Sequence record: OR352938.1
DNA: 64,000 nt
DNA from: Escherichia phage AV108
Direction: 5' to 3' (one strand)
Shown here: positions 1 to 64,000 of the stretch, one piece after another
How the letters are laid out: each line of letters begins with the position of its first letter
How positions within the stretch are numbered: position 1 is the first letter of the stretch
Made by a program: the position numbers and the translations under genes
Notes under the pieces: generated by a model
Databases searched by the model: none
What the model was told of the DNA's origin: nothing
The model's input: only the letters and a program-made list of their open reading frames with translations

Positions 1-3314
<3,314 letters not shown>

Positions 3315-3345
3315 CGATAATGCATAAAAAGATGAGGAAATTCTA

Positions 3346-5343
3346 ATGACTCTATTATCACCGGGTTTCGAAACGAAAGAAACTACTCTCTCCACTACCA
3401 TTGTGCAATCTGCGACTGGTCGCGCGGCGCTGGTAGGTAAATTTCAATGGGGTCCAGCTTTCCAGATTGTTCAAGTAACTAATGAAGTTGAATTAGTTAA
3501 TAAATTTGGTCAGCCGGATAATAACACCGCAGACTATTTCATGAGCGGGGCTAACTTCCTCCAGTATGGCAATGACCTGCGTGTTGTTCGTGTACTCAAT
3601 AAAGAAAAAGCAAAAAACGCAACTGTCCTAGCTGGTAACGTCGAGTTTGAAATCACAAACGAAGGTTCAAACTACAAAGTAGGCGATTCGATTAATGTAA
3701 AATACAACCGTCAGGAAGTTGAAACCGCTGGCAAAGTAACCAAAGTGGATGCCGAAGGTAAAATTAAAGGTATTTTCATCCCAACCGGGAAAATCATTGC
3801 TCTGGCTAAGTCCATTGGTGTTTACCCTAATCTGGATGGGTTTACCGCAGAAATCACTTCCGGCACTGGTAACTCAACTGCGGCGATCACCATTTCAAAA
3901 ATTGTTACCGATTCCGGTCTTCTCTTAACGGATCTGGAAACTTCCCGTGCCAATATCACAAATCAAACTTTCTTGACTAAACTCAAGAAGTATGATATGC
4001 CAGCAGTAAGCGCGATCTATGCTGGTGAGATCGGGGACTCTCTGGAAGTCGAGATCCTAGCACGTAGTGCGTTTAAGAACACCGCACCGGATCTGACAAT
4101 GTATCCTTACGGCGGTACTCGCACCGCAGCACGCAACCTGATTCCATATGCACCGCAGAATGATAATCAATATGCGTTTATTGTTCGTCGTGATGGTGTT
4201 GTGGTAGAATCCTATGTACTGTCTACTCTGAAAGGGGATAAAGACGTATACGGCAATTCTATCTATATGGACGACTTCTTTGCTCGTGGTTCTAGCCAGT
4301 ACATCTATGCAACCGCTCAGGGCTGGGTAGATGGTTTCAGTGGTATTATCTCTCTTGCTGGTGGTGTGTCTGCTAACGAAGCAACGATCGGTGGAGTTGG
4401 TGCTGATCCGTTCATCGGTGCGATGATGCAAGGTTGGGATCTGTTTGCTGAACGAGAATCTATTCACGTAAACCTGTTGATCGCTGGTGCATGTGCTGGC
4501 GAAGGCGATGCGTTCTCTACCGTACAGAAACATGCTGTTTCCATCGGTGATGAGCGTCAGGATTGCTTAGTAATGGTTTCTCCGCCGCGTAGCACTGTTG
4601 TTAATATTCCGGTGACTACTGCAATTGATAACCTGATTGCATGGCGCGAAGGTTCAGGAAACTATAATGAAAACAACATGAACATTAATACCACTTACGC
4701 GGTTATTGATGGTAACTACAAATATCAGTATGACAAATACAACGACGTAAACCGTTGGGTTCCGTTGGCTGCTGATATTGCTGGTTTGTGCGCTCGTACT
4801 GATGCTGTATCCCAGCCGTGGATGAGTCCGGCAGGTTATAACCGTGGTCAGATCATGAACGTGGTTAAACTGGCAATTGAGCCTCGCAAGGCGCACCGCG
4901 ATCGTCTGTATCAGGCCGCAATTAACCCGGTGATCGGTGCTGGTGGTGAAGGGTTTATCCTGATGGGTGATAAAACCGCTACGACTGTTCCTAGCCCGTT
5001 TGACCGCATTAACGTTCGTCGTCTGTTTAACATGCTGAAAAAGAATATCGGCGATTCAAGCAAATACAAACTGTTTGAAAACAATGATAACTTTACTCGC
5101 GCTTCCTTCCGTATGGAGGTTTCGCAATATCTCAGCACGATTCGCTCTCTGGGTGGCATTTATGACTTCCGAGTACAATGCGACACCACGAATAACACGC
5201 CGGATGTAATTGATCGTAACGAATTTGTTGCTAGTATGTTCATCAAACCAGCAAAATCGATCAACTATATCATGCTCAATTTCACTGCTGTTGCAACTGG
5301 TTCTGATTTTGACGAAATTATCGGTCCAGCTAACCAGGCATAA
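3346..5343 (+). CDS. 18: tail sheath protein (T4 gp18-like)
   Basis: 665-aa ORF, RBS GAGGAAA; size and position between 17 and 19 match T4 gp18 (659 aa). Confidence 0.9.
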   Translation: MTLLSPGFETKETTLSTTIVQSATGRAALVGKFQWGPAFQIVQVTNEVELVNKFGQPDNNTADYFMSGANFLQYGNDLRVVRVLNKEKAKNATVLAGNVEFEITNEGSNYKVGDSINVKYNRQEVETAGKVTKVDAEGKIKGIFIPTGKIIALAKSIGVYPNLDGFTAEITSGTGNSTAAITISKIVTDSGLLLTDLETSRANITNQTFLTKLKKYDMPAVSAIYAGEIGDSLEVEILARSAFKNTAPDLTMYPYGGTRTAARNLIPYAPQNDNQYAFIVRRDGVVVESYVLSTLKGDKDVYGNSIYMDDFFARGSSQYIYATAQGWVDGFSGIISLAGGVSANEATIGGVGADPFIGAMMQGWDLFAERESIHVNLLIAGACAGEGDAFSTVQKHAVSIGDERQDCLVMVSPPRSTVVNIPVTTAIDNLIAWREGSGNYNENNMNINTTYAVIDGNYKYQYDKYNDVNRWVPLAADIAGLCARTDAVSQPWMSPAGYNRGQIMNVVKLAIEPRKAHRDRLYQAAINPVIGAGGEGFILMGDKTATTVPSPFDRINVRRLFNMLKKNIGDSSKYKLFENNDNFTRASFRMEVSQYLSTIRSLGGIYDFRVQCDTTNNTPDVIDRNEFVASMFIKPAKSINYIMLNFTAVATGSDFDEIIGPANQA

Positions 5344-5377
5344 TCAGTAAATTAGCATAGATTAAAAGTTAAATCAA

Positions 5378-5396
5378 GCGGGGAGAAAATCCCCGC
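5378..5396 (+). other. intercistronic stem-loop GCGGGGAGAAAATCCCCGC
   Basis: Perfect 7-bp GC stem between genes 18 and 19; same module recurs at 5924 and, inverted, at 50002. Confidence 0.5.
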
Positions 5397-5416
5397 TCTA
5401 TTAAGGAATATCAATT

Positions 5417-5911
5417 ATGGCACTCGATTTGAATGATATTACACGCGGTTTCGAGTCTGGCGATTTTGCTCGTCCTAACCTGTTTGAAGTTGAGATCCCG
5501 TATCTGGGGCAAAACTTTAAGCTGATGTGTAAGGCTGCGACTGTCCCGGCTGCTACCGTAGAAAAAATTGCTATAGGCTATCAAAACCGTAAAATTAACA
5601 TCGCTGGCGACCGTGTATACGACGACTGGACCATCACTGTATTCAACGATGACGCACACAAGATCCGTGATGCTATCGTTGCATGGAGCGATCAGACACA
5701 CGGCACTGGTTCGGCGATCACGGGTGCAACTCCTGCACAATATAAGAAACAAGCTATTGTTCGTCAACTTAACCGTAACACCGAATCAACTAGCGAAAAA
5801 ACATTGTACGGTATTTTCCCGACCAACGTTGGTGAAGTAACCCTCGATTGGGAACAAAACAACGAAGTTGAAACGTTTGAAGTTACTTTTGCTATCGATT
5901 GGGTAGAATAA
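5417..5911 (+). CDS. 19: tail tube protein (T4 gp19-like)
   Basis: 164-aa ORF immediately after sheath gene; size and synteny match T4 gp19. Confidence 0.88.
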   Translation: MALDLNDITRGFESGDFARPNLFEVEIPYLGQNFKLMCKAATVPAATVEKIAIGYQNRKINIAGDRVYDDWTITVFNDDAHKIRDAIVAWSDQTHGTGSAITGATPAQYKKQAIVRQLNRNTESTSEKTLYGIFPTNVGEVTLDWEQNNEVETFEVTFAIDWVE

Positions 5912-5923
5912 ATATATTATCAT

Positions 5924-5942
5924 GCGGGGAGAAGTTCCCCGC
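5924..5942 (+). other. intercistronic stem-loop GCGGGGAGAAGTTCCCCGC
   Basis: Near-identical hairpin to 5378-5396, between genes 19 and 20. Confidence 0.5.
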
Positions 5943-5969
5943 CTAATTTCTCCCAATTCGAGGTGAATA

Positions 5970-7535
5970 ATGTTTAGTAGATTAAAAATGCTTGCGCGTT
6001 GGGCTGATTTTGACAACGACAAATACGAAGAACAAATTAAAGATAAAGCAGAGTCTATCGCCGCACCTAAAAACAATGATGGTGCTACGGAAGTAGAAAT
6101 TAATGATAATTTACCTGCTAGCGCGTGGAACTCTCTTACCCAGCAATTTTACAGCACCGACCAGAAAATCAGCACAACTAAGCAATTAGTTAACACATAT
6201 CGCGGTTTGATGAATAACCATGAAGTCGAAAACGCTGTACAAAATATCGTTAACGATGCGATTGTATTTGAAGAAGGTCATGAAGTTGTTTCATTAAATC
6301 TTGAGGCGACTGGCTTTAGTGAATCTGTAAAAGAGCGCATTCATGAAGAATTTAAAGATCTTTTAAACACTATCCAGTTTGATAGGCGCGGTCAGGATAT
6401 GTTCCGTCGCTGGTATGTCGATTCGCGTATTTTCTTCCATAAAATCATCGGCAAAAATCCAAAAGATGGTATCGTAGAATTACGCCAGCTTGACCCACGT
6501 AATCTTGAATACGTTCGAGAGATCATTACAGAAGACACACCGGAAGGTAAAATTTATAAAGCAACGAAAGAATATTTCATTTACACTGTAGGCAATAGCT
6601 CTTATTGCGCAGGTGGTCAAGTATTCTCTCCTAATAGTCGCGTTAAAATCCCGCGTAGTGCTATTACATACGCTCACAGCGGCTTGATGGATTGCGATGA
6701 TAAATATATCATTGGTTATTTGCATCGGGCTGTTAAGCCAGCAAACCAGCTTAAATTGTTGGAAGACGCAATGGTCGTTTATCGTATCACGCGTGCACCG
6801 GAACGCCGAGTGTTCTTTATTGATACCGGAAACATGAACAACCGCAAGGCTGCACAGCACATGAACTCAGTGGCACAGTCTTTTAAAAACCGCGTTGTTT
6901 ATGATGCATCGACTGGTAAACTTAAAAACCAGCAAGCAAATCTATCAATGACAGAGGACTACTGGTTACAGCGTCGAGATGGTAAAGCAATCACCGACGT
7001 TACTACTTTACCCGGTGCATCCGGTATGAGTGATATCGATGATATTCGCTACTTTAACCGTAAATTGTATGAAGCGTTGCGTGTACCATTGTCACGCAGT
7101 AATCTCTCCGATGCTAATATGGTGATCGGTGGTGACGGTTCAGAAATTACTCGCGATGAGTTGGAATTTTCGAAATTCATTAGAACTCTGCAATCACAGT
7201 TTTCGGAAGTATTGCGCGATCCTCTGAAATATAATCTGATTCTCAAAAATGTAATTACGGAAGACGATTGGGATCGTGAAATAAATAATATCAAGGTGGT
7301 TTTCCATCGGGACTCTTATTATACAGAAGTTAAAGACGCGGAAATTTTAGAACGTCGAATCGGTCTAATCGAACGTATTACACCTTACATTGGTAAATAT
7401 TTCTCTAACCAGACAGTGATGCGTGACATTCTGAAATATACCGATGACCAGATGGACACCGAGAAGAAACAGATCGAAGAAGAAGCGAACGATCCGCGCT
7501 TTAAACAAACTCCCGATGAAATAGAGGATTTTTAA
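5970..7535 (+). CDS. 20: portal vertex protein (T4 gp20-like)
   Basis: 521-aa ORF; size and position match T4 gp20 (524 aa). Confidence 0.9.
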   Translation: MFSRLKMLARWADFDNDKYEEQIKDKAESIAAPKNNDGATEVEINDNLPASAWNSLTQQFYSTDQKISTTKQLVNTYRGLMNNHEVENAVQNIVNDAIVFEEGHEVVSLNLEATGFSESVKERIHEEFKDLLNTIQFDRRGQDMFRRWYVDSRIFFHKIIGKNPKDGIVELRQLDPRNLEYVREIITEDTPEGKIYKATKEYFIYTVGNSSYCAGGQVFSPNSRVKIPRSAITYAHSGLMDCDDKYIIGYLHRAVKPANQLKLLEDAMVVYRITRAPERRVFFIDTGNMNNRKAAQHMNSVAQSFKNRVVYDASTGKLKNQQANLSMTEDYWLQRRDGKAITDVTTLPGASGMSDIDDIRYFNRKLYEALRVPLSRSNLSDANMVIGGDGSEITRDELEFSKFIRTLQSQFSEVLRDPLKYNLILKNVITEDDWDREINNIKVVFHRDSYYTEVKDAEILERRIGLIERITPYIGKYFSNQTVMRDILKYTDDQMDTEKKQIEEEANDPRFKQTPDEIEDF

Positions 7536-7775
7536 ATGAAACAATTTATCGAAGCAATTAAAACTCGCGATCTAACGCTGATCGAAAAAGAATTTGATAA
7601 GATCATGGAGGCTAAAAAAGCCCAGATCATCGAATCTCAGCGTGTCGAAATCGCATCCAGTATCATGATCGAAGGTGAAGAAGAAAAAGACCGCGATGAT
7701 GAAGATATGGAAGATGAGGACGACGAAGACGAAGATCGCAAAGACGATAAAAAAGACAAAGAAGACGACGAATAA
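7536..7775 (+). CDS. 67: prohead core protein (T4 gp67-like)
   Basis: 79-aa ORF with highly acidic C-terminus, directly after portal gene as in T4. Confidence 0.7.
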   Translation: MKQFIEAIKTRDLTLIEKEFDKIMEAKKAQIIESQRVEIASSIMIEGEEEKDRDDEDMEDEDDEDEDRKDDKKDKEDDE

Positions 7776-7787
7776 TAGGAAGCCAAC

Positions 7788-8195
7788 ATGATTAAAGATT
7801 TTACTCCTAAAGCTGACTTAGAAACTTTTCTGCCGGAAGCACAGGAAAAATTGGACATGTTGGCTATGTTTGAGTCAGAAGAACTATTGAAAATCGTTGA
7901 AGGTATCTCCGAGGATGAGCCGGAACTGGCGGTAGCAATGCTGTCTATCATCGACGGAATTACTGTAAATGAAGCAATGGTTAAACATGTAAACGCACGC
8001 GGGGAAGTTGCACGTAAGAAAGATCGCAAAACCCGTGAGCGTAATGCTTACATGACTACTGGCCTAAGCAAAGCTAAACGCCGTCAAATTGCCCGTCGTG
8101 CTGCAAAAACCAAACGTGCAAATCCATCTATCGAACGTCATGCGGAACGTAAGCGCAAAAAAGCAATGCGTAAACGTAAGGCGTTAGGATTATAA
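7788..8195 (+). CDS. 68: prohead core protein (T4 gp68-like)
   Basis: 135-aa ORF with basic C-terminus; synteny between 67 and 21. Confidence 0.68.
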   Translation: MIKDFTPKADLETFLPEAQEKLDMLAMFESEELLKIVEGISEDEPELAVAMLSIIDGITVNEAMVKHVNARGEVARKKDRKTRERNAYMTTGLSKAKRRQIARRAAKTKRANPSIERHAERKRKKAMRKRKALGL

Positions 8196-8206
8196 CAGGA
8201 AACAAC

Positions 8207-8902
8207 ATGGAAAAGAACGAATTACTGATCGAACAATGGGGCGTTCCTTGTGCTCGCGGTAGTTCGTCATTGCTTGAATCATTTGATGATAAGGCTACAG
8301 GAAATCTCTATATTCAAGGGATTTTCCTGCAAGCCGAAACAGTAAACCGTAATAAACGCTGGTATCCTCGCAGTGTTCTAGAAAATGCGGTTACTAAATA
8401 CATACATGAACAAGTTGAGACACATCAAGCTCTAGGCGAACTTAATCACCCAGCAAGAGCAATGCCAGATCCATCTAATGCTTGCATCATAATTGAAAAA
8501 TTATGGTGGGAAGGTAATAACGTGATGGGTAAAGCCCGTGTTATTGAAGGGGATAAAGGCGCAGGTGATAAACTTGCTGCACTGATTCGCGCTGGCTGGA
8601 TTCCTGGCGTTTCTTCCCGTGGATTGGGTCGTTTGAAAGACTCAGGTCGCGGATACAATATTGTACAGGAAGGTTTTGTGTTGACGGTTGGTGTTGATGT
8701 TGTATGGGGTCCAAGCGCACCAGATGCGTGGGTAACTCCGGTGGTTGAGTCAACGGATAGCGATTCTAGCGCGTCGGACGCACCAGAAAGCGATAAAACC
8801 GAAAAAGTGACTAACCCTACAGCCTCACAACAAAACATCGTAGAATCGAATAATAGCGCGTTTATGGCGCTCGCAGAAGCGTTATCTAAACGCTATAAAT
8901 AA
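8207..8902 (+). CDS. 21: prohead core scaffold protease (T4 gp21-like)
   Basis: 231-aa ORF in conserved position before 22; assignment from synteny and size. Confidence 0.85.
   Translation: MEKNELLIEQWGVPCARGSSSLLESFDDKATGNLYIQGIFLQAETVNRNKRWYPRSVLENAVTKYIHEQVETHQALGELNHPARAMPDPSNACIIIEKLWWEGNNVMGKARVIEGDKGAGDKLAALIRAGWIPGVSSRGLGRLKDSGRGYNIVQEGFVLTVGVDVVWGPSAPDAWVTPVVESTDSDSSASDAPESDKTEKVTNPTASQQNIVESNNSAFMALAEALSKRYK
8894..8901 (+). promoter_or_regulatory. T4-type late promoter (TATAAATA) for gene 22
   Basis: Exact TATAAATA inside the 3' end of gene 21, about 33 nt upstream of gene 22 ATG. Confidence 0.5.
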
Positions 8903-8933
8903 TAACGTCGTTATCAACAAGAAGGTTATAACC

Positions 8934-9728
8934 ATGCTTAAAGAAATGCTGCTCGAAGAAGCAAAACAGATCACCGTAGACGTTGCTCTCGATGACCTGT
9001 TTGAATCCGTCGAACTGTCGCCGGAAGTAAAAGAAAATTTTGGTACTATCTACGCTCAGGCGGTAAAAGCTAATGCTGTTGCTCTGGCAGAAAGCCACAT
9101 TGAAAAAATCGCCGCTAAAGCCGATGAACTGGTAGAATCAAAGGTCGAAGAAGCACGCACCGAGATTGAAACCAAACTGTACGAAGATGCAGATAAATTC
9201 CTGAATCACTTAGGCGCTAAATGGCTGGCAGAAAATAAAGAAGCCGTTACCCGTAATATTAAAGCGGATCTGTGCGAATCCCTGATTGGTTCTCTGAAAG
9301 ATGTTTTCGTTACTCACAATGTTGTAGTACCGGAAGAATCTGTAGACGTTGTTGCTGAACTTGACGAAGCACTCAAAGAAGAAAAAGAAAAAACCTCTGA
9401 ACTCTTTGATGCCAAACTGCAACTTGAAAGCGAAATTCGTGGCATGAAGCGCGAACAAGCGATCAATGAAAGCACTCGTGATCTTTCCGATACTCAGAAA
9501 GAAAAAGTAACCGCGCTGATTGAAGGTCTGGAATATAGCGAAACTTTCGATAAGAAATTAACTGCAATTGTCGAAATGGTTGCTAAAAAAGAAGACAAAC
9601 CAGCGAAGATTGAAGAATCACTAAATACTGATGCCGACAAGCTGAATGTTATTGCAGAAGCTGTCGAAGAATCAGAGAAAAAAGCAACTGTAGATTCCGG
9701 CGTATCTCGCTACCTGAATTTCATCTAA
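8934..9728 (+). CDS. 22: prohead core scaffold protein (T4 gp22-like)
   Basis: 264-aa acidic, Glu/Lys-rich coiled-coil-like ORF between 21 and 23. Confidence 0.85.
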   Translation: MLKEMLLEEAKQITVDVALDDLFESVELSPEVKENFGTIYAQAVKANAVALAESHIEKIAAKADELVESKVEEARTEIETKLYEDADKFLNHLGAKWLAENKEAVTRNIKADLCESLIGSLKDVFVTHNVVVPEESVDVVAELDEALKEEKEKTSELFDAKLQLESEIRGMKREQAINESTRDLSDTQKEKVTALIEGLEYSETFDKKLTAIVEMVAKKEDKPAKIEESLNTDADKLNVIAEAVEESEKKATVDSGVSRYLNFI

Positions 9729-9786
9729 TGCAATTCAAATCTACTAATAAATACTTTAGGTTAACAACAAACAAGGTTTAAAGAAC

Positions 9787-11370
9787 ATGAAAACTACCAA
9801 AGAACTGATGGAAAAATGGTCACCGCTGCTGGAAAACGAAAAACTGCCGGAAATCGCAACTGCGTCTAAGCAGAAACTGGTTGCTAAAATTCTGGAATCT
9901 CAGGAAGCGGATTTTGCTGTAGACCCGATCTATAAGGATGAAAAAGTTGTTGAAGCATTCGGTGGCTTTATCGCAGAAGCCGAAGTTGCTGGCGACCACG
10001 GTTATGACGCATCTAATATCGCGGCTGGTCAGACTACTGGTGCAATCACCAACGTAGGTCCGGCTGTTATCGGTATGGTTCGCCGTGCTATTCCTAACCT
10101 GATCGCATTTGATATTTGTGGCGTTCAGCCGATGAGCACTCCGACTAGCCAGATCTTTGCAATCCGTTCTGTATACGGTGGCGATCCGCTGAAATCCGAT
10201 GCTCGCGAAGCATTCCACCCGATGTTTGCGCCGGATGTATATCATAGCTCTCTTGCCGCTAAAGACGCAACCGCAAGCTCTCCGACTGGTACTGCATTCC
10301 AGAAACTGCAAAACAGCCAAGCAATCAACGAAGGTGATATTGTATATCACGTATTCGAACAGACTGGTATTGCATATCTGCAAAACGTTAAAGGTTCTAC
10401 CGTAACACCTACTCAGGCGGGAGATACCCTTGATGAATGCGTAATGAAGCTGATCGAAAAAGGCGAACTGGCTGAAATTGCTGCTGGTATGGCTACTTCC
10501 ATCGCTGAATTGCAGCAAGGGTTTAATGGTTCTCAGAATAACCCGTGGAACGAAATGTCAATGCGTATTGACAAACAGGTTGTTGAAGCGAAATCTCGCC
10601 AACTGAAAGCCCGTTATTCTATCGAAGTTGCGCAGGATCTGCGTGCTGTACACGGTATGGATGCTGATGCCGAACTGAATGCTATCCTGGCTAACGAAGT
10701 TCTGCTGGAAATCAACCGTGAAATCGTTGACGTTATCAACTTTACCGCACAGGTTGGTAAGACTGGTATGACTCAGACCGTTGGTTCTAAAGCTGGTGTA
10801 TTTGACCTGCAAGACCCGATCGATACTCGCGGTGCTCGTTGGGCTGGTGAATCCTTCAAATCTCTGATCTATCAGATCGACAAAGAAGCTGCTGAAATCG
10901 CTCGTCAGACTGGTCGCGGTGCTGGTAACTTTATTATCGCTTCCCGTAACGTTGTAAACATTCTGGCTTCTGCTGATCAGGGTATCAGTCTTGCTATGCA
11001 GGGTGCTGCAAAAGGTCTGAATACCGACACCACTAAAGCTGTTTTCGCTGGTGTTCTGGCTGGTAAGTACAAAGTATTCATCGACCAGTATGCTCGTCAA
11101 GACTACTTCACCGTAGGTTACAAAGGCGACAACGAAATGGATGCTGGTATCTACTATGCTCCGTATGTTGCTCTGACTCCGCTGCGTGCAACTGACCCGC
11201 AGTCTTTCCACCCGGTTCTGGGCTTCAAGACTCGCTATGGCATCGGCATTAACCCGTTTGCAGACAGCAAATCCCAGGCACCGTCCGCTCGCATCACCTC
11301 CGGTATGTTGAGCAAAGACAGCGTAGGTAAAAACGCATACTTCCGTCGTGTATGGGTTAAAGGTTGCTAA
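9787..11370 (+). CDS. 23: major capsid protein (T4 gp23-like)
   Basis: 527-aa ORF near-collinear with T4 gp23 as recalled (MVRRAIPNLIAFDICGVQPM, FKTRYGIGINPF, NAYFRRV). Confidence 0.95.
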   Translation: MKTTKELMEKWSPLLENEKLPEIATASKQKLVAKILESQEADFAVDPIYKDEKVVEAFGGFIAEAEVAGDHGYDASNIAAGQTTGAITNVGPAVIGMVRRAIPNLIAFDICGVQPMSTPTSQIFAIRSVYGGDPLKSDAREAFHPMFAPDVYHSSLAAKDATASSPTGTAFQKLQNSQAINEGDIVYHVFEQTGIAYLQNVKGSTVTPTQAGDTLDECVMKLIEKGELAEIAAGMATSIAELQQGFNGSQNNPWNEMSMRIDKQVVEAKSRQLKARYSIEVAQDLRAVHGMDADAELNAILANEVLLEINREIVDVINFTAQVGKTGMTQTVGSKAGVFDLQDPIDTRGARWAGESFKSLIYQIDKEAAEIARQTGRGAGNFIIASRNVVNILASADQGISLAMQGAAKGLNTDTTKAVFAGVLAGKYKVFIDQYARQDYFTVGYKGDNEMDAGIYYAPYVALTPLRATDPQSFHPVLGFKTRYGIGINPFADSKSQAPSARITSGMLSKDSVGKNAYFRRVWVKGC

Positions 11371-11454
11371 TATAAGCCATTCCGAAAAACTCCGGTCGGG
11401 TGCAATACCCGACTTATCATAAACCTTATGACAGTGTAAAGTGTTAATTCCAAA

Positions 11455-11483
11455 GGGAAGACTCGAAAGGGTCTTCCCTTTTT
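11455..11483 (+). terminator. rho-independent terminator after gene 23
   Basis: GGGAAGAC-loop-GTCTTCCC stem followed by TTTTT, 85 nt after gene 23 stop. Confidence 0.75.
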
Positions 11484-11499
11484 GCGTATTATATCTCGT

Positions 11500-11507
11500 T
11501 ATAAATA
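11500..11507 (+). promoter_or_regulatory. T4-type late promoter (TATAAATA)
   Basis: Exact TATAAATA just after the gene 23 terminator, upstream of two small + ORFs. Confidence 0.4.
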
Positions 11508-11699
11508 AGGTTGCAAGCCTATATTCTATTGGGAGCGAAAATAGATACACACAACAAAGACAGGAAGATGCAGAACATCGGGGGTCGTGAGCCTAAAATC
11601 CGGTGGCTATGATATGTGTAATTGCTTTTGATGCTGGATTTATTAAAACACAACAAACAATTCCACCAATTTTCGTAGTAACTGCATGACAAAGGACCA

Positions 11700-11837
11700 A
11701 TGAATGAAATGAGCGTTCATGTTGATATTGGGTCGGATAGATTTGGTAGATATACAGATCTGGTGTATGTCGACCTTGTTATGGCATTCCAGCGTGACGC
11801 TAGCGGTAATTTTTGGTTTTGGTACGCTGTTCCCTGA
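11700..11837 (+). CDS. hypothetical small protein (45 aa)
   Basis: Short ORF with weak AAGGA RBS close to ATG; below ORF-track size cutoff. Confidence 0.2.
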   Translation: MNEMSVHVDIGSDRFGRYTDLVYVDLVMAFQRDASGNFWFWYAVP

Positions 11838-11869
11838 ATTAACCCAAAATTCTCCATAAGGAGGAATGC

Positions 11870-12022
11870 ATGAGTAAGAAAGAAAACAGCTATGTTATGA
11901 CTCGTAAGGAATACAACGAATTGATGTTAGCATTAGCTTATGCAATTATTCGTTCTGATCATGCAATTAATATGGTAAACAAAGTTAACCGTAGCGTTGA
12001 TAATGTTTCTAGGAAGAAGTAA
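11870..12022 (+). CDS. hypothetical small protein (50 aa)
   Basis: ORF preceded by strong RBS TAAGGAGGA and followed by a terminator hairpin. Confidence 0.4.
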   Translation: MSKKENSYVMTRKEYNELMLALAYAIIRSDHAINMVNKVNRSVDNVSRKK

Positions 12023-12032
12023 GTTTATTTTT

Positions 12033-12060
12033 GGAATCCTTCGGATTCCTTTTTCTTTTT
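12033..12060 (+). terminator. rho-independent terminator
   Basis: GGAATCC-TTCG-GGATTCC stem followed by a T-run. Confidence 0.7.
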
Positions 12061-12061
12061 G

Positions 12062-12069
12062 TATAAATA
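12062..12069 (+). promoter_or_regulatory. T4-type late promoter (TATAAATA) for gene 24
   Basis: Exact TATAAATA 38 nt upstream of gene 24 ATG. Confidence 0.55.
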
Positions 12070-12106
12070 TGATATATCCATTAAGGCAAATACAGGATTC
12101 ATAAAC

Positions 12107-13348
12107 ATGACTCATATTTTTACTGAACTGTTGCGGGAATCTACTTCCTCAGTAGCTAACCAGACAGCGCGACCGCAACTATTATCATTAACTCGCGCGG
12201 TAAACAACCTGATTTTCTCTGATCTGGTAGCAATCCAGCCAACGGATCAACCAGTATCCGCATTGTACGGCCTACGTTATCTTAATCATGATGGTCAGAT
12301 GACTTTCCGAACTTCTGCAACCTACGGTGGCGCGGTTGGTGATCGCACAGAGATTGAAGAGTTTTCAAAAGAAAAATCTTATGACGAAGGCGCACTATTC
12401 AAATCAGGCGATGTTGTATACGAAGTTGTGACCGCTGGTACAGTCGGTGAAGATGCCGCAACTCCAGAAGCTGCGATCTTTAAAGGCGTAATGACAAACA
12501 AAATTCGTTTCTATAGCGATTGTGCATCGGTAGAATACTTTGAAGATAAAAACACCGAAATTGCGTCTACCTCTATGCAGTTTGACAAGTGGCAAGTTAA
12601 TGTAGGTTCTCGTAAACTGAAAACCTCGTTCACCACTGAATTAATGCAGGATCTTGAGGCAAGCCAAATCAACTCTGAAAACTCTGTAATTGATCTTCTG
12701 GCTACTGTTGCTTCCGAAGAGATCAACAAAGATATTATTCAGAAGTTGATCACTGTATCATCTCGCTATAAAATTAAAGGGATCACCCCTGATGGCGTAC
12801 TTTCTCTCGTTAGCGTTCAGGATGCACCAACACAAGCGCGTGAACTTTACCGCTATGCTTGCGAGATGAGCAATCAAATGTTGCGGACTTCCTCCTTTGC
12901 TGGTACATACGTTTTGGCGTCTTCTCGCGTGGTTGGCCTCCTGCAATCTTCCGGTTGGATGGAAGAAACCGACAATGCTCTAAGCGAAGGTCGTCTGCGT
13001 TGCGGTCTGGAAGTGTACGCAGACACGACAACACCTTTCGATTATATGCTCGTTGGTTGTAAGCACATGATCGGTGATATGGAGAGTGTAGGTTCTCTGT
13101 TCTACTCCCCATATACAGAAGCCGACGGCGCTGGCGCGTATAAGAGCGTAATTGACCCTAATAGCTTCCAGCATCATGTAGCTATTATGAATCGTTATTC
13201 ACTCTCTGTCAACCCATACACATCAAAAGTTGATCAGGAAGAACACCAGGTCATCAAGGGTGACGATTGGGGTAAAATGGCTGGACGTTCAGAAATGTCC
13301 TACATTTTAGGAATCGAACTGCCACCGCTTGAGATTGACAACGCTTAA
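12107..13348 (+). CDS. 24: head vertex protein (T4 gp24-like, gp23 paralog)
   Basis: ORF track starts at TTG 12059; ATG at 12107 with AGGA RBS gives 413 aa beginning MTHIFTELLREST, resembling the T4 gp24 N-terminus. Confidence 0.85.
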   Translation: MTHIFTELLRESTSSVANQTARPQLLSLTRAVNNLIFSDLVAIQPTDQPVSALYGLRYLNHDGQMTFRTSATYGGAVGDRTEIEEFSKEKSYDEGALFKSGDVVYEVVTAGTVGEDAATPEAAIFKGVMTNKIRFYSDCASVEYFEDKNTEIASTSMQFDKWQVNVGSRKLKTSFTTELMQDLEASQINSENSVIDLLATVASEEINKDIIQKLITVSSRYKIKGITPDGVLSLVSVQDAPTQARELYRYACEMSNQMLRTSSFAGTYVLASSRVVGLLQSSGWMEETDNALSEGRLRCGLEVYADTTTPFDYMLVGCKHMIGDMESVGSLFYSPYTEADGAGAYKSVIDPNSFQHHVAIMNRYSLSVNPYTSKVDQEEHQVIKGDDWGKMAGRSEMSYILGIELPPLEIDNA

Positions 13349-13936
13349 CTAAATATCTAACCAAGACAAGTCAGATCCGCCCAAGATTTTTTCGACGGCG
13401 GATCTATTTTCTTGATGATATAAGTTAAAACATGGTATCCCATGTCTACGGGCAACATAAACAGCAATTCGAGTTCCTCCCGAAACGATTCCATTAACTT
13501 CTTTCGCCCAGAATATCACACAATCTACAGGATCATCAAGTGTCTCACCTAAGACTTGAGCAACATTTCTAGAAAACAGATTTTGCATGTATAACGGTAT
13601 AGAACGAGGATTATCATAAACGTGTTCTAATTCATCCATCGCCAGATTTTTTTGTTCTAAGGTTTGCCATGCAATCACATCATGACCGTTATGCTTGTGG
13701 TCATAAAACTTCCAATTTGGAATGAAAATTTTTCTATAATCTGGATCGTAATACTTCATGAAAGCATTGTCCATACCGTAAGCCCCTCCAGAATGCGCTA
13801 CAACGCGATTTTCTGACAATACCCTCCCAATGGTACTAGCCATTATCAAAATGTCGCTAGGCGCTTTTCTAGAGCCGATTAAAGCACATCTACGAAGTGG
13901 TTTTACTCCAAATAGATCTTGTAACTGGTCAAACAT
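13349..13936 (-). CDS. SLOG/DprA-like Rossmann-fold protein (putative)
   Basis: 195 aa; GSRKAP...SGGAYGMD and ...VSGGTRIAVYVARRHGIPCF resemble DprA/Smf-LOG motifs; occupies the T4 rnlB position. Confidence 0.45.
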   Translation of the reverse strand: MFDQLQDLFGVKPLRRCALIGSRKAPSDILIMASTIGRVLSENRVVAHSGGAYGMDNAFMKYYDPDYRKIFIPNWKFYDHKHNGHDVIAWQTLEQKNLAMDELEHVYDNPRSIPLYMQNLFSRNVAQVLGETLDDPVDCVIFWAKEVNGIVSGGTRIAVYVARRHGIPCFNLYHQENRSAVEKILGGSDLSWLDI

Positions 13937-14090
13937 AATATTTCCTCCATAGAAAGCAATATCATACTACAAGTTAATAACAAATACAAGTATCCGCGTA
14001 GCGGAAGCGAGCACAGCGAGCAATAAAAACACTTCCAGTAATTGATTAATAAATGTTCGAAACAAATTTTTATTATTCTATAAGATAAGT

Positions 14091-14115
14091 CTTCGTTTTG
14101 ATCATAATTTAATCA
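14091..14115. repeat. direct repeat copy 1 (CTTCGTTTTGATCATAATTTAATCA)
   Basis: 25-bp exact repeat in the 414-bp non-coding region; second copy at 14240-14264; contains GATC. Confidence 0.8.
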
Positions 14116-14239
14116 TACATGTAAAAACTACACAAAAGGATATCGCTTCGCGAACTCCTACGGAGTATAACATTTGTGTTACAATATGTAGTGATTAATA
14201 ATTAACCAAAGATACATTTTCTATGTTCTAAAGATCTTT

Positions 14240-14264
14240 CTTCGTTTTGATCATAATTTAATCA
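14240..14264. repeat. direct repeat copy 2 (CTTCGTTTTGATCATAATTTAATCA)
   Basis: Identical to 14091-14115; flanks also similar. Confidence 0.8.
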
Positions 14265-14318
14265 AACAGTATTAATATTGTGCACATGTAAACTAAAATT
14301 ATGTTAATAACAGATACA

Positions 14319-14343
14319 AAAAAGCCGCCCCAAAGGACGGCTA
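14319..14343 (-). terminator. rho-independent terminator (minus strand)
   Basis: Minus-strand RNA forms AGCCGUCC / GGGCGGCU stem followed by U6; lies after the 14351-14788 gene stop. Confidence 0.6.
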
Positions 14344-14350
14344 ATGTTAA

Positions 14351-14788
14351 TTATTTGTTGATAACGATCTGATTTCGGCGAATGGTAACATTACTCTTAG
14401 AGATGATCAGATCATCCGGCACTACGTTAGTTTTGTATGGTTGGAAGCGAACAAGCATCTGATTGCGTTTAGACCCTTCCTTAATCTTGATTTCCATCTG
14501 GATATTGTTGCCCACGTGAGCAACCGCAATTTCACCTTTATTCTCATAGACCCACTTGCTGGTAACGTCTCCAGCAAAAGCCTTAATAACTTGCAATGCT
14601 TCGTCGTATGCGGTAGAGCTGTGAACTTTCAGAAGGCCAGCCGTAGCAAGACGTGAGCAGGTGATCGCCGGAGATTGCCAAACATCAACATTAATTTGCT
14701 CAATCAGAGTAACACCGCCCTGATCAACTGCTTTGAATGCTTCGAACATTGCCTTTTTCATTGCTACGTGGTTTTTACGGAATTTCAT
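14351..14788 (-). CDS. hypothetical protein (145 aa)
   Basis: ORF with ATG start; no recognised motif. Confidence 0.55.
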   Translation of the reverse strand: MKFRKNHVAMKKAMFEAFKAVDQGGVTLIEQINVDVWQSPAITCSRLATAGLLKVHSSTAYDEALQVIKAFAGDVTSKWVYENKGEIAVAHVGNNIQMEIKIKEGSKRNQMLVRFQPYKTNVVPDDLIISKSNVTIRRNQIVINK

Positions 14789-14834
14789 AATTAGTCACCT
14801 CTATTGATTAGTTATTCAGAATATTAATTACAAA

Positions 14835-15218
14835 TCAGGACATTGCCCGTTTGAATGCGTCCATTATAACAGTGTTATTTGGCTTGTCAACACGTTTTTG
14901 GACTTTATTTTTAATTTTTTTGTTGATGTGGTGTTTACGATAAACAACCTTTTCACGGTTGGCGTAAGCCTCGCGTGCGTCTTTTACCATCAACCATGCC
15001 TTAGCCGCATCTTGTCCGCTGATCCCGCCAATCTTCTTAGCAATATCAACAAAATTAAGACCGTGGTCTTCGCGTAGCATGTAAACCATTAACGCTGTTT
15101 TCTTGTCCATCACTTCGCCCCATTGACGATTAACAGGATAGTGATCAGCACCGGAAACTGGATCATTATAGTGCCAATAAACCGGATAAATGCATTTTCT
15201 GACTTCCACACATGACAT
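14835..15218 (-). CDS. hypothetical protein with possible HTH (127 aa)
   Basis: ORF with ATG start; helix-turn-helix-like stretch and basic C-terminus; own sigma70-like promoter upstream. Confidence 0.5.
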   Translation of the reverse strand: MSCVEVRKCIYPVYWHYNDPVSGADHYPVNRQWGEVMDKKTALMVYMLREDHGLNFVDIAKKIGGISGQDAAKAWLMVKDAREAYANREKVVYRKHHINKKIKNKVQKRVDKPNNTVIMDAFKRAMS

Positions 15219-15434
15219 GCGACTAGCTGATAGACCATTGTTGAAACCAGAACTAGGATATAAACCGAAAGCGGTGTAACTTCGATTAGTCGGGAAATCT
15301 CATTCATATTTCACCTCATACATTCATAAACACAACAACGAATAATACAGTAACAGTTATCAACGCCATTTTCAACCCCATATTCATAATATTTTCTTCG
15401 CCTCACTATGGACAGTAGCATGTCGATGCGTGCC

Positions 15435-15462
15435 ATTATAGGCATCTAAATCGCTCTGTCAA
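15435..15462 (-). promoter_or_regulatory. sigma70-like early promoter (TTGACA-16-TATAAT)
   Basis: Minus-strand reading gives TTGACA, 16-nt spacer, TATAAT, upstream of the 14835-15218 gene. Confidence 0.55.
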
Positions 15463-15465
15463 GCA

Positions 15466-15498
15466 CAAAAACAAAAAAAGCCACCCCGAAGGATGGCT
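15466..15498 (-). terminator. rho-independent terminator after hoc
   Basis: Minus-strand hairpin AGCCAUCC-UUCG-GGGUGGCU followed by a U-run. Confidence 0.65.
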
Positions 15499-15509
15499 GA
15501 TAGATTTCA

Positions 15510-16724
15510 TTAAGCAGGATGCGTTTCACGAATGCGTAGAACTCGCTCTAACGTCTCTCGGTCCAGTTTATGTAACTCTTTGGAATGATACATGAAACCA
15601 TTGCGAGATTCCATGCAAGTGCAATCACTATATTTTTCTTCCGCTGCCGCGATTGTCTCCAGATCTTTGGCGTACTTGCTGGTTGAATAAACTTCTCGAT
15701 CACGCCACTCTAACCCAGCCTCATTGAATTTAACAATCTCGTCAAATACCCACCATCCAATGTAGATAAATGAAGTTTTGCGCCACGGGATCGGGTGTAC
15801 GTAACGAAACATTTTAACAACTTCCATTGAACATTTTCGGCTTGTACTTGTTGCAACTTCTACTGTTTCATCTTCGATCTGTTGATATAGTTTAGCAACA
15901 CACCAGAATTTGGCTGTGTCATCGTAAGTAGCACTCTCTTTGAACAGATGACCGTCTGGCATGATAGAAAATCCTTCCAGTGCTTCGCCGACCTCACTAC
16001 CGATTAGAGTCGGTGACGGTTGCCCTTCGCGCTGCAAATACCAGTTATATTTGATCGTCAAATTAGGCATACCGCTAGAATCGCCTACAATGTCCTCTGA
16101 CACAACATAATTAAGTGATATCTCATTACCTAGTGCCACGGTCTTTGATTCCACCACATCCTGATCTACGTTCATTGTTGCCAGCATGATTTTAGTCGAT
16201 GCGCTAGCGGCTGAATTTTCCGACTCACCCCACACTTTTACAGTATACACGCCGTTTTTATCTGCTGTAAATTTTTGGATTGTAATATTCTGTTTTGTGT
16301 CTATAACTTCTTCGCCCTTACTCCAACTATAATGTAGTTCATAGTCGTCTGCTGGAGTCTTCCCACCCGAAAATTTTACTGTTGCATGTAATTCTACGTC
16401 TTTTTGTGATGATACGTAAAAATGCTGCGGTTCGGTGATATTTACGATTAATTCAGCTTCTTCCATGAGGAAAACGTCAGATTCTACTGATTCCATCGTA
16501 TCAGTATCTTGTACCGTTACTTTATAGCTACCCGCATTTTCACTTGTTGCACCTACTACAGATAGCGTAGCTGTGCTATTTTCATGCGGTTGGTCGTCTT
16601 TTGTCCATGTATATGTCAAATTGCTGGGTAATGGTTCGTCACCCGCTACAGTCGCCGTTAAGGTGAAACCATCTCCAGCAAGAAAACATCTTTTGTTAGA
16701 TTGTATTGATACTGTGAAAGCCAT
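15510..16724 (-). CDS. hoc: Hoc-like outer capsid protein with Ig-like repeats
   Basis: 404 aa; N-terminal tandem Ig-like segments (repeated T.T/Y.W/G.Y.V patterns) and distinct C-terminal domain; T4 hoc position. Confidence 0.7.
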   Translation of the reverse strand: MAFTVSIQSNKRCFLAGDGFTLTATVAGDEPLPSNLTYTWTKDDQPHENSTATLSVVGATSENAGSYKVTVQDTDTMESVESDVFLMEEAELIVNITEPQHFYVSSQKDVELHATVKFSGGKTPADDYELHYSWSKGEEVIDTKQNITIQKFTADKNGVYTVKVWGESENSAASASTKIMLATMNVDQDVVESKTVALGNEISLNYVVSEDIVGDSSGMPNLTIKYNWYLQREGQPSPTLIGSEVGEALEGFSIMPDGHLFKESATYDDTAKFWCVAKLYQQIEDETVEVATSTSRKCSMEVVKMFRYVHPIPWRKTSFIYIGWWVFDEIVKFNEAGLEWRDREVYSTSKYAKDLETIAAAEEKYSDCTCMESRNGFMYHSKELHKLDRETLERVLRIRETHPA

Positions 16725-16989
16725 ATAAAGCCACTCCCATCGAAAATCCGAATTTAATTAATTGAAATAGTTGATTGTCATCAACCAGATAACCATTGCG
16801 AGATTCCAATACATGAGTATTAGAATAGTGATGCAACGAGGCCGAAATAGTATCGATCTCGTCTGGGTATTTGTTCTGTTTGATGTAATACATTGATTTT
16901 GTTAGACATGTAGTATCCTCTTTTTAATTGCATAACGGAACTACAATTAAAATTATAACAAATATTTCACAACTTTTATCACCCAAAAA

Positions 16990-17715
16990 TTACTTGAGTG
17001 TGTGGAATTGGCTATGTTTAGTCTCTCGCACCTTGACAGACCCATCGCGTTTGATATAATAGATCAGTGACTTGAGGGTGTCGTGTACATACGCGTGCGG
17101 GAAACGCTCTGGATACTTCTTCCAATCTGGAGTATTAACGATCCAGTCGAAAATCCACCACGGGCAGGAGTAGTAACCACGACCGCCACCGATCAAGCAA
17201 ATGGTCGGACGGAAGCCAGTAAGATCGCAAAATGAATCAGTGTCATGTGCTGGGGAACGATGCTCTGCTTCGTTAGAGAAAATGTTGGCTACCGGAGATT
17301 CCACTTTAACTTCCGGTGCTTCTTCAACATCTGACTTAACTTCTTCGACCACTGGTTCAACTGCTGGAGATTCTTCTTTTGTTTCTTCAATGACGATCTC
17401 AGGTTCTTTCATTGCTTCAACCAGAGACGGATCAACTTCGTCGAATACTACTTTATCATCTGCGGTGTCTGCTGCCAGAATAAGATCGTTAATACTGGTT
17501 CCTTCTGCCGGAGTTTCTTCTTCCATTTCGGAAGCCAGTTTAGTTAATTCTGTTTCTACGAACTCGATCATGTTCTCTAGCGAGAGCGTCTTTTTGACCT
17601 TTATATCAAATTGTTTTGCGTAGTCCGCTAATTCTGTTTTAGCGGCTTTCTGTGATTCTTTGTCGTCGGACGCCGCAATAGCGCGGAGTTCTTCGAAATA
17701 TTCTTTATCAAACAT
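16990..17715 (-). CDS. hypothetical acidic protein at the T4 inh position (possible Inh-like)
   Basis: 241 aa with long Glu/Pro/Val-rich acidic linker and Cys/Trp-rich C-terminal domain; function assigned from synteny only. Confidence 0.35.
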   Translation of the reverse strand: MFDKEYFEELRAIAASDDKESQKAAKTELADYAKQFDIKVKKTLSLENMIEFVETELTKLASEMEEETPAEGTSINDLILAADTADDKVVFDEVDPSLVEAMKEPEIVIEETKEESPAVEPVVEEVKSDVEEAPEVKVESPVANIFSNEAEHRSPAHDTDSFCDLTGFRPTICLIGGGRGYYSCPWWIFDWIVNTPDWKKYPERFPHAYVHDTLKSLIYYIKRDGSVKVRETKHSQFHTLK

Positions 17716-17741
17716 GTTATTCTCCTGATTGGGGGTGTTTG

Positions 17742-17749
17742 TATAAATA
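17742..17749 (+). promoter_or_regulatory. T4-type late promoter (TATAAATA)
   Basis: Exact TATAAATA 39 nt upstream of the GIY-YIG gene ATG. Confidence 0.45.
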
Positions 17750-17787
17750 TTTGTATACTGTATTTATTGCATACGGAGATTTTTACT

Positions 17788-18519
17788 ATGGCTAAAAGAT
17801 TTCATTATGTTTATGAGATAAAGAATCTTGTAAACGGCAAACTGTATATAGGTAAACATTCTACTAACAATATGCATGATGGATATATGGGGTCTGGTGA
17901 CCTTCTTCGTGCTGCATTTGAAAAATATGGCATTGAGAACTTCGAGAAGCGCATATTAAAAATGTTTGATACCGAGCAAGATGCTTACCTATACGAAAAA
18001 GAACTTGTCACTGTTGACATTGTAAAAGATCCCAATTATTATAATGTAGTTACTGGCGGTCGTTATGACGGAGACCAAGTATACTCAGACTCTGTACGCG
18101 CTAAAATGTCTTCTTCTGCCAAAGAGCGCGTAGAACGTGATATGAAAACTGGAAAACTAAAAAAAGCCATAGTAGGTATGCGAGAGAGTGTTTCCGGTAG
18201 CTCATGGTACAATGACGGTGTTAAATCTATACGAGTTCGAGATGGAGAAACTCCACCTGACGGATTCGTCAAGGGTAATTTACATGCTGGATGGGACCAT
18301 ATAGAATGGACGGAGGAACGCAAAGCCGCTAACAGGGAAATGTGTCTAAGACAAGTCCAAAAGGATCGTGAGTCCGGTGCTCTCGCCGAGCGTGTAGCAA
18401 GGCTTAACGATTTTCATACTGGCAGTAAGTGGTATAACAACGGGGTAGTTAATAAGGTCGTGAAACGCGGCGATACCCCTCCTGATGGTTTTGTTCTTGG
18501 AAAACTTGTTAAAAGGTGA
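17788..18519 (+). CDS. GIY-YIG homing endonuclease (Seg-like)
   Basis: N-terminal FHYVYEIKNLVNGKLYIGKHS (GIY-YIG motif); occupies T4 segE position; ATG 17788 with GGAG RBS (track start is TTG). Confidence 0.75.
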   Translation: MAKRFHYVYEIKNLVNGKLYIGKHSTNNMHDGYMGSGDLLRAAFEKYGIENFEKRILKMFDTEQDAYLYEKELVTVDIVKDPNYYNVVTGGRYDGDQVYSDSVRAKMSSSAKERVERDMKTGKLKKAIVGMRESVSGSSWYNDGVKSIRVRDGETPPDGFVKGNLHAGWDHIEWTEERKAANREMCLRQVQKDRESGALAERVARLNDFHTGSKWYNNGVVNKVVKRGDTPPDGFVLGKLVKR

Positions 18520-18523
18520 TGTG

Positions 18524-20026
18524 ATGCAAGATATTCATGTGCATTTTATGAATTATAGTTTTGTTAAAATTGAATGTTCTGATTCAATATCTATGGAATT
18601 ACGAGACTATTTTTCTTTTGAGATTGAAGGTGCAAGATTTAATCCTCGTTATCGCTACGGGCAATGGGATGGGCGAATCCGGCTATTTACCTATGAAAAC
18701 ACTCTTCCTATCGGGCTGATCAAAACTTTGGGTATCTTTGCTAAGAATATGAGCTATTCTGTTTGGATTGATCCCCGTCTTCTGGAAAAGGAGAAAATCA
18801 CTAAAGAAGACATTGACAGTTGGATCGGTTCGTTGGAGATATATTCAGGCGCTAATAAGATCACCCCTCACTGGTATCAAAGTGAAGCCGTATTTCAGGG
18901 TATACACAATCGTCGTAGAATGTTAGTTTTGCCTACTTCTGCTGGTAAAAGTCTTATTGCTTGTTTATTATCTCGATGGTATCTGGAAAACTACGAGGGA
19001 AAGGTGCTAATCATTGTTCCAACTACTTCTCTTGTTCTCCAGATGCGTGATGACTTTATTGATTATAGACTATTCCCTTTTGAGGCTATCCATACAATGA
19101 TGAGTGGTAGCCAAAAACATCCAGGGGAACGCTTGATCACTGTTTCAACTTGGCAATCTGCGTGTAAGATGCCTAAAGAGTGGTTCCAGCAATACGGAAT
19201 GGTTATTGTCGATGAATGTCACAAAGCCACTGCTAAAAACCTTCAAAATATTGTAAATGATATGACTCATTGCCAATTTAAGATTGGTATGACTGGTTCA
19301 CCTCGTGACGGTAAGTGTAATGCTTTACAATATGTTGGATTATTTGGCGATATATCTAGGATCGTAAGTATTGATCGTCTTATGGATGAAGGACAAGTTA
19401 CAAAACTGAAAATCAACTGTCTATTCCTAAAATATACTGACGATGAATGCGCGTCGATTAGGGGGAAAGAATACGCGGAAGAGATCAAATATATAACTTC
19501 ACACGGTAGACGGAATAAGTTTGTGTGTAATTTGGCACTAAAACTAGCTAAGAAGAACGAAAACGTCTTTTTAATGTTTCGCAACACCAAACACGGAAAA
19601 ATGATGTGTGAAGCCTTACAGAAGGTTTATGATAAGGTTTATTACATTGATGGTGGTGTTAAAACTACAGAAAGGGATGAATTTAAAAAGATGGCAGAAG
19701 GAGAGACCGGGATCATTTGCGTCGCCTCATACGGCGTTTTCTCTACTGGCGTTTCTATCAAGAACTTACACCATGTAATTTTCGGTCATCCTGTCAAAGA
19801 GTCTACTATTGTTCGTCAAAGTATTGGTCGTGCATTGCGTAAGCATGGTTCTAAGGATATTGCTTATGTATGGGATATTATTGATTTGTTGGGTATAAAG
19901 ACAAAGAGTAAGACCGCTAAGAAGCAATATAGTCATCTCAATTACGCAACTAAGCACGGCCTAGAAAGGGTTCGAGTGTACAACGAAGATAAATTTGATT
20001 ATTCAACCAAAACAATCGAAATTTAA
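18524..20026 (+). CDS. uvsW: UvsW DNA/RNA helicase
   Basis: Collinear with T4 UvsW as recalled (PHWYQ, LPTSAGKS Walker A, DECH, GVFSTG.S.KNLHHV); ATG 18524 after AAAGGTGA RBS. Confidence 0.92.
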   Translation: MQDIHVHFMNYSFVKIECSDSISMELRDYFSFEIEGARFNPRYRYGQWDGRIRLFTYENTLPIGLIKTLGIFAKNMSYSVWIDPRLLEKEKITKEDIDSWIGSLEIYSGANKITPHWYQSEAVFQGIHNRRRMLVLPTSAGKSLIACLLSRWYLENYEGKVLIIVPTTSLVLQMRDDFIDYRLFPFEAIHTMMSGSQKHPGERLITVSTWQSACKMPKEWFQQYGMVIVDECHKATAKNLQNIVNDMTHCQFKIGMTGSPRDGKCNALQYVGLFGDISRIVSIDRLMDEGQVTKLKINCLFLKYTDDECASIRGKEYAEEIKYITSHGRRNKFVCNLALKLAKKNENVFLMFRNTKHGKMMCEALQKVYDKVYYIDGGVKTTERDEFKKMAEGETGIICVASYGVFSTGVSIKNLHHVIFGHPVKESTIVRQSIGRALRKHGSKDIAYVWDIIDLLGIKTKSKTAKKQYSHLNYATKHGLERVRVYNEDKFDYSTKTIEI

Positions 20027-20031
20027 TAAAT

Positions 20032-20055
20032 AGGGGCTATATGCCCCTTATTTTT
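20032..20055 (+). terminator. rho-independent terminator after uvsW
   Basis: AGGGGC-TATAT-GCCCCT hairpin followed by TATTTTT. Confidence 0.7.
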
Positions 20056-20068
20056 ACGGAGATTAAAA

Positions 20069-20305
20069 ATGATTAGTTTTAAACGATTCTTAGCCGAAGC
20101 CGTTATTGATGGTTTCATGAATAAAATCTATTCTTGTAATACTATGGAAGGTTTGGACGAGCTTGAAAAATATTATGAAAAGCGCAAGAAAGAGACCGAT
20201 CTCAAACCGTCGGATGATATCTCTATTCGTGATGCAATAGCAGGTCGGAGAAAACAGTTGGAGAGTGAAAACAAGCCGGGGGAGGAGCCGGAAGAGGATT
20301 TTTAA
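20069..20305 (+). CDS. uvsW.1: UvsW.1-like small protein
   Basis: 78-aa ORF directly after uvsW, as in T4. Confidence 0.65.
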   Translation: MISFKRFLAEAVIDGFMNKIYSCNTMEGLDELEKYYEKRKKETDLKPSDDISIRDAIAGRRKQLESENKPGEEPEEDF

Positions 20306-20326
20306 TAAATCAGCTGATACAAAAAA

Positions 20327-20345
20327 GCCCCATCATTGATGGGGC
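20327..20345. terminator. hairpin GCCCCATCA-T-TGATGGGGC between convergent genes
   Basis: Perfect 9-bp stem flanked by A-run (5') and short A-run (3'); likely terminates minus-strand transcription. Confidence 0.6.
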
Positions 20346-20383
20346 AAAATAAACCAATTAAAATCGGTTATCAACAAATTCCT

Positions 20384-20557
20384 TTAGAGAATCAAAGTAG
20401 TTTCTACCAGTTGTTCTTGTTCTTCTGCACTTGATTCGCTCAAATGATTCCGGTTTGCAAATTCTTCGCAATATCCCGGATGAACAACATGATTTTCGAT
20501 TTTAACAGCCAACGCCATTTCGACTGGCTGTTTACATACAGCACAAATACAAGTCAT
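20384..20557 (-). CDS. hypothetical small Cys-containing protein (57 aa; uvsY.-2 position)
   Basis: ORF below track cutoff; strong RBS AGGAGGAAGGA 5-8 nt upstream of ATG. Confidence 0.45.
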   Translation of the reverse strand: MTCICAVCKQPVEMALAVKIENHVVHPGYCEEFANRNHLSESSAEEQEQLVETTLIL

Positions 20558-20586
20558 AAATCCTTCCTCCTGCTATATTTAGTGTC

Positions 20587-20994
20587 TTACTTTCCAGATT
20601 CCAGCATACGCAACTCTATAGCATTCTTGATCGCGAATCCTCGTGATTTGATTATATCAAGAGCCTTGCCAGCAAAATCCATAACCATTTGATAATAAGA
20701 AATTTTTGTATCCAATGGTAGGATATCATCATCTGCCGCCATTACAACTTTCAACTCTGATGTTGCGTACTCAACTCTACACCACTCATCACTGCGATTA
20801 GTGTAAAAGTCAAGTTTATTTTTTGTGGCTTTCTTTTTCTTTGCTTCCAGCGCAATGATCTCGCGCTTTGCTTCACTATACACACGAAGCCATTTAGAGT
20901 AAACTACAGGGTTATTAAGTGCTTCCCATTGTAGCTTTGTTGCGTCGATCTTGACGTCAGCGTCAAGCTGGTCTTTAAGTTCATTCAGATCCAT
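20587..20994 (-). CDS. uvsY: UvsY recombination mediator
   Basis: Collinear with T4 UvsY as recalled (KLQ.EA.NN...YSKWL, IKSRGFAIK..ESGK); ATG at 20994 with GAGGTG RBS. Confidence 0.88.
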   Translation of the reverse strand: MDLNELKDQLDADVKIDATKLQWEALNNPVVYSKWLRVYSEAKREIIALEAKKKKATKNKLDFYTNRSDEWCRVEYATSELKVVMAADDDILPLDTKISYYQMVMDFAGKALDIIKSRGFAIKNAIELRMLESGK

Positions 20995-21009
20995 AATAAA
21001 ACACCTCAA

Positions 21010-21396
21010 TCATTTAGACAATCTAACTCTAAGTTGTTCTAACTCATCTGGATTGTCTATAACAGAAAAATAAACCGTTACGATAATCGAGTTCTCATCA
21101 TACTGCGGAGTGACGTCTACGTCAAGCCTTTTTACTCGTGGTTCGTAGTTTCTTATCGATTCGGTGATGTTCTTAGACAAGGTATCCACGGTCAATGGGT
21201 TGATGTTTTCGAATAGTGCGCGGTTTAGATCGCATCCAAAGTTCGGATCAAATGGGCGAGATCCCTTAGCCGTGGTTATGATCAGCAATATGGAATCTTT
21301 AACCGCTTTAATCCCTGTATTCTTTTTAATATCGTTGTTCCATGCTCGCTTAAACTCTAGGTTTAAGTCAGTGTACATCTGGTTAACTGTTGTCAT
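21010..21396 (-). CDS. 25: baseplate wedge protein (T4 gp25-like)
   Basis: 128-aa ORF; size and synteny next to uvsY and 26. Confidence 0.85.
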   Translation of the reverse strand: MTTVNQMYTDLNLEFKRAWNNDIKKNTGIKAVKDSILLIITTAKGSRPFDPNFGCDLNRALFENINPLTVDTLSKNITESIRNYEPRVKRLDVDVTPQYDENSIIVTVYFSVIDNPDELEQLRVRLSK

Positions 21397-21403
21397 AACT
21401 ACC

Positions 21404-22033
21404 TCAAAGGATCGTCAGAAATTCATTAAGACCCCTGATCGAATGAATACCGAACTCCCCGCAATCACACTTGATCGGTACTGCCAGTGTGATTTGTGGA
21501 CCTGTCAATTCATCGATGATAGTCTCTACGTGTTCTGTTGTCAACATACTTAGTATGGTGTCGAAGTCTTGTTCGTTTAGGTCATTAATATCAAATTCCT
21601 GATTATCAATGACAATATAATCAATACAAGCAATTACCATCTGCATGATATCGTCATCTTCTGTAAAAAGAGGAGGACGGAATTTAATTTTAACCCCTCC
21701 TAAGTCTAACATATATGGTTCTGTGTCTGGGATCTGAGTCCGTTCAACATTAAGATTATATTCTTTCTCTTTGTTACATACTCCACATACCCACGTAGAT
21801 TTGAAATTTTCTTTTGCTAGGCTATGACACCATAGCATAAGGAATAGGTATTCAGCCTCGCATTTCTCTAACTCTAATGCGTTAATTCCTGTGCATTCAT
21901 TGATAATGTCTAATACCGCTTCCTTAAGACGTCCGGTGCTCTTATATTCTACTAGTTTCTGAAATTCTTCATAGGTGAATGCTCTAGCGGTGATCGTCTT
22001 ATCACCTAACTTAATCTTGAAAATATGTTGCAT
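21404..22033 (-). CDS. 26: baseplate hub subunit (T4 gp26-like)
   Basis: Synteny opposite gene 51; ATG at 22033 with GAGGTG RBS (track start 22042 is GTG). Confidence 0.8.
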   Translation of the reverse strand: MQHIFKIKLGDKTITARAFTYEEFQKLVEYKSTGRLKEAVLDIINECTGINALELEKCEAEYLFLMLWCHSLAKENFKSTWVCGVCNKEKEYNLNVERTQIPDTEPYMLDLGGVKIKFRPPLFTEDDDIMQMVIACIDYIVIDNQEFDINDLNEQDFDTILSMLTTEHVETIIDELTGPQITLAVPIKCDCGEFGIHSIRGLNEFLTIL

Positions 22034-22074
22034 AGTATACACCTCTTATGATACATAGAAATTATTTAGTATTT

Positions 22075-22082
22075 TATAAATA
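22075..22082 (+). promoter_or_regulatory. T4-type late promoter (TATAAATA) for the 51-27-28-29-48-54 cluster
   Basis: Exact TATAAATA 21 nt upstream of gene 51 ATG in the divergent 26/51 intergenic region. Confidence 0.55.
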
Positions 22083-22102
22083 CCCGAAAGGGGGATTGTA
22101 TT

Positions 22103-22876
22103 ATGAATGTTATACGAATTAAAATGCCCGATGGCGGGGCTAAACGTTTTAAACCATTCACTGTAAAAGATTATCGTGATTTTCTTTTAGTCTCTGCTGA
22201 TATGAAAGGCAATCCATCGGAGGAACAACTGATTCTAGATGAATTGCTGGAGGAATTATACCCTGATGTGGACCCGATATTCCGAGAATATATTTTCCTG
22301 AACGTTTTTACTAGCTCAATAGGTAAAACAAAATTACCACTTTCTTTTAAGTGTCCGACCTGCGGTAAGGAAAAGCGAATATTGTTAAACCTTGCTGTTC
22401 CGGCACTGCAACCAATCGTCCTAGAAACGGCTGGGCTTAAAATTAAGTTTAAGTATGTGAAACCATCAACCGACTACGCAAAAACGTTTCTAGAAGCGAT
22501 TGAGAGCGTTTCTGATGGTGATAATGAGTATGCATGGACAGAATTGCCGGAGGAAGTGCGCGATCAGGTTATAGATTCGATATCCTTCTCAGAATTTGAA
22601 ACCATAGTAAAGAAAATGCACACCATTTTGATTGAGCAGAAGATCAAATGCTGTGATACACACGAATTAAGATATACCGATTTGTTGGGGTTATATAAAC
22701 TAATCCTTAATCCAGATGAGCTTTTTACTTTTTATAGGATTAATCATCTGCTTGTGAAAAGTAGTTATTCGTTTGGCGATCTAATGGATATGTTGCCAGT
22801 AGAAAGAAATATCGCCCTAACATTAGTAGAAAAAGACGTTAAAGAGGCAAATAATGCAAAGACCCGGATTTCCTAA
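22103..22876 (+). CDS. 51: baseplate hub assembly protein (T4 gp51-like)
   Basis: 257-aa ORF; synteny and size. Confidence 0.8.
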   Translation: MNVIRIKMPDGGAKRFKPFTVKDYRDFLLVSADMKGNPSEEQLILDELLEELYPDVDPIFREYIFLNVFTSSIGKTKLPLSFKCPTCGKEKRILLNLAVPALQPIVLETAGLKIKFKYVKPSTDYAKTFLEAIESVSDGDNEYAWTELPEEVRDQVIDSISFSEFETIVKKMHTILIEQKIKCCDTHELRYTDLLGLYKLILNPDELFTFYRINHLLVKSSYSFGDLMDMLPVERNIALTLVEKDVKEANNAKTRIS

Positions 22877-23963
22877 CGTCTCTATAAAGCTATATCAAGA
22901 TTATGAAGCATTTTTGGAAAATAGATTTGTTGAATTGGGTGCTACCTTCATTACAATGACATTACGTGATTCTCTTCGTGGTGTCAATGAAGGATTGTTA
23001 CAAATATATGATTCTAAGGCGCTTCATACGAAATTAGCAGGAACAGAGATTATACAAATTTCATTATCAACGGCTAATACTGAACAAGTATTCAACCGGA
23101 TATATGGTATCGCGCATAGTAATGTGACGGTTGACTCTAAGGCCGATAATATAATAACCTTCCAGTTAAAGAGCTACCATGAAACGCTGAATCTAAAGTT
23201 TTCTCGCGCTACCGACACTAACGCGGTGAATAACATAACCAGTATGATAGACGCGATCTATAAAAATGTTCCATTGTGGAAACCTGCCATTACGGGAGTA
23301 AACGTATTCATTCCTAAGTGTCCGTGGGTGAACACCGTTAACGATTATTTTGAATATGTGAGAACGCATGGTCAGAGTGTAGACAACGAATCGTTCGTTT
23401 ATTGTTGGGAGGACTTTGACGGGATCAAGATCACCGATCATAAACTACTGATGCAGGGTGATCCAATTCCTGCTATCGTCACCGAGCCTACCCTAACAGG
23501 ACAATTCATGGATATGAGCGAATATTTGATGGTGTTTAACTTTGAGTGGGATACTAAGAGTAATGCGGTAACAAAAAACTCATTCGCTAATGTCACTTAC
23601 ACAACAATTGATTTCATCACGAAGCAGTATAACAAGATTGTAGTGGGTAATGGTGATAACATAGCTCATTTTGCTCATGGTGGCGCTTATGGTAATTTGA
23701 CATATAAAAACGCGTATCTTGAAGGTTCTAAACTGGCAACTTTTGGACAATTTGATTCCTATGCCAGCGCGGTGTGTCATGGTAATTTCTCTCTACGTCC
23801 AGCACAAAAGCTAAGATTCTTTGATGCTAAACAGCAAATTCGCACCGATTTTATTGTCGATGAAGTTGTTCATGAAATTTGTCGAGAACAATCATTAACA
23901 CATATTCACATGTTTAGTCATAGTGAGATTTTGAAAGATGTACAATTTGAAGGTAAAATATGA
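22854..23963 (+). CDS. 27: baseplate hub subunit (T4 gp27-like)
   Basis: 369-aa ORF overlapping gene 51 end; synteny. Confidence 0.85.
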   Translation: MQRPGFPNVSIKLYQDYEAFLENRFVELGATFITMTLRDSLRGVNEGLLQIYDSKALHTKLAGTEIIQISLSTANTEQVFNRIYGIAHSNVTVDSKADNIITFQLKSYHETLNLKFSRATDTNAVNNITSMIDAIYKNVPLWKPAITGVNVFIPKCPWVNTVNDYFEYVRTHGQSVDNESFVYCWEDFDGIKITDHKLLMQGDPIPAIVTEPTLTGQFMDMSEYLMVFNFEWDTKSNAVTKNSFANVTYTTIDFITKQYNKIVVGNGDNIAHFAHGGAYGNLTYKNAYLEGSKLATFGQFDSYASAVCHGNFSLRPAQKLRFFDAKQQIRTDFIVDEVVHEICREQSLTHIHMFSHSEILKDVQFEGKI

Positions 23964-24481
23964 TGACTGATACTAAACCATCTCTAAAATTTGTTGTTCC
24001 TGTTAAAAATATTACCGTTAACGGGAAACATATCAAGATCCCTAAAATGGGGATCAAACAGCACAGATTATTAAAAGATGTTCGTAGCTGTGAAGATACT
24101 TTAAAAATTCTACTTGATTCCATTCACCCAGGACTAAATGCAGCCGAAGCAGAATATGTTATGCTTCACTTATGCTCTTTTAATGGCAAATGCCTAGAAG
24201 AAAAAGATGGTTTGCGATTGGATGATGTTTATATCTGTACAGAATCGGAGTTTGAATTTAATGGCGAGAAATTCAAGTTCACGCCTCCTATGCTCTCTTC
24301 TGAATATACACATGATGATGCAAATTTCCTAAGCAATCACTATCACGATCCTAGTGTAGACTTTCATAAATTCCCGGCGTTTATTATGAATTGGGCTACA
24401 GGATTAAGAAAAACCGTTGCCTTAGATACTCCAGAAGGTACTATCTATGGTGGCATTAACATATTGGATCGCCTATCATGA
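23960..24481 (+). CDS. 28: baseplate hub distal subunit (T4 gp28-like)
   Basis: 173-aa ORF, ATGA overlap with 27; synteny. Confidence 0.82.
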   Translation: MMTDTKPSLKFVVPVKNITVNGKHIKIPKMGIKQHRLLKDVRSCEDTLKILLDSIHPGLNAAEAEYVMLHLCSFNGKCLEEKDGLRLDDVYICTESEFEFNGEKFKFTPPMLSSEYTHDDANFLSNHYHDPSVDFHKFPAFIMNWATGLRKTVALDTPEGTIYGGINILDRLS

Positions 24482-26160
24482 ATGACACATTAACATCATT
24501 TCGCGGAATGCGTAAAGACGCAGAAAATGATCCGCTTGATAAATTAGAAAAATTGGACAAACTAGATTCTATTGATAATCTTCAAGCTGCAAGCGAATTG
24601 GTAGCAGAGACAGTAGAACAAAAATCTAATGAAGTTATTGGAGCGGTGGAGGATAACACCGCTGCCAACGAATTAACGGCAGAAAACACACAATCAACTG
24701 CTGGTAATACTCAAAAAACCTATGAAGAATTGCAGAAGTTGAACAGCTTTTCTTCTCAGATGAATGAGAAATTACGCGGTTTTGGTGTTATGATGGAACG
24801 TAGATTCAGCGTAGTTTCTAAGATCACCAGTGGTCTTGATGCAATTGAAAAGGCCATCAAGGATGAGAAACAGCCGGAACAAACTATGCCATCTCCGCAA
24901 CCAGTTTTGCCGACTGTACCGGAACAACAAAATAACGATAACTATCCTACGTTGCCTAAGAAGCCCAAAGACGATAAGAAAAAGAAAAAGAAAGATAAGA
25001 ATAGCGACCGTGACAATAATATGCAACTGCTAATCAAAGCGGTTCGCGGTGGATTTAAAGAGACTGTTGGTGTATCCAACAAGATATTCTCTATGCTGTT
25101 TAAAATGACAGTGACCGCAATGTTGGAAGTTGTCAAATGGGGAGCTATTCTTCTGGGGATCGTTGTTGCTGTTGATACTCTAATGATTCATTTTAGACAC
25201 TGGAGCACATTGTTTGACGAGAACTTTGGCGAGTTTATGAAGAAGTCCGGAAATTGGGGTTCTACATTAGATAAAGTTTTAACTTCCGTTGAAAGTATAC
25301 AAAACTATTGGGAAAATAAGGAGTATGGTGAACTTGTAACCGAGCTTGTTAGTGGTTTGGCTGATGTGTTGGTTGATGCGTTTTTTCAGCTTGATAGAAT
25401 AATAACTAAAGGGCTTGCGTCGGTGCTTCGTTCTATTCCTGGTATGGGTTCGTTGGCTGATACTCTGGAATATGGTGCTTTAAAACAAGCACAAGCGCGT
25501 AGTGGTGTTAAAATGGATGAACGAGAAAAAGAGTTGTACGCCCGTATGAAGAAAGAAGAAGAAATTCAGAAAGGTATGCAGACTCAAGCAAAACTTGCTA
25601 ATCAGCAATATAGCAGTATGGCAAGTATGCAAGTAGAGCCTATTTTAACTGAACAAGAAAAATATGAAGTTACTAGGATGAAAGAGCTAAAATCTGTTAG
25701 TGATGATGCCTATAGAAAGAGTAGCAATATCACTATTGACGTTGAGGGTGACATGGTTCGAAATATATCTATGTTAAAGACCGTAAAACCAGGGACTCGT
25801 CCAGATAAATTAGCTGCGCTTGATAAGGATGTTAATGAACAGCGTAAAGTGTTGGACAATCCAGACCTTCTTTCTACAGACAGACAGAAAATTAAAGAAC
25901 TTCTTGACCAATACGACAAGATTCGTATTACTAAGAACGCACCTGCTGTTACTCCACCGCCACCGGATGAAACCGATACAGCAAAACAAGCTAAGTCTAT
26001 AGAACAAGGTCAGCTACAAAATATTAGAAACGATAATACTGTTACTAATACTGCCAACGTTGCAAACACGCAGATCTATAACAATAATAGAACGGTTCAG
26101 ATAACCAGGCCTCAAACTAGTACACCTTCTCCCGGTCTATTACAGAAAGGAATAGTTTAA
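24478..26160 (+). CDS. 29: baseplate hub / tail length determinator (T4 gp29-like)
   Basis: 560-aa ORF with low-complexity Lys/Asp tract and coiled-coil regions; synteny. Confidence 0.85.
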   Translation: MNDTLTSFRGMRKDAENDPLDKLEKLDKLDSIDNLQAASELVAETVEQKSNEVIGAVEDNTAANELTAENTQSTAGNTQKTYEELQKLNSFSSQMNEKLRGFGVMMERRFSVVSKITSGLDAIEKAIKDEKQPEQTMPSPQPVLPTVPEQQNNDNYPTLPKKPKDDKKKKKKDKNSDRDNNMQLLIKAVRGGFKETVGVSNKIFSMLFKMTVTAMLEVVKWGAILLGIVVAVDTLMIHFRHWSTLFDENFGEFMKKSGNWGSTLDKVLTSVESIQNYWENKEYGELVTELVSGLADVLVDAFFQLDRIITKGLASVLRSIPGMGSLADTLEYGALKQAQARSGVKMDEREKELYARMKKEEEIQKGMQTQAKLANQQYSSMASMQVEPILTEQEKYEVTRMKELKSVSDDAYRKSSNITIDVEGDMVRNISMLKTVKPGTRPDKLAALDKDVNEQRKVLDNPDLLSTDRQKIKELLDQYDKIRITKNAPAVTPPPPDETDTAKQAKSIEQGQLQNIRNDNTVTNTANVANTQIYNNNRTVQITRPQTSTPSPGLLQKGIV

Positions 26161-26161
26161 T

Positions 26162-27220
26162 ATGAAAATTCAAATTTTGGATGATGCTAAAGACGCCTTT
26201 AAAAAAGGCGTCAAAGCGTCTGCTGGTTTTACTCAAAAACAAGACAAGTCAACTTTAACCGCTCAATTTCCATCTGAACGAGCTAGCGGCAATGATTCAT
26301 CTGGTATATACATAAATGACCTTTATAATAACGGTTTGTTGTTTACTGCCTATGATTATAAAAGTCGTGTTACCGACTCTCTACGAGATTTCAGAAATAA
26401 AGGAAACACGATCAAGGGGTTTGGTCTATCTATTTCTAATGGTGGTAAAGCAGAATATACGAGTAATAGGGGAGTTGGGTTTGATCGTGAGGCCGTTGCT
26501 AATATTCTACTTCCTCGTAGTCAATCAGATGTTGATGCGGTAAGTCACAAGTTTAATGATGTTGGTGAATCTCTCGTTACGCGTGGCGGTGGTACTATTT
26601 CTGGCGCATTATCTACTATGGCATCGACCGCAGTATTTGGTGGGTTGGAAAGTTTGACGGGTGGTTATCTTGCGGATAAAAACGAGCAAATCTATAATAC
26701 CGCTCGTAGCATGTATGCTGGGGCAGATCCTAGAACTAAAAACTATGTTTGGAACTTAACCCCACGCAGTATTGAAGACTTGCGAAATATCCTGATTATC
26801 TATGAGACGTTTGTAGAGTTATCTTATGGGTCTAGTGGTATTTCCAGTACCGCAAAACAATTAAAAGCGGAAGTTGACGCATGGTATAAAAAGACAATTC
26901 TTTCTAAAACGGTTCCAGAAGGTGCTGATACAACGGGTACTGTATTTGAGGGAATAACTGACTTTTTGACAAACGTAACCACTGTATCGAATCCTACTAT
27001 ATGGATGGTATCAAACTTTGGAAAACGTTCTGAATATGAGGGAAGAAGTGATGTTTTCGGACCAGCGCAAATTTCTAACGTAAGGCTTGATAAATCTCCG
27101 GATGGTAAATTTGGTGGACTTGCAATATCTCCTAATTTACCGAGCACTTTTGTTTTGGAAGTATCGTTCAGGGAGATTCTTACTCTTTCCCGTGGTACTG
27201 TATTTGGGAGTCAATTATAA
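26162..27220 (+). CDS. 48: baseplate tail tube cap (T4 gp48-like)
   Basis: 352-aa ORF; synteny. Confidence 0.85.
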   Translation: MKIQILDDAKDAFKKGVKASAGFTQKQDKSTLTAQFPSERASGNDSSGIYINDLYNNGLLFTAYDYKSRVTDSLRDFRNKGNTIKGFGLSISNGGKAEYTSNRGVGFDREAVANILLPRSQSDVDAVSHKFNDVGESLVTRGGGTISGALSTMASTAVFGGLESLTGGYLADKNEQIYNTARSMYAGADPRTKNYVWNLTPRSIEDLRNILIIYETFVELSYGSSGISSTAKQLKAEVDAWYKKTILSKTVPEGADTTGTVFEGITDFLTNVTTVSNPTIWMVSNFGKRSEYEGRSDVFGPAQISNVRLDKSPDGKFGGLAISPNLPSTFVLEVSFREILTLSRGTVFGSQL

Positions 27221-28149
27221 TGTTTGATTTAAACGATTTCAACGAACAAGCCGCTAATCTAGACTTCCAGCGTTCTAATCTATTTTCGGTGGCGTTTGCC
27301 ACCGTTCCTAGTAGCAAGACACAGCAAATTCTAGAAAATTTTGGTGGTGCTGTATATGATATTATACCAGGTAAACTAAATGATTATTTTGGTATTACTC
27401 GTGGGGATTATACTGACGCGGTAGCAAATCTTGCTATTGGTGGTGTGCGTAAAGCTGTTAGCTCGTCCGGTGTTAAAAAATATTTGTTGGGTGCAATGTC
27501 ATCACGAGTAGTTCAATCTCTTTTGGGACAATTTGAAGTTGGTACATATGTCATGGATTGGTTCAATATGGCATATAAGACAAGCGGTCTTCTGGTGTAT
27601 GCTGTTAAGGTTCCAGAAAACAGATTGAATTATGAAATGGACCGTAACCACAATGCGCCAAACATTCGAATTACTGGACGTGATTTTGATCCGCTTGTAT
27701 TGAGCTTTAGAATGGACGCTAGCGCATCAAATTACCGTGCGATGCAGGATTGGGTTAACTCAGTAGAAGACCCCGTTACAGGGCTTCGTGCGCTTCCTGT
27801 TGACGTTGAAGCCGATATTCAGGTCAACTTACATAACCGAATGGGTGTACCACATACAATTATGATGTTTAGTGGATGTATTCCAGTTGGTGTTAGTTCT
27901 CCTGAATTGAGTTATGAAAATAACAACGAGATCACAACATTCGATGTTACTTTTGCGTATAGGACTATGCAAACTGGTGCTGTAGGAGAGCAAGCCGCGC
28001 GAGAATGGATTGAGGATAAGGCAATAAATCTTATTCAAAATACTGTTGGTGAGGGTAAAAAAAGTTCGTTGACCTTTGCTGGTAGTGCATTGTCAAGATT
28101 ACAGGGTGTTGGTGGTAGGATAGTCAACTCTATTACTAGGTTATTCTAA
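27220..28149 (+). CDS. 54: baseplate tail tube initiator (T4 gp54-like)
   Basis: 309-aa ORF; synteny. Confidence 0.85.
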   Translation: MFDLNDFNEQAANLDFQRSNLFSVAFATVPSSKTQQILENFGGAVYDIIPGKLNDYFGITRGDYTDAVANLAIGGVRKAVSSSGVKKYLLGAMSSRVVQSLLGQFEVGTYVMDWFNMAYKTSGLLVYAVKVPENRLNYEMDRNHNAPNIRITGRDFDPLVLSFRMDASASNYRAMQDWVNSVEDPVTGLRALPVDVEADIQVNLHNRMGVPHTIMMFSGCIPVGVSSPELSYENNNEITTFDVTFAYRTMQTGAVGEQAAREWIEDKAINLIQNTVGEGKKSSLTFAGSALSRLQGVGGRIVNSITRLF

Positions 28150-28153
28150 ATGT

Positions 28154-28176
28154 AAAGGGGGATTATACCCCCTTTT
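28154..28176. terminator. bidirectional terminator hairpin AAAGGGGG-ATTATA-CCCCCTTT
   Basis: 8-bp stem with T-run, between convergent gene 54 and lipoprotein gene. Confidence 0.7.
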
Positions 28177-28177
28177 A

Positions 28178-28690
28178 TTATTTTAATAACTGTTCGCATT
28201 GTTTACGTAGCTTATAACGGTATTCTTTAGACCGCAGCATTTTAACTTTTTCGTAGTCTCCGTTATCATACGCACTATTAAGATCATCTTGATATGCTGC
28301 TTCCGTCCCGATTACACATACTCCAAATTGTCTACGACGGTCGGCATCTTCCATTGCTTTACGGTTCATTTCTTCAATTGAATTTTCACGACCATAATAA
28401 TATTCGTAAATGCGTTTCTTCTCTGCTTCTTTATCTGCCTTAATCTTTGCGATCTGTTCTGCTGATTCCTGTTGACGACCTAAACGCTGTAATGAGGCGT
28501 CTTTCTTTTCAAGGTAGTCAATCACGCAATCTTCAACGCTATTAAATGGAAAACGTGACTCTTTCTGCCATCGTTCACATGACCGTACAAACTCGTGTGT
28601 ATTCTTAGATGCCAGTGCCAGATCATGCACAGCACACCCATTAAGCATAGCAACCAAAGCCGCAAGACCAATCAGTTTAATCATTTTCAT
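28178..28690 (-). CDS. putative lipoprotein
   Basis: 170 aa; N-terminal signal peptide with lipobox (LIGLAALVAMLNGC); start overlaps upstream ART stop (ATGA). Confidence 0.6.
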   Translation of the reverse strand: MKMIKLIGLAALVAMLNGCAVHDLALASKNTHEFVRSCERWQKESRFPFNSVEDCVIDYLEKKDASLQRLGRQQESAEQIAKIKADKEAEKKRIYEYYYGRENSIEEMNRKAMEDADRRRQFGVCVIGTEAAYQDDLNSAYDNGDYEKVKMLRSKEYRYKLRKQCEQLLK

Positions 28691-29511
28691 TTAGTCACCT
28701 CACCGAAAATTGTAAATTGTCTACGATTCTCATCGCCGAAAGATTCTACTACGTCGTTTACCTTGACGCAAGTCCCTCGCGGTAAAATTACTTCACATTC
28801 GCAAGGGTTCCATGCAATTGACCCAACAACAAAACCTTTATGATCTTTTACGTCAATTACCCATGATACATTACAAGAATGTTGCATCTTTCCGGTCATT
28901 GATTCATATCGATTCTCACAATAAAGGCTAGTGCTGTTTGATAGCCATCCTCCAAAGATGATCGGTGTCATGCTGGTAGATACAAAGTTTTTAAAGGTAA
29001 ACTCCTTATCTTCAATGATACGCTCTATTGTCTGAATGTCAAGATGTTGACCTCGATAAAGAGTACCGTTTAACTTTTCGGTTTTATCCATGACACAATC
29101 CATCAAATCAACAATCTCTGATATCTCATCGGTCATGTCTTCTTCCCCTAAGAGAGCACCATTTACCCATTCGTATTGTTCAGACACATAATCACAGATT
29201 GCATTATATTCTGCTGGGGTTATGTTGTTATGTTTGTAATGTTTGAATACATTATCTCCAAAGTCTTCGGAGTGTACTTCATACATCACATTAATGATTT
29301 TCTTGACAAATCCATAATCTTGTGTCTCGCGCTCAAGGAAGCGGATAACCTTCACATAATCATCAAAGTTAATCTGATCGCTGATCATCTCAGTGATCAT
29401 GTAACCATTAATCCCCTCAATGTCATATGTTTCGATGTAATTATCCATACGTTCCATCATTGATTCGCGTGATTCTTCTGAAAGACGAAAATCCTGTAAT
29501 TTCTTGAACAT
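28687..29511 (-). CDS. ADP-ribosyltransferase, Alt/Mod-like (R-S-E type)
   Basis: 274 aa; LYRG...FVSTS...PCECEVILPRG matches the Alt C-terminal catalytic core (YRG, STS, E-x-E). Confidence 0.72.
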   Translation of the reverse strand: MFKKLQDFRLSEESRESMMERMDNYIETYDIEGINGYMITEMISDQINFDDYVKVIRFLERETQDYGFVKKIINVMYEVHSEDFGDNVFKHYKHNNITPAEYNAICDYVSEQYEWVNGALLGEEDMTDEISEIVDLMDCVMDKTEKLNGTLYRGQHLDIQTIERIIEDKEFTFKNFVSTSMTPIIFGGWLSNSTSLYCENRYESMTGKMQHSCNVSWVIDVKDHKGFVVGSIAWNPCECEVILPRGTCVKVNDVVESFGDENRRQFTIFGEVTK

Positions 29512-29525
29512 TTTAAACCTCCCAT

Positions 29526-29563
29526 ATAACAGAAAACGGGGCTAGTATAAAACTAGTCCCCGT
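29526..29563 (-). terminator. rho-independent terminator after alt
   Basis: 11-bp stem ACGGGGCTAGT / ACTAGTCCCCGT; minus-strand RNA followed by a U-rich tract. Confidence 0.7.
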
Positions 29564-29589
29564 TTGAGTCAACCATTATTTCTTAAAAA

Positions 29590-31641
29590 TTACATTTTAA
29601 ATTTATCTGGCATTGCGTCTACAGATACCAGATCAGCGATAAGCTGACGTAGAGTTGCCTTATCTGCTTTCTTACGTTCGGTTTTAGCTTCGCTAATGAA
29701 GCTGGAGAAAGACAGGTCAGAAGCAGGTTTAATAACACCTTCACGGATGAATGCATCACCGTCCGCGATCATTTCGCCAGATTCTTGTAATGCTGCCAGT
29801 TCATTTTTGTTCATAATATGTGCCTCAATGTAATAAGTTTCTTGTGAATCCGTTGATGCCGTAGCACGAGTTACCGTATCAAAGGATAACACAACACCGC
29901 GAGGAAGTAAAATCTCGCATTCTTTGTAAGCAAATGCTTTGTTACCTACTGGCAAGACAGGGATGTTTTCCGCGCCAGCAATGGAGAAAGCAACATTAGC
30001 GCCACCTTCACCGCGAGAGCCAGCCATAGAATCAACACCAGCAACGGCACTAGCCACGTTTGCATTCCAGCCGCCAAAAATGTTAGGTGCAAGGGAAGTG
30101 CTCACATAGTTTTTAAAGTAAAACGCTTTTTGCTTACGTGCAGTTTCCCACATTTGCGACCGGAAGTCCATACCACGATACAGAATAGTACCCGGATCAA
30201 GTTTAACGCCATAGTTGGAGAAGGCATTATCCAGTGCATCGCACATCTTGACCAATTCTTCTGGATCTGCGATGCCTTCAAACTCTTCCAGCTTACGATC
30301 AGTTAGGAAGTTGTTCATATTGATGTATGCTGCATCGGCATATTCGCTCAACACAAAACCTTCCGCGCCTGGCAGATCAAGATCAATATCTGCCATCATT
30401 TCACCCATGTTACTAGCAATTGCTTCAAACATACCGGAAGCAACATTACGTAGGGCATCGGTTTTAATCTGGGTGATATGACTACGCAGCATTTCAGCTT
30501 TTACATCTGCTGGCATAGACTGGTCTACTCGATCCATTGCTAGGGCGGTGATCTTGTTTTCGAATACTTCCTCGCTCATGATTTCTTTTAAGCGTTTGAT
30601 TGATGCTGCGATAACTTCCGCAGACAACGGATCATATTGATCCTGAACTTTTACCAGTTCGCTTACTGCGTATTTTGCATCGGCTTCGCTTTCAAAAATA
30701 GTACGCATGAAACCATAGCGAGTGATAATATCACTTGTCCAGTCATTCAGAGAACGGGCGGTTGAACGTTCTAAGGCTTGACGGTCAATCAGAGTATTAA
30801 ACTGTTTCTTAGGTTCTGCTTCGGTGATATCTTCTTCCGGTTTAAGATTAATTTTTTCTGGATGATTCACATAGTCGCTGTTATAGGTCGCTTGAGTTTT
30901 CAGCATTTCTTCTTTAGTCAAACGAGATTTAGCCGCTACGCGTTGTTCCGCTTCCGCGTTTCGTTCTTCTTCTGACACAAGACTAGCCGCATACGCTTCA
31001 TCTTTAGTCAGAGATTCACCAGTAGCCTTAGATACCCAGCGATCACCTAAATCACTTTCTACTTTAGTGAACAAGGAATCATCAAGTTTAATCCCTTTAA
31101 TCTTATCAATCGCCATACCGCGACGCTTGACAACAACTAAAGCGATCTTTTTGCTGGTCATTACTTCCTGCTGGAATACTTCAAACTTCGGTGTACGACG
31201 CACCAAACGCTCTATAACGCGCTTAACCAGTTCGGTCTTACCTTTCATGCGGGATACGTTAAAACGGAACATAACAGCGTCTAGTTGCGCTTTACGGGCT
31301 GTTTCCATAACCACATCAAAAGCACTTGACATAACTGCAATCGGGTTATCGCCTAGACCATTTTTAAGCTGTACAATACGACCGCTTTTGTTCATTTCGC
31401 ACAGTACAACATGTGCGGTCTTGTCACCCAGACGAATGATTTTAGGTGTTTTGTTGGTGAAGTTACAAAGACGGACAATCACATCTTTATCGCGTGTCTG
31501 TACTGCAAAAAGCTGTTTAGGATTCTGCTTAGGCTTTAAGCACTGTACCGGAGCAATACTACCAAAGTTTTCTTCCTCTTCCGTCAACAGCCATTTCTCG
31601 AAAGATTCAATCATTAGATCGTCGATTTCTAAGTTAAACAT
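29590..31641 (-). CDS. alt: Alt ADP-ribosyltransferase (injected internal head protein)
   Basis: 683 aa (T4 Alt 682); C-terminal ILYRG...YVSTS...YKECEILLPRG catalytic motifs. Confidence 0.85.
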   Translation of the reverse strand: MFNLEIDDLMIESFEKWLLTEEEENFGSIAPVQCLKPKQNPKQLFAVQTRDKDVIVRLCNFTNKTPKIIRLGDKTAHVVLCEMNKSGRIVQLKNGLGDNPIAVMSSAFDVVMETARKAQLDAVMFRFNVSRMKGKTELVKRVIERLVRRTPKFEVFQQEVMTSKKIALVVVKRRGMAIDKIKGIKLDDSLFTKVESDLGDRWVSKATGESLTKDEAYAASLVSEEERNAEAEQRVAAKSRLTKEEMLKTQATYNSDYVNHPEKINLKPEEDITEAEPKKQFNTLIDRQALERSTARSLNDWTSDIITRYGFMRTIFESEADAKYAVSELVKVQDQYDPLSAEVIAASIKRLKEIMSEEVFENKITALAMDRVDQSMPADVKAEMLRSHITQIKTDALRNVASGMFEAIASNMGEMMADIDLDLPGAEGFVLSEYADAAYINMNNFLTDRKLEEFEGIADPEELVKMCDALDNAFSNYGVKLDPGTILYRGMDFRSQMWETARKQKAFYFKNYVSTSLAPNIFGGWNANVASAVAGVDSMAGSRGEGGANVAFSIAGAENIPVLPVGNKAFAYKECEILLPRGVVLSFDTVTRATASTDSQETYYIEAHIMNKNELAALQESGEMIADGDAFIREGVIKPASDLSFSSFISEAKTERKKADKATLRQLIADLVSVDAMPDKFKM

Positions 31642-31681
31642 TTTATATCCTCTAGTTGATAACCTATAAACCTATATTTAT

Positions 31682-31702
31682 GAAAAAGGGGCTTAACGCC
31701 CC
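31682..31702 (-). terminator. rho-independent terminator (GGGGC-TTAAC-GCCCC)
   Basis: Hairpin with minus-strand U-run, after the 31709-31921 gene. Confidence 0.6.
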
Positions 31703-31708
31703 CATTTA

Positions 31709-31921
31709 TTATAATGCACCATCGAGCAATTGCTCTAAGGTGTATCCTGAATAGTCTTTTTCAATCAGGGTATATTTTCCTACTCGTTTAATCCAGCCAC
31801 GCATTTCAACGTATTCTTCGTAGTTGATGGTGCGAGTTGTTCCATCTTCCAGTAATGCAGTACCGATTTCGTTAATGCGGTCATAAGTTACGTCGGTAAT
31901 GATGATTTCGATGTTAGCCAT
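31709..31921 (-). CDS. hypothetical protein (70 aa)
   Basis: ORF with ATG and GGAG RBS; own promoter upstream. Confidence 0.5.
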   Translation of the reverse strand: MANIEIIITDVTYDRINEIGTALLEDGTTRTINYEEYVEMRGWIKRVGKYTLIEKDYSGYTLEQLLDGAL

Positions 31922-31957
31922 TTGATACTCCTTAGTAGTTCGTTTCGGTATGGGTGT

Positions 31958-31986
31958 ATTATGATATACACCATCTGTTATGTCAA
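31958..31986 (-). promoter_or_regulatory. sigma70-like early promoter (TTGACA-17-CATAAT)
   Basis: Minus-strand -35 TTGACA and -10 CATAAT upstream of 31709-31921. Confidence 0.5.
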
Positions 31987-31992
31987 CAACTT

Positions 31993-32172
31993 TTAGAACA
32001 TTTTTGAAATTAATTCTGCTTTGATTTCGCAGAGAACATCTAAAGATTTCTCGTCACCCGCTTTTGCTGCTTCTGCTTGCATTTTTGAAATGGCTTCAAT
32101 GTCAGTGCAATTATAAGCCGCTTGAACTTTAGCTATTGCGATGATTGCCGATTCGATGGTTAAGTGTTTCAT
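31993..32172 (-). CDS. hypothetical small protein (59 aa)
   Basis: ORF with GGAGAA RBS; below track cutoff. Confidence 0.4.
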   Translation of the reverse strand: MKHLTIESAIIAIAKVQAAYNCTDIEAISKMQAEAAKAGDEKSLDVLCEIKAELISKMF

Positions 32173-32204
32173 GTTTGATTCTCCTTTCGTTTCGGTATGT
32201 GTGC

Positions 32205-32234
32205 ATTATAGGGGATCACCGATCCCCCTGTCAA
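32205..32234 (-). promoter_or_regulatory. sigma70-like early promoter with palindromic spacer (PeSL-type)
   Basis: TTGACA - GGGGGATCGGTGATCCCC - TATAAT on minus strand; spacer is an inverted repeat with two GATC. Confidence 0.65.
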
Positions 32235-32241
32235 CAATTTT

Positions 32242-32760
32242 TTAGTTATTTTTTAATTGCTCATCTTGCAATAGGGCAATCACATGCTGGCGATGTTCTT
32301 CCGATTGAGGCACACCGAAAAAGTTTGTTTTGTAGAAATACTCTAATCGGTCTTCTCGTGTGCTCTCTTCCATCATGATCGCGGGTAGTCCGAGATTTCG
32401 GAAACGTCGCTTTTCTGCTGGCGTAAAATCACTGTAATACAACATAGAATCATCATTACAAGCAATGCTAAACTCATCCTTCATAAAGGAGAATATTGCG
32501 TTTAAACGCTGTTTACCGTCCACGATTTCGATCTCATAGCGAGAGCCATCATCAATCTTAGCCATTGCGATAGCACCAACCGGAAAATCATTAATCAGGT
32601 TTTCGATAAACATACGTTTGTTTTCGGTGTCCCATACTAAAGGACGCTGATAATCTGGGTTCATGTTGATATAGCCATCTTCTAACCATGCATCATAAAC
32701 AGAGATGACAAAGTTTTTAGTATTGGTATAGTAACGGCGTTTAGGCGTTAAACGGTTCAT
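32242..32760 (-). CDS. DUF262 / ParB-like nucleotide-binding domain protein
   Basis: 172 aa from ATG 32760 (AGGAG RBS); PDYQRPLVW and IVDGKQRLNAIF match the DUF262 (GmrS-like) signature. Confidence 0.6.
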   Translation of the reverse strand: MNRLTPKRRYYTNTKNFVISVYDAWLEDGYINMNPDYQRPLVWDTENKRMFIENLINDFPVGAIAMAKIDDGSRYEIEIVDGKQRLNAIFSFMKDEFSIACNDDSMLYYSDFTPAEKRRFRNLGLPAIMMEESTREDRLEYFYKTNFFGVPQSEEHRQHVIALLQDEQLKNN

Positions 32761-32761
32761 G

Positions 32762-33094
32762 TTATAGTCTCCTGAATGGATCATCACGTAAATCAATATC
32801 TTTTAAGAACTCAACCCATGAATGCCGGATATTGTTCTTAATTCTCCAGATAAGCGCAGGGATTGAACGCTCTCCCATCTGGAAGTATGGATCATATGAT
32901 CCGTATGCCCAATATGCTACTACAATTCCACAATCAGCGCAATAGTATTCTATTTCACTTGCTGGCGACCAAAGTCCATCAATATGATCGGTGATCTTGC
33001 TTTCGATGTTATGGCTATGACAATCAGGGCAACGGATGCAATGACCTTGTTTATCGTAATTTGACGTTAGCGAATACTTAAACAATCTCATCAT
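32762..33094 (-). CDS. Cys-rich zinc-ribbon-like protein
   Basis: 110 aa with CIRCPDC...CADCG; start overlaps the MTase-like gene stop as ATGA. Confidence 0.55.
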   Translation of the reverse strand: MMRLFKYSLTSNYDKQGHCIRCPDCHSHNIESKITDHIDGLWSPASEIEYYCADCGIVVAYWAYGSYDPYFQMGERSIPALIWRIKNNIRHSWVEFLKDIDLRDDPFRRL

Positions 33095-33807
33095 AGATCC
33101 TTATTGGCTTCAAATACTGCCTTTGCGAATCCTCGCGGGGTAAGTGACCTTATAGTCTTTGTTTTCGTTCCTTTCCCGCCTAGCTTAGAATGCTGTTTAC
33201 TGTACCCTTTATTAATCTGCAACGGTTTCTTTTCTGGCATTATAAAGCCTTGTCCGGTCCATAAGCAAGTCTTTTTCGGGTACATATCACGGGCGGCGAT
33301 ATACTCAGGAAAAGTAGGATGTTTATCATCTTCCGGCAAATAACCGCCATATTCCCACGGATGGAACATGTAATCAGGCTTACGCCACATACTAGAGATA
33401 ACGCTTACAGGATTCTCTATCATGTAGGGAACTCCTAGCCATTCACCCAAATAAGCGGTTATTTTAGCTGCCCTTACATCATGAACTTGAATCAATGGTC
33501 CTTGTTCTAGTTTCTTTCGTTCAAAGTGCGCAGCGCCACTAACAGCTAAATTGGTGCACGGTGGGAATGCAAAGATAATATCCGGTTTCCCCCATTCAAG
33601 GTCCATTGCTCTTTCCAGCCAATTCAAATCAATCCATGTGTTTACATAGGTAATGTTTGGATGTTCAAATCTGGTATTATACTTTTTGTATGTACCGTGG
33701 TCGGCGTCATCCGCATTAAAGCAGACTACCTTATGACCTGCTTTAGCCCATTCTAGCCCCATTATCCCCGATCCGTCAAAGTTGCAGAATATTAATTTTT
33801 GTTTCAT
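33091..33807 (-). CDS. minimal C5-cytosine methyltransferase-like protein
   Basis: 238 aa; motif I-like FCNFDGSG, motif IV-like FPPC..LAVSGA, motif VI-like ENP, C-terminal RSLTPRG; no room for a normal target-recognition domain. Confidence 0.55.
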   Translation of the reverse strand: MKQKLIFCNFDGSGIMGLEWAKAGHKVVCFNADDADHGTYKKYNTRFEHPNITYVNTWIDLNWLERAMDLEWGKPDIIFAFPPCTNLAVSGAAHFERKKLEQGPLIQVHDVRAAKITAYLGEWLGVPYMIENPVSVISSMWRKPDYMFHPWEYGGYLPEDDKHPTFPEYIAARDMYPKKTCLWTGQGFIMPEKKPLQINKGYSKQHSKLGGKGTKTKTIRSLTPRGFAKAVFEANKDL

Positions 33808-34049
33808 ATACGACCCTTTAACCCAGCACAGATTTTAGTCGGTTCTTTACCGTGCCACATTAAGTAAAGTCCGTTAATGCGACCTTGTTTTGTGTGTGAT
33901 TCTTTTCTGATCTTCTTATAGTGTCGTGCTTCCTCAACTGATTGTTTAGAATACCAATCATAAAGGAAGAGGCACAAAGGCCAACCATTAGCGGCCTTAA
34001 TGCAGTTATTAAGAAATTCCTTATTGCGTTTAATTAATTTTCTTTTCAC
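33804..34049 (-). CDS. hypothetical basic protein (81 aa)
   Basis: GTG start overlapping upstream stop (GTGA); coupled to MTase-like gene (ATGA). Confidence 0.45.
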   Translation of the reverse strand: MKRKLIKRNKEFLNNCIKAANGWPLCLFLYDWYSKQSVEEARHYKKIRKESHTKQGRINGLYLMWHGKEPTKICAGLKGRI

Positions 34050-34297
34050 GCTGCCCCCATTGGTTTGATAGTAACAGAATCTAAAAGACCTTTGTTAGCC
34101 AGTTCTCGGCAAGTTTTCAGATCCGCAACTTCCCAGCCAGCCGCAATCAGGTTATCAATCAGGCTGTTAGCAACTTCTTCGCTCATGAAAGAGCACTGTT
34201 TGCCGATGGTGTAGCGCACACGCTGTAATTTCAGTTTACGGAAGCCTTTAACGTTCAGGTCTTTAGCGATTTTCTTTGCGGTTTCGATGTTAACCAT
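34046..34297 (-). CDS. hypothetical protein (83 aa), first gene of coupled operon
   Basis: ATG with GGAGAA RBS directly downstream of a PeSL-type promoter. Confidence 0.5.
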   Translation of the reverse strand: MVNIETAKKIAKDLNVKGFRKLKLQRVRYTIGKQCSFMSEEVANSLIDNLIAAGWEVADLKTCRELANKGLLDSVTIKPMGAA

Positions 34298-34337
34298 TGT
34301 TTGATTCTCCTAAGTGGTATCTCGTCTTGATGGTTGT

Positions 34338-34366
34338 ATTGTAGGGGAGTTATCCTCCCCTGTCAA
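34338..34366 (-). promoter_or_regulatory. sigma70-like early promoter with palindromic spacer (PeSL-type)
   Basis: TTGACA - GGGGAGGATAACTCCCC - TACAAT on minus strand. Confidence 0.6.
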
Positions 34367-34380
34367 CACTTTTTATAAAA

Positions 34381-34548
34381 TTATTTGTTAATTTCTGGTG
34401 CGTTGCTAGGATAGTAACCTTCTTTAACTCCGAGGTATTTCGCAACCATCCCTACAATCTTCTGTGCTACTACAATGTCAAATTTAAGATAATCTTCGCC
34501 GTGGGTTTCAATGATATATGCTTCACATGCTGCTTTAGTCTCGAACAT
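34381..34548 (-). CDS. hypothetical small protein (55 aa), paralog of 37663-37830
   Basis: Almost identical at protein level to the 37663-37830 ORF (EAYI...HGEDYLKFDIVVAQKI.GMVAKYLGVKEGYYPSNAPEINK). Confidence 0.5.
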   Translation of the reverse strand: MFETKAACEAYIIETHGEDYLKFDIVVAQKIVGMVAKYLGVKEGYYPSNAPEINK

Positions 34549-34581
34549 TTTGATTCTCCTATTTAGTTTCGTTATGTGTGC

Positions 34582-34610
34582 ATTATAGGGGATCTCCCGA
34601 TCCCCGTCAA
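34582..34610 (-). promoter_or_regulatory. sigma70-like early promoter with palindromic spacer (PeSL-type)
   Basis: TTGACG - GGGATCGGGAGATCCCC - TATAAT on minus strand. Confidence 0.6.
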
Positions 34611-34624
34611 CAACTTTTTTAAAA

Positions 34625-34906
34625 TTATTCGTGATTAGTTTCGATGTTGTGTATTTTGCACCAGTTCAGCCAATCGCCAAGATCCTGATAGTTGATGCTT
34701 TTATCTGCTGCCATCGTTTTTGTCTTGATACCCATATGTGCGTTATGGGTAAGCATTTTTACAGTGAACTCAATTTTATCGCCTTTAGCTTTAACATCAA
34801 CCAGTTTGGTCCACTGGCTACCAGCGCCTCGAATGTTCATACCAACGATGTTTCCGATGTATGCTTCTTTGTTTTTCAGGATTTCGGTTGCTTTGATGAA
34901 TTTCAT
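34625..34906 (-). CDS. hypothetical protein (93 aa)
   Basis: ORF with GGAGAA RBS downstream of promoter 34940-34968. Confidence 0.5.
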   Translation of the reverse strand: MKFIKATEILKNKEAYIGNIVGMNIRGAGSQWTKLVDVKAKGDKIEFTVKMLTHNAHMGIKTKTMAADKSINYQDLGDWLNWCKIHNIETNHE

Positions 34907-34939
34907 TTTTGATTCTCCAGTTCGTTTCGGTATGGGTGT

Positions 34940-34968
34940 ATTATGCTATGTTCTTACTTTGGTGTCAA
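34940..34968 (-). promoter_or_regulatory. sigma70-like early promoter (TTGACA-17-CATAAT)
   Basis: Minus-strand -35/-10 pair upstream of 34625-34906. Confidence 0.55.
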
Positions 34969-34976
34969 CAACTTTT

Positions 34977-35246
34977 TTAGATATTTTCAGAAATAAATTT
35001 TAAAACTTGACGTAAATGTTTCTCATCTTTGATAGTCGCCGGAAGTTCTTCTTTTACTTCCTGTGCAAGATAGATATTTCCGTTCCAAGTGAAAGATCCG
35101 TCTTCGTTTACGCGATAGCTGAACATCCACTCGCAATCATTTTCGATTTCATATACACACAGAAGGGTGTAATCGTTAAAGCTATTGATTTCAAGGTCGA
35201 AGCCGTGACGTTTTGCAAAGTTGGTAGTGGTTTTAGTCAGCGCCAT
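34977..35246 (-). CDS. hypothetical protein (89 aa)
   Basis: ORF with GGAGAA RBS downstream of promoter 35287-35315. Confidence 0.5.
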   Translation of the reverse strand: MALTKTTTNFAKRHGFDLEINSFNDYTLLCVYEIENDCEWMFSYRVNEDGSFTWNGNIYLAQEVKEELPATIKDEKHLRQVLKFISENI

Positions 35247-35286
35247 TGTTTGATTCTCCTAAGTGGTATCTCGTTTCGATGGGTGT

Positions 35287-35315
35287 ATTATGCTATAGGC
35301 GTGATCTGGTGTCAA
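35287..35315 (-). promoter_or_regulatory. sigma70-like early promoter (TTGACA-17-CATAAT)
   Basis: Minus-strand -35/-10 pair. Confidence 0.55.
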
Positions 35316-35340
35316 CAACTTTTTTAATTTTTTGGAAATA

Positions 35341-35363
35341 AAAAAGCCGACACTAAGGTCGGC
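35341..35363 (-). terminator. rho-independent terminator (GCCGAC-loop-GTCGGC)
   Basis: Hairpin with minus-strand U5, after the 35372-35680 gene. Confidence 0.6.
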
Positions 35364-35371
35364 TAATAAAA

Positions 35372-35680
35372 TCATTTAGACAAATAATCATTCAGTGCAA
35401 TCCGGTCGGCGTATGCTGGTGTTACGTCAATCGCAATCACTTTAACGCGTGCTTTCTTGCGACCTGGGTTTTCTCGTAACCAGTGCTCATGACCGTGAAC
35501 ATTTTTATACTTTGATGCTTCTTCAAATGTACGGATCGGACCTGGATAATCTGCGTAAAGGATCTCTAGGTCTTCGGTGATGTAAAAATATACATCATAA
35601 TTACTGTTCTCTAGTTTAAGCAGAGACTTTCTGAACATTGGGAGATTTTCGCGGGTAAATTCAAAGATATTATCTTTCAT
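35372..35680 (-). CDS. small early protein, HxHW paralog family member 1
   Basis: 102 aa; C-terminal HGHEHWL...VIAIDV shared with five neighbouring ORFs. Confidence 0.55.
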   Translation of the reverse strand: MKDNIFEFTRENLPMFRKSLLKLENSNYDVYFYITEDLEILYADYPGPIRTFEEASKYKNVHGHEHWLRENPGRKKARVKVIAIDVTPAYADRIALNDYLSK

Positions 35681-35704
35681 AGTATTATCCTCAATAGTTT
35701 GATG

Positions 35705-35728
35705 AAAAGGGGTGGGGCTTAACGCCCC
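35705..35728 (-). terminator. rho-independent terminator (GGGGC-TTAAC-GCCCC)
   Basis: Same hairpin as at 31688; minus-strand U-run follows. Confidence 0.55.
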
Positions 35729-35733
35729 GTATA

Positions 35734-36021
35734 TTAAAACAGTCCTTCCTGTACACCGTAGTAGAGTTCATCGCTGATAATTTCATTAATGCGACGGTGT
35801 GCATATTCCTGATTTGCGAAGTTATCAGCAAGTTCTACTTTAGTTTCGCCGTCATGAGTCCATTTAGTGATAACTTTACCATCTGCAAATTTGAAGTTGA
35901 ACTCTTTAGCTACTGCATCACGTACCAGACGTGCGAACTTGTTGTTACGGATTGCATTATCGGTTTCGTGTGCAGCGTGAGCGAATTTATTAACTTTCAG
36001 AGTGATAGTAATGTATGCCAT
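35734..36021 (-). CDS. hypothetical protein (95 aa)
   Basis: ORF with GGAGAA RBS downstream of promoter 36068-36096. Confidence 0.5.
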   Translation of the reverse strand: MAYITITLKVNKFAHAAHETDNAIRNNKFARLVRDAVAKEFNFKFADGKVITKWTHDGETKVELADNFANQEYAHRRINEIISDELYYGVQEGLF

Positions 36022-36067
36022 AAGTTGATTCTCCTAGTTAGAAAGTGTATCTCGTTTCGATGGGTGT

Positions 36068-36096
36068 ATTATGCTATACACCCGATCTTATGTCAA
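36068..36096 (-). promoter_or_regulatory. sigma70-like early promoter (TTGACA-17-CATAAT)
   Basis: Minus-strand -35/-10 pair. Confidence 0.55.
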
Positions 36097-36102
36097 CACT
36101 TT

Positions 36103-36381
36103 TTATAAAATAATTTTTTGATATTTTTCTATGATGTTTGTGTAGGTCACGTCAACCGCTAGCACCGTTGCTTCGAATCCACCGTTTAACCAATGGCTAT
36201 GATCATGATCGTGAAAGAAACCTAGACCAGTACGAAGACCTTCTTTATATTCGGAGCGTACATTTAGATCATCATCGATAAACAGATAAAACCATGAATT
36301 TTTACTAGGATTGATGATACAACCTTTCAGATTAGGGAGAATATCACGACTAAGAATAAACTTATCACCTACTTTGAGCAT
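36103..36381 (-). CDS. small early protein, HxHW paralog family member 2
   Basis: 92 aa from ATG 36381 (GAGG RBS); HDHDHSHWL...VLAVDV. Confidence 0.5.
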   Translation of the reverse strand: MLKVGDKFILSRDILPNLKGCIINPSKNSWFYLFIDDDLNVRSEYKEGLRTGLGFFHDHDHSHWLNGGFEATVLAVDVTYTNIIEKYQKIIL

Positions 36382-36404
36382 AATATTTTCCTCACTTATA
36401 AAGT

Positions 36405-36704
36405 TTAACTGTTGTTTTTCTCGTAATGCTGAATGCGTGCTTGATCTGCTTCCGCTGGTGATAGATTCCATGCAACCACTACAACTTCTGACGCATCGTC
36501 ATCCGTTTTTGATACCCAATGATTGTGATTCATACAGTTATTTGCTATCGAGTGAGCAAATGATTTCATCACTGGAGACGTATAATCATAGTAACGGATT
36601 TTCAGATTTTCATCAACGTACAAATAGATCGTATAAGGTTTATATTCAGTAACCAGTAACAGACAGTTACGCAATTCTGGGAAAATCTTTTTAGTTAATT
36701 TCAT
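36405..36704 (-). CDS. small early protein, HxHW paralog family member 3
   Basis: 99 aa from ATG 36704 (GAGGA RBS); NHNHWV...VVVVAW. Confidence 0.5.
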   Translation of the reverse strand: MKLTKKIFPELRNCLLLVTEYKPYTIYLYVDENLKIRYYDYTSPVMKSFAHSIANNCMNHNHWVSKTDDDASEVVVVAWNLSPAEADQARIQHYEKNNS

Positions 36705-36705
36705 T

Positions 36706-36924
36706 TTATAATCCTCGGTCGCGGCTATAGTACACGGTACGCCATACAATTTCATGTTTCGTGTCGCTCCAGCACACGATCTCATTTACTCTTAAATCTT
36801 TGTTATCAACAAAAGATGAACATTGTGACGCTTCTTTCATCATTTTATCTGCTGTTTTCTCATCAAATACAGCACAGATTTCTTTATACACTCGATAATC
36901 TTTGAATTGACTCTGGATACCCAT
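36706..36924 (-). CDS. hypothetical small protein, paralog of 36884-37147
   Basis: Shares FK.Y..Y.......F.EKMM..AS.C.SF pattern with the adjacent ORF; start codon uncertain. Confidence 0.4.
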   Translation of the reverse strand: MGIQSQFKDYRVYKEICAVFDEKTADKMMKEASQCSSFVDNKDLRVNEIVCWSDTKHEIVWRTVYYSRDRGL

Positions 36925-37147
36925 AATTAACACCATTCCAACCAATTGTTTTTGAGAAAACGTTTATCCACTGTTGAGTGTAGCATGTTTCTTTCCATGA
37001 TACAATACGAGTAGAATAATGGTTTTTGTTTCCAGAAAAGGACGGGCATTTTGATGCATCTTCCATCATCTTTTCGGCGAACTCTGGTGCGTATACTCGC
37101 AGGATCTGTTGATATGCTTTGTATTCTTTAAATTTGCTCATAATCAT
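36884..37147 (-). CDS. hypothetical small protein, paralog of 36706-36924
   Basis: 87 aa; overlaps neighbours at both ends; boundaries uncertain. Confidence 0.4.
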   Translation of the reverse strand: MIMSKFKEYKAYQQILRVYAPEFAEKMMEDASKCPSFSGNKNHYSTRIVSWKETCYTQQWINVFSKTIGWNGVNYGYPESIQRLSSV

Positions 37148-37406
37148 TCACTACCTTATCAGCTTCTTTTGTTGTTTTTACATCAACTGCGATAACTCGT
37201 AAAGGTTCGTCATGGTTCCACCAGTGGTCATGAATATCAGCTTGTGATTTATCACCAAAGGAATCACGAATATCATTTTTACATTTATAGCTAATGTGAC
37301 CTTCATAGTCAACATAAAGGTAATTATCGAAAATCGGCGTTTTTAAGATCATACCGAAAAATCTTTCTTTGTGTGTCTTATCCAGCGTTGCAGTAATTCG
37401 CATCAT
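37128..37406 (-). CDS. small early protein, HxHW paralog family member 4
   Basis: 92 aa; IHDHWW...VIAVDV. Confidence 0.5.
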   Translation of the reverse strand: MMRITATLDKTHKERFFGMILKTPIFDNYLYVDYEGHISYKCKNDIRDSFGDKSQADIHDHWWNHDEPLRVIAVDVKTTKEADKVVNDYEQI

Positions 37407-37418
37407 AATATATTCCTC

Positions 37419-37598
37419 TTAGAAAGGGATGGTCATTTCTTGAGCTTGTACATTCTCGTTAGGATTAAACTTCATCCAACCGATATTGTCTACCAGCATA
37501 TGCACATTTTTATCATATCCTACGTGGGTAGTCAATACTGTATGTGCTTTACCTTCAATGATGAGTTCCATGTACTTCTGAACTTCGATAGCTTTCAT
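37419..37598 (-). CDS. hypothetical small protein (59 aa)
   Basis: ORF with GGAGAA RBS downstream of promoter 37631-37659. Confidence 0.4.
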   Translation of the reverse strand: MKAIEVQKYMELIIEGKAHTVLTTHVGYDKNVHMLVDNIGWMKFNPNENVQAQEMTIPF

Positions 37599-37630
37599 TT
37601 TGATTCTCCGTTTGTTGTCTTGATGGGAGT

Positions 37631-37659
37631 ATCTTACTACTCCCTTTAATCATTGTCAA
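37631..37659 (-). promoter_or_regulatory. sigma70-like early promoter with palindromic spacer (weaker -10)
   Basis: TTGACA then GGGAGTAGTAAGATACTCCC palindrome with TAAGAT as -10. Confidence 0.4.
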
Positions 37660-37662
37660 CTA

Positions 37663-37830
37663 TTATTTGTTAATTTCTGGTGCGTTGCTCGGATAGTAAC
37701 CTTCTTTAACACCAAGATATTTTGCAACCATTCCGGTGATCTTCTGTGCTACTACGATATCGAATTTCAGGTAGTCTTCACCGTGGTTTGCTACAATGTA
37801 CGCTTCGCATTCTGCTTTAGTCTGGAACAT
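37663..37830 (-). CDS. hypothetical small protein (55 aa), paralog of 34381-34548
   Basis: ATG at 37830; about 85 percent nucleotide identity to the 34381-34548 copy by eye. Confidence 0.5.
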   Translation of the reverse strand: MFQTKAECEAYIVANHGEDYLKFDIVVAQKITGMVAKYLGVKEGYYPSNAPEINK

Positions 37831-37864
37831 TTTTGATTCTCCTATATCTCGTTGGTATGTGTGC

Positions 37865-37893
37865 ATTATAGGGGATCGGTGATCCCCTGTCAA
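37865..37893 (-). promoter_or_regulatory. sigma70-like early promoter with palindromic spacer (PeSL-type)
   Basis: TTGACA - GGGGATCACCGATCCCC - TATAAT on minus strand. Confidence 0.65.
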
Positions 37894-37898
37894 CAACT

Positions 37899-38192
37899 TT
37901 ATAATGCTTTATATGCGTATTTCATAAATTTGTCTGCCACTTCATTGGCATGTTCAGATTCTACGCCTGATTCGAGAACAATAGCTAGGTCGGTTTCGTC
38001 ATTCCCGCCGTACCAATGATTTGATGTTCGATTTTTTTCAATTGGAAATTGGTCACTTTTATCTGTGCGACAAAATACATCTAAATGCTCGTCGATGTAA
38101 AAGATCCAATCTTCATAAAGAATAACGGTATTAGCAAGATTTTTATTGCCTTCAACGAAAGGTTCGGCTACAAACAAATTAGTATGTTCCAT
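37899..38192 (-). CDS. small early protein, HxHW paralog family member 5 (divergent)
   Basis: 97 aa from ATG 38192 (GAGG RBS); SNHWYGG...AIVLE. Confidence 0.45.
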   Translation of the reverse strand: MEHTNLFVAEPFVEGNKNLANTVILYEDWIFYIDEHLDVFCRTDKSDQFPIEKNRTSNHWYGGNDETDLAIVLESGVESEHANEVADKFMKYAYKAL

Positions 38193-38208
38193 AGTATTTT
38201 CCTCAAAA

Positions 38209-38400
38209 TTATACAGCTTCGTAAACTTCCCAATGTCCAACACCAGCACGCTTAACGAAAAGGTTTTCTTTGATGTTATTCATAAACGTCTGGATGGATT
38301 TAATGCGATTTGAAGGTTTCCAGTCTTCGTTGGCATTGCGTCGATACATCATAACATTACCAGTTCGCTTATATTCAGCAACCATTTTAAGACCACACAT
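38209..38400 (-). CDS. hypothetical protein (63 aa)
   Basis: ORF in compact minus-strand array. Confidence 0.35.
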   Translation of the reverse strand: MCGLKMVAEYKRTGNVMMYRRNANEDWKPSNRIKSIQTFMNNIKENLFVKRAGVGHWEVYEAV

Positions 38401-38457
38401 AATATTATCCTCAATTTGTGGGAGAGTATTACCCCTCCCAATGATTGTTATGTTATA

Positions 38458-38778
38458 TCACACAAAATGGCGTGTCAATGCTTCTTTTGCGGTTCCGCTA
38501 AGACTTTCGATCTCTCCTGGCATAACATCAACCGCCAGAACTTCTACAACATCCTCGGACCCTAACCAGTGAGTATGACCTTTGTAGAACTTAATAACCA
38601 GACTACCTTCCTCGTCCCATTTAACGCTATCGCTAGCCCACCACACATCACCGTCGATAAAGTTGATGTAAAGCACACTACGCCACATTGAATTAATTAC
38701 TTTCAATACTGCGCCTTTCATCTCTTCCACGGTATGGTCTTCCATTTTGAAGACCTCACCTACCTGAACTTTTGCCAT
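38458..38778 (-). CDS. small early protein, HxHW paralog family member 6
   Basis: 106 aa; GHTHWL...VLAVDV. Confidence 0.5.
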   Translation of the reverse strand: MAKVQVGEVFKMEDHTVEEMKGAVLKVINSMWRSVLYINFIDGDVWWASDSVKWDEEGSLVIKFYKGHTHWLGSEDVVEVLAVDVMPGEIESLSGTAKEALTRHFV

Positions 38779-38795
38779 TTAGTCACCTCTCTTTA

Positions 38796-38975
38796 TTACA
38801 TAACAATCACGCCAGCCGTTGAAAGTTGATGTTTCAACTGAGCATTTTCTGCTACCGTCAAATCAATGATTTCTTGTGACGCTGCAATCATATAGCCATT
38901 GGTGATATTGTTTTGCATCAGTTCAATGGTTTCTTCGTTGTAGCGGATTTTAGCGATGATTTCGTTGAAGTTCAT
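38796..38975 (-). CDS. hypothetical small protein (59 aa)
   Basis: ORF with GGAGAA RBS downstream of promoter 39010-39038. Confidence 0.4.
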   Translation of the reverse strand: MNFNEIIAKIRYNEETIELMQNNITNGYMIAASQEIIDLTVAENAQLKHQLSTAGVIVM

Positions 38976-39009
38976 AATTGATTCTCCTAGTTCGTTTCGG
39001 TATGTGTGT

Positions 39010-39038
39010 AGTATAGGGGATCACCGATCCCCTGTCAA
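39010..39038 (-). promoter_or_regulatory. sigma70-like early promoter with palindromic spacer (PeSL-type)
   Basis: TTGACA - GGGGATCGGTGATCCCC - TATACT on minus strand. Confidence 0.6.
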
Positions 39039-39050
39039 CAACTTTTTGAA

Positions 39051-39527
39051 TTATTTTTCTTGATGCTCGCGATCGTACTTTTCGAAATAAAATTCTACTG
39101 GCTGGTCGTGGATTGACAGCAAGCCAAAGCGTTTAGCCGCTCGCAATCCCATATTGCGCTGAATGTACTTCTGGAAGTTCTCGCGTATACACTTACGCCA
39201 GGATTCTAAGCCCATGCAGCTTTTATAAAGATTGCATTGCACACATGCCGGATTCATGTTATCAAGTATATCATGCTCCGGTTTATGCATTCCTACAACC
39301 TTATACTTCCACGATCCATCATCATTACGGGCAATTCGTCCATTTTCATCATAGACAACCTTTGAGCGTCGTAATACTGGTTTGATATGGTCTGCGTGCC
39401 AGCGATCCCCTAGTTCCTCGCCACAATAGGCACAACGTCCACCGTATTTCATTTTCAGGATCTGACGTTGCTCTTTCTTTGACAATTTTTTAGGTTTAGG
39501 GGCTTTCGCCCCTTCATTATCACACAT
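39051..39527 (-). CDS. HNH endonuclease
   Basis: CAYCG...HADHIKP...N...CVQCN fits the HNH Cys/His signature; start overlaps ligase stop by 8 nt; true start may be an internal Met. Confidence 0.65.
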   Translation of the reverse strand: MCDNEGAKAPKPKKLSKKEQRQILKMKYGGRCAYCGEELGDRWHADHIKPVLRRSKVVYDENGRIARNDDGSWKYKVVGMHKPEHDILDNMNPACVQCNLYKSCMGLESWRKCIRENFQKYIQRNMGLRAAKRFGLLSIHDQPVEFYFEKYDREHQEK

Positions 39528-41016
39528 CGAATACCTCTTTTACTGTATTTGCAGCGGTCTTGTCGTAGCGAATACGTTTGATGATCGGGAGAAATAAAGA
39601 GAACTCCGGTTCATCTTCTTTACGTGATTTGCTGCGAATGTACCCGTTGCATGTCATCTCGATGACTTTTCCAATCAGGTTATGACGGTCAGCCCATAAC
39701 ATTTCTCGGTCAAGTTCATTTCGACGATCGAACGGAATTACACGTTCGATACCATCATCACCTTTTTCGGTTGTAGTGTCGGTTAATCCCGATCCGGTGT
39801 TAGTCATCATTCGTCCACACGCACTACGGACAGTAAAACCGCCTACCTTATTGGGGTCTTTACTATGCGGATATACATCAACAATTTCCGCGTCGAAGTC
39901 AATCACTTCTTTAAATTTAACCTGATCTTTACTACGGCGATCTTCAAATACACCATGTAAATTTTTAAGGATAATACCTTCTAAGCCCATGTTGACATAA
40001 CGATGATATACTTCGCGAGCTTCATCGATATTGTTAACTACAGTGTTTTCGATGATCTGAACACGAGGATCGTTAAGTTCTTCAACAATCTGTTTTAGTT
40101 CTTCAAATCGATCTTTATATTGCTTCGTTGCTTTCTCGTTTCCGTAGTACACATCACGGTCGATAACATCCCAGACAGTGTAAACAATACATTGGGCTTC
40201 TTCTTTTGGAATAGTTCCTTTCAGTGATTTGTTGAGGATACCATTTCCGGTCTGACGGTCTGCAACAACGGATTCTTTCACTGCTTCCGCTACTGGCGTT
40301 AATGGCATTTCCTCTTCTTCAAATATCCATGACAGAGTACCATCATAAACGCTCTCAACGAAGTTCTGCGCTGGTGTTTGCGAAAGGGTAGGCATATATA
40401 CCAATTCACCATCTAGAACAATTCCACGGCCTCGTAGACGCTCTAAAACCGCAAACAAATCATCAAGTCCTTGATAGGTATTACCTGAGCGGGTATAGAT
40501 TGCTAATGTTTCCCCGTCAATATCAGCCATACCACGAGCGCCATCGCTTTTAAGTTGTGCATACGCCGGATACTTGATATTAGCAATAGTCTTATCAGAA
40601 CATGACGATGCAAGGTGACACGGTTGCTGGGGGATCAGTTTCTTCCATACCTTGTTTGCAGTGGTAGCGGAACAACCACATTCCAGATCACGATTCAGGA
40701 CCATCATTGCAACTTTAGCATCATCTTCTGACAAGCAAGTCAGAGTATCGGTAACTAGCTGTAATGCTGCGTTACCAGTTACTTGACGCGTGGCAAGTTT
40801 ATTTTTAAAGACCTGTAATGCACCGGATAAAGACAATACAGACGAATAGCGAGATGGTTTATCGTATTTCTTTACGCCAAACGTAACCTGTTTGCAATAT
40901 GCCAGATAAAAGCATTCTTTCAGTGTTTCATTGCTTGCAGATTCTTTCAGGATCTTTTCTTTCAGCGATGTTTTGTCGGTCGCTGCAAGCTGGTTAATGA
41001 TATTAAGAATTGACAT
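39520..41016 (-). CDS. 30: ATP-dependent DNA ligase (T4 gp30-like)
   Basis: KSDG adenylation motif (AQLKSDGARGM) and collinearity with T4 ligase as recalled; ATG at 41016 (track start 41022 is GTG). Confidence 0.88.
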   Translation of the reverse strand: MSILNIINQLAATDKTSLKEKILKESASNETLKECFYLAYCKQVTFGVKKYDKPSRYSSVLSLSGALQVFKNKLATRQVTGNAALQLVTDTLTCLSEDDAKVAMMVLNRDLECGCSATTANKVWKKLIPQQPCHLASSCSDKTIANIKYPAYAQLKSDGARGMADIDGETLAIYTRSGNTYQGLDDLFAVLERLRGRGIVLDGELVYMPTLSQTPAQNFVESVYDGTLSWIFEEEEMPLTPVAEAVKESVVADRQTGNGILNKSLKGTIPKEEAQCIVYTVWDVIDRDVYYGNEKATKQYKDRFEELKQIVEELNDPRVQIIENTVVNNIDEAREVYHRYVNMGLEGIILKNLHGVFEDRRSKDQVKFKEVIDFDAEIVDVYPHSKDPNKVGGFTVRSACGRMMTNTGSGLTDTTTEKGDDGIERVIPFDRRNELDREMLWADRHNLIGKVIEMTCNGYIRSKSRKEDEPEFSLFLPIIKRIRYDKTAANTVKEVFDV

Positions 41017-41482
41017 TTTCACCTCGTTTTGTTAAACGTTCACGAATATCATTGAGGATACTACAAAATTCCGATTCAGTCAATATAGTCTTTAACGGAT
41101 CAGTTCCACCTATGCTATGACGCAATTTCTTATTTCCGGTAGCGAGTAATGCTTTACAAAATTCTGGGTTATTCCGTGCCATCGTAACAAATGCCAGATG
41201 TACCAGTCTGTAATAATGCTCACTCATTCGATGAATAGGGCGACCCTGAAAATATAACATGTGATTCTCAATCTTTTCAGTTCTTCCGGTTCTTTTTGCT
41301 TTGCCACCGTGCATCAAAAAGATTTCTCTTTGTCTCTGAGGGTTCTTAAATCTTAGCCCCTGTAAAAATCCTTCTGTGCTGTTAATATCGCAACCAAATA
41401 GACGGAATGGTCTTTTATTGAAATTACTCAATTCACCCGATGGATAAGGTCCACCCGCATAGATATCAATTTCAGAAGTCAT
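41003..41482 (-). CDS. NADAR (YbiA-like) domain protein, putative
   Basis: 159 aa; GELSNF, STEGFLQGLRF, ALLATGNKKL.HS parallel the YbiA/NADAR pattern as recalled. Confidence 0.5.
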   Translation of the reverse strand: MTSEIDIYAGGPYPSGELSNFNKRPFRLFGCDINSTEGFLQGLRFKNPQRQREIFLMHGGKAKRTGRTEKIENHMLYFQGRPIHRMSEHYYRLVHLAFVTMARNNPEFCKALLATGNKKLRHSIGGTDPLKTILTESEFCSILNDIRERLTKRGENVNS

Positions 41483-41636
41483 TGAAACTAATCTCGCTAA
41501 TCAGAGAGAACGGATCATAATCGTCATTAGGAATATCGATAGTAATCGAATGAGGGTTTACCCATACACCAAACTGGTCTTCTTCGGTTAATACTTCGGT
41601 ATGGATTTCGTGGATGTTTACATTCATAGTTTTCAT
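41472..41636 (-). CDS. hypothetical small protein (54 aa)
   Basis: Short ORF between gp31 terminator and NADAR-like gene; weak evidence. Confidence 0.25.
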   Translation of the reverse strand: MKTMNVNIHEIHTEVLTEEDQFGVWVNPHSITIDIPNDDYDPFSLISEISFNDF

Positions 41637-41679
41637 AATAAAATTTCCTTAATAATCAATAACTTACAAAATCATATAG

Positions 41680-41708
41680 TCAAAATATAGGCGGGATTAT
41701 TTCCCGCC
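41680..41708 (-). terminator. rho-independent terminator after gene 31
   Basis: GGCGGGA-loop-TCCCGCC hairpin; minus-strand U-rich tract. Confidence 0.6.
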
Positions 41709-41719
41709 GTTTAAAATCA

Positions 41720-42043
41720 TTAACCGTAAACTACCACAATATTCTGTTTGTGTGTTACAGTCCATTTCAGGTCGATCTCTTCTTCCTTCTTAACGCCGTT
41801 AATAACGTCTGGATGAGGAACTTTATTCATCTTGCCATGTGGCAGTAGAACAGTTTTACCCAGCAATTCTTTATCTACAGTCTCGCCAATATCAATAATC
41901 TTACCTACCAGCGGAATCTCACCCATAGTGCGCTTTTGCTCAATAATGATCCCCATAGAGCTTTTTACTTCGGTCCCTGCGCTTTCTGCTTTCGCTTCGA
42001 TAATTACATAATCACCAAGTGCTTTAGGAGTTTTAACGGTCAT
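41720..42043 (-). CDS. 31: GroES-like co-chaperonin for capsid folding (T4 gp31-like)
   Basis: 107 aa; size, GroES-like Gly/Val-rich beta pattern and position near cd and ligase. Confidence 0.75.
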   Translation of the reverse strand: MTVKTPKALGDYVIIEAKAESAGTEVKSSMGIIIEQKRTMGEIPLVGKIIDIGETVDKELLGKTVLLPHGKMNKVPHPDVINGVKKEEEIDLKWTVTHKQNIVVVYG

Positions 42044-42084
42044 AATTTTATTACCTCTTCAAATCAATACAGTTTAACGATGAA

Positions 42085-42399
42085 TTATTTATAAATTTCG
42101 ACGATCTGCGCTGGAGTCAGCCCGTCCACATTAATCAGACTATCAAGCCCAAAACTACGGAAACCTTCAACTGCAATTTCATATACTGGCAAAGATGTTT
42201 CTGATTCTTTACGCGGTTTTTCAACATTCGGAACTAACCACTTTTCGTATGTTTCGAAAGGCATCAGTGCCGGATCTCGCGTGGCGATCATCTCGCGGAC
42301 AGTACCATCTTTCTTAGTAAACTGCAAAGAGTGAGTACCAACCGAAAACATTTTCTTTAGTGCTTCACGAAGTGCGATATTATCAATTTGTTCGGTCAT
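42085..42399 (-). CDS. hypothetical protein (104 aa)
   Basis: ATG at 42399 (track start 42405 is TTG); no motif recognised. Confidence 0.5.
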   Translation of the reverse strand: MTEQIDNIALREALKKMFSVGTHSLQFTKKDGTVREMIATRDPALMPFETYEKWLVPNVEKPRKESETSLPVYEIAVEGFRSFGLDSLINVDGLTPAQIVEIYK

Positions 42400-42898
42400 T
42401 ATCAATACCCTTCAAATCTGTCAATAATGCTTTTGGAATACGCGTGATCGTAATATCTGCATTATTCAGAATATCAGCCCAATCACGCCCACCATTTCGA
42501 TCATATGTGTCGCAATAGTATAGATATTTAATTCCACTGTTTGCAATTGCTTTAGCGCAATCTGGACACGGTGAAGCAGTACACCACATACTAGCGCCTT
42601 CAATCGATACACCGCTACGGGCAGCAAACAAAATAGCATTTAATTCAGCGTGGATCTCGTTTTTCTGTGACCATGCACTATGCTCTGGTCGTTTTTCTGG
42701 GATCATTTTGCCGTCATCATCCAGCCAACCGTTTTTATGTGCATGACAGCTACAATTTACTTGCCCTGCTGGAGTTCCGTTAAATCCAGTAGAAATGATT
42801 CGCCCGTCTTTTTCGATCAGTGCGCCTACCTTCCACGAAACACATTTAGAGTTCTTTGCGATCAGATAGGCGATCTGCATGTAAGTTTGTGACAACAT
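42383..42898 (-). CDS. cd: dCMP deaminase
   Basis: Zinc-binding HAE (IHAELNAI) and PCxxC (SPCPDCAKAI) motifs of the cytidine/dCMP deaminase family. Confidence 0.85.
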   Translation of the reverse strand: MLSQTYMQIAYLIAKNSKCVSWKVGALIEKDGRIISTGFNGTPAGQVNCSCHAHKNGWLDDDGKMIPEKRPEHSAWSQKNEIHAELNAILFAARSGVSIEGASMWCTASPCPDCAKAIANSGIKYLYYCDTYDRNGGRDWADILNNADITITRIPKALLTDLKGIDNDRTN

Positions 42899-42919
42899 AA
42901 TATAATCCTCACATATTAA

Positions 42920-43123
42920 TTAACCGTATACGCGAAAGTATTCTACTGATCCGTCGCTATACTGTTTTACATTGAATGTATTCACACCATGATTATTTCT
43001 CATGATGACATATACACTGCGACGTTCATCGCTAAACGGCATAACTGGCGCTGGTTCAATATCAACACTAAAACCACGTTTAGCAAGTGCTTCGCCTAAT
43101 TGCTTGAGTTTATCGGTAAACAT
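42920..43123 (-). CDS. hypothetical protein (67 aa)
   Basis: ORF whose ATG overlaps the pseT stop (TAATG). Confidence 0.45.
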   Translation of the reverse strand: MFTDKLKQLGEALAKRGFSVDIEPAPVMPFSDERRSVYVIMRNNHGVNTFNVKQYSDGSVEYFRVYG

Positions 43124-44001
43124 TAAAATTCTCCGTAGTTAACCTGAAAACATTCTACACCAATTGAGCGGTACATGTCAACCACTTGATCACGGTCATC
43201 TACCGCCAAAACAACATGATAACGCGGTGCAATTTCAGAGAAGAAGATCTCTTTCTTCACTTCATGATCAGGACGACGATCATTAGTTTCACGTTGAAAG
43301 TGATCACTAGGTTCAATACCCTGTTCACGCAACCATTGCAGAGTATCTTCTTCGCAAACATCTTCGCGTCCTGAGCATGTAATGATACGATAACCATTAT
43401 CACGATACAGTTTAAGCATTTCGATCACTTGCGGACGCGGTTTATCTTCTTTGACCTTTGTCCAGTCAAACGGATGACGACCGCCCTTATCCGCTAATGT
43501 TCCATCAATATCAAAGATCACTGCCTTCGGCAGCATGGTATTCGGTTTGTATACTTCTTGACCCATATATTCCTGCATCAGATAAAATTGGTTGCGCAAA
43601 TGAGAAAGTGGGATTGCTTTCTCTCCGCGATAGAAATTACGTTTCTTTAGTGTCTCAAATGATTCATTGAACACTTGTTCAGTATACACCGCGTTAAATT
43701 CTTTTGCAAGTTCTTTGTAGAATACACGATGTTTTTCTTTCAGGTTAGTATCAGAGATAATGATACTAAATCCGCGTGATAGAGTCTCACGAGCAATCAT
43801 TCTCTGAATAGACTCTACCAGCTTTTCTTTTTCCTTAGTATACTTGTATTTCAAATGTGAGTCAACACCAAACAACATAAGACGAAGATCATCACGATTC
43901 ACATTACGATAATTACTAAACCGTTTACATGTTTCCATAGCCCATGTAGTTTTACCAGACCCAGAACAACCAACGGTTAAAATCACTTCACATTTCGGCA
44001 T
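43123..44001 (-). CDS. pseT: polynucleotide 5'-kinase / 3'-phosphatase
   Basis: Walker A GCSGSGKTT near the N-terminus and HAD motif VIFDIDGTL; ATG at 44001 with AGGAGA RBS (track start is GTG). Confidence 0.88.
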   Translation of the reverse strand: MPKCEVILTVGCSGSGKTTWAMETCKRFSNYRNVNRDDLRLMLFGVDSHLKYKYTKEKEKLVESIQRMIARETLSRGFSIIISDTNLKEKHRVFYKELAKEFNAVYTEQVFNESFETLKKRNFYRGEKAIPLSHLRNQFYLMQEYMGQEVYKPNTMLPKAVIFDIDGTLADKGGRHPFDWTKVKEDKPRPQVIEMLKLYRDNGYRIITCSGREDVCEEDTLQWLREQGIEPSDHFQRETNDRRPDHEVKKEIFFSEIAPRYHVVLAVDDRDQVVDMYRSIGVECFQVNYGEF

Positions 44002-44453
44002 TATTTCTCCTTCGGTTTGCACCGTTCCTCATTAATTTCTTTTCGATAATAACACATGATCAACTTACTTTCAAGTGTATATCTCTTAATATCCGCAAGC
44101 CAGACTCTGAATTTTTGGGAGTCCTCCCACGACATAGAAACTCTAGGTTTACCGTCTATTGTATCCACTTTCAGGTCAATGTCAACTTTTTCTATTGGTG
44201 CTGGTAGTGGAGGATGTAATTTCGGTTCCTGTGAATAATGGTCCATTGTACACGAAGAAAGCGCAAATACAATAGGCACAGCGAAGACGTGGATTATGGC
44301 GGTCTGGAAATTCTTATGTGCTTTCTTAAACATCCAGTGTATCACGAAAATTGAAAACACCATCAGGATAATAATGCTTGCACCTATCCACAGATAATCA
44401 ACCAGATTAAAATTGCTTATCTGCTCTTGTGTAGGCAATATTTCTATGCTCAT
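44001..44453 (-). CDS. putative outer-membrane spanin-like lipoprotein (boundaries uncertain)
   Basis: Hydrophobic segment then KK...AVPIVFALSSC lipobox and PPLPAP proline-rich region; perfect RBS AAGGAGG at the 44453 start. Confidence 0.4.
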   Translation of the reverse strand: MSIEILPTQEQISNFNLVDYLWIGASIIILMVFSIFVIHWMFKKAHKNFQTAIIHVFAVPIVFALSSCTMDHYSQEPKLHPPLPAPIEKVDIDLKVDTIDGKPRVSMSWEDSQKFRVWLADIKRYTLESKLIMCYYRKEINEERCKPKEK

Positions 44454-44773
44454 TTAGTAGCCTCCTTTAATTCTTCGGTAAACTCCTTAAATGAGTCATT
44501 AAGCTGTTTCTCTACCAACTTGGGTTTTTGTGCTACTACATAGCCTCGTGTAGCGTCTTTCATTGCTTTGTTTTGTTCTTCCGCAAACTTAGTTCTTATT
44601 CCATACATCTCCTTTTGTAGTGAGTCTACGACCTTCATCTTTTCATCGGTCTTTTTCTTATACTCTGTAAATTCCTGATTCAGTCGATCTACCTCCTTTT
44701 TATTTTCCCACCACATATTACCACCTACCCCTAGCAACACAGAGATGATAACAATGTATATCAGCTTTGACAT
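44450..44773 (-). CDS. putative inner-membrane spanin-like protein
   Basis: ATG 44773; N-terminal TM helix (LIYIVIISVLLGVGG) then charged coiled-coil periplasmic domain. Confidence 0.45.
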   Translation of the reverse strand: MSKLIYIVIISVLLGVGGNMWWENKKEVDRLNQEFTEYKKKTDEKMKVVDSLQKEMYGIRTKFAEEQNKAMKDATRGYVVAQKPKLVEKQLNDSFKEFTEELKEATK

Positions 44774-44780
44774 ATTACCC

Positions 44781-44811
44781 CCAACGACAAAAGGCGGGGA
44801 ACTAGCCCCGC
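44781..44811 (-). terminator. rho-independent terminator after rnlA
   Basis: GCGGGG-AACTAG-CCCCGC hairpin; minus-strand U-rich tract. Confidence 0.6.
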
Positions 44812-44817
44812 TTATTA

Positions 44818-45987
44818 TTACCAATCAATCTTATCAGCCGGAATAAGTTTCTTATAATTCCGTAGATAGTAAGTTTTCATTGAATCCAGAATACGGTCAT
44901 AATCAAGACCATCAAATGCAATCATCAGACACATGAAAATATATGCTTGTGCATCACCATGTTTACGTGATTCGATAGTCGCATTGGATGCATATGTCTT
45001 TCTGTCTTCTCCCGCGTGTGCGTTATAAAATTCTGTTGCTGTCGTGAAGGCATTGCGAAGAATAGACCTGAATGCTTCCTCGAATAGCTCGATTCGTTCC
45101 AGTGCTTCCGGTTCGCCTTCATATGCAGCACGCAAATCATCGGTTTCGCTTTCTACGACATAGTAGATCAGGTTATTAGGAAACATCGATGTGTTTTTAA
45201 TGTTATGCACACCAATATACCATTCACTCTTCACTTTGAACATTTGACCGTCTTTAGTGCGTGCAACAATTCCTTCGATACCTTCTGCGGTCCGAACTTC
45301 ATCAAGAATATTGCTAAAACGCGCTGAATCAACCTGTAACGCATTTACCAGATGAGAACGTAGGATTGCGTCAGCAAATAGCATTTGATGCGGTACGTAC
45401 TCTCCTGTGACGTTATGGCGTACATTCAGAAGTGTTAGCGACGGTTCAGAATATTCTACAACAATTCGGTTGCTGGGCGCTGTATATTCAAAGTTGAAAG
45501 TATAATCAGACCCAATATCAGCAATCTTAGCGCGTAGATCCGCATACTTCTCTGAATACAGAAGACCGTTTGCTCTCTCTGCCTGGCTTGAGTACAAGGC
45601 CGCTTTAGACTTCAACTGAACATAGCCGTTATCAATGTAGGTGCTTACTAGACTACCGTCCATTTTGTCCATGACCATTTCCACATCTTCCGGCTTAAAG
45701 CGAGCGCGATCATTCTCGCCTAAATTAAAAAACTTCTCCATAGGACGAGATGCAATGCGGACCGGACGACCTTTATCGTCAATTTCAAACATGATCCCGC
45801 GACACTCTAACGCATCTGGTTTATTCCACATTTCCGGTTTGCTCAAGTACAGATAACTAAAAATGCGCATACGGGTTTGCATCGCCGTAATTTCATCTTT
45901 GTAATAGAACGTATCAGATCCGTCACATAGTGCCATCAGATTTTTGAACAATGCTAAAACTTTTTTGTTGTTTTCTTTTGTTGACAT
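44818..45987 (-). CDS. rnlA: RNA ligase 1
   Basis: KxDG adenylation motif (MDKMDGSLVSTY) and collinearity with T4 Rnl1 as recalled (ECRGIMFE, ASRPMEKFFNL). Confidence 0.88.
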   Translation of the reverse strand: MSTKENNKKVLALFKNLMALCDGSDTFYYKDEITAMQTRMRIFSYLYLSKPEMWNKPDALECRGIMFEIDDKGRPVRIASRPMEKFFNLGENDRARFKPEDVEMVMDKMDGSLVSTYIDNGYVQLKSKAALYSSQAERANGLLYSEKYADLRAKIADIGSDYTFNFEYTAPSNRIVVEYSEPSLTLLNVRHNVTGEYVPHQMLFADAILRSHLVNALQVDSARFSNILDEVRTAEGIEGIVARTKDGQMFKVKSEWYIGVHNIKNTSMFPNNLIYYVVESETDDLRAAYEGEPEALERIELFEEAFRSILRNAFTTATEFYNAHAGEDRKTYASNATIESRKHGDAQAYIFMCLMIAFDGLDYDRILDSMKTYYLRNYKKLIPADKIDW

Positions 45988-46384
45988 AATTTGTGTTCCA
46001 TTCTGGTTTAAATTTGGTGATCAAAACAGGTTCTTCGATATCGGCAGTGCTTATAATATCCTTACCCGTTGGATTCTCGATGTACAACTCAAAGCACTGT
46101 CGGTAATAGAATGTTACTGTCTTACCTTCCTCTAGCGCCTTATGAATATTCTTACTCTTGCGAGTATCCGCTGTTGGTGTTTGTCTGTTAATGCTAGTCC
46201 GGTAATAATTGATCCGCTTTCTGAGATTGACAGTCTGACCAATGTATACCAGTTCATCATCAACAACAATAGCGTAAAGAACATTTAAACGGTTCTTCTG
46301 AGGCGGCAGAATCACATCACCATCTTTACACTCTAAACATGAATATTTAACGAATCCATAGTTTTCTATTAGCTCATTAATCAT
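45923..46384 (-). CDS. denA: endonuclease II (GIY-YIG family)
   Basis: NVLYAIVVDDELVYIGQTVNLRKRINYYRT closely parallels T4 DenA as recalled; 3' end overlaps rnlA start by about 65 nt. Confidence 0.85.
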   Translation of the reverse strand: MINELIENYGFVKYSCLECKDGDVILPPQKNRLNVLYAIVVDDELVYIGQTVNLRKRINYYRTSINRQTPTADTRKSKNIHKALEEGKTVTFYYRQCFELYIENPTGKDIISTADIEEPVLITKFKPEWNTNYVNKRKQQKSFSIVQKSDGTM

Positions 46385-46400
46385 TATCCTTTCCTCACGT

Positions 46401-46427
46401 CACAACAAAGGCGGGATTTCTCCCGCC
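46401..46427 (-). terminator. rho-independent terminator
   Basis: GGCGGGA-TTTC-TCCCGCC hairpin; minus-strand U-run. Confidence 0.6.
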
Positions 46428-46434
46428 CACCTTA

Positions 46435-46833
46435 TTAACTTTCCAGAATATCGCGAGCTTCGTTACGCTCCTTGATGATTTTCAGGACAAATTCCAGTTT
46501 TTCTTTGTTCAGCGTTCCATTTTCCATTGCTTCTTTGACGGTAAACACTCCGCCACCTTGCCCGTATACAGTGACAGTGATTTCACCTAACATCGTGGTA
46601 TGAAAACCGCCAATTTTCGGTGATTCGAAAGAAACAATTACCTCGCGAACAGTATTACCGTCGTTGATTTCTGAGAGGGTAATGTCGTTTTTGTAGGCGG
46701 TTGCTTTAACCATACGGATCAGCATAGTCTGATCTGGGGAGATGGTCATTTTGTCCATTGCATGTTGCAATGCAGCGTAACCGAAAACTTTAACGAAGTC
46801 CAGAACATCTTTGCGAGTTTGAAATTTAATCAT
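46435..46833 (-). CDS. hypothetical protein (132 aa)
   Basis: ORF with ATG; no recognised motif. Confidence 0.5.
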   Translation of the reverse strand: MIKFQTRKDVLDFVKVFGYAALQHAMDKMTISPDQTMLIRMVKATAYKNDITLSEINDGNTVREVIVSFESPKIGGFHTTMLGEITVTVYGQGGGVFTVKEAMENGTLNKEKLEFVLKIIKERNEARDILES

Positions 46834-46903
46834 CTTGATACTCCTTAGTTGTTTTGGTATGGGAGTATCTTACTAAGTATCTTACTACTCCCCAACTGCT
46901 TTT

Positions 46904-47053
46904 TTATGCAACCGCAAACATCAACATTTGAACATTCTTGGCTGTCTGGCTTTCAAAGTTCTGACATTCTTTGATAATGTCCTCTACTTTCTCGCCGGAG
47001 ATCTCCGCGTAAGTTTCGATTGCCATTTTCAGTACCGCGTCAAAGTTGTTCAT
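46904..47053 (-). CDS. hypothetical small protein (49 aa)
   Basis: ORF with GGAGAA RBS downstream of promoter 47085-47114. Confidence 0.35.
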   Translation of the reverse strand: MNNFDAVLKMAIETYAEISGEKVEDIIKECQNFESQTAKNVQMLMFAVA

Positions 47054-47084
47054 TTGATTCTCCTTTGTTTCGTTTCGATGGGGG

Positions 47085-47114
47085 TATATTAATACCCCCG
47101 TTATTCAGTGTCAA
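47085..47114 (-). promoter_or_regulatory. sigma70-like early promoter with palindrome over the -10
   Basis: TTGACA then 18 nt then TAATAT; palindrome GGGGGTATATTAATACCCCC spans the -10. Confidence 0.45.
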
Positions 47115-47121
47115 CTACTTT

Positions 47122-47340
47122 TTACTTGTTGTATTCATTCCACCATTGGGTGAGCTTATCAATTATTTTTGTGTTTCTATCCAACTTATCCCACCGTTTT
47201 CGAGGGTTTATCAACCGTAATAGGTAAGGTGTACTTGTTAAGTGAACTCGGTCAATATAGTGATTGATGTACTGTTTTTCGATTCTAAGTTTCATCTTTT
47301 TACGATGAAAATATGCAATGACTTGTTCTTCTGTTTCCAT
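47122..47340 (-). CDS. hypothetical protein (72 aa)
   Basis: ATG at 47340 with GGAGG RBS (track start 47394 lies inside the promoter). Confidence 0.45.
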   Translation of the reverse strand: METEEQVIAYFHRKKMKLRIEKQYINHYIDRVHLTSTPYLLRLINPRKRWDKLDRNTKIIDKLTQWWNEYNK

Positions 47341-47362
47341 ATGTTCCTCCGTTTCGATGTGT

Positions 47363-47391
47363 ATTATGCTATGGCAAGATCCGATTGTCAA
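47363..47391 (-). promoter_or_regulatory. sigma70-like early promoter (TTGACA-17-CATAAT)
   Basis: Minus-strand -35/-10 pair. Confidence 0.55.
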
Positions 47392-47438
47392 CACCCAATA
47401 ACAAAAAAGTCGCCACTATGGGCGACTTTGAACAAACA

Positions 47439-47915
47439 TTAATCATGACCGTGATTTGCAATGTCCGCTCGCGTCTTATCTTTGTGATTTCCTACGTCAA
47501 AGACACGATAACCATTTTCACGCAAAACTTTAATCACTTCTGGGTTATCCTCAAAGACTCCGACAACTTCATCTTTATCAAAGGATTTAATTACCTCTAA
47601 TTTGATGTGATAGTCTTTACGGGAATCGGTACGGCCTCTCATAAAGATTTTATCAAAACACACCCCGTTAGAAATTAACCAATCAATTGTTTCCATGTAA
47701 GCATGTGAACTTCGTCCGGTGAGGATGTAAATCAAATGCCCGTTGTCGGAAAGAGCATTAATAACACGAATTACATCGTAAATGGGGGAATCTCCCCCAC
47801 ATGCCTTGTTATATTCGATCCATGACTCGACTTTATCAAGATTTTCGGTTGGCATCTTTGCTAGTCGATGTGTTGGATCTGTGATCGTAAAATCTAAATC
47901 GACAAAATATATCAT
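47439..47915 (-). CDS. HAD-superfamily hydrolase (putative nucleotidase/phosphatase)
   Basis: N-terminal VDLDFTIT (DxDxT) motif; 158 aa. Confidence 0.5.
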   Translation of the reverse strand: MIYFVDLDFTITDPTHRLAKMPTENLDKVESWIEYNKACGGDSPIYDVIRVINALSDNGHLIYILTGRSSHAYMETIDWLISNGVCFDKIFMRGRTDSRKDYHIKLEVIKSFDKDEVVGVFEDNPEVIKVLRENGYRVFDVGNHKDKTRADIANHGHD

Positions 47916-49078
47916 AGATATTTCCCGAATCGGTTGTAGTCGTCATCTGTTAAATCGGTATTAACCTGAGATACCAGATACATAATCTCTACTTCCTGCG
48001 CTGCATTCTGTACTTCGTCAGAGTTCAACCATTTACGCATCCACGGTAACGGATGACGACGAACACTAAACGGGCTTTTCAGTCCGGCAGCACGCATACG
48101 GGAATCTGCCAGGTATTCTACATAGGTTTTCAGAATTTCCGGTGACAGGTTAGGAATTGCCCCCATTGCGAATAGGTGGTCTACCCATTCTTTTTCTTGC
48201 TCGACAACATCCAGAAAGATTTTCGTTGCTTCGCCTTCAAGTTCTTCCGCAATCTGTTTCCACTCATCACCATCAACCCCCGTTTGCCATTGACGAATAA
48301 TGTATTGTGTGCCTTTTAAGTGAAGTTGTTCATCACGCGCAATAAATTTCATGATCTTCGCGTTACCTTCCAGTAAACCACGTTCGGCAAAGCTGAAAGT
48401 ACATGCAAAGGACACATAAAAACGAATTGCTTCCAGTGCATTGACGCAGTGTGCACACAGATAAATCGAAGCCATCAGATCTCGTTTTGTATCTTCAAAA
48501 AATCTTCTTGCATCATCTAATGCTGTCTGGTCGTCTCGTTCTTCCCAATAGCGGAGATCTTCTTTTGCATTCTCATACTTACGAATCCAATAAAGAACAT
48601 CATCATAATATTTCCCGATAGATTCCGCTCGCTTCATGATAGCAGGGTTATCGATGATCTGGTCGAACTCACTAGCCGGATCAATGAAACAGTTACGCAT
48701 AATGTGTGTATAGCTTCGGCTATGAATCGTTTCGCTGAATGTCCATGTTTGCAACCATGTATCGAGAGTTGGATCAGATACAATTGGACCAAATGCTGCG
48801 GACGGTGCGCGACCTTGAATAGAATCAAGTAATGTCTGATACTTCAAGTTTTCAGTAAAGAAACGCTTTTCAACGTCACCCATATTAAGATATTGAATAC
48901 GGTCGGTTGCAAGTGAAATTTCTTCGGGGCGCCAAAAAAATGACAGAGATTTTTCAATTAGTTCTTCAAATACTTGATGACGCTGAATGTCATAACGAGC
49001 GATACCTAAACCGCTACCCAGAAACATCGGTTCATTCATAATATCAACGTGTTCACGATTAAATACCGTATTTCCCAT
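47912..49078 (-). CDS. nrdB: ribonucleotide reductase small subunit
   Basis: 388 aa (T4 NrdB about 388); adjacent to nrdA; continuous ORF with no intron. Confidence 0.85.
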   Translation of the reverse strand: MGNTVFNREHVDIMNEPMFLGSGLGIARYDIQRHQVFEELIEKSLSFFWRPEEISLATDRIQYLNMGDVEKRFFTENLKYQTLLDSIQGRAPSAAFGPIVSDPTLDTWLQTWTFSETIHSRSYTHIMRNCFIDPASEFDQIIDNPAIMKRAESIGKYYDDVLYWIRKYENAKEDLRYWEERDDQTALDDARRFFEDTKRDLMASIYLCAHCVNALEAIRFYVSFACTFSFAERGLLEGNAKIMKFIARDEQLHLKGTQYIIRQWQTGVDGDEWKQIAEELEGEATKIFLDVVEQEKEWVDHLFAMGAIPNLSPEILKTYVEYLADSRMRAAGLKSPFSVRRHPLPWMRKWLNSDEVQNAAQEVEIMYLVSQVNTDLTDDDYNRFGKYL

Positions 49079-49753
49079 TCACATATTCCTCATTTTACAG
49101 TTATCAAAGTGCCATCGTAGAGCATTGCCTTTATTGGTAATTTTACCGCAATGCGGACAAGGATCTGCCACTGTTGCTTCCTTTGTCCTTTGTGCAATCA
49201 GCTTTATCATTTCCTCGCTATGTGGTATTCCTTTAGTTGGCGATGGTTTCCCAAACATAGGATTTTTACTTCCCATTCTAGCTTTTGAAATGTTTAACGC
49301 GTGCTCCTTTGTTTTTGGCTTACGCATTTTAGCTTTTGTCTCTTCTGATTTCAACACACCTTTCGAAGATTCGCTAATCTTTCTTCGCGTTTCTTCTTTC
49401 ATCGGCTTGCCCTTTCTTTGTTCAGAGATAAGTACCCTAGCTTGTTCATATACCCTAGACGAAACAATATAATCTCTTTTATTGGTCTTCGCATTTTTTG
49501 CTAAACACATCATACCAAATGCTTGTGCCATAGGTCCACCATGAATTTTTGCTAGCAGATGATGAATCACGAAATGTTCTTTTGCTGTCAAATCAATCAG
49601 GTTATCAACTTCATCACCGCCACCCATAGATCTCGGTAAAATATGATGTGTTTCCTTATATCCTTCAACGGTTCCTCTTATCTTTGCTTTTTCTATGATT
49701 GCGTCATGTAATTTTTGTAAGTTCATGAATAAATCCTCGTTTCTGTATACCAT
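49079..49753 (-). CDS. HNH homing endonuclease with NUMOD-like repeats (MobE-like position)
   Basis: HHILPRSMGGGDEVDNLIDLTAKEHFVIHH (HNH) plus repeated basic KG.P...ET..KIS motifs; sits between nrdA and nrdB; start may be Met10 (49726). Confidence 0.7.
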   Translation of the reverse strand: MVYRNEDLFMNLQKLHDAIIEKAKIRGTVEGYKETHHILPRSMGGGDEVDNLIDLTAKEHFVIHHLLAKIHGGPMAQAFGMMCLAKNAKTNKRDYIVSSRVYEQARVLISEQRKGKPMKEETRRKISESSKGVLKSEETKAKMRKPKTKEHALNISKARMGSKNPMFGKPSPTKGIPHSEEMIKLIAQRTKEATVADPCPHCGKITNKGNALRWHFDNCKMRNM

Positions 49754-49823
49754 TATTTATCAGGTATCCAGAAGAAGGATTAATTCACCTCACCATTATC
49801 CTACAACCTCAAAACATTTATCA

Positions 49824-49964
49824 TCAGGAAGAATCGCCCATTCTACAACCGTATTCATCCTCGACGTAGTAGCAAGTCCCATCATGTCGAGCATCATATT
49901 CATCACCAACAACAAAGCTATCAGCTAGCTCAAAATCTACAGCAACACATTTTAATTTGGTCAT
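49824..49964 (-). CDS. hypothetical small protein (46 aa)
   Basis: ATG 49964 with GAGG RBS, downstream of promoter 49996-50024. Confidence 0.35.
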   Translation of the reverse strand: MTKLKCVAVDFELADSFVVGDEYDARHDGTCYYVEDEYGCRMGDSS

Positions 49965-49995
49965 AATAAAATCCTCACTTGTTTTTGATGGTTGT

Positions 49996-50024
49996 ATTAT
50001 AGCGGGGATTTCTCCCCGCGTCAA
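49996..50024 (-). promoter_or_regulatory. sigma70-like early promoter with palindromic spacer (PeSL-type)
   Basis: TTGACG - CGGGGAGAAATCCCCGC - TATAAT on minus strand; spacer is the same hairpin module as after genes 18 and 19. Confidence 0.6.
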
Positions 50025-50032
50025 CACTTATT

Positions 50033-52276
50033 TTACAGCTTGCAAGATGAGCACTCGCTAGCGTCTTCCGTACCATCAGCACCGTCGCGAACGTTCGCAT
50101 AATACAGGGTTTTCAGACCGTAATATTGAGCAAACAACATATCATCTAACACATCAGCAATATCGACTTTACCAGTCTTATAAGTGCTTGGATCGTATGA
50201 TGTATTGGAACTAATCGCCTGATCCACAAACTTCTGCATGATCGCTGCCAGTGTCAGATAAGGCTTGTTACCTTTCTTGATCAGTGTCCAAAGCAGGTCA
50301 ATAACATCAGCATTATTCTCTACGTTCGGAATAACCTGATTAAATTGCCCTTCTTTCGATCCTTTAACCGATACAATACCGCGAGGCGGTTCAATACCGT
50401 TTGTGCTGTTAGATACCTGAGAAGACGACTCACAAGGCATCAGAGCCGAAAGCGTACTGTTACGAATGCCATATTTTTTCAGGTCTTCGCGCAGTTCTTC
50501 CCAATCCATCTCATATACCGGATCAACCAGTTCATCTACTGTCTTTTTGTACCAGTCGATAGGCAGTTCACCGCGTCCATAACGTGTTTCGTGCATCAGT
50601 TCGCAAGCACCCTTCTCTTTAGCCAGTTGCACACTAGCCTTAATCAGAGCATATTGCAAGCGTTCAAACGTTTTATGCGTAAACTCGTTAGCGTCTTCAT
50701 ATGTGAAGAAATTATCCGCGAGATACGATGCAAAGTTAGTCACCCCAACACCCAGAGAGCGACGTTTTTTGGATGTCAGAGCTTGCTCTACAGGATAATC
50801 CTGGTAATCTAACAGGTTGTCAAGTGCACGCACCATAACCATAGCAATGCGTTCTACTTCTTCCATATTTTCGATATCAAAGTTTCCTAAAACATATGCT
50901 GCCAAAGTACATAGGCTGATCTCTGAATCATCACGACCCATCGGTTTTGTAGGCAGAGCAATTTCACAACACAGGTTGGATTGTTTAATCGGTGCTACAT
51001 TACGAATAAACGCCCCGTGATTGTTCATGTTGTCTGTGAACGTTGGGTAGATTCGACCAGTGTTAAAACGTTCAATTGCCACCGCTAAAAACAGGTCTTC
51101 GGCTTTAACACGAGTTTTACGAACACTCGGATCTTTTTCCAGTTTTTCGTAAAGCTGGCGGAAACCTTCCTCATCTCGGAAGTATAGATCCCACAACAAG
51201 CCACCTGCAACATCTGGACTAAACAGAGTAATGTAATCCCGTTTAAGGAATCGCTCTACCATCAGGTTATTAATCTGTACGCCGTAATCAAGATGACGAA
51301 TGCGGTTATCTTCCACCCCCTTATTGTTCTTTAACACAATCAGACTTTCAAACTCTAAATGCCACATTGGGTAATAGAGAGTCGCCGCCCCGCCACGAAT
51401 ACCGCCTTGTGAGCATGACTTAACGGCAGTCTGAAAATGTTTCCAGAATGGGATAACGCCAGTATGACGAACTTCACCATGCCCGATCTTAGATCCTTCC
51501 GCGCGAATCATGCCAGCGTTGATACCGATACCAGCACGCTTGCTAATATACTTGATGATTGCATTTGCTGTTTCGTTGATGCCCTGCAATGAGTCATCAC
51601 TTTCAATCACCACACACGAACTAAATTGGCGTGTTGGGGTACGCACACCTGCCATAATCGGAGTAGGCAGAGAGATTTGCTTATTCGCAACAGCATTATA
51701 AAAATCAATCACATGTTCAAGTCTATTTTCGGTCTCTTCTTGATGCAAGCACATACCGATCAGCATATACGCAAATTGCGGTGTTTCGATGATTTTCTTA
51801 GTGCTGCGATCCTGAACAAGATATTTCTCTTTTAACTGCATCGCACCAGCATAGGTCATTTTAAAATCAAGTTTATGGTCGATGAATTTCTCCAGATATT
51901 CCACTTCTTCACGGGAATACTTTTGCAGAATTTCGCGATCATATTTTCCGATTGCAATATTACGCTCAATATGGCTATAAAAATCAATAGGTTGGAATTG
52001 ACCGTATACTGATTTACGAAGCGCGAACATTGCAAGGTTACTTGCTACATATTGATAATCGGGTGTTTCTACCGTGATGTTATCTGCGGCGACCTTAATC
52101 AATACTTTCTGGATATCATTGGTAGACATACCTTCTGTCAGAAGTGGTTCAACCATATCAAACAATTCATATGGATCAACGTTATGACCTTCGGCTGCCG
52201 CTTCCAGAATTTTCATTACTTTTTCTTTTTCAAACGGAACAGTCAGACCGGAAGACTTAACAACATTTTTAATCAT
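50033..52276 (-). CDS. nrdA: ribonucleotide reductase large subunit
   Basis: 747 aa (T4 NrdA about 754); N-terminal ATP-cone-like region; neighbour of nrdB. Confidence 0.88.
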   Translation of the reverse strand: MIKNVVKSSGLTVPFEKEKVMKILEAAAEGHNVDPYELFDMVEPLLTEGMSTNDIQKVLIKVAADNITVETPDYQYVASNLAMFALRKSVYGQFQPIDFYSHIERNIAIGKYDREILQKYSREEVEYLEKFIDHKLDFKMTYAGAMQLKEKYLVQDRSTKKIIETPQFAYMLIGMCLHQEETENRLEHVIDFYNAVANKQISLPTPIMAGVRTPTRQFSSCVVIESDDSLQGINETANAIIKYISKRAGIGINAGMIRAEGSKIGHGEVRHTGVIPFWKHFQTAVKSCSQGGIRGGAATLYYPMWHLEFESLIVLKNNKGVEDNRIRHLDYGVQINNLMVERFLKRDYITLFSPDVAGGLLWDLYFRDEEGFRQLYEKLEKDPSVRKTRVKAEDLFLAVAIERFNTGRIYPTFTDNMNNHGAFIRNVAPIKQSNLCCEIALPTKPMGRDDSEISLCTLAAYVLGNFDIENMEEVERIAMVMVRALDNLLDYQDYPVEQALTSKKRRSLGVGVTNFASYLADNFFTYEDANEFTHKTFERLQYALIKASVQLAKEKGACELMHETRYGRGELPIDWYKKTVDELVDPVYEMDWEELREDLKKYGIRNSTLSALMPCESSSQVSNSTNGIEPPRGIVSVKGSKEGQFNQVIPNVENNADVIDLLWTLIKKGNKPYLTLAAIMQKFVDQAISSNTSYDPSTYKTGKVDIADVLDDMLFAQYYGLKTLYYANVRDGADGTEDASECSSCKL

Positions 52277-52323
52277 ATTACCTCACTTCATATTTTAGCA
52301 GGAACAAGTTTATCCTCCATATT

Positions 52324-52339
52324 GGGGGCTTTCGCCCCC
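52324..52339. other. hairpin GGGGGC-TTTC-GCCCCC between td and nrdA
   Basis: GC stem with T-run on the plus side only; role unclear. Confidence 0.4.
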
Positions 52340-52344
52340 TTTGT

Positions 52345-53577
52345 TTATACTGCCATTTGAGCGGTGATCGCTGGATGGCTTTGATAGTTGTGAATTTTAA
52401 AGTCTTTCGGAGTCTTTGTCAATACCTCATCTAAAGATTTAAATTCCGGCAACTCAATTGTTGGTTTATCAAACGGAACACGGCTTAACTGTTCCATAAC
52501 TTGATCAAAGTGGTTTTTGTAAATGTGAGTATCTCCACCAGAGAAAATCAGTTCTCCTACCTCAAGATCACACATTTTCGCTATGATGTGAGTTAACAGC
52601 GCATAGCTGGCAACATTAAAGGGCAAGCCCAAAAAGCTGTCTACGCTTCGCTGAAACCACATACAAGACAGTTTACCTTCATTGACGTAGAATTGCACGA
52701 AAGGATGACATACACCCAATACAGCATTATGTGTTCCTTGTACGTTCCATGAGTCAATAATGATCCGGCGATCCGTTGGATTGTTTTTAATTTGTTCAAT
52801 CACGTTTTGTAACTGGTCTTCCCAAATCTTCGGGCGATAGACATATTCTTCATCGTCTTTAGTGCTCGATGTGTCTACGTCCATACTAGCAAAGATCGTG
52901 GTATCTGGTGCTAAAATATCCCCACCCAGATAATCACTATCAAGTAGATAACCGAAATAACCATCATCTACCCATTCCTGGAATCCCCACAAGCAATATG
53001 CATCATTAACAAAATTAGATTGAGTCTTCCAGTGATCTGCTACTAAGAATTGATTATATTCAGAATCAAACTCTTCATAACGCATACCACGCCAGATAGC
53101 ACATAAACGGTCTTCTGTGTCGTTGGTTGGCGTAAAGTCTTCTACCCACGGGTGCTTAAATGTATGTGCATATTTGCTCTTAACGCGCTTAATTTTGATT
53201 TCACCGTGTGGATGAATCGGTTTGCGTCGCCATGCCATACCATACATATTGCCGACATTATAACCATTGAATCGCAAAGGATTCTTTTCTTTCATATCAA
53301 GACAGTTGCCGCGCCAAATGTCGAAGGCTTCTTCGTCAAACTTACCGCGTGTAATTTCCTGTAAGCGACGGCGGTCAAGTGATCCCTCCATAAACCATAG
53401 CAATTCGCCAATTACAGAGGCTGTAGCCATCTTTTTAGTGGTCAGTAATGGGAAACCCTTGCTTAAATCAATTCGCATCTCTGCGCCGAATTTAGAGAGC
53501 GTACCTACCCCCGTGCGGTCTTCACGAGGCCAGCCATTATCAAGAACATCACGCAACAGTTTCAAATATTCTTTCAT
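52345..53577 (-). CDS. td: thymidylate synthase (ThyA-type) with expanded insertion domain
   Basis: DRTGVGT, LLWF, catalytic VCH, KLSC..FQRS.D.FLGLPFN, GGDTHIY as in ThyA/T4 Td as recalled; 410 aa versus 264-286 aa. Confidence 0.8.
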   Translation of the reverse strand: MKEYLKLLRDVLDNGWPREDRTGVGTLSKFGAEMRIDLSKGFPLLTTKKMATASVIGELLWFMEGSLDRRRLQEITRGKFDEEAFDIWRGNCLDMKEKNPLRFNGYNVGNMYGMAWRRKPIHPHGEIKIKRVKSKYAHTFKHPWVEDFTPTNDTEDRLCAIWRGMRYEEFDSEYNQFLVADHWKTQSNFVNDAYCLWGFQEWVDDGYFGYLLDSDYLGGDILAPDTTIFASMDVDTSSTKDDEEYVYRPKIWEDQLQNVIEQIKNNPTDRRIIIDSWNVQGTHNAVLGVCHPFVQFYVNEGKLSCMWFQRSVDSFLGLPFNVASYALLTHIIAKMCDLEVGELIFSGGDTHIYKNHFDQVMEQLSRVPFDKPTIELPEFKSLDEVLTKTPKDFKIHNYQSHPAITAQMAV

Positions 53578-53812
53578 CCCACATCCCCTTTTTCTTTGCT
53601 TTCTTACGCAGTTTTGCTACTGTCTCGCTAATGTTAATAAAAATATCGTCTGGACCGAATACAGTAACAGGTCTTGATATATCGCTATTTTCTTGTACAG
53701 GAAACCATGACGCTTTCGATTCATCATAGAGATATTGCAACCCGTAAAGATCTTCTGCTACTGCGTAGTTTTCATTGGTTGCCGACCATAATCGAATAAT
53801 ACTGATTTTCAT
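53549..53812 (-). CDS. hypothetical protein (87 aa)
   Basis: ATG at 53812 overlapping upstream stop (TAATG); 3' end overlaps td start. Confidence 0.4.
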   Translation of the reverse strand: MKISIIRLWSATNENYAVAEDLYGLQYLYDESKASWFPVQENSDISRPVTVFGPDDIFINISETVAKLRKKAKKKGMWDERIFETVA

Positions 53813-53904
53813 TATTGTTCCCGTCCGCAGTGTAAACACCGACTACCAGCAAACATCAAAGATTCACCACAATGTTTGCACTCATAATCTGTCAGAATTT
53901 TCAT
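53812..53904 (-). CDS. hypothetical zinc-ribbon mini-protein (30 aa)
   Basis: CKHCG...CLHCG two CxxC pairs; tightly packed between frd stop and next start. Confidence 0.35.
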   Translation of the reverse strand: MKILTDYECKHCGESLMFAGSRCLHCGREQ

Positions 53905-53905
53905 G

Positions 53906-54487
53906 TTACGCCTTCTTACGTTCTAAAATTTGTTCGCTGATCAGGTAATCATCAAGGAAGTAATTATGTTCTTCTTTTGTTGTAAAATCAAAATATAATT
54001 CCTGAATCATTTCCTTAGAGATGCCAACATCATATTCAAACGGATCATTAATTCCTGATCGTTGAACATACGTTAACACAATACGGTCCGCAAAGTCAAC
54101 TGCTTTTTCAATCAGGGAAGGTCCGCCAATAACGCTTACCAAACCTTGCAATTTCTCTATGACTTCTAATAATTCCTTCAATCCACCATCATTAGTAATC
54201 GCGGTATACACATCTGGTTGGTCGCCGTTTTTTGCTTTCGGTGCTGGCTTACTGGTATCGGTGCTAACAACCACATTCACACGACCTTCCAGTGCTTTAG
54301 GGAGACTTTCAAAGGTATTACGTCCCATTACAACCGCCGCAAGATCAACATCTCCCATAGTGCGCATTTTAAAGTTTTCCATGTCCTTTTTGATTGGACG
54401 TCCCCACGGTAAACCGCCTTTAAAACCAAAAGCCCAATTTTCATCTGACATTTTAGTGTCACCAATCGCAAATACACATTGAATCAT
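53906..54487 (-). CDS. frd: dihydrofolate reductase
   Basis: 193 aa (as T4 Frd); DHFR signature GGLPW and next to td. Confidence 0.85.
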   Translation of the reverse strand: MIQCVFAIGDTKMSDENWAFGFKGGLPWGRPIKKDMENFKMRTMGDVDLAAVVMGRNTFESLPKALEGRVNVVVSTDTSKPAPKAKNGDQPDVYTAITNDGGLKELLEVIEKLQGLVSVIGGPSLIEKAVDFADRIVLTYVQRSGINDPFEYDVGISKEMIQELYFDFTTKEEHNYFLDDYLISEQILERKKA

Positions 54488-54502
54488 AATATAAATCTCC
54501 CA

Positions 54503-54832
54503 TCAAATCAGTTTGAAATAGTTTTCGTTTACATTTTCTTCTGTGATTGCTGTCTTAAATTCTTGACCGTTATCCTGTGTGATGAAATAACGGTCAGAAT
54601 AATCACGAAAACGTTTTAAGTGAGATACCCCAACATTAACACCATTTTCCCAGAAACGAAAGGTAATCATTTTTGGTTCATATCGATAGTCGCTGGTTAA
54701 CACAGTACCATCCCCGCGACGGGCTTCATAAACCGTAATACATTCACGATTAGCGGCTTTAAGGCATTCTTCAATAGTGCCGCACGAGATAATACTTACT
54801 TTTTCATCTACGATTTGTTCTACAGTCCACAT
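54503..54832 (-). CDS. hypothetical protein (109 aa)
   Basis: ATG 54832 with AGAGGA RBS, downstream of promoter 54864-54891. Confidence 0.45.
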   Translation of the reverse strand: MWTVEQIVDEKVSIISCGTIEECLKAANRECITVYEARRGDGTVLTSDYRYEPKMITFRFWENGVNVGVSHLKRFRDYSDRYFITQDNGQEFKTAITEENVNENYFKLI

Positions 54833-54863
54833 AATATAATCCTCTCTTTGTTTCGATATGTGC

Positions 54864-54891
54864 ATTATACACTATTGCGTTACGCTGTCAA
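54864..54891 (-). promoter_or_regulatory. sigma70-like early promoter (TTGACA-16-TATAAT)
   Basis: Minus-strand -35/-10 pair overlapping the 3' end of the upstream ORF. Confidence 0.5.
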
Positions 54892-56058
54892 CTCTTTTTC
54901 AAAAGATTTTACGATATACATGATGGTGCTCAATTCGGACGGCGCTACTGTCTCTGTGTAGCCATCCGGCATATCTTCTTTCGAGATATAGGAAGTTTTA
55001 CCTTTCATTACTTCCTTGATTTTGTTCTCTAATTCTAAGATCTTTTGACCGTCTTGTAAAGTCAATTCATAAAAGATCTCATGATCGAACTTTGAAACAC
55101 GAGATTGGTTTCTCATGCGCTCATGTGTTTCTTTGTTTGTTATTCCAAATTTCACGCCAACAAAGGAATCATTGTTGGTTAATTTCTGTATATAAAGAGT
55201 TCCTGTCTTTAATGCCTGATAACCATGCTTAGAACACAACGGGCAGCGTGTTCCGCGATTAACAAAATTATCAATAGTTACATCCCATTCATGGTTACGT
55301 TCGCATGTCAGAAGTATTCTTGTTAATGCACCTTTCCACTTTCCTGAAATCCCAATAAATTTTAGTCTGTTGGTTTCGCATATTTTTTCAATTTGTTTTA
55401 ATCGGTCACTTTTTGTTATTGGTGCTGTTCCGCTACATTTGCGACACCGACGACCTAGTTTGAACTTATCATAACTTTGTTCGTAAATGTGATTATTAGG
55501 ACACTCAAATTTAAGTTTAGTTTTTGTTCCTCTCCATTCCCCAATTATACCCAAAAATTTATAATCTCCTTTATTTTCATTTATATAAGATAAGGAATCT
55601 TCTTTATCATGCATCTTGCCCCCGTTACATAAAGGACATCTTGTTTTTTGATGAATGAAATCTGTATATGTTGGTTGGTATGTGTGTCCGTTTGTACAGT
55701 TCATAATGAGTCTTGTTCTGCTATTTTTATACTCCCCACCAACAAAACCAACAAATACATCGTTTGTTTCTTGTTTTATTCTTTCTATCACATTGTTTGG
55801 GTTTAATCTTTGAGAATCAACCACACATTTCTTACACGAAACGTTTTTCCTGATATTTGCTAGAGTTGATGTGTATTCATGCTTGTTATTACATAATATA
55901 AGAGCTTTTGTTTTGAGACCAGACCATTCTCCAACAAACCCCATGAAAGAATAACCAACTTCCAAACATGAATTTTTTACAACATTTTCCCAATAGAAGG
56001 GAGTTTTCGTGTTTCCTTTTATTTCTATACTAATCTCATGTGCTTGACGTACTAACAT
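54880..56058 (-). CDS. protein with four tandem Cys4 zinc-ribbon repeats and C-terminal GIY-YIG-like (T5orf172-type) domain; putative homing-endonuclease-like
   Basis: Four ~65-aa repeats each F.G..GEW.G..T...C...H.Y......F.....C..C; C-terminus LYIQKL...FVGVKFGIT; ATG 56058 with GGAGG RBS. Confidence 0.5.
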   Translation of the reverse strand: MLVRQAHEISIEIKGNTKTPFYWENVVKNSCLEVGYSFMGFVGEWSGLKTKALILCNNKHEYTSTLANIRKNVSCKKCVVDSQRLNPNNVIERIKQETNDVFVGFVGGEYKNSRTRLIMNCTNGHTYQPTYTDFIHQKTRCPLCNGGKMHDKEDSLSYINENKGDYKFLGIIGEWRGTKTKLKFECPNNHIYEQSYDKFKLGRRCRKCSGTAPITKSDRLKQIEKICETNRLKFIGISGKWKGALTRILLTCERNHEWDVTIDNFVNRGTRCPLCSKHGYQALKTGTLYIQKLTNNDSFVGVKFGITNKETHERMRNQSRVSKFDHEIFYELTLQDGQKILELENKIKEVMKGKTSYISKEDMPDGYTETVAPSELSTIMYIVKSFEKELTA

Positions 56059-56088
56059 ATTTTTATCCTCCGTTGTTTCGATGATTGT

Positions 56089-56116
56089 ATTATACATTAC
56101 CACATCAGCATGTCAA
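56089..56116 (-). promoter_or_regulatory. sigma70-like early promoter (TTGACA-16-TATAAT)
   Basis: Minus-strand -35/-10 pair upstream of the zinc-ribbon repeat gene. Confidence 0.5.
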
Positions 56117-56140
56117 TACATTTTCATAAAATTTTAGGCA

Positions 56141-56168
56141 ATAAAAAAAGCCTTCCCGAAGGAAGGCT
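56141..56168 (-). terminator. rho-independent terminator after gene 32
   Basis: AGCCTTCC-CGAA-GGAAGGCT hairpin followed by minus-strand U-run. Confidence 0.7.
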
Positions 56169-56178
56169 TTAAAATTCA

Positions 56179-57147
56179 TTACATCCCTAACAGAGCGTCA
56201 AGATCATCCAGATCAGAAGCGGAGGAAGTACCGCCACCCAGGTCCAGAGATGCCATCAGGTCATCAGCGGAAGAATCTAACGCCGTGCTAGCTGCGTTAA
56301 TACCAACTACAGTGCTAGCTGCGGTAGTACCAGCGTCGAATGCATTCATCTGTGCGTCAAAATCATCAAGCTGGCTGTTAATCGCTGCCGCAGCACTGGA
56401 AGCCGCAGCACCAGCTACCATAGAAACGCCCATAGTTTTCTTAAATTTGGTTTCCAGTTCATCGAACGGTTTAAACTGGCTAGGCGCTACAATCTCACTC
56501 AGATCAACCATGTTTTCCATCAGATATTTCTGATATGCTTCGTCTTCAATTTTCGGAAGCTGTGATTGCTGCATGAAACGAGAATCATCATAGTTCTGGT
56601 GTTTATCAACCTTCTTAGCTTTCAGGAGGAAGTTAGCACCGGAGAACACACAAGTTACATCTACCGGAACTTCGCCCATGTCGGTATTCACGTTCACCAT
56701 TGCAACGATCTTATCATAAATTTTCTGACCGAAGCGGAATTTGAATACCTTACCTTCATTTTCTGGTGCTTGAGGATCTTTCAGTACCAGAATGTTTGCG
56801 TAGTAAGACGCTTTACGCTTAATCAGTTGCCATTCGGTTTTATCGGTATTGTATAGGTCTTTTTCGTTAATATATTTGCACACAGGGCAAGAATCAAAAT
56901 CACCGTGGGTGCTGGAGCAGTTTTCCCAATACCATTTACCATTAACTTTGAAGGAATGGTTTACCAGTTTCACAATCGGCAGACCGTCTTCTGTCTTAGA
57001 CGGCAGGAAGCGAATCAGGGCTTCACCGTTACCTGCTGCATCAGTCTTAATCTTCCACTCTTTCGGATCTTCTTTGGAGAAACCGTTGCCACCTTTCAGT
57101 GCGGCCAGTTGAGCTTGTAGTTTGGAAGAATCTTGGCGTTTAAACAT
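56179..57147 (-). CDS. 32: single-stranded DNA-binding protein (T4 gp32-like)
   Basis: MFKR...[13 protein letters not shown]...[15 protein letters not shown] and acidic Ala/Ser/Asp-rich C-terminus as in T4 gp32; ATG at 57147. Confidence 0.9.
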
Positions 57148-57183
57148 ATTCACTATTCCTTCTTTTGATTGATTTACTAGACT

Positions 57184-57211
57184 ATTATACAGATTTAAGT
57201 TTACTTGTCAA
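57184..57211 (-). promoter_or_regulatory. sigma70-like promoter upstream of gene 32
   Basis: TTGACA-16-TATAAT on minus strand within the 3' end of gene 59. Confidence 0.5.
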
Positions 57212-57888
57212 CTATTTGTTTCTGCTTTTAATTGAGATATTTCTTTACACTCTTTAACTACTTTAACAAATAATGCTCTTGCTTTTGCGGCGTCAATAAC
57301 AAGTAGTTTCTTGTACGCCTTCATTTTAACACTATAAGTTTGCCAAATCAAGTCTTTGGCTACCTTGTCGTGTTCGTCGATTATATTTAGAAAGCTATCT
57401 AACAACATAAACGACTCAAACGATATAATCCGATTTTGCAGTAGTTTAAAGATACCGCTAGTTTCGGTTGCGGGATTATATGTAATTAGCTCTTTAAGAG
57501 TAACCCCGCGTTTCTCTGAGAAGTATACAAGACTTTTAATGTCATCGTCAAATCGTGTTGCCGCATCAGTGATTTTACCGATGTACTCCATGTAAAACCC
57601 GTATGCGTCAACATCGGTGATTTCACCTACCCATGCATCGGTATTAGCTACCAGATTGCTTAAGAATAGGAAGTATAATTCTCTTAGATTGTACTTTTCC
57701 GCTAATTTTGCGAAATAATACTTATCTCTGCGTTTATTGAATGCGGCATCAGACAACCGCATCCTCCAATTGTATTTTACGCAATCATAACGCCCGTTCA
57801 TATGAGCTTTCATCATGCAATATAACATATACACAGATTTAGCATTAATTCGCATATCTGGATCTGGAGGAAGACGGTTTCTGATCAT
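57208..57888 (-). CDS. 59: helicase loader (T4 gp59-like)
   Basis: Collinear with T4 gp59 as recalled (GKSVY.LY.M.K.HMNG.YD..KYNW.MR.SDAA..KRRDKY.F, NLVAN.DAW.G). Confidence 0.88.
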   Translation of the reverse strand: MIRNRLPPDPDMRINAKSVYMLYCMMKAHMNGRYDCVKYNWRMRLSDAAFNKRRDKYYFAKLAEKYNLRELYFLFLSNLVANTDAWVGEITDVDAYGFYMEYIGKITDAATRFDDDIKSLVYFSEKRGVTLKELITYNPATETSGIFKLLQNRIISFESFMLLDSFLNIIDEHDKVAKDLIWQTYSVKMKAYKKLLVIDAAKARALFVKVVKECKEISQLKAETNS

Positions 57889-57897
57889 ACATACCCC

Positions 57898-58167
57898 TTA
57901 AATATCGAGAGTGTTGGTCGGTTCGTCGATCACTCCCTTCCTGAGCGTTCTATTTACTATACATTCTTGTGTGATCTTGTCAATGATGGACACCGGAATA
58001 TATTTCTGATAGTGACCATATTCTATAGAGTTTTCCTCTACAAACTGAGTTGTCGCTTCAAGATAAGTCAATCCCTCTTCAACAACCAGTTTTTCGATTG
58101 CAAGACCGTTTGCTGTTTTATTCGCGGCTTTTACCGCATGTTCATTAAGCATTGAACACCCGATCAT
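57898..58167 (-). CDS. 33: late transcription co-activator (T4 gp33-like)
   Basis: 89 aa; EK.VEE.G..YLEATT.F.EENSI resembles T4 gp33; synteny with 59 and dsbA. Confidence 0.75.
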   Translation of the reverse strand: MIGCSMLNEHAVKAANKTANGLAIEKLVVEEGLTYLEATTQFVEENSIEYGHYQKYIPVSIIDKITQECIVNRTLRKGVIDEPTNTLDI

Positions 58168-58420
58168 AGAGTTCTACTGCTTCATCGCGTTCTGCTTCGA
58201 AGGTTTCGCGCTGTTGCTGGTGATACAGTTTAAACAGAATGCCCCACATTTTACCATCTACGCCTAATTCTTCTTTAGCACGCTGTTTGATCTCTTTGAT
58301 CTTATCGCCGTATGCTTCTTGAATGGTTTTCTGATCGCTGGCTTCTTTAATCAGTTGTGCCAGGGTATTTCCGTGTACATTTTCATCGAATACTACTTTT
58401 TCTTTTTTCTGTTCAGTCAT
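58145..58420 (-). CDS. dsbA: DsbA-like dsDNA-binding late transcription protein
   Basis: 91-aa ORF in the T4 dsbA position; assignment mostly by synteny. Confidence 0.6.
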   Translation of the reverse strand: MTEQKKEKVVFDENVHGNTLAQLIKEASDQKTIQEAYGDKIKEIKQRAKEELGVDGKMWGILFKLYHQQQRETFEAERDEAVELYDRVFNA

Positions 58421-58425
58421 AATAT

Positions 58426-59025
58426 TTAACCCTCTTTCGTCATTAATTGAAAACCACGTTCAGCTTTTGAAATTTCGCTAGGACTTAAATCGTCACCAAC
58501 ATATTCTAGCATCATTTCTCGGATAATGTCAAGTGCTTTTTCATCACCTGATTTTAACTCGAACTCAAGTTCATAATGAGCAGTGTTTCCCAATCCTTCG
58601 CCTACTTTGCCATAATAGAAAGTGTCTTTGCACATTTCCACTATACCACAACCCATATCTAGAGTCAATGACTTGCGATATGTCATTACTTGCATTATTG
58701 CAGTGATATAGTCGGAGTTTACCCCTAGACTATCAATAAAATGGACGAACTCATCCCAATTTGAAAATGTCATTTCCTCGCGGTTGAATAGTCCAGATTC
58801 ATTATCACCCATTTTGACCATGATCTCTGATTTTCTACAGTCAAGTCGTGCATAAATTCCTTTTTGACGTAGCGCATGATCTTCGGTATCATAATAAAAT
58901 TCGTGTTTTAATATGTTATCTCGGTCTAAGAGATTGTACCCGTCATACATTGCCACCCACAAATCACAGATGGTTTCGACGCCAATTTGTGAGTGTGCAT
59001 AGTATTTTAATTCAAGTTCTTTCAT
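58426..59025 (-). CDS. CYTH-like (triphosphate tunnel metalloenzyme) domain protein, putative
   Basis: N-terminal ELELK (ExExK), YYDTED..L...G...R, and later YELEFELK (ExExE) match the CYTH signature; lies between dsbA and rnh. Confidence 0.5.
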   Translation of the reverse strand: MKELELKYYAHSQIGVETICDLWVAMYDGYNLLDRDNILKHEFYYDTEDHALRQKGIYARLDCRKSEIMVKMGDNESGLFNREEMTFSNWDEFVHFIDSLGVNSDYITAIMQVMTYRKSLTLDMGCGIVEMCKDTFYYGKVGEGLGNTAHYELEFELKSGDEKALDIIREMMLEYVGDDLSPSEISKAERGFQLMTKEG

Positions 59026-59035
59026 GTGTCAACCC

Positions 59036-59983
59036 TTAGAACTCACCAATTTTCTGTAACATTTTAACTAACGCATTTGTTACAAAATAGTTATAAATTT
59101 TACCGCGTGGTGCTGGTTTAGATTTTTCCCATGCTAACAAAATTTCATATTCGATGTTATCAGGAATAAATTCAAAATCAATAAGTTCGCGGTTTTCGTC
59201 AAAGCGTCGTGCTTCTTCCTCTGTCATCAAAGACTTTGGATCTTCGGCATCGAAAATTTGCTCTAACCATTTGGTTGCAATTGGTTTAGCTCGTTCTCCT
59301 TCCAGTCGTGAGATAATGAAATCACTACGGCACTTGATAGAAGCTACACCGTCTTTTGCGTCACCCTTAACACATTTTACCATAAGGTCTTTGTAAGGGC
59401 TACCATATTTGCATTTCTTCCACGCTTTCTGTACTGGCGACCACTGTTTCACGTTTTTGTATTTGTGCAACTGTGTGTAGTCACCATCGCCGGAGTTGAT
59501 TAGCACCTGGCGACCTTCTACAGAAAACTTTTTAGTTAATACAGCGATTATATCATCCGCTTCAACTTTGTCAACCTTAATAACGTGATAAGGCATGTTC
59601 TCTTTAAACTCTTCGGTGATCTTATTGATCGCAGCAAAGATCATCTCCCAATCACGCGGATCTGCGTCTCGTTTTTCTTTACGGTTGCGTTTATAGTAAG
59701 GTGCGATATCACGTCGCCAGTAACCTTTGCTTGAATCAAAGGCAAGTACCGTAATTGGGTATTGCTCTTTGAATTTTGTCATATTATAACGCATGGTGTC
59801 AAGGATAAGATGACGGATCATACCTTCATTAATAGGATCTTCCGGTTTAAAGGTATGTGAGATAGTAGCAATCATAAGCTGCGACATATCAATCAAATGC
59901 ACACCTTCCGGCAGTTTATCTTCTGGATCATCGAAGAAATCATTAAGTGTAGCGGTCGTTTTTGTAAATGGGTTATACGTCAT
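59036..59983 (-). CDS. rnh: RNase H / 5'-3' flap exonuclease
   Basis: Collinear with T4 RNase H as recalled (GYWRRD, YYKRNR, INSGDGDYTQLHKY.NVKQWSP, PRGKIY.YFV). Confidence 0.9.
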   Translation of the reverse strand: MTYNPFTKTTATLNDFFDDPEDKLPEGVHLIDMSQLMIATISHTFKPEDPINEGMIRHLILDTMRYNMTKFKEQYPITVLAFDSSKGYWRRDIAPYYKRNRKEKRDADPRDWEMIFAAINKITEEFKENMPYHVIKVDKVEADDIIAVLTKKFSVEGRQVLINSGDGDYTQLHKYKNVKQWSPVQKAWKKCKYGSPYKDLMVKCVKGDAKDGVASIKCRSDFIISRLEGERAKPIATKWLEQIFDAEDPKSLMTEEEARRFDENRELIDFEFIPDNIEYEILLAWEKSKPAPRGKIYNYFVTNALVKMLQKIGEF

Positions 59984-59985
59984 AA

Positions 59986-60171
59986 TTAAGTTCTCTCCAC
60001 TCTCACAACAACATATTCGCCAAACGAGTTAGATACTTCACGGTCATACCCGTACTTCTCCATAACTCGCAGAATTGCATTGTTTAATTCGGCGCGGAAA
60101 TAATTGTAATCCTTATCAGGGATTCTGTCAACTACCCATTTTGCACCTTCTGACAAATCAACTTTAACCAT
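59986..60171 (-). CDS. hypothetical protein (61 aa)
   Basis: ORF with ATG immediately upstream of rnh on the minus strand. Confidence 0.4.
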   Translation of the reverse strand: MVKVDLSEGAKWVVDRIPDKDYNYFRAELNNAILRVMEKYGYDREVSNSFGEYVVVRVERT

Positions 60172-60209
60172 AATATATCATCCTCTTTTGTTTCTATCAA
60201 GCCTTATTT

Positions 60210-60217
60210 TATAAATA
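60210..60217 (+). promoter_or_regulatory. T4-type late promoter (TATAAATA) for gene 34
   Basis: Exact TATAAATA 29 nt upstream of gene 34 ATG, followed by AAAGGAGA RBS. Confidence 0.55.
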
Positions 60218-60245
60218 TGAACATACTATAAAAGGAGACCCAATA

Positions 60246-63200
60246 ATGGCAGATTTTTCTCAACATTTCAAGGCCACATTTGGCTTTGACGCTGGTAATG
60301 AAAAGGTCGTCAATGTAGCATACGCAGATAAAAACACATCAACGGATGCGGTCAACGTTGAATTTTTCAATTACCATAATGGCATTACTCAGTATGACAC
60401 AACTCGCGGTTATGATCAATACGGAACTACAATCTATCAAAACCGTCCGTATTATGCAAAAGAAGATATCACAAAGCCAGCAGGTGATTTTGACCCGACT
60501 AAATGGCAAGCACTGCGCACGGACCCACGTTGGGATTATATTGCAGCAACTTCCGGTGATACTCCTTTACAGTCTGGTGATTATATCGCAGCAGATGGTC
60601 AATTTGCAAACTTGACTTTCTCTATGCCAACTAAACCAGCAGAGGGAGACACTATAACAGTAAAAGATATCGGTGGCAAGTGTGGTGTTAACGAATTATC
60701 GTTCTTGAGTACAGGACATGAGTTTTACCATAACGGTAATGTGTACAACCGAAAATGGTATTGCACTACCCCGTATGCAATGAACTATTTCATCTTTGTT
60801 CGTAATCGTTGGCATGTTTATCAGACAGGAACAGAGCCACGCGGTGTGTACGCACAGCCAGCGATTGATGCTATTCAAATGCAGAATGGTGATCAGGTAT
60901 TTCGTCGTAGTTCGTTGGGTAATATTACCTTAGTGCTTCCTAAGTTTGCCAACAATGGCGACATGATCCAGACTACAGACCTTGACGGATTAACCGCAAC
61001 CAACCACGTTACGGTTAAAGTTCATGAGCACGCAGAAGAACAATCAATTGGCACGTCCGGTCTAAAAGAGATTATCGGTAAGCGTAGCGGTCATGGTGTA
61101 TTCATCTTTGACAAGACGGAAAACTTATGGCGTTTGTGGGATGGTGATCAGTCTGTTCGTCTTAAACCGATCATCGATGACACTCGCTTGCAACCTAATA
61201 GCTATGTTGCTGTATTTGGTGATCGTGATGTTACTCTGACGCTGCCGACCAATGTCGAGCCGGGTGATCGTATTCAAGTTTCTATGCAGTATATGAACGG
61301 AAACCAGAATTGCCGTATTATCGCCGCCACAGAGGATACAAAAATCCTTATGCAGAAAAACATGGTTCAGTTTCCTAAGCGTAGCGAGTACCCATTCAAT
61401 GGGACCGATACATGGACGGGAGTATCTGAATTGTCTTTCAACGCTGCAAATGATTATGTACCTTATCTGGAGTTCTCTTATTCAGAAGGTGATGATGGTA
61501 AGAAATACTGGTTGGTGGCACATGCTCACCCGATTGTAGAACGAGTAGATCCGACTCGTAAAGATCGTGTTGGTGTAATTGCACTGGCTACCCAAACTGA
61601 AACGAATAAAAACCATGAAGAGAATCCTAGCGACGAAGTTGCAGTAACACCAAAAATGCTGGCTAATAAAACCGCCAACGAAACTCGACGCGGTATTGCT
61701 CGCATTGCGACTCAAGCGGAAACGCATCAAGATACTGGTTCCAACTTCCTGGATGATGTTATCGTTACGCCTAAAAAGTTAAATGACTGTGTTGCTACCG
61801 AAGCCCGTCGTGGTGTGATGGAAATTGCAACCCAGCACGAAACCAATGAAGGTTTAGACGATACCCGCGCTATTACTCCTAAGAAATTAGAAGAACGTCG
61901 CGCTTCCGAAGATCTCGCTGGTATTGCTGAAATTGTTCAGGCTGGCGGCAGTGCTGCCGCTCGACGTGGCGAAGCTGGTACAGGGATCTATAACATCAAT
62001 GACCATGCTAAAATTGTTACGCCAAAAAACATCAACGAAGTCAAGGCGACCGAAACTTCCCGTGGTGTTGGCTATCTGGCAACTGACGCGGAAGTGCAAG
62101 GGGCTACAGAATCAACCCCGCAAGATGCTTTACTCATCACGACTCGCACGCTAACGAAACGTACTGCTACCGAATCGCGCACTGGTATCGCTGAAATTGC
62201 AACTCAGGAAGAAACAAACTTAGGTCAAAGTGATAACCATATCATCACGCCTAAAAAGTTGCATACTCGCCGCGCAACGGAAACTTTACACGGTTTAGCA
62301 GAAATTGCAACTCAGCCGGAATTTGACGCAGGTCGTGACGATGATCGCATTTCTACCCCATTGAAGATTAAAACCTTCTTTGAGAATGCACAGCGTTTGA
62401 AAGTAGATCCGACTCAGGGGCTTAACCTTACTGGTGATTTGTGGCAAGGTATCATGATCAGCGGTCTGGATGCAACCGAAGATACAAAAGGTGTCGCTAA
62501 AGTTGCGACTACTCAGCTTACTGACGCTGGTCAAGATGATACTACAATCATCACGCCTAAAAAGCTGCAAGGCAAAAAGGCCACCGAAGGTAAAGAAGGT
62601 ATTATCCGAGTTGGTACTCAAGCCGAAACCGTGGCTGGTATTATGGACAATGTAGCAATTTCTCCGAAGAACTTCAAATATGTTGTTCAGACAGAGGATA
62701 CATGGAAAGCAACCGAAGCGCGTCGTGGATTCTTGAAAGTTGCTACTCAGGAAAACTGTTTTGTTGGTGATAATCTGCAAGGTTCTACTCAAGAACTAGG
62801 AAACTACCAGCATGACGGAATTGCTGTTACCCCTAAAGGATTAAACTACGCACTTGCTAATTTCTTACCTAAGATGGCAACCGCTCAGAATAGTTTGAAA
62901 TTGGGTAACGTAGAGGCCTCTAAATGGGCGCGTAGAGACATTGATCAGACCATAGAGAGCAATTACACGTTTAATAAAAACGTTAACGTGAAGGGCGATT
63001 TAGAGTGCTTAAAATCAGGTTCCTTTGAAACTCTGTCTGTGACTAAGAACTCGACCGATGTTCCGAGTAATGGTCATCTGGTGTTGGGTGAGCGTGGAGT
63101 TGACGGTCACACCGGAATTACTCTGCATGGCACAACCGCATCGGAAGGCATGAAAAACTCTTGGTCTATTATCGTTGGTGGTACTGGAACAGCGCAAGTT

Positions 63201-63986
63201 GTTGATAGTGATGCTATCGCTTTCGGTAAAATCAATGATGGTGGAGTCGTTGAGCATTACGCCTTTGCTATGAAACACAATGGCGACGCGACAGCATATA
63301 GAGACTTTATTGCAGGTCGTAACCTGTATGCGAAACAAGGCGGTTTATACATTGTTGACCAGTCTAATCCGGCAATGACTCGTTCCTCAGATGGTATGCT
63401 GAATATCGGTCACGGTGGAAGTGTTAACATCAAGGCAGGTCATCAAACGTTAACTACAGAGATCGCCGGACAGAAATATCAGATCGTACACGCAGGAAAC
63501 GCCGACGAAGTTCTTAACCGTCAGTTTGTTAAGAATGCTGGCGATACAATGGTCGGTAAGCTGACTATGGATAATGCGCCTATTGTTTCTGTTAAGCATG
63601 AAGCTAGCGCGGCAACCGCTCCGGCAATCGGTAACATCGGTTTCTGGAATATGCGAGTTACTACCCAGAACATCAAAGAAACTTATCCAGAGAAGAAAAA
63701 CGGTACTCTGATGCAATGGGGTACTGACGCGGACGGGCTTACCCAGCTTTGGTCCCCTGATGGTACTCATAAACATTATATCCGTTCCGGTACTGGTGGT
63801 CAATGGACCGCATGGGGTGAAATTTACACCAAACAGAATAAGCCTACCGCTCAGGAAATCGGGGCAGTAGTTGCAGAAGGTGGTTTAATGAACTCTATGA
63901 CGGTTCGTGATTGGATCAAAGTTGGTAATGTTAAAATCATCGCCAATAATCTGACTCGTACCGTAGACTTTATCTGGGAAGACTAA
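60246..63986 (+). CDS. 34: long tail fibre proximal subunit (T4 gp34-like)
   Basis: 1246 aa; internal repeated motif R.G.A.IATQ.E.. (at least 9 copies); position after rnh as in T4. Confidence 0.85.
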   Translation: MADFSQHFKATFGFDAGNEKVVNVAYADKNTSTDAVNVEFFNYHNGITQYDTTRGYDQYGTTIYQNRPYYAKEDITKPAGDFDPTKWQALRTDPRWDYIAATSGDTPLQSGDYIAADGQFANLTFSMPTKPAEGDTITVKDIGGKCGVNELSFLSTGHEFYHNGNVYNRKWYCTTPYAMNYFIFVRNRWHVYQTGTEPRGVYAQPAIDAIQMQNGDQVFRRSSLGNITLVLPKFANNGDMIQTTDLDGLTATNHVTVKVHEHAEEQSIGTSGLKEIIGKRSGHGVFIFDKTENLWRLWDGDQSVRLKPIIDDTRLQPNSYVAVFGDRDVTLTLPTNVEPGDRIQVSMQYMNGNQNCRIIAATEDTKILMQKNMVQFPKRSEYPFNGTDTWTGVSELSFNAANDYVPYLEFSYSEGDDGKKYWLVAHAHPIVERVDPTRKDRVGVIALATQTETNKNHEENPSDEVAVTPKMLANKTANETRRGIARIATQAETHQDTGSNFLDDVIVTPKKLNDCVATEARRGVMEIATQHETNEGLDDTRAITPKKLEERRASEDLAGIAEIVQAGGSAAARRGEAGTGIYNINDHAKIVTPKNINEVKATETSRGVGYLATDAEVQGATESTPQDALLITTRTLTKRTATESRTGIAEIATQEETNLGQSDNHIITPKKLHTRRATETLHGLAEIATQPEFDAGRDDDRISTPLKIKTFFENAQRLKVDPTQGLNLTGDLWQGIMISGLDATEDTKGVAKVATTQLTDAGQDDTTIITPKKLQGKKATEGKEGIIRVGTQAETVAGIMDNVAISPKNFKYVVQTEDTWKATEARRGFLKVATQENCFVGDNLQGSTQELGNYQHDGIAVTPKGLNYALANFLPKMATAQNSLKLGNVEASKWARRDIDQTIESNYTFNKNVNVKGDLECLKSGSFETLSVTKNSTDVPSNGHLVLGERGVDGHTGITLHGTTASEGMKNSWSIIVGGTGTAQVVDSDAIAFGKINDGGVVEHYAFAMKHNGDATAYRDFIAGRNLYAKQGGLYIVDQSNPAMTRSSDGMLNIGHGGSVNIKAGHQTLTTEIAGQKYQIVHAGNADEVLNRQFVKNAGDTMVGKLTMDNAPIVSVKHEASAATAPAIGNIGFWNMRVTTQNIKETYPEKKNGTLMQWGTDADGLTQLWSPDGTHKHYIRSGTGGQWTAWGEIYTKQNKPTAQEIGAVVAEGGLMNSMTVRDWIKVGNVKIIANNLTRTVDFIWED

Positions 63987-64000
63987 TTAAAGGGGGCGAA

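Follow-up and report, generated by a model that had tools for sequence, protein, structure and literature searches.

The window analysed here, a stretch of 64,000 nucleotides from Escherichia phage AV108 (OR352938.1), begins with the terminase genes and carries g17-g18-g19-g20 in this order, as read from the list of open reading frames and from the annotation of phage Cognac. The phage is a Krischvirus, an RB49-like T4-type phage of the family Straboviridae; between bases 3000 and 8000 its identity with such phages amounts to 97-99% and is highest with Cognac (99.1%). Three hairpins with a common stem lie in this window: two in the late spacers behind g18 and g19, and one behind nrdA on the opposite strand, inside a promoter-early stem-loop (PeSL). 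The relevant features are listed below in window coordinates.

3307..3314, plus strand: TATAAATA, a late promoter of consensus sequence ahead of g18; its RB49 counterpart is the prediction Pl:86777
3346..5343, plus strand: g18, tail sheath (open reading frame list and Cognac annotation)
5377..5397, plus strand: hairpin 1 after g18, AGCGGGGA-GAAAA-TCCCCGCT, with an 8-bp stem and a 5-nt loop
5417..5911, plus strand: g19, tail tube (open reading frame list and Cognac annotation), with the Shine-Dalgarno sequence AAGGA at 5403-5407
5907..5914, plus strand: candidate late promoter AATAAATA, a motif match with A at -13 that runs across the g19 stop codon
5924..5942, plus strand: hairpin 2 after g19, GCGGGGAGAAGTTCCCCGC, read as GCGGGGA-GAAGT-TCCCCGC, with a 7-bp stem and a 5-nt loop
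5970..7535, plus strand: g20, portal (open reading frame list and Cognac annotation)
49079-49753: HNH homing endonuclease gene, next after the 46-aa ORFan and followed by nrdB
49824..49964, minus strand: 46-aa ORFan, served by the PeSL promoter
49996..50024, minus strand: PeSL, with the -35 box TTGACG at 50024-50019, the hairpin at 50019-50002 and the -10 box TATAAT at 50001-49996
50033..52276, minus strand: nrdA, the transcript of which would stop at or cross the PeSL hairpin

An earlier note on this DNA had placed the hairpins at 5378-5396, at 5924-5942 and, on the minus strand, at 49996-50024, and had claimed that one hairpin module recurs after g18, after g19 and within an early promoter. 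The positions are correct and a common 7-bp stem is found in the sequence at all three of them, whereas none of 100 dinucleotide shuffles contained two or more matches to the stem pattern (expected count 0.00). The stems comprise 7-8 bp with six G-C pairs and are closed by a short loop, which is the stem feature of intrinsic terminators. Folded in isolation, the three hairpins have energies between -13.7 and -15.9 kcal/mol; compared with shuffles, their z-scores lie between -3.2 and -4.6. A search of the whole window against Rfam gave no match at the gathering score, and the segment 5200-6100 gave a single match at chance level (a Listeria sRNA, E 0.26).

Hairpin 1 is the more stable of the two late hairpins (-15.9 kcal/mol, z -4.6), and an A-T pair on either side of GCGGGGAGAAAATCCCCGC (5378-5396) extends its stem to 8 bp (5377-5397). 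It starts 34 nt past the g18 stop and ends 5 nt ahead of the Shine-Dalgarno sequence of g19. Hairpin 2 (-13.7 kcal/mol) starts 13 nt past the g19 stop and ends 28 nt ahead of the g20 ATG. The plus-strand tail of hairpin 1 is CTATTAAG and that of hairpin 2 is CTAATTTC, in which the three bases adjoining the stem are CUA; a clear U-run is absent from both, as the earlier note had remarked, and the reading of the late hairpins as non-canonical gene-end elements is supported. Existing labels differ between records. In the GenBank record of G2248 both late hairpins are putative terminators, while that of Makalu_001 labels hairpin 1 as a terminator on the minus strand, where its tail GATTTAACTT is more T-rich and where a simple scan also flagged it as terminator-like. 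Hairpin 1 is not among the RB49 terminators of Nolan et al. (2006, PMC1524935). Hairpin 2 coincides exactly with the RB49 terminator '19-->20' at 89423-89441 (window 5300 mapping to RB49 88799), predicted there by TransTerm with a score of 100, so that it is already known at its exact bases as a 2006 prediction (Nolan et al., 2006, PMC1524935). As a terminator it is borderline: a loose scan and TransTerm accept it, but CUA adjoins its stem. A riboswitch-like pairing of GGGAGAA in hairpin 2 with a downstream TTCTCCC was rejected, as it gives a weaker helix, is not the predicted fold and is lost in JK32.

The third hairpin is of a different kind. GCGGGGA-GAAA-TCCCCGC (7-bp stem, GAAA loop; -15.1 kcal/mol, z -4.0) fills the 17-nt spacer of the promoter TTGACG-17-TATAAT, a sigma-70 -35/-10 pair that scores 11/12 and has a spacer within the 16-18 nt range; the plus strand at 50002-50019 reads GCGGGGATTTCTCCCCGC. 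The claim that the reverse complement of the stem-loop forms the spacer of a minus-strand promoter at 49996-50024 was thus accurate. The site is intergenic, 14 nt past the nrdA stop and upstream of the Shine-Dalgarno sequence and ATG of the 46-aa ORFan. Its tail, TATAATAC, has no U-tract next to the stem. It is labelled as a promoter in the record of GEC-3S and as a terminator in that of Makalu_001. About 50 such PeSL cassettes have been described in RB49 and phi1, where they occupy spacers that precede ORFans. Reporter assays of the members 193/192, 206/205 and 211/210 revealed promoter as well as terminator/attenuator activity (Arbiol et al., 2010, PMC2839356). The stem-loop of one PeSL lowered the expression of lacZ to much the same extent as rrnB T1 did (PMC2839356; PMC4122927). 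PeSLs are also recombination substrates, and in RB49 a PeSL crossover was mapped within the loop (Arbiol et al., 2010, PMC2839356). Site 3 possesses all published sequence features of the PeSLs of RB49 and phi1 (PMC2839356; Comeau et al., 2014, PMC4122927): sigma-70 boxes, a G-run/C-run hairpin between the boxes, which is the commonest subclass, an intergenic location with a small ORFan, its Shine-Dalgarno sequence and its ATG to follow and, in some strains, an indel boundary nearby. It belongs to the published class by every sequence feature, the activity having been assayed for other members. In four relatives the homology with the window stops at the edge of this PeSL, beside a methyltransferase gene, and the element thus behaves as described in the PeSL papers. 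The copy is present in all of eight Krischvirus genomes and is invariant in sequence. At least five other PeSLs lie on the minus strand of the window, their stems being of other types (GGGGATC and AGGGGAG), and the GCGGGGA stem occurs among PeSLs only in the nrdA PeSL and in one degenerate PeSL at RB49 103108. Hairpins 1 and 2, unlike PeSLs, lie within the conserved late virion module, face late genes and have no sigma-70 promoter; the sole plus-strand sigma-70-like match near them (9/12 at 5889-5918) lies in a region where matches of this kind are no commoner than in shuffles.

The late hairpins find their counterparts in other T4-type phages. We collected from viral contigs 77 loci around gp19 homologues (54-100% amino-acid identity) and examined the spacers on either side, counting distinct flanks and accepting hairpins of -8 kcal/mol or better. 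A hairpin was found after g18 in 59 of 71 distinct g18-g19 spacers, compared with 3.8 in shuffles, and after g19 in 51 of 56 distinct flanks, compared with 1.2. The inner stem arms differ between lineages, 25 different ones being present after g18 and 26 after g19. Since the position is kept while the stem sequences are unrelated, the hairpin sites appear to be old and only their sequence to have turned over. A perfect stem is the same on both strands, so that only the loop distinguishes them, and UNCG or GNRA loops were sense-oriented in 36 of the distinct hairpins and antisense in one; this bias implies that the element works as RNA in the late message. Five or more T within the 8-nt tail were found in only one of 44 distinct post-g18 hairpins and in eight of 36 post-g19 hairpins, and T downstream is close to background. 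A upstream amounts to 3.1-3.9 per 8 nt against a background of 2.7-2.9. A late promoter adjoins many of the hairpins, either before or behind them. In T4 the hairpin behind g18 is GGCCTGTttcgGCAGGCC and that behind g19 is ATGGGGAgaaaTCCCCAT, the latter having the core GGGGA-GAAA-TCCCC in common with the hairpin of the window. Structured intergenic stem-loops in T4 have been remarked upon previously (PMC1702504). The extra-stable UUCG/GNRA hairpins of T4 mRNA described in PMC4371310 (citing Tuerk et al., 1988) correspond to those seen here in their positions and, in most relatives, in their sense-oriented loop classes. Most relatives carry such extra-stable tetraloops, whereas the late hairpins of the window are pentaloops (GAAAA, GAAGT) that lack the tetraloop sense signal and vary freely between strains. 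Judged by position and structure, hairpins 1 and 2 represent in Krischvirus the gene-end RNA hairpins that are conserved among T4-type phages.

Within the genus, both late hairpins are present in all of 22 Krischvirus genomes; their stems are invariant and the rest of both spacers almost so, and the variation is concentrated in the loops. The alleles of the hairpin 1 loop are the following.

GAAAA: 13 genomes, the same as in the window
GAAGT: 5 genomes, identical to the loop of hairpin 2
TTTTC: 2 genomes (JSE and Skers), the exact reverse complement of GAAAA
GAAA: 1 genome, identical to the PeSL loop at window position 50002, minus strand
TAAAA: 1 genome, a single-base change

In 21 genomes the loop of hairpin 2 reads GAAGT; the remaining genome has TTAT. 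A metagenome scan for further alleles of hairpin 1 yielded one contig only; IMG/VR contains only two Krischvirus contigs. Fixed stems with variable loops are what would be expected if only the helix matters. Multi-base changes that copy the loop of a neighbour or invert a loop point to gene conversion together with template switching at the palindrome, and the swaps between strains suggest local gene conversion and loop flipping, consistent with the RB49 PeSL crossover that was mapped inside a loop (PMC2839356). General hypervariability of the loops was not supported, given that the loop of the PeSL copy is invariant in eight genomes, presumably because its spacer must remain 17 nt. The loop variation is the only part of these observations for which we could not find a description elsewhere, and it is a minor point.

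Whether the late hairpins stop transcription depends on where transcripts begin. Apart from the promoter at 3307, no consensus late promoter precedes g18, g19 or g20, and the next one, at 8894, lies before g22; both agree with the published RB49 predictions. Between 3315 and 5906 the plus strand contains no match to [T/A]ATAAATA, and g19 is thus without a late promoter of its own, which implies that hairpin 1 must be mostly read through. The record of GEC-3S annotates 144 protomers for the sheath and 144 for the tube. With both proteins annotated as equimolar (1:1), hairpin 1 would be neither a strong terminator nor a setter of the sheath:tube ratio, and the proposal of the earlier note that the hairpins set this stoichiometry did not hold, given these protomer numbers and the promoterless g19. 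Attenuation is called for only at the step from g19 to g20, where a high-copy tube gene is followed by a low-copy portal gene. As to termination, canonical A-tract/U-tract terminators of the same genome look different, for example the one after g23 (11452-11481), and hairpins 1 and 2 are unlike intrinsic terminators of T4 and E. coli in being without the defining poly(U) tract; lacking a proper U-tract, they would be at most weak, leaky terminators. Hairpin 2 does resemble the predicted terminators of Nolan et al. (2006, PMC1524935) in its G+C stem, its short loop and its spacer between co-directional genes, and in view of its TransTerm score of 100 its termination may be stronger than assumed here.

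Partial termination at a poor U-tract has a precedent in T4, where, according to the review in PMC2988022, the weak-U-tract terminator of mobE between nrdA and nrdB stops about 30% of the transcripts and is thought to balance the two genes. It resembles the late hairpins in the poor U-tract and would do so in partial termination; unlike them, it lies inside a coding region and its activity was measured. Stabilisation of the upstream message is the other function to be considered. The intercistronic 3' stabiliser hairpins and REP sequences of E. coli operons such as malE-malF are stable stem-loops without a U-tract, located between co-transcribed genes that are needed unequally. The late hairpins are likewise U-tract-free stem-loops between co-transcribed genes; unlike REP, they are much shorter and do not form a dispersed repeat family with conserved flanks. 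Hairpins 1 and 2 could accordingly be read as attenuators or as stability elements. Two kinds of processing were considered and rejected. RegB targets early mRNA and requires single-stranded GGAGAAUAAAA, a GGAG within a structure being resistant; in all three copies the GGAG lies at the stem/loop junction, and this nuclease was discarded. Substrates of RNase III have stems far longer than 7-8 bp, and the stems found here are far too short for it. A literature search turned up neither a Krischvirus transcriptome nor a 3'-end (termination-site) map for T4.

We propose, with a probability of roughly 0.6, that hairpins 1 and 2 punctuate the late g18-g19-g20 transcript as leaky terminators and as barriers to 3' decay, and that the third copy is a PeSL. 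This proposal starts from the anatomy of the hairpins, the conservation of their position, the strand bias of the loops, the lack of a U-tract and the absence of a g19 promoter, all of which are observed; partial termination and protection from decay are what we infer. Both hairpins would form in the sense strand of the late mRNA, where they would act at most as weak, leaky terminators and would also block 3'-to-5' exonucleases, so that the g18 and g18-19 parts of the mRNA would be longer-lived or more abundant than the g20 part that follows. Hairpin 1 would be mostly read through, g19 relying on the promoter of g18, and hairpin 2 would mark the point where output falls, between tail genes of high copy and a portal gene of low copy. 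At site 3 the PeSL hairpin would end nrdA transcription and the sigma-70 promoter would restart it for the next early gene. The common stem would represent the preferred G-run/C-run hairpin type of this genome, locally homogenised by gene conversion, and no transposing element would be involved.

The alternative that we take most seriously, although only as a tentative one, concerns the 5' end of the g20 message: AATAAATA, located 9 nt before hairpin 2, would start g20 transcripts at about 5920, and hairpin 2, lying 2-5 nt from this predicted start, would mainly be a 5'-terminal stabiliser that shields the transcript from 5'-end-dependent cleavage by RNase E. The position of AATAAATA suggests such an additional or alternative role, which could be compatible with the leaky-terminator proposal; if AATAAATA is a real promoter, hairpin 2 could be the end of a g18-19 transcription unit. 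The same A(-13) variant, at 9746-9753, is the sole late-promoter-like motif before the major capsid gene g23, and late promoters of RB49 often have A at -13, as do 9 of 50 in T4. Moreover, in several lineages (for example the loci L016, L033 and L035) TATAAATA is followed 8 nt on by a hairpin after g19, and one further locus (L038) carries AATAAATA at that position. On the other hand, AATAAATA at 5907 is absent from the 17 late promoters predicted in RB49 by Nolan et al. (PMC1524935), the window contains only 79 one-mismatch matches to TATAAATA where chance would give 125, T4 and many lineages have the promoter after the hairpin instead, and hairpin 1 would be left unexplained. That the hairpins are efficient intrinsic terminators which end the g18 and g19 transcripts outright appears improbable to us. 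The TransTerm score of hairpin 2, the terminator labels in GenBank records and the rrnB T1-like effect of one PeSL stem-loop on lacZ speak for it, but the bases adjoining the stem of hairpin 2 are CUA instead of U, most orthologous hairpins are without a U-tract, and g19 is promoterless yet needed 1:1 with g18. It is still more doubtful that the hairpins halt antisense ('anti-late') transcription which arises at early promoters of the opposite strand and runs into late genes. Late regions of T4 are transcribed from both strands at different times, and such a role would fit the T-rich, terminator-like minus-strand tail of hairpin 1 and its label in Makalu_001; hairpin 2, however, has no T-rich tail on that strand, upstream A is barely above background across the family, and the special loops are sense-oriented by 36 to 1. 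We regard as very improbable an action of the palindromes as DNA, that is, as sites for dimeric proteins, cruciforms or recombination signals. The inverted repeats are perfect and, as the inverted loop of JSE and Skers shows, the DNA palindrome takes an active part in mutation, but the family-wide strand bias of the loops favours RNA and the stems are wholly different between related phages. A dimeric DNA-binding site in particular was rejected: the distance between the half-sites is 3, 4 or 5 nt, depending on the copy and the strain, a variation incompatible with binding by a dimer.

The earlier note had gone further and had taken the copy within the promoter as evidence of a mobile stem-loop module that does not depend on its promoter context and which would have been copied into two late spacers and an early promoter irrespective of the surroundings. 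Additional copies do exist, as the genome-wide search that it proposed revealed. The GCGGGGA stem occurs five times in the full RB49 genome: after g18, after g19, between genes 36 and 37 of the tail fibre, within a terminator that separates convergent genes, and in the nrdA PeSL. The identical 7-bp stem with a loop beginning GAA at all three sites of the window, the occurrence of the hairpin 2 loop in hairpin 1 of 5/22 genomes, an identical 20-nt hairpin found after g19 in one locus (L013) and after g18 in another (L014), and the known recombination of PeSLs with a crossover inside the loop (PMC2839356) are likewise in favour of copying. Nevertheless, similarity among the five RB49 copies ends at the edges of the hairpin and the flanks are unrelated, so that homology beyond the palindrome, as in REP- or MITE-like elements, was not found; nor was presence/absence polymorphism, both late hairpins being present in 22/22 genomes and the PeSL in 8/8. 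Nearly all T4-type phages have hairpins at both late positions with unrelated stems, and the bare stem is generic, being present in at least 120 unrelated viral contigs, a lower bound in this search. At a threshold of -9 kcal/mol, RB49 contains 70 perfect hairpins; intergenic DNA, roughly 8% of its genome, accounts for about 50 of them. The promoter copy, offered as proof of mobility, is a published PeSL, and most PeSLs of this genome have other stems. We therefore consider a mobile module to be a poor explanation. What stands is the idea that copies exchange sequence, as suggested by the loop alleles common to hairpins 1 and 2; a transposing module does not. An extended version, in which the GCGGGGA hairpins are recombination-active modules of short homology, with gene conversion of loops, template-switch flips, PeSL-type shuffling that reaches the conserved late operon beyond the hyperplastic early regions and possibly excision of a g19 mini-circle between the two 19-nt direct repeats, seems to us unlikely, if somewhat less so than mobility.

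The three hairpins fall under kinds that are already known, one PeSL and two gene-end hairpins of the late operon, and the significance of this work lies mostly in annotation, in that three palindromes are placed under known headings. For the T4-type phages in general, the finding that these hairpins are sense-oriented, conserved in position and mostly free of a U-tract implies that automatic "terminator" labels are probably too strong. In Krischvirus, the fixed stems with loop swaps and an exact loop inversion provide a natural example of palindrome-driven mutation, and the loop changes may represent concerted evolution of regulatory hairpins.

The early-promoter stem-loop (PeSL) of the window at 49996-50024 on the minus strand, located 14 nt after nrdA and before a 46-aa ORFan, lies at a point of variation among related genomes. 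On its nrdA side, at about window position 50037, homology to the window ends in four Krischvirus genomes (OR896825, OR896826, OR525698 and OZ035795), and in all four a DNA cytosine methyltransferase gene is found at the break, which is an indel boundary at a PeSL. The 46-aa ORFan precedes a further gene of this region:

49079-49753, minus strand, HNH homing endonuclease (phrog_655), between nrdA and nrdB

The mobE gene of T4 likewise lies between nrdA and nrdB. Further PeSLs were found on the minus strand at 32211, 34343, 34588, 37870 and 39015, each with a hairpin that separates a gtcaac (-35) box from a tataat-like (-10) box; their stems belong to the GGGGATC and AGGGGAG families and not to the GCGGGGA family of the hairpins after g18 and g19.

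Two other genes of the window are associated with sequences resembling homing endonucleases:

495-3311, g17, terminase large subunit
17767-18519, homing-endonuclease-like ORF (phrog_314)

Within g17, an in-frame insertion of 331 aa (987-1979), which is absent from phage Cognac and appears to be common to MIZ4 and MIZ5, interrupts the Walker A motif of the terminase (SRQLGK|TT). With a C-terminal end of ...THN followed by T and a Pfam match to LAGLIDADG, the insertion resembles an intein that carries a homing endonuclease. The phrog_314 ORF is located directly upstream of the uvsW-like helicase gene and overlaps it.

The major capsid gene is followed by two unlike hairpins, one without a U-tract at 11395-11413 (GTCGGGTgcaatACCCGAC) and the other, at 11452-11481, a canonical terminator with both A-tract and U-tract, downstream of which a consensus late promoter is found at 11500.

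The spacer between g18 and g19 is a repeated insertion site for an additional ORF (phage phiS, L202; also L212, L021, L026, L031, L033, L045 and L054). In phiS (851-1545 of L202), the inserted ORF encodes a hypothetical protein of 200 aa. Since this insert carries its own hairpin upstream, GGGGGAGgtcaaCTCCCCC, and since hairpin 1, the stem-loop after g18, follows the 3' junction of the insert at a distance of 5 nt, each gene there retains a 3' hairpin.

An additional hairpin copy, AGCGGGGAttatcTCCCCGCT, with an 8-bp stem identical to that of hairpin 1, was found slightly past the window end in RB49 (OZ035808, 64920-64940; 14920-14940 of L209), between the tail-fibre genes 36 and 37 and followed by TTTTCTAAATAA. 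Moreover, the 20-nt hairpin TAAAGGCCgaaaGGCCTTTA follows g19 in one phage (L013) and, in identical form, g18 in a related phage (L014). Its occurrence at both positions is another hint that gene-end hairpins may have been exchanged or may have converged.

Follow-up and report, generated by a model that had tools for sequence, protein, structure and literature searches.

The gene at 13349..13936 on the minus strand of the window, i.e. of the whole 64-kb stretch of Escherichia phage AV108 DNA analysed here, encodes a stand-alone SLOG-fold protein in which four ligand-pocket loops are kept, including both ssDNA motifs of Helicobacter pylori DprA (HpDprA; G-S-R and L-F-x-R-N). Its C-terminus is a disordered hydrophobic/acidic peptide matching the tails of gp43 and gp33 of the same phage. 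As this tail resembles the clamp-docking peptides of phage replication proteins, the SLOG protein probably works on replicating DNA and not as a signal mop.

The SLOG gene and its locus

The initial annotation had described a 195-aa ORF and quoted three peptide strings from its product. The ORF, which starts with ATG and has its stop codon at 13349-13351, and all three strings (GSRKAP, residues 21-26; VAHSGGAYGMD, residues 46-56; VSGGTRIAVYVARRHGIPCF, residues 151-170) were found at this position. The gene and its upstream elements are as follows.

13349..13936, minus strand: coding sequence of the 195-aa single-domain SLOG/DprA-like protein, equivalent to Phi1 ORF164 (YP_001469510)
13944-13948, minus strand: Shine-Dalgarno sequence GGAGG, 8 nt 5' of the SLOG gene ATG, read from the sequence
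13937-14350: spacer of 414 nt 5' of the SLOG gene
14323..14342, minus strand: intrinsic terminator, 8-bp stem (6 GC pairs) followed by a T run, from a terminator scan and the sequence; ends the ORF165 transcript

The window is 98.6-99.2% identical over 5 kb to the Krischvirus group RB49/Phi1/GEC-3S (megablast). The 195-aa protein shows 99-100% identity across 48 phage records, the RB49 sequence being 100% identical, and comparison with an 86%-identical metagenomic homolog gave a dN/dS of 0.11. The SLOG gene is under strong purifying selection. This conservation in 48 records, the dN/dS value and the full-length match to the PHROG 768 family described below show that the gene is genuine and that the ORF did not arise by chance.

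The SLOG gene is convergent with gene 24 (head vertex protein; 12059..13348, plus strand) and directly adjoins its stop codon. The gene order in T4 is g24, rnlB, 24.2, 24.3, hoc, inh, (segE), uvsW; in Phi1 and the window it is g24, SLOG gene, ORF165, 24.3 (DUF2774), ORF167, hoc, inh, uvsW. No RnlB-like sequence was detected in the 64-kb window. The earlier statement that the protein stands in the place of T4 rnlB is thus correct with regard to synteny, but not as an evolutionary replacement, an event ruled out by the many T4-like phages carrying both genes. Since both occur together, the SLOG gene and rnlB are not alternatives, and Krischvirus is merely without rnlB here.

Throughout the T4-like genomes the SLOG gene keeps its position right after g24, mostly adjoining rnlB. 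It lies beside rnlB e.g. in Moonvirus CF1, Karamvirus KMB19 and three metagenomic T4-like contigs. The exception is Slopekvirus Toast, where it is located far from g24, still by rnlB with an HNH endonuclease gene between them; a nicotinamide phosphoribosyltransferase gene lies at a distance of 1.3 kb. In KMB19 (Enterobacter phage vB-EclM_KMB19, OL828290; locus L087) the SLOG gene at 111130-111627, between the capsid vertex and RNA ligase genes, is unannotated.

Two further observations concern this region. The mechanically derived gene 24 ORF (12059-13348, plus strand; 429 aa) begins at a TTG, and the Phi1 annotation begins at a downstream ATG (MTHIFTELL..). The shorter, ATG-started protein is probably the real one; a TATAAATA late-promoter motif is located at 12062-12069, within the 5' extension of the ORF. 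Furthermore, a 250-aa ORF (17767-18519, plus strand) with a GIY-YIG-like N-terminus (..YVYEIKNLVNGKLYIGKHS..) lies between inh and uvsW. The position is empty in Phi1 and occupied in T4 by the homing endonuclease gene segE; the ORF is probably a mobile insertion of a seg-type endonuclease.

Family, fold and pocket motifs

The protein is an ordinary member of a catalogued and widespread phage family. The HMM of PHROG 768 ('DprA-like') matched with an E-value of 1.2e-60, residues 15-187 aligning to profile positions 4-181 of 191. An exhaustive profile search yielded 4,319 cluster representatives (50% identity) at E<1e-3 and 2,731 at E<1e-10, nearly all of them stand-alone proteins of 160-200 aa, and by tblastn the family was detected in 1,354 of about 50,700 phage records from many hosts. 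This places it among the more widespread phage accessory proteins.

The initial annotation had proposed a SLOG/DprA-like Rossmann protein. Besides the PHROG match, the predicted structure and the invariant pocket motifs bear this out: the model shows a single domain with a three-layer alpha/beta Rossmannoid fold resembling solved SLOG members. The closest solved structure was DprA, which is the nearest clade, although the margin is not wide. Among the viral models of BFVD the protein matched its own tight family with TM values of 0.7-0.8, compared to about 0.45 for viral SLOGs of the YspA/YAcAr type. The Pfam DprA model matched 28 of 32 family members, while the YpsA (PF06908) and YAcAr (PF10686) models matched none of the 32.

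A canonical DprA ortholog can be ruled out. The protein is a single domain and reached 22.3 bits with Pfam DprA (PF02481; cut-off 29.6), over residues 15-60 only, and 14.4 bits with TIGR00732 (cut-off 191); hhalign against E. coli Smf aligned 66 columns with a probability of 4.7%. The Pfam scan of the 195-aa protein gave nothing besides PF02481. 'DprA' therefore stands here for a fold-level likeness plus two pocket motifs and not for orthology; the family name 'DprA-like', as in the RefSeq label of Phi1 ORF164 ('DprA-like DNA recombination-mediator protein'), is an automatic transfer.

Invariant positions in an alignment of 32 homologs were G21-S-R23, S49-G-(G)-A-x-G-x-D56, R123-N124-x-x-Q127 and G153-G-T155-x-x-A158. 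They belong to the following elements.

13868..13876, minus strand: codons G21-S22-R23, DprA ssDNA-pocket motif 1 (G-S/T/A-R; HpDprA G50-R52), invariant in the 32 homologs and placed by HMM alignment to HpDprA
13769..13792, minus strand: codons S49-G-G-A-Y-G-M-D56, SGGAxGxD ligand-binding loop of SLOG proteins; S49, G50, A52, G54 and D56 invariant
13565..13579, minus strand: codons L120-F121-S122-R123-N124, ssDNA-pocket motif 2 (F/L/Y-x-x-R-N/D; HpDprA F140-N144); R123, N124 and the following Q127 invariant
13463..13480, minus strand: codons G153-G154-T155-R-I-A158, GGT loop; G153, G154, T155 and A158 invariant

G-S/T/A-R and F/L/Y-x-x-R-N/D were defined by Wang et al. 2014 as signatures of the ssDNA-binding DprA domain (PMC3950713). 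In H. pylori DprA the motif residues form a pocket for a flipped-out thymine, and their mutation lowers the affinity 170- to 315-fold, R52E causing the 315-fold loss of ssDNA binding (PMC3950713). The loop S49-D56 aligned to SGGALGVD of HpDprA, the DprA versions of this loop being SGGAxGxD or SGLAxGID. The C-terminal region, which forms the dimer and RecA interface in DprA, is variable among the 32 homologs.

The initial annotation had compared the protein to the DprA/Smf and LOG nucleotide-binding family. Both DprA pocket motifs are present; the LOG motif PGGxGTxxE (as given in PMC3950713) is missing and Pfam LOG (PF03641) matched none of the 32 family members. The protein reads S-G-G-T-R-I-A158, an invariant alanine taking the position of the catalytic glutamate of LOG, which rules out a LOG enzyme. 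A LOG-like phosphoribohydrolase with AMP or some other (modified) nucleotide as substrate, the activity suggested for the anti-Avs3 protein ORF83, is accordingly hardly credible for the phage protein, given also that ORF83 seems to belong to another, more compact SLOG clade (R-to-T spacing 23 vs. 32; LOG as the first Foldseek match).

A clamp-type tail at the C-terminus

The last residues of the protein form a peptide resembling those by which established ligands bind the gp45 sliding clamp (epitope definition in PMC2988020). The two features in question are:

13352..13381, minus strand: codons G186-G-S-D-L-S-W-L-D-I195, linker and tail, proposed gp45 sliding-clamp-binding peptide
57898..58167, minus strand: gp33 homolog (late-transcription co-activator, an established clamp ligand), an ORF between the gp59 and dsbA homologs, by gp32

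In the structural model the pLDDT drops to 78 and then to 55 within the last 20 residues, pointing to a flexible end. The C-termini of close homologs are otherwise variable and end with ..SLDFLI, ..SLDFLF, ..TLDFLYD, ..NLDFLM, ..DLDWLL, ..SLDHLFSDS or ..FDIFSL. The tails of clamp ligands, taken directly from the phage genomes, compare to them as follows.

T4: gp43 ..KASLDFLFG; gp55 ..SPSLDFLYEAND; no SLOG gene at the locus
CF1: gp43 ..SLEDMFDF; gp55 ..TLDFLYEAKD; SLOG ..FDIFSL
KMB19: gp43 ..SLDNMFDF; gp55 ..NLDFLYEAKD; SLOG ..FDIFAL
Toast: gp43 ..SLNDLFGDW; gp55 ..PTLEDFL; gp33 ..TTLDGFM; SLOG ..PPTLDFLW
Krischvirus (window/Phi1): gp43 ..ASLTDLFDI; gp33 ..EPTNTLDI; SLOG ..GSDLSWLDI

In Krischvirus, only gp43, gp33 and the SLOG protein end with [LFMIW]DI (3 of 147 gene-like ORFs vs. 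0.16 expected from composition). Using a single regular expression throughout, a clamp-type tail was found in 28 of 46 close homologs, 9 of 113 distant homologs and 20 of 414 background ORFs (Fisher p = 4e-20 and 8e-12), the background consisting of T4-like phage ORFs with the true clamp ligands included. The products of the genes on either side of the SLOG gene lack such a tail. The tail of the window protein is among the more degenerate variants, and the tail of gp32 is likewise acidic and hydrophobic but has a different partner set. The clamp-type tail is confined to the T4-like branch, whose phages encode gp45; the gp45 gene itself lies outside the 64-kb window. From these sequence comparisons we propose that the SLOG tail is a gp45 sliding-clamp-binding peptide.

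The tail is a new observation, common to the T4-like SLOG branch and a DUF4326 protein. In the Klebsiella phage Toast (PP738784) a stand-alone DUF4326 protein ends with ..KKRSLDFLDI and a Dam-type methyltransferase with ..YPETLDDLM (L090 6632-6964, L091 17191-18042), the same clamp-ligand-like peptide as in gp43, gp55 and gp33 of this phage. These endings suggest that T4-like phages may have more sliding-clamp clients than the textbook three.

Adjoining gene 32, a 407-aa ORF (54880-56103, minus strand) contains in its translation about four repeats of a Cys-x2-Cys module (..F[VI]G..GEW.G..TK....C..H.Y....RCP.C..).

Upstream spacer and expression

As the strong terminator at 14342-14323 ends the ORF165 unit, the SLOG gene needs its own promoter in the 414-nt spacer. 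A TATAAATA late promoter was not found on the minus strand within the spacer. Owing to the upstream terminator and this lack of a late promoter, the SLOG gene is an independent transcription unit and its timing, as far as can be read from promoter motifs, is probably non-late. A consensus scan of the minus strand revealed no convincing sigma-70 promoter 5' of the gene, and an Rfam scan of the spacer gave no credible match. The spacer contains a 38-nt sequence twice in direct orientation (14082-14119 and 14231-14268; 149 nt apart, 89% identity), and its 25-nt core is unique to these two copies within the window. A second hairpin is present at 14005-13993, and TTGTAT(C/T)TGTTATTAAC follows each hairpin. 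A promoter or another regulatory module could have been duplicated in the spacer, or a small transcript could be encoded there.

Neighbouring genes and fusion partners

After dereplication of 80 IMG/VR loci to 50 groups, BLAST clustering revealed only lineage-specific neighbours of the SLOG gene (head genes, rnlB, hoc, inh, uvsW). Using iterated HMMs, DUF4326 was detected near the SLOG gene in 3 and NADAR in 1 of the 50 loci. The associations with DUF4326 and NADAR recur, but are sporadic. With synteny lineage-specific in the 50 loci and with such low counts, a conserved partner gene across phages is ruled out and there is no operon-level partner.

Fusions were observed between SLOG and NADAR (about 325 aa; P0070, P0146, P0176), DUF4326 (P0160) and RecJ (P0161), as well as in giant proteins combining several SLOG domains with NADAR (P0040, P0042). 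The SLOG domain is also found inside giant 'polyvalent' phage proteins of 1,269-3,405 aa (L032 414-10631, L076 3051-12221, L068 5643-9983, L024 5319-9128); one of these has an AlkB-like 2OG-Fe(II) oxygenase and another DUF7831 and DUF4326, the bulk being without Pfam match. Fusion or adjacency is thus recurrent with domains acting on DNA or DNA adducts (NADAR, RecJ, AlkB-like) and with DUF4326. The window contains a NADAR gene as well, 27 kb from the SLOG gene; in other phages the two are fused.

41003..41482, minus strand: gp30.3/AdfN NADAR homolog (Pfam PF08010, E 1.2e-38), immediately downstream of the gene for DNA ligase

A catalogue of viral SLOGs by Iyer, Burroughs, Anand, de Souza and Aravind (2022) includes fusions to Macro, NADAR and DUF4326; the authors predicted that viral SLOGs sense or degrade soluble ADP-ribose derivatives and called them experimentally uncharacterised (PMC9503650). 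It has been known since 2023 that NADAR hydrolyses ADP-ribosylated guanine in DNA, an activity with which gp30.3 (AdfN) of T4 counters DarTG1 (PMC11257639). Because NADAR acts on ADP-ribosylated DNA, fusions of SLOG to NADAR are no longer a specific pointer to soluble ligands. ORF83, a phage protein annotated as Smf/DprA, has been listed together with a DNA ligase as an anti-type-III-Avs factor, and its homologs in amoeba viruses carry DUF4326 (10.1101/2025.06.06.658234).

Proposed role

We tentatively propose a role as an accessory protein at the replisome. The tail, judged by its likeness to known clamp ligands, would dock the SLOG protein on the gp45 sliding clamp and thereby concentrate it at replicating phage DNA, where the pocket may engage ssDNA or a flipped base. 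Replication and recombination might in this way be kept going on a damaged or chemically modified template, e.g. on ADP-ribosylated DNA or DNA nicked by a defence effector. The SLOG protein would then be a non-essential accessory of DNA-level repair or counter-defence, and in other phages NADAR and DUF4326 would be its partners, either as separate proteins or within one fusion. We regard both RecA loading of the transformation type and free sponging of a signal as less likely than a clamp-docked role on DNA.

The prediction of soluble ligands for viral SLOGs, like the idea in the initial annotation that the protein could sequester a signal, leads to another explanation, in which the pocket binds or cleaves a molecule derived from NAD+ (a cADPR isomer or an ADPr derivative) and blunts a Thoeris-type defence as a sponge or N-glycosidase. 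For the family studied here we consider this unlikely. A sponge of diffusible ligands would hardly need a tail that docks on the clamp, conservation falls on the DprA ssDNA-pocket motifs and not on the LOG catalytic set, in which Ala158 replaces Glu, and the NADAR fusions offer no specific support for the reason given above. The Thoeris sponges Tad1 and Tad2 have folds unrelated to SLOG, which also counts against it.

Closer to the family name is a function as recombination mediator, i.e. DprA-like coating of ssDNA and loading of UvsX or host RecA in aid of recombination-dependent replication. This agrees with DprA being the closest solved structure and with the retention of both ssDNA motifs, the more so as the DprA domain of H. 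pylori by itself binds ssDNA (PMC3950713). A clamp tether would put the protein at forks, and in jumbo phages DprA/Smf has been put forward as an additional ssDNA-binding protein (Iyer et al. 2021). However, the phage already possesses the dedicated mediator UvsY besides UvsX and gp32, the family shows no conservation in the region that corresponds to the dimer and RecA interface of DprA, T4 recombines efficiently without a SLOG homolog at this locus, and AF3 showed no RecA interaction for the related ORF83. A mediator function therefore appears quite improbable.

The protein might also be an orphan antitoxin, mimicking the DprA-like ShosA/PsyrA and neutralising abortive-infection systems with PRTase toxins; as precedents, AdfN and AdfM of T4 mimic DarG antitoxins. 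PADLOC indeed reported PsyrA and ShosA, but these weak matches span only the N-terminal motif region of about 45 residues. The SAM domain, which ShosA needs for stability, is lacking, and ShosA works via RecA and ssDNA without binding ShosT directly. In addition, a family distributed over 1,354 phage records from many hosts is far more widespread than a countermeasure against one system would be expected to be. An antitoxin is thus very unlikely.

A more far-reaching version of the clamp-docked role, put forward here only as a long shot, is a clamp-tethered toolbelt of SLOG, DUF4326 and NADAR in T4-like phages, in which replisome-borne base-flipping enzymes would strip ADP-ribose or bulky adducts off ssDNA bases, SLOG being an N-glycosidic hydrolase. 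If true, this would represent a new class of DNA-repair and anti-defence enzymes, and a SLOG domain of the DprA type would for the first time have a catalytic function.

Already if the tail is what we propose, the family would move from 'soluble NAD-signal processing' to 'acts on replicating DNA', a shift that would alter the reading of NADAR/DUF4326/SLOG fusions in phage anti-defence proteins. SLOG, DUF4326 and Dam would then join the short list of sliding-clamp clients in T4-type phages.

Comparison with known systems

Compared to bacterial DprA/Smf (PF02481; H. pylori 4LJK/4LJR, R. palustris 3MAJ), most of which have accessory SAM and/or winged-helix domains, the phage protein consists of a single 195-aa domain without SAM or winged helix. 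It stays below the Pfam and TIGRFAM thresholds, aligns only with residues 15-60 and does not conserve the C-terminal dimer and RecA surface. Conversely, the clamp-type C-terminal peptide of the SLOG proteins of T4-like phages is absent from bacterial DprA. Within PHROG 768 (Phi1 ORF164, the DprA-like protein of Vibrio phage VP-1, Phi92_gp047) the window protein is a full-length member with the same four motifs, and nothing essential distinguishes it, the clamp-type tail being limited to the T4-like branch.

The viral SLOGs of the NAD+/ADP-ribose network (Viruses 14:1977) are likewise stand-alone and sporadically fused to NADAR, DUF4326 or further SLOGs. Most of the viral SLOGs in that survey are YpsA-like, with soluble cADPR/ADPr ligands predicted, whereas the PHROG 768 sequences are closer to DprA and have DNA-linked features. 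The antitoxins ShosA/PsyrA (8ZVA) are components of host defence; ShosA has an N-terminal SAM domain and is encoded beside a PRTase toxin gene. The phage SLOG, in contrast, has no SAM domain, is encoded by a lytic phage and has g24, ORF165 and 24.3 as neighbours instead of a PRTase gene.

Like gp43, gp55 and gp33, whose C-termini are gp45 ligands in T4-type phages, the SLOG protein carries a hydrophobic/acidic peptide at the very end of the chain, preceded by a linker that is variable and disordered. The ..[L/F]DI ending is common to the SLOG protein and to gp43 and gp33 of this phage; the proteins are unrelated and alike only in this short linear motif, from which clamp binding of SLOG is inferred.

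The anti-Avs3 protein ORF83 is also a phage-encoded stand-alone SLOG with R-N and T pocket residues and homologs fused to DUF4326; among proteins of this general type, no other has been flagged by experiment as anti-defence. By its description it is set apart by LOG as top PDB match, a spacing of 23 residues from R to T and Marseillevirus-type homologs. These reported features suggest that ORF83 belongs to a different SLOG clade than the PHROG 768 protein.

Follow-up and report, generated by a model that had tools for sequence, protein, structure and literature searches.

A conserved A+T-rich module, paired in a 414-bp intergenic gap of Krischvirus and shared with an Escherichia coli prophage lineage

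The phage genome considered here belongs to Krischvirus and is 99.8% identical to that of phage Phi1. In the window (the whole 64-kb stretch of DNA that was analysed), two minus-strand genes flank a 414-bp gap at 13937-14350. This gap is A+T-rich (G+C 0.297 vs 0.405 for the window) and is the largest intergenic gap in 50 kb of Phi1 annotation; its coordinates and sequence are correct as given in a preliminary description. Gene content at this locus, designated A/B after its two repeat units, is invariant in 58 Krischvirus records, and Pfam and PHROGs searches with the neighbouring genes were uninformative. In the direction of the flanking genes, the features are as follows.

14890-14863, minus strand: early promoter of ORF165, TTGACA-16-TATAAT
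14351-14788, minus strand: upstream gene, Phi1 ORF165, 145 aa, Krischvirus-only
14323-14342, minus strand: T1, intrinsic terminator of ORF165, with an 8-bp stem, UUUG loop and U-tract
14269-14322: fast-evolving spacer, 35% of sites variable, containing the box GTTAATAACAGATACAA at 14303-14319 (repeated at 13973-13989)
14192-14268: unit B, a 77-bp imperfect inverted repeat, TGATTAA...TTAATCA, 22% G+C
14240-14264: 25-mer copy 2, the conserved 3' arm of unit B, with the dyad TTGAT-N9-ATCAA at 14247-14265
14155-14165: mini-hairpin X of module B, CTCC-GTA-GGAG (minus strand), with a GNA triloop
14144-14152: mini-hairpin Y of module B, CGC-GAA-GCG (minus strand), which includes the canonical GCGAAGC and leads into a T-rich tail
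14043-14119: unit A, a 77-bp imperfect inverted repeat, 19.5% G+C
14091-14115: 25-mer copy 1, the conserved 3' arm of unit A, with dyad half-sites TTGAT and ATCA within 14098-14115
13993-14005: mini-hairpin X of module A, TCCGC-GTA-GCGGA (plus strand), containing GCGTAGC
13961-13989, minus strand: candidate weak sigma-70-type promoter of the downstream gene, TTGTAT-17-TATGAT, 8/12
13934-13948, minus strand: Shine-Dalgarno sequence GGAGG (13948-13944) and ATG (13936-13934) of the downstream gene
13349-13936, minus strand: downstream gene, Phi1 ORF164, 195 aa, DprA-like

T1 consists of AGCCGTCCTTTGGGGCGGCT followed by TTTTTT (14342-14323, minus strand), lies 8 nt past the ORF165 stop codon and has the build of a Rho-independent terminator, with six G-C pairs in its 8-bp stem. 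It is predicted independently by TransTerm in RB49 and by ARNOLD in other records, and the minus-strand terminator previously placed at the end of the gap is real. At the other end, the candidate promoter of the downstream gene was read by eye from the sequence, falls under the threshold of the sigma-70 scan and overlaps the repeated box at 13973-13989, while the leader of this gene is conserved (5.4% of sites variable). The lone ORF of at least 25 aa wholly inside the gap (13967-14065, minus strand, 32 aa, TTG start) lacks a Shine-Dalgarno sequence and, in 11 of 15 aligned genomes, is disrupted by a 1-nt indel at position 14025. A protein gene in the gap was therefore rejected, in agreement with the earlier statement that no ORF with a ribosome-binding site lies here. 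Some database records annotate short ORFs in the gap.

The 25-mer CTTCGTTTTGATCATAATTTAATCA occurs exactly at 14091-14115 and 14240-14264, 149 bp apart, and these are the only matches with up to three mismatches in the 64-kb window (none in 100 shuffles). The similarity around the repeats reaches 38 nt at 89% and 77 nt (14043-14119 vs 14192-14268) at 78%, which upholds and extends the repeat with similar flanks reported earlier. The GATC and palindrome core ascribed to the repeat are also present, the latter as TGATCA. Two copies at this spacing constitute neither an iteron set nor a tandem array, taken as at least three regularly spaced copies; true iterons are confined to the prophage island described below. 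Each 25-mer is instead the best-conserved arm of an imperfect palindrome of ~75 bp, and the whole module spans ~110-150 bp of non-coding DNA, in which the very A+T-rich palindrome is combined with tiny G+C hairpins. Within the unit, conservation is highest in a central AAAGAT..TCTTCG box and in a 19-bp dyad, TTGRT-N9-AYCAA, that forms part of the 25-mer. In its 5' and central part, unit B is nearer to a more distant copy of the module, D (30/38), than to unit A (17/38), and B is therefore no simple recent copy of A. The exact 25-bp identity of A and B is attributable mainly to family-wide conservation of this arm, to which gene conversion between the two may add. As single-stranded DNA, the long palindrome is no more stable than shuffled sequences (z -0.35 to -1.7), which makes a structural role for it weak. 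The inverted repeats of the units, the accompanying G+C hairpins and two further genomic copies had escaped the preliminary description.

Each unit is accompanied by one or two very stable G+C mini-hairpins with GNA triloops. Such C-GNA-G hairpins are strongly clustered, since 6 of the 21 in the genome fall in 0.5% of its length (Poisson p ~1e-9 to 1e-10), and their DNA-fold z-scores range from -2.5 to -4.1. The strand that carries the GNA loop differs between module copies. Read on the minus strand together with its T-rich tail, mini-hairpin X of module A has the score of a weak terminator, and the last hairpin of copies A, C and D is terminator-like when scored in the gene direction. Mini-hairpins of 4-5 bp and the weak A+T-rich hairpin make poor terminators.

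The entire gap is present at no less than 95% identity in all 58 Krischvirus records. Across 15 aligned Krischvirus genomes, variable sites amount to 6.5% in the units and 0/22 in the mini-hairpins, against 19-24% at third-codon positions and 17-35% in the spacers (Fisher p = 2e-5 and 9e-8). This low variability of units and hairpins relative to third-codon positions and spacers indicates that the element is constrained, and the module is under purifying selection; the comparison with related phages proposed earlier thus finds the island in every record, under selection. A decaying lost gene, or a neutral spacer with a recent tandem duplication, is strongly disfavoured by the same test and is the least credible account of the gap. 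Its location in a plastic region between non-T4 genes, the fast evolution of some spacers and the short ORFs in some annotations would be in keeping with decay. However, the variability of units and hairpins is three to four times below that of third-codon positions, relatives of the module exist at two other loci and in prophages, the origin of B as a simple recent copy is contradicted by its affinities, and the annotated ORF is frameshifted in most genomes.

A profile search of Phi1 with the unit returns exactly four copies (E 1e-13 to 1e-17), the next best match having E ~1. Copies A and B form the tandem in the gap, C lies between gene 3 and ORF130, and D between genes 35 and 36. Ranked by length, all three of these loci fall within the top six intergenic gaps of the genome. 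Copy number and positions are fixed across the 58 Krischvirus genomes. What had been described as an isolated pair of repeats is therefore part of a four-copy family, which extends to an unrelated E. coli prophage lineage. In Krischvirus the modules always lie between transcription units, and the order in the gene direction is upstream terminator, unit, mini-hairpins with T-rich tail, promoter, Shine-Dalgarno sequence and ATG. Copies A, C and D are alike in order and in orientation towards the downstream gene, an agreement that involves three loci only and is not significant. Late-promoter motifs directly follow the hairpins of C (AATAAATA) and D (TATAAATA), and copy C is located between divergent genes. 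One related genome has an HNH-AP2 endonuclease gene inserted precisely where module C ends, and ORF130.1 is missing from a related genome.

Within a phage collection, module matches are found in Krischvirus only. A homologue of ~80% identity is nevertheless present in 53 of 5,426 E. coli genomes, as one copy in a prophage inserted in hicB whose lineage is unrelated to Krischvirus, and ~24 prophage-like IMG/VR contigs as well as metagenome contigs carry it too. The prophage copies possess a CCGAAGG heptamer, and the unit sits in a 1.27-kb non-coding island beside about eight AAACCTACACTA iterons. It is oriented oppositely relative to the nearest gene, which confines the orientation rule to Krischvirus. 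Some prophage variants have a different left flank that starts at the unit edge, and one has lost the apical 18 nt and kept both arms. The two lineages also share 420 bp at 94.8% identity elsewhere. A plasmid search gave no module match, and no module was found in GTDB species representatives, where three relaxed-pattern matches without the palindrome were dismissed as chance.

This distribution bears on whether the palindrome is a selfish or neutral element, MITE-like or spread by recombination and tolerated between genes with no function for the phage. The imperfect terminal inverted repeats TGATTAA...TTAATCA, the several copies per genome, the occurrence in two unrelated phage lineages that exchange DNA, and the association with insertion points of homing-endonuclease genes would all suit such an element. 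It is nonetheless quite unlikely, because the four copies occupy fixed positions in 58 genomes, purifying selection is clear against both adjacent spacers and synonymous sites, and the family is absent from GTDB species representatives. Moreover, copies A-D have no target-site duplication and no transposase nearby, as would be expected of a MITE.

The genomes that carry the module also contain promoter-early stem-loops (PeSLs), described in Phi1/RB49 and other T4-like phages (Arbiol et al. 2010, PMC2839356; Comeau et al. 2014, PMC4122927). PeSLs and the module are both repeated intergenic composites of ~100 bp, combining stem-loops with A+T-rich DNA between a terminator function and the next gene start. 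Like PeSLs, the module may be associated with gene insertion or deletion, and exchange by recombination is proposed for both. Given the ~52 PeSLs per genome in this phage group (PMC2839356), and a superficial likeness in GTTTACA-like boxes, TATGAT and CAAAACGAAG (compared with the PeSL leader CGAAACGA), the modules could be taken for degenerate PeSLs. This idea is essentially refuted and very improbable. A profile HMM built from the 13 PeSLs of the window recovers all 13 (E 1e-12 to 1e-22) and nothing in the gap at E <=100, and no minus-strand sigma-70 promoter of at least 9/12 occurs in 13937-14350. The would-be -35/-10 spacings are 13 and 31 nt, and G2248 and PHB13 carry mutations in the would-be -10, the TATGAT of the repeat, of either copy. 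Unlike PeSLs, the module lacks the near-consensus sigma-70 promoter TTGACA-N17-TATAAT and the G(n)-loop-C(n) stem between -35 and -10, its 4-5-bp GNA-triloop stems standing apart from any -35/-10 pair. It has four copies rather than ~50, is found in late-gene or conserved regions whereas PeSLs occupy hyperplastic early regions, and is followed by late-type promoters at two loci. Its long A+T-rich inverted repeat with GNA mini-hairpins, shared with a temperate prophage, sets it further apart. The two PeSL papers and the 2006 comparative paper on RB49 do not mention the module, which is undescribed as far as the searched literature shows.

The combination of a long hairpin, two small hairpins and a U-rich tail would also be compatible with a structured RNA, either an independent small RNA or, within leaders or 3' UTRs produced by read-through, an element for processing or stability. 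Compared with shuffled versions, the 414-nt region has the better fold on each strand (z = -3.05, -2.58), several whole modules have RNA z-scores of -2 to -3.5, and each module ends, in the gene direction, in a small G+C hairpin with a T-rich tail. The register of the long hairpin is kept (68% of cells paired vs 35-52% when slid), two pairs have changed on both sides, and both arms persist in the prophage variant without the apical 18 nt. Despite this, an RNA function is rather unlikely. Sigma-70 scans and a search for the late promoter TATAAATA revealed nothing conserved beside the units, and the predictions of Nolan et al. contain no early promoter in the gap. The spacers in which a promoter would sit evolve in a neutral-like manner, and the terminator preceding unit D is only 14 nt away from it. 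With Rfam 15 applied to the gap and the prophage island at permissive E-values, the best matches score 15-24 bits against gathering thresholds of 32-95, none of them near-threshold. ARAGORN predicts no tRNA or tmRNA gene in the window, and a tRNA-like cloverleaf tried by hand had no consistent arms. RNAalifold yields no consensus fold for the long hairpin, and the predicted folds vary between copies and favour neither strand. In addition, G-U wobbles occur in both orientations and GNA loops lie on different strands, which argues against reading the module as RNA. The small RNA gene suggested in the preliminary description is accordingly not borne out, as the units have no promoter match beside them and their flanking spacers are 17-35% variable. 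The literature that was searched contains no transcriptome study of the genus.

At the DNA level, the cells of the 19-bp dyad are paired in 94% of cases in register, compared with 2-59% when slid, and one of its pairs varies among A-T, G-T and G-C. This conserved dyad, of a type that could be recognized by a DNA-binding protein, keeps alive two of the earlier proposals, a protein-binding regulatory pair and a replication-related site; a packaging-related site has no evidence in support. Judged from sequence, the nucleoid protein Fis would be the best candidate for a dimeric protein on the dyad. The core GATCATAATTTAATC fits the Fis consensus GNTYAAAWTTTRANC (PMC6907758) at 12 of 13 specified positions in units A, B and D, and less well (10-11/13) in copy C and the prophage copies. 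The invariant core positions of the 25-mer (G.T.AT..TTTAA.C) coincide with the informative Fis positions, although the dyad is longer than the 15-bp Fis core. A relaxed Fis pattern has two matches in the 64 kb, both in one duplicated sequence, against 0.3 expected per window; the match was recognized post hoc and has no statistical significance alone. FNR, whose site is TTGAT-N4-ATCAA, was rejected, as the half-sites agree and the spacing is N9 rather than N4. IHF (WATCAANNNNTTR) gives partial matches only. A search for a shared binding protein by tblastx, with 232 kb of prophage loci against Phi1, returned two matches and no others, namely the LprI/ORF262 segment and a fragment resembling a tail fibre.

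T4-like genomes leave almost no gaps, and non-coding DNA that is conserved is accordingly rare in them and, as a rule, functional. The constraint on the module, its three loci fixed throughout the genus and its sharing with an unrelated temperate phage of the same host suggest either that a host factor recognizes it or that it is a portable device acting in cis. The reading we prefer, tentatively and as plausible rather than probable, is that the gap holds a tandem pair of a portable boundary module that is recognized by protein at the DNA level and placed between a terminator and the next promoter. Such a module would act in cis, mainly as DNA, with its dyad perhaps bound by a dimeric DNA-binding protein available in E. 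coli, for which Fis is the foremost candidate. The hairpins and tails could halt residual read-through, and the next promoter would thereby be insulated or modulated; this would be the weak sigma-70-like promoter of the DprA-like gene in the gap, and the late promoter at genes 3 and 36. Spread and exchange may proceed by recombination, as proposed for PeSLs. Against this account, the position of copy C between divergent genes needs no terminator, and upstream sites are not known to be required by T4-type late promoters. If the module is a boundary or regulatory cassette, the notion of mobile regulatory cassettes would extend from early promoters to late-gene regions, and across phage lifestyles.

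An unlikely alternative is that the modules are initiation sites of replication or recombination in RB49-type phages, or seeds of recombination-dependent replication. The unit, with ~20% G+C, would then serve as an unwinding element, and the GNA mini-hairpins, being SSB-resistant, would mark single-stranded DNA or keep it open so that priming could begin or a primosome or helicase be loaded. In T4, minimal oriF and oriG comprise ~100 bp, made up of a promoter and an A+T-rich unwinding element, and oriE, oriF and oriG are found in late-gene regions, close to points where the transcribed strand changes (PMC3016281). The module resembles them in its size of ~100 bp, strongly A+T-rich core, low copy number and location in late-gene regions near strand switches, where C and A/B are found, and its three loci per genome approximate the number of active T4 origins. 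RB49 lacks MotA and middle promoters (PMC1524935), which serve T4 at oriF and oriG, and its origins must therefore be built differently. Yet no promoter is seen pointing into the A+T-rich unit, as an R-loop origin would need, strong terminators lie upstream of copies B and D, and large gaps are expected at strand switches in any case. T4 origins have no common motif, and their unwinding elements act independently of sequence and can be replaced by heterologous ones (PMC3016281), so that the conservation of the module core exceeds what an unwinding element needs; the module copies, unlike T4 origins, are homologous.

The mini-hairpins provide a second parallel. GNA single-strand signals, documented at the primase origins of G4, St-1 and alpha3 (oric) and at RSF1010 ssiA (CCGAAGG, as in the prophage copies), and N4 hairpin promoters have short G+C stems with GAA or GTA triloops (PMC13037366). 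The heptamers of the module, GCGAAGC, GCGTAGC and CCGTAGG (CCGAAGG in the prophage), likewise cluster beside other hairpin-capable DNA. Those signals, however, are served by dedicated primases or polymerases, on plasmid strands or genomes that are single-stranded, whereas priming in T4-like phages is by gp61 at GTT/GCT and no N4-type polymerase is known from them; the GNA loop, moreover, does not keep to one strand from one module copy to the next. In the prophage, the iterons beside the unit in its non-coding island would favour initiation, but no replication-protein signatures occur among the neighbours. That the module is a portable origin common to lytic RB49-type and temperate E. coli phages and exchanged between them is conceivable but rather improbable. 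If it were an initiation site, it would offer a first handle on origins in T4-like phages that lack MotA. Because Krischvirus phages are included in therapy cocktails, it is also of use for engineering to know which cis elements are essential to them.

Among chromosomal repeats, REP/BIME and ERIC/IRU elements are comparable to the module as short imperfect palindromes that are strictly intergenic and lie between transcription units; protein binding, transcript stabilisation and recombination have been proposed as their functions. They are G+C-rich or longer and reach tens to hundreds of copies, whereas the module is phage-borne, A+T-rich and present in four.

The window phage belongs to Krischvirus, in the RB49/Phi1/JSE group. 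Across positions 13300-14850 it shares 99.8% identity with Phi1, and this interval has matches at 95% or more in 58 phage records. The intergenic gap between ORF165 and ORF164 spans 414 bp, has a G+C content of 29.7% versus 40.5% in the window, and is larger than any other across 50 kb of annotated Phi1 sequence. The gap, its neighbors and its principal elements are as follows:

13348, plus strand: end of gene 24 (Phi1 annotation)
13349-13936, minus strand: ORF164 of Phi1, a DprA-like protein
13989-13961, minus strand: promoter-like TTGTAT-17-TATGAT, before GGAGG and the ATG of ORF164
13993-14005: mini-hairpin TCCGC-GTA-GCGGA
14144-14152: mini-hairpin CGC-TTC-GCG
14155-14165: mini-hairpin CTCC-TAC-GGAG
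14351-14788, minus strand: ORF165 of Phi1, a genus-only protein of 145 aa

The preliminary description of an A+T-rich, non-coding island with an exactly duplicated 25-mer and a minus-strand terminator at its end is confirmed by the size and composition of this gap, the two 25-mers (14091-14115 and 14240-14264), the state of its only ORF, and a real terminator (T1, 14342-14323), which TransTerm predicts independently in RB49 under the label 'ORF164c<--ORF165c'. The window holds no third 25-mer at up to three mismatches, and 100 shuffles gave none. Of ORFs with at least 25 aa, only one fits entirely inside the gap (minus strand, 13967-14065); it starts with TTG and lacks a Shine-Dalgarno sequence, and in 11 of the 15 relatives aligned a 1-nt indel at 14025 shifts its frame. 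Its 32-aa hydrophobic product (MFRTFINQLLEVFLLLAVLASATRILVFVINL) is an annotated CDS in some records (Delraymugoa, SSG23), and in UPWr_E1, which has a 1-nt insertion at 13940, annotators lengthened ORF164 by 43 codons into the gap; both are probably annotation artefacts.

Similar flanks do surround the 25-mer, as first described, and the size given for the repeat was an understatement, since similarity extends over 77 nt (14043-14119 versus 14192-14268) at 78% identity. These units, A and B, are each an imperfect inverted repeat, TGATTAA...TTAATCA, with the 25-mer as the 3' arm. Small G+C hairpins adjoin them on the low-coordinate side, and each of the three forms a C-GNA-G triloop on one of the two strands (GCGTAGC, GCGAAGC, CCGTAGG). 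Along the minus strand, the transcription direction of both ORF165 and ORF164, the order is the ORF165 stop, T1, a fast-evolving spacer, unit B, two mini-hairpins with a T-rich tail, unit A, one mini-hairpin with a T-rich tail, the promoter-like site, GGAGG and the ORF164 ATG. Because a strong terminator precedes ORF164 and Nolan et al. predicted just one early promoter here, ahead of ORF165 and outside the gap, ORF164 is most likely expressed from its own putative weak promoter.

Comparison with the equivalent region in 15 aligned Krischvirus genomes reveals that the repeat is retained. Units A and B are each variable at 6.5% of sites, the two mini-hairpins between them at 0/22 and the ORF164 leader at 5.4%, versus 17-35% in the spacers, 18.9% and 24.0% at third-codon positions of the flanking genes, and 4-6% at first-codon positions. 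The difference is significant for units against third-codon positions (Fisher, p = 2e-5) and for units plus hairpins against spacers (p = 9e-8). This low variability places the units and hairpins, and not the remainder of the gap, under purifying selection; neutral decay is essentially excluded. Two 43-nt blocks (14134-14176 and 14207-14249) are invariant, in contrast to a hypervariable patch just downstream of T1 on the minus strand (14298-14318), where indels of 1-2 nt occur in several genomes and a block of 15 nt is almost wholly different in G2248.

Units A and B also match an unannotated stretch of about 76 bp, at about 80% identity, in 53 of 5,426 complete E. coli genomes. The prophage with this homologue is integrated in hicB; the homologue itself lies within a 1.27-kb island devoid of annotated genes, together with about eight AAACCTACACTA iterons and numerous small G+C hairpins of the GNA type. 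In some variants the left flank turns unrelated at the unit edge, with a G+C hairpin still kept there. Within the prophage loci examined, about 10 kb around the unit, an 'LprI family' gene shares 420 bp with Phi1 ORF262 at 94.8% identity from the ATG onward. Immediately beyond the 3' ends of the two genes another 67 bp are 84% identical, while upstream of them no relationship is seen. This identity, independent of the module (unit plus mini-hairpins), shows that Krischvirus and prophage lineages exchange DNA and indicates that a lytic T4-like phage and this temperate prophage recently exchanged a gene fragment.

L018 4926-6192: island without annotated genes in E. coli H2 (CP028733), iterons at L018 5490-5617
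L018 1325-1744 versus Phi1 158277-158696 (outside the window): common LprI/ORF262 segment

The E. coli H2 island also contains a periodic repeat of about 70 nt (TTnGAAAGGGATT..ATA) in three copies and ends in the phage-unit homologue; a 155-aa ORF, which matches neither Pfam nor PHROG, follows 117 bp downstream. The island could be a prophage origin, a cos/pac region or a long structured leader.

When the prophage island is searched back, additional matching places appear in every Krischvirus record. Units A and B are thus not the isolated pair initially supposed, since a unit profile detects exactly four copies in Phi1 (E 1e-13 to 1e-17; next match E ~1):

Phi1 62502-62588: copy C, between gene 3 (minus) and ORF130 (plus)
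Phi1 98864-98948 and 99011-99095: copies A and B, the pair in the 414-bp gap
Phi1 150010-149920: copy D, flanked by genes 35 and 36, about 1.2 kb past the window's right end

The three module loci rank among the six largest gaps of the Phi1 genome. A degenerate core pattern retrieves two Krischvirus genomes with four copies each and about 24 prophage-like contigs from IMG/VR, 14 metagenomic stretches again of Krischvirus or prophage-like kinds, and none among GTDB species representatives, where a relaxed pattern gives three matches without the palindrome, attributed to chance; plasmids yield no match to the unit. A constrained, portable, non-coding module family is established, and its function lies outside that evidence. 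A selfish repeat is very unlikely in view of the fixed positions and the purifying selection. The second largest gap (307 bp, window 11394-11700, after gene 23) has no unit-family match; it carries a strong terminator (GGGAAGAC..GTCTTCCC then TTTTT) and a late promoter TATAAATA at 11500, and about 190 bp of unassigned sequence then lead up to ORF161.1.

Among 24 distinct copies, 68% of cells in the long inverted repeat are paired in register versus 35-52% when slid, and two pairs are altered on both sides; Krischvirus copies are all at least 95% identical, which confers low covariation power. A C·A mismatch in unit B is repaired by lineage-specific changes on opposite arms, 14206 C>T (four aligned genomes) and 14250 A>G (G2248, PHB13). 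Folded as single-stranded DNA, the 75-nt hairpin does not exceed shuffles in stability (z -0.35 to -1.7), whereas the mini-hairpin pairs are exceptionally stable (z -2.5 to -4.1). For whole modules as RNA, z ranges from -0.5 to -3.5 across the two strands and the folds are inconsistent, wobble pairs favor neither strand, the GNA-loop strand differs between copies, and Rfam and ARAGORN searches are negative. A structured RNA, lacking both a conserved promoter and a strand preference, is distinctly unlikely.

The best-supported symmetric feature is a 19-bp dyad, TTGRT-N9-AYCAA, within the 25-mer (94% paired versus 2-59% slid; one pair occurs as A-T, G-T and G-C). The positions that never vary in it, G.T.AT..TTTAA.C, fall on those of the Fis consensus GNTYAAAWTTTRANC (PMC6907758), which is matched at 12/13 in A, B and D and at 10-11/13 in copy C and the prophage. 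In 64 kb, a relaxed Fis-like pattern has two sites only, the dyads of A and B (0.3 expected); the resemblance to a Fis site is suggestive and not significant. The 3' arm is the most conserved stretch of the whole family (24/27 for A versus prophage, 25/27 for B versus prophage, 26/27 for A versus B), and the exact 25-bp repeat therefore mainly reflects family-wide conservation, to which homogenisation between A and B may add. A recent whole-unit duplication is rejected because unit B, over its 5' and central part, resembles copy D (30/38) more than it does A (17/38).

G+C mini-hairpins precede every copy of the unit: GTCGC-TT(T/C)-GCGAC and GTGCC-GTA-GGCAC at C and D, and CCC-TTC-GGG and GCAACC-TTC-GGTTGC (CCGAAGG on the opposite strand) in the prophage. 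Phi1 has 21 hairpins with a stem of at least 4 bp and a C-GNA-G triloop versus 13.5±3.7 expected, 6 of which are concentrated in the gaps at the three module loci, together 0.5% of the genome (Poisson p ~1e-9 to 1e-10, treating homologous copies as independent and thus overstating independence). The genome's longest GNA-triloop hairpin, GGAATCC-GAA-GGATTCC (7-bp stem; ~12033-12049 minus, Phi1 96861-96877), lies between ORF162 and gene 24 and coincides with a plus-strand terminator predicted in RB49.

Only GNA triloops with C-G closure form extraordinarily stable DNA mini-hairpins, and natural examples occur in the G4, St-1 and alpha3 primase origins, RSF1010 ssiA (CCGAAGG) and N4 hairpin promoters (PMC13037366). 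The main rival reading, a replication or recombination initiation site, is unlikely. In its favor, initiation regions are typified by such hairpins and by A+T-rich cores (PMC13037366), the prophage copy adjoins iterons, MotA is absent from RB49 (PMC1524935), and T4 oriE, oriF and oriG, of about 100 bp with a promoter and an unwinding element, lie near strand switches in late-gene regions (PMC3016281), but no promoter is directed into the unit and its core is conserved beyond the need of an unwinding element. Both the origin and Fis proposals draw on resemblance.

Promoter-early stem-loop cassettes (PeSLs) were first defined from Phi1 and RB49, where about 52 of them combine a sigma-70 promoter close to consensus with a stem-loop (PMC2839356). 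A profile built from 13 clear PeSLs in the window recovers all 13 (E 1e-12 to 1e-22) and has no match in the 414-bp gap even at E <=100; the gap also lacks a minus-strand sigma-70 site of at least 9/12 and the late-promoter motif TATAAATA. PeSL identity is rejected on the profile and sigma-70 results, and PeSL remnants are essentially excluded. Neither of the two PeSL papers nor the RB49 comparative paper mentions the module, and the literature searched contained no transcriptome paper on Krischvirus. The module is kin to phage intergenic repeats and regulatory cassettes, a known kind. The PeSL profile matches weakly (E = 0.007) at the ORF165 promoter, a 12/12 sigma-70 site with an extended -10 (TTGACA-16-TGTTATAAT; 14863-14890, minus) embedded in the gp24.3 coding sequence at its 3' end, the counterpart of RB49 early promoter Pe:98401 (Nolan et al.). 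PeSLs of the window (31900-39100 and 47300-56200, minus) share an extended consensus, AAAAAGTTG-TTGACA-N17-(T/C)ATAAT-ACACCCAT(AC)CGAAACGA..AGGAGAATCAA-ATG, which reaches well past the promoter, so the transcribed leader, Shine-Dalgarno context included, is part of the conserved cassette.

In gene direction, A, C and D share the order unit, mini-hairpins, TTGT..GTTAA-like box, promoter, Shine-Dalgarno, ATG; the promoters after the modules of gene 3 (AATAAATA) and gene 36 (TATAAATA) are of late type, and the last hairpin of each module has a terminator-like score. On the favored, still tentative reading, the module may be a DNA-level, protein-recognised boundary element that would be set between a terminator and the following promoter and would spread by recombination, much as suggested for PeSLs.

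L033 2148-2681 (equivalent to Phi1 ~62482): HNH-AP2-type endonuclease gene, 177 aa, own promoter TTGACA-17-TAGATT

In this 150-kb Krischvirus contig from IMG/VR, the homing-endonuclease gene is inserted exactly between module C's last mini-hairpin and gene 3's late promoter, and ORF130.1, the Phi1 endonuclease on the other side of module C, is absent; two different mobile endonuclease genes thus flank module C in different genomes.

Follow-up and report, generated by a model that had tools for sequence, protein, structure and literature searches.

The sequence analyzed here, called the window, is a 64,000-nt stretch of Escherichia phage AV108, a Krischvirus, that is, an RB49-like relative of T4. 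Next to alt, it carries two short genes that encode a truncated Alt-type ADP-ribosyltransferase (hereafter the short ART) and a lipoprotein-type protein. The features discussed below are as follows:

28154–28175, both strands: bidirectional terminator hairpin common to gene 54 (plus strand) and the lipoprotein gene (minus strand), predicted by a two-strand terminator scan; fold −14 kcal/mol
28178–28690, minus strand: lipoprotein-type gene, 170 aa, allelic to RB49p182, PHROG 16112
28634–28690, minus strand: predicted signal peptide (aa 1–18) and lipobox Cys19 (MLNG-C, with Ala at +2); the Cys is invariant in the family, and relatives have L-T-G-C
28687–29511, minus strand: short Alt paralog (the short ART, RB49p183), 274 aa, with Pfam PF03496 and PHROG 15144 matches and an AF2 model
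28698–28701, minus strand: GAGG Shine-Dalgarno of the lipoprotein gene, read from the sequence within the final codons of the ART gene
28792–28800, minus strand: codons of E238-C239-E240 (ExE); both glutamates are invariant in alignments A5 and A7 and line up with the (Q/E)xE of solved ARTs
28972–28980, minus strand: codons of the S178-T179-S180 motif, invariant in A5 and A7
29053–29055, minus strand: codon of the predicted catalytic Arg153 (LYRG), invariant in A5 and A7 and aligned with the YRG arginine of solved ARTs
29538–29573, minus strand: PeSL-type element from a promoter scan, with a sigma-70 promoter (−35 GTTGACT at 29573–29567, −10 TATACT at 29549–29544) and an overlapping GGGGACTAG/CTAGCCCC stem-loop (29561–29538) followed by GTTTTCT
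29590–31641, minus strand: alt, 683 aa, full-length Alt-type ADP-ribosyltransferase; PHROG 802 over its full length (E 5e-179) and Pfam PF03496 at aa 425–610

As an earlier note on this DNA had described, the 274-aa ART gene adjoins the 683-aa alt on the minus strand, and its stop overlaps the start of a 170-aa ORF (MKMIKLIGLAALVAMLNGC). The overlap is an ATGA, in which the TGA at 28689–28687 shares bases with the ATG at 28690–28688. Alt is 99% identical to that of RB49 and is preceded by a terminator (31703–31687) and by CATAAATA (31682–31675). The two small genes correspond to RB49p183 and RB49p182; the pair is present in all 58 matching Krischvirus records, and the same gene order is found in five divergent metagenomic lineages, with the two genes tightly joined (−8 to +1 nt). 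At the equivalent position of the junction, GAGG or GAGA occurs in all lineages compared. The coupling of a secreted lipoprotein to an ART had been regarded as unusual, but the overlap itself is commonplace: over the initial 50 kb of RB49, 31 of the 90 adjacent gene pairs overlap, and in 12 cases the overlap is 4 nt. Both genes are annotated as CDS in RB49 and its relatives, and neither has been studied previously. This annotation, the Pfam and PHROG matches, the exclusively synonymous changes in the ART gene and the conserved cysteine pattern of the lipoprotein (see below) show that the two ORFs are more than chance ORFs.

The short ART matches the ADPrib_exo_Tox domain (PF03496) at residues 82–266 with an E-value of 4e-16 and 59.3 bits, for a cut-off of 23.4 bits (the same domain is found on alt at E 2e-9), and PHROG 15144 at E 3e-198. 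It contains the motifs LYRG (aa 151–154), FVSTS (aa 176–180) and PCECEVILPRG (aa 236–246). Profile matches were obtained with C3, Vip2, iota, CDTa and Certhrax, and the AF2 model (pLDDT 82, pTM 0.79) adopts a C3-like fold for which the best Foldseek match was C3bot2 (E 6e-10), Vis, CDTa, iota and Vip2 being also retrieved. The protein is 100% identical to RB49p183, all 15 nucleotide differences between the two genes being synonymous. The domain score, the R, S-T-S and ExE motifs and the predicted ART fold are those of the R-S-E mono-ADP-ribosyltransferases, and on this basis the 274-aa protein is a member of that family, with a predicted activity. The intact R-S-E signature noticed earlier thus stands, since R153, the S-T-S motif, E238 and E240 are all retained under careful alignment.

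A profile-profile alignment (hhalign) matched residues 55–273 of the short ART with residues 384–610 of Alt (probability 99.9%, E 3e-33). Its N-terminal region had been described as unrelated to Alt; this was wrong, as only the first ~54 residues have no aligned Alt counterpart. Since only Alt 384–610 is represented and the conserved C-terminal tail (...MPDKFKM) is missing, the short ART is, as judged from its sequence, a paralogous fragment rather than an Alt ortholog. With T4 Alt, the packaged enzyme that ADP-ribosylates RNA polymerase (PHROG 802), it shares a homologous catalytic module, including the YRG, STS and E-C-E motifs and an STSxxPxIFGGW loop; in contrast, it is devoid of the first ~380 and the last ~70 residues of Alt and appears to own an early promoter. 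The residues preceding ExE also differ (AWNPCECE in the short ART, AFAYKECE in Alt), and its targets may therefore differ from those of Alt. The three ADP-ribosyltransferases of T4 are a classic model of host takeover. Like ModA and ModB of T4, the short ART is small and would probably be synthesized early in the infected cell instead of being injected, but its sequence places it in the Alt branch and not in the Mod branch, so that the equivalence would be functional. Krischvirus has only one Mod-like gene, RB49p014 (PHROG 832), which together with Alt and the short ART brings the number of ARTs to three, as in T4. The RB49-type complement of Alt, a truncated Alt paralog and a single Mod is nonetheless different from that of T4, a natural experiment that could separate the part of Alt needed for catalysis from the part needed for packaging. 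The C3-like and binary-toxin ARTs (C3bot, Vis, Vip2, iota Ia, CDTa and Certhrax) share the predicted fold and the R-S-E signature with the phage protein, but only 15–20% sequence identity; the phage protein would moreover act inside the infected cell and has an additional helical region at its N-terminus.

Between alt and the ART gene, the predicted promoter has the spacing GTTGACT-17-TATACT, and the stem-loop that overlaps it folds at −20.9 kcal/mol (z −2.6). Promoter-early stem-loops (PeSL) are defined as intergenic sigma-70-like −35/−10 boxes with an overlapping G/C-rich stem-loop (PMC2839356), and copies in RB49 and phi1 were shown experimentally to be strong promoters and terminators (Arbiol et al. 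2010, PMC2839356). The element at 29538–29573 has this organization, with G-run/C-run arms, and falls in the subclass in which the stem overlaps the −10 box; the experiments reported in PMC2839356 concerned other copies. Unlike those, the AV108 copy is located at the border of the virion module, and the genes that it precedes are a conserved pair and not an ORFan. The window contains 24 occurrences of the motif GTTGAC-N17-19-TAnnnT, for 1.9 expected, mostly on the early-gene strand, and the promoter and hairpin are conserved in three of the compared loci (L008, L010 and L012) with differing stem sequences. No TATAAATA was found near the ART gene, and the RB49 record has no early promoter annotated at the site upstream of it. 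The type of promoter argues for early synthesis of the ART, and the two genes would constitute a two-gene early operon.

The 170-aa protein had been proposed to be a lipoprotein, and its sequence supports a secreted protein of the lipoprotein type. It matches PHROG 16112 (E 1e-11) and belongs to a phage-only family with 10 representatives among 1.84 billion proteins; its relatives occur only on contigs of T4-like phages, directly after an ART of 264–282 aa wherever the upstream gene is visible. In the alignments, all sequences checked have the invariant lipobox cysteine and exactly four cysteines in the mature part, a pattern kept down to ~20% identity. In the strict lipobox rule applied here, the cysteine is expected at position 15–35 after a basic n-region and a hydrophobic h-region. 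The lipobox of the window protein (M-L-N-G-C) falls outside this rule because of the Asn at −2, and the six sequences that share its signal peptide pass a relaxed rule only. Among the 13 relatives with other signal peptides, 11 (L-T-G-C and similar) pass the strict rule; of the other two, one has a miscalled start and one lies outside the two alignments checked. The residue at +2 after the cysteine is Ala or Ser in all members except one, which has Val. In E. coli, a +2 residue other than Asp directs sorting to the outer membrane. The AF2 model of the lipoprotein is all-helical (pLDDT 81). Searches against Pfam, PHROG and NCBIfam returned no family other than its own PHROG 16112, and a structure search of BFVD retrieved only its own family. 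The name ‘outer membrane protein assembly factor’, carried by one relative in its source, was supported by no search.

The lipoprotein of AV108 is ~33–37% identical to the RB49 allele, whereas the ART is 100% and Alt 99% identical to its RB49 counterpart. Krischvirus genomes contain at least three allele classes, including the window, JK32 and RB49 types, and the allele of phage Skers is a mosaic. In one of the classes, a dN/dS of 0.23 gives no sign of positive selection. The neighboring genes 48 and 54 are likewise mosaic in AV108, and part of the variability of the lipoprotein may therefore reflect ordinary modular shuffling. The C-terminal tail of gp54 was considered as a co-varying partner and rejected, as phage E26 combines a window-type lipoprotein with an RB49-type gp54. 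Phages of this genus are used in therapy and are otherwise ~95% identical, the lipoprotein gene being among their most variable; should its product govern exclusion between related phages, this would be relevant to how phage cocktails are composed.

On balance, we lean towards a self-contained early operon of two genes, which would provide a Mod-like early ART and an exported envelope lipoprotein with a possible role in superinfection exclusion. According to this proposal, the PeSL cassette would end transcription of alt and restart it with the host sigma-70 RNA polymerase. The first gene would yield the catalytic module equivalent to Alt 384–610, made in the newly infected cell, where it may ADP-ribosylate arginines of host proteins in the cytoplasm, in a Mod-like role complementing that of injected Alt. 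For its translation the second gene would use a Shine-Dalgarno of its own, located at the stop codon of the ART gene, and its product would be exported, lipid-modified at Cys19 and presumably sorted to the outer membrane, exposing a helical periplasmic domain that probably has two disulfides. The lipoprotein, whose alleles are swapped between sister phages, may then alter the infected cell's envelope, the likeliest purpose being to exclude or blunt other phages. Superinfection exclusion, which the earlier note had also raised, is plausible in this respect. The two proteins probably share timing and transcript rather than mechanism: no functional link between them was found, they would act in different compartments, and the ART is invariant while the lipoprotein varies, its alleles not tracking the ART. 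Their unbroken adjacency could reflect a functional link. Neither the ART nor the lipoprotein part of this proposal overturns current understanding.

A bolder extension, which we regard as rather unlikely, is that the lipoprotein represents a new kind of allele-specific determinant of superinfection exclusion or envelope defense in RB49-like phages, with its variable N-terminal two-thirds caught in an arms race against rival phages or envelope factors of the host. The invariant early ART would then be retained on a shared transcript, as the pair would secure control of the cell from inside and outside alike.

The short ART might instead be a head protein packaged like Alt: its N-terminus would direct it to the prohead, and it would be injected along with the DNA. 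This N-terminus, MFKKLQDFRLSE, holds an L-x-E motif and resembles the capsid targeting sequence of T4 (MKTYQEFIAE), and the gene adjoins alt and baseplate genes. However, conservation in the family does not extend to the first 12 residues, and the protein has neither Alt 1–383 nor the C-terminal tail kept by longer Alt-like proteins. Our literature search for a Krischvirus virion proteome found none. The promoter upstream is moreover of the early type, with no TATAAATA, and we consider packaging improbable.

We give similarly little credence to the lipoprotein being a receptor-masking exclusion protein that blocks the outer-membrane receptor of the phage itself, in the manner of Llp of T5 or Cor of T1 and phi80. 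These are exclusion lipoproteins, whereas Spackle of T4 is a periplasmic, helical and disulfide-bonded exclusion protein. The AV108 protein resembles the former as a phage envelope protein with a lipoprotein anchor of the outer-membrane type and a probable early export, and the latter in its helices and conserved cysteines; its strong polymorphism between sister phages would also suit such a role. In contrast, searches of Pfam, PHROG and BFVD revealed no other viral protein that resembles it in sequence or fold, these three included, and no exclusion phenotype is known for it. Its gene is not adjacent to receptor-binding or fiber genes, and neither linkage nor co-variation with a receptor-binding protein was found: window-type and RB49-type alleles each occur with gp38 adhesins at 96% and at ~80–83% identity to that of RB49. 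This independence from the gp38 classes argues against the simplest model, in which the phage masks its own receptor.

That the ART and the lipoprotein form a functional pair, either of the toxin-immunity kind or with the lipoprotein directing or regulating the ART, would explain the constant adjacency and translational coupling seen in Krischvirus and in the five divergent lineages, and the structural matches include ART toxins whose immunity gene follows immediately (8za7 and 6dre). Yet overlapping genes are common in RB49, as counted above, and the ART has no signal peptide, so that it would reside in a different compartment from the exported lipoprotein. Partners of this kind would be expected to co-vary, whereas the window and RB49 have the same ART with strongly divergent lipoproteins; we have rejected the toxin-immunity reading on this ground and hold a functional pair in general to be very doubtful.

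Finally, a role in lysis, for instance as an o-spanin or lysis-inhibition factor, is extremely improbable, despite the predicted outer-membrane anchor and helical periplasmic domain and the M15 peptidase gene located a few genes upstream of alt in locus L006, since RB49 already has holin t, rI and a spanin pair, the promoter is of the early type, no i-spanin adjoins the gene, and the protein has no C-terminal membrane segment and is modeled as a folded helical protein of 150 aa rather than a short proline-rich o-spanin; an o-spanin role was rejected because RB49 has the spanin pair pseT.2/pseT.3, which lies elsewhere in its genome, the neighbors of the lipoprotein gene being the ART gene and gene 54.

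The alt region of the window contains three consecutive genes, on which the plus-strand genes 28, 29, 48 and 54 converge:

29590-31641, minus strand, alt (683 aa), first of the three genes
28687-29511, minus strand, ORF of 274 aa (ADP-ribosyltransferase, ART), middle gene
28178-28690, minus strand, ORF of 170 aa (putative lipoprotein), last gene

The region shares 99% identity with Escherichia phage vB_EcoM_PTE-Eco09 and 94-97% with RB49, Phi1, JSE and some 55 further genomes of Krischvirus. The RB49 equivalents of the two small genes are RB49p183, labelled 'ADP-ribosyltransferase; similar to C-terminal part of T4 Alt protein', and RB49p182, labelled hypothetical, whose counterpart in phage W115 is named 'putative lipoprotein'. 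The earlier note had described a 274-aa Alt-type paralog beside the 683-aa alt, with a stop overlapping the start of the lipoprotein gene, and both points hold: the ORFs are present and annotated in RB49, and the ART TGA overlaps the lipoprotein ATG in an ATGA at 28690-28687, the RB49 pair carrying the identical 4-nt overlap. A GAGG Shine-Dalgarno sequence lies 8 nt 5' of this overlap, within the final ART codons. Such an overlap is not in itself unusual: of 90 adjacent gene pairs within the initial 50 kb of the RB49 genome, 31 overlap, and in 12 the overlap is 4 nt (counted from the annotation), so that the overlap alone says little. Both small genes are real and previously annotated, yet uncharacterised experimentally; RB49 ORF182, allelic to window 28178-28690, was taken up by Arbiol et al.

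By family, motifs and predicted fold, the 274-aa protein is classified as an ADP-ribosyltransferase. It is matched by Pfam ADPrib_exo_Tox (E 4e-16, 59 bits, cut-off 23) and covered over its full length by PHROG 15144 'ADP-ribosyltransferase' (E 3e-198). The R-S-E triad previously read in the paralog is kept, R153 (LYRG), S178-T179-S180 and E238/E240 (E-C-E) being invariant across aligned family members with identities as low as 23-29%, the catalytic domain of Alt among them. In enzymes of this class, E-x-E is the form of the motif that goes with arginine specificity. The family profile matches the solved structures of C3, Vip2, iota Ia, CDTa, Certhrax, SpvB and Vis with the YRG and ExE positions aligned, and the AlphaFold model (pLDDT 82, pTM 0.79) has C3bot2 as best structural match (E 6e-10), followed by the same toxin set. 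That the N-terminal region is unrelated to Alt, as the earlier note had it, was not borne out: the PHROG Alt profile aligns with ART residues 8-268 and, in profile-profile comparison, residues 55-273 correspond to Alt 384-610 (probability 99.9%, E 3e-33). The ART thus corresponds to the catalytic module of Alt, without the first ~380 residues of the latter and without the C-terminal tail (...MPDKFKM) retained by longer Alt-like proteins, and is a truncated paralog inside a known family. As RB49 also encodes one Mod-like ART (RB49p014, PHROG 832), Krischvirus has three ARTs, as does T4, but in another combination.

The alt-ART intergenic sequence, GGTTGACTCAAACGGGGACTAGTTTTATACTAGCCCCGTTTTCTG, contains a -35 (GTTGACT) and, after a 17-nt spacer, a -10 (TATACT); a GGGGACTAG/CTAGCCCC stem-loop, with a T-rich run after it, overlaps the latter. 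Chance would give 1.9 copies of the pattern GTTGAC-N17-19-TAnnnT in the window, whereas 24 are present; 20 of these are on the minus strand, the early-gene strand, and several hold a GGGG...CCCC hairpin in the spacer. The repeated motif GTTGAC-(GGGG...CCCC hairpin)-TATAAT was found at the following positions:

32205-32235, minus strand, promoter-early stem-loop (PeSL) cassette
34338-34367, minus strand, PeSL cassette
34582-34611, minus strand, PeSL cassette
37865-37894, minus strand, PeSL cassette
39010-39039, minus strand, PeSL cassette
49996-50025, minus strand, PeSL cassette

PeSL cassettes were described for RB49 and phi1 as a strong sigma-70-like early promoter plus a stem-loop terminator, and both activities were demonstrated experimentally for other copies (PMC2839356). 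By its sequence, the alt-ART element is one of these cassettes. The late promoter TATAAATA was absent near the ART gene in a sequence scan. Other signals flank the three genes:

31703-31687, minus strand, terminator hairpin 5' of alt (terminator scan)
31682-31675, minus strand, CATAAATA 5' of alt, one mismatch from the T4 late promoter TATAAATA
28154-28175, both strands, bidirectional terminator ending the lipoprotein gene (minus) and gene 54 (plus)

The first two would fit late expression of alt. Also 5' of alt is a 184-aa ORF (32242-32796, minus strand) whose W115 counterpart is annotated 'DUF262 domain protein', a domain usually found in nucleases and defence proteins. With a PeSL at its 5' side, a terminator at its 3' side and no late promoter, the ART-lipoprotein pair is a bicistronic unit of its own, and its transcription is most likely early. 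Early transcription predicts that the ART is synthesised inside the infected cell, as are ModA and ModB, rather than packaged in the head like Alt. Packaging is disfavoured: the ART N-terminus MFKKLQDFRLSE resembles the T4 capsid targeting sequence, but an N-terminus of this type is not conserved in the ART family, and the protein lacks the terminal regions of Alt. The targeting sequence of T4 internal proteins is MKTYQEFIAE, and a 78-aa ORF elsewhere in the window (20069-20305, plus strand), starting with MISFKRFLAEA, resembles it and may encode an internal head protein.

The 170-aa product, starting with MKMIKLIGLAALVAMLNGC, is a putative lipoprotein-type exported protein. The members of its family are 155-174 aa long and carry a basic n-region and a hydrophobic core ahead of an invariant Cys, which Ala or Ser follows in all sequences except one with Val. 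The lipoprotein signal (...AMLNGC) proposed in the earlier note is supported as regards this Cys, but the six sequences whose window-type signal peptide has Asn at -2 pass only a relaxed lipobox rule; they are the allele of the window itself (AV108), those of four close relatives and a mosaic in phage Skers. A strict rule is satisfied by 11 of the 13 other relatives (L-T-G-C or similar), the remaining two being one with a miscalled start (corrected) and one outside the two alignments checked. The lack of Asp at +2 would fit outer-membrane sorting in E. coli. Exactly four more Cys are found in the mature part of all 18 sequences with a placeable lipobox Cys; these are invariant or nearly so in the family alignment and would be compatible with two disulfide bonds, given the oxidising conditions of the periplasm. 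The predicted structure is all-helical (pLDDT 81), and structure searches with the model revealed no resemblance to solved or viral predicted structures outside its own family, which is an orphan. When 1.84 billion representative proteins were searched exhaustively with a profile, only 10 hits came up, one being an artefact of repeats, and relatives were seen only on T4-like phage contigs; among sequenced phages, the protein occurs in 58 Krischvirus records only.

The gene arrangement extends beyond Krischvirus. Five divergent relatives of the lipoprotein (~20-30% identity to the window protein) all lie on T4-like contigs. In every case in which the contig shows the upstream gene, that gene is a 264-282-aa ART directly before the lipoprotein gene, which in turn precedes a converging gene 54; alt is upstream of the pair where the contig extends far enough. 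The distance from ART stop to lipoprotein start is always -8 to +1 nt (five lineages, one miscalled start corrected), GAGG or GAGA is present within conserved ART C-terminal codons, and the PeSL element recurs in three divergent lineages with differing stem sequences. In another T4-like lineage (locus L019), alt is accompanied by a split Alt paralog and a DUF5498 protein, and the lipoprotein is absent. The recurrence in five lineages and the absence from L019 mark the module as typical of a single clade, in which it is stable. In L019 2086-6599, alt is followed by the split paralog, made up of a 273-aa N-terminal domain protein and a 415-aa ART, and by the DUF5498 protein before gene 54, so that Alt duplication beside gene 54 recurs in different forms.

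Between the window and RB49, Alt is 99% identical and the ART 100% identical, all 15 nucleotide differences in the ART gene being synonymous, which indicates strong purifying selection. The lipoprotein shares 33% (BLASTP) to 37% (global alignment) identity, a divergence close to that between the lipoproteins of phages whose ARTs share only 30-45% identity, and nucleotide identity falls at ~28660, within the signal-peptide codons. Krischvirus has at least three allele classes: window-type (5 records, >=90% identity to the window protein), JK32/Whisky-type (2 records, 46-48%) and RB49-type (51 records, ~28-33%), with intermediate forms in metagenomes. The Skers allele (L004 3001-3489) is a recombinant of a window-type signal peptide (...LVAMLNGC) and an RB49-type mature part; between window-type and JK32-type, the C-terminal 45 residues are nearly invariant and the first ~100 mature residues differ. 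Within the window class, the lipoprotein is under purifying selection (dN/dS 0.23) that is less strict than that on alt (0.05-0.13) or on the ART (0 to 0.12). Two points call for caution over this variability. Genes 48 and 54 are themselves mosaic relative to RB49: gp48 (26162-27220, plus strand) differs at 79 of 352 residues (dS 1.67), and gp54 is 88% identical. In gene 48, a core baseplate gene, the mosaicism is sharply bounded, with alt and the ART, 1.5 kb away, 99-100% identical. The second point is that modular shuffling is typical of Krischvirus (PMC2839356).

We propose that, after injection, host RNA polymerase would start at the PeSL promoter and transcribe both small genes; simultaneous need is the most likely reason for their common transcript. 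The ART would modify arginines of host proteins in the cytoplasm, extending or completing what injected Alt begins; speculatively, it could possibly stand in for the second Mod enzyme, present in T4 and absent from RB49. After export and acylation, the lipoprotein would be held in the outer membrane by its anchor, its disulfide-bonded helical domain sitting in the periplasm, and would alter the envelope of the infected cell. Its inferred early timing, restriction to phages and allelic replacement between sister phages suggest that it may serve in competition, either against other phages (superinfection exclusion) or against factors of the host envelope. A toxin-immunity or partner model was rejected, as the two proteins do not co-vary and are predicted in separate compartments. 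Co-variation with gp54 is contradicted by phage E26, which pairs a window-type lipoprotein with an RB49-type gp54. Lipoprotein allele classes independent of the gp38 adhesin classes argue against receptor masking, and pseT.2/pseT.3, t and rI, already in RB49, against a spanin role. The analysis adds four points: a bicistronic operon under a PeSL, the conservation of this operon in divergent lineages, an ART under near-absolute constraint and a lipoprotein with hypervariable alleles. None of them is very surprising for a T4-type accessory region.

The lipoprotein C-terminus (28178-28183, minus strand) is Lys in 16 of the 19 sequences of the two family alignments (A1 and A2) and Asn in three. 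Lpp is linked to peptidoglycan via its C-terminal Lys, which this residue may recall, possibly by coincidence.
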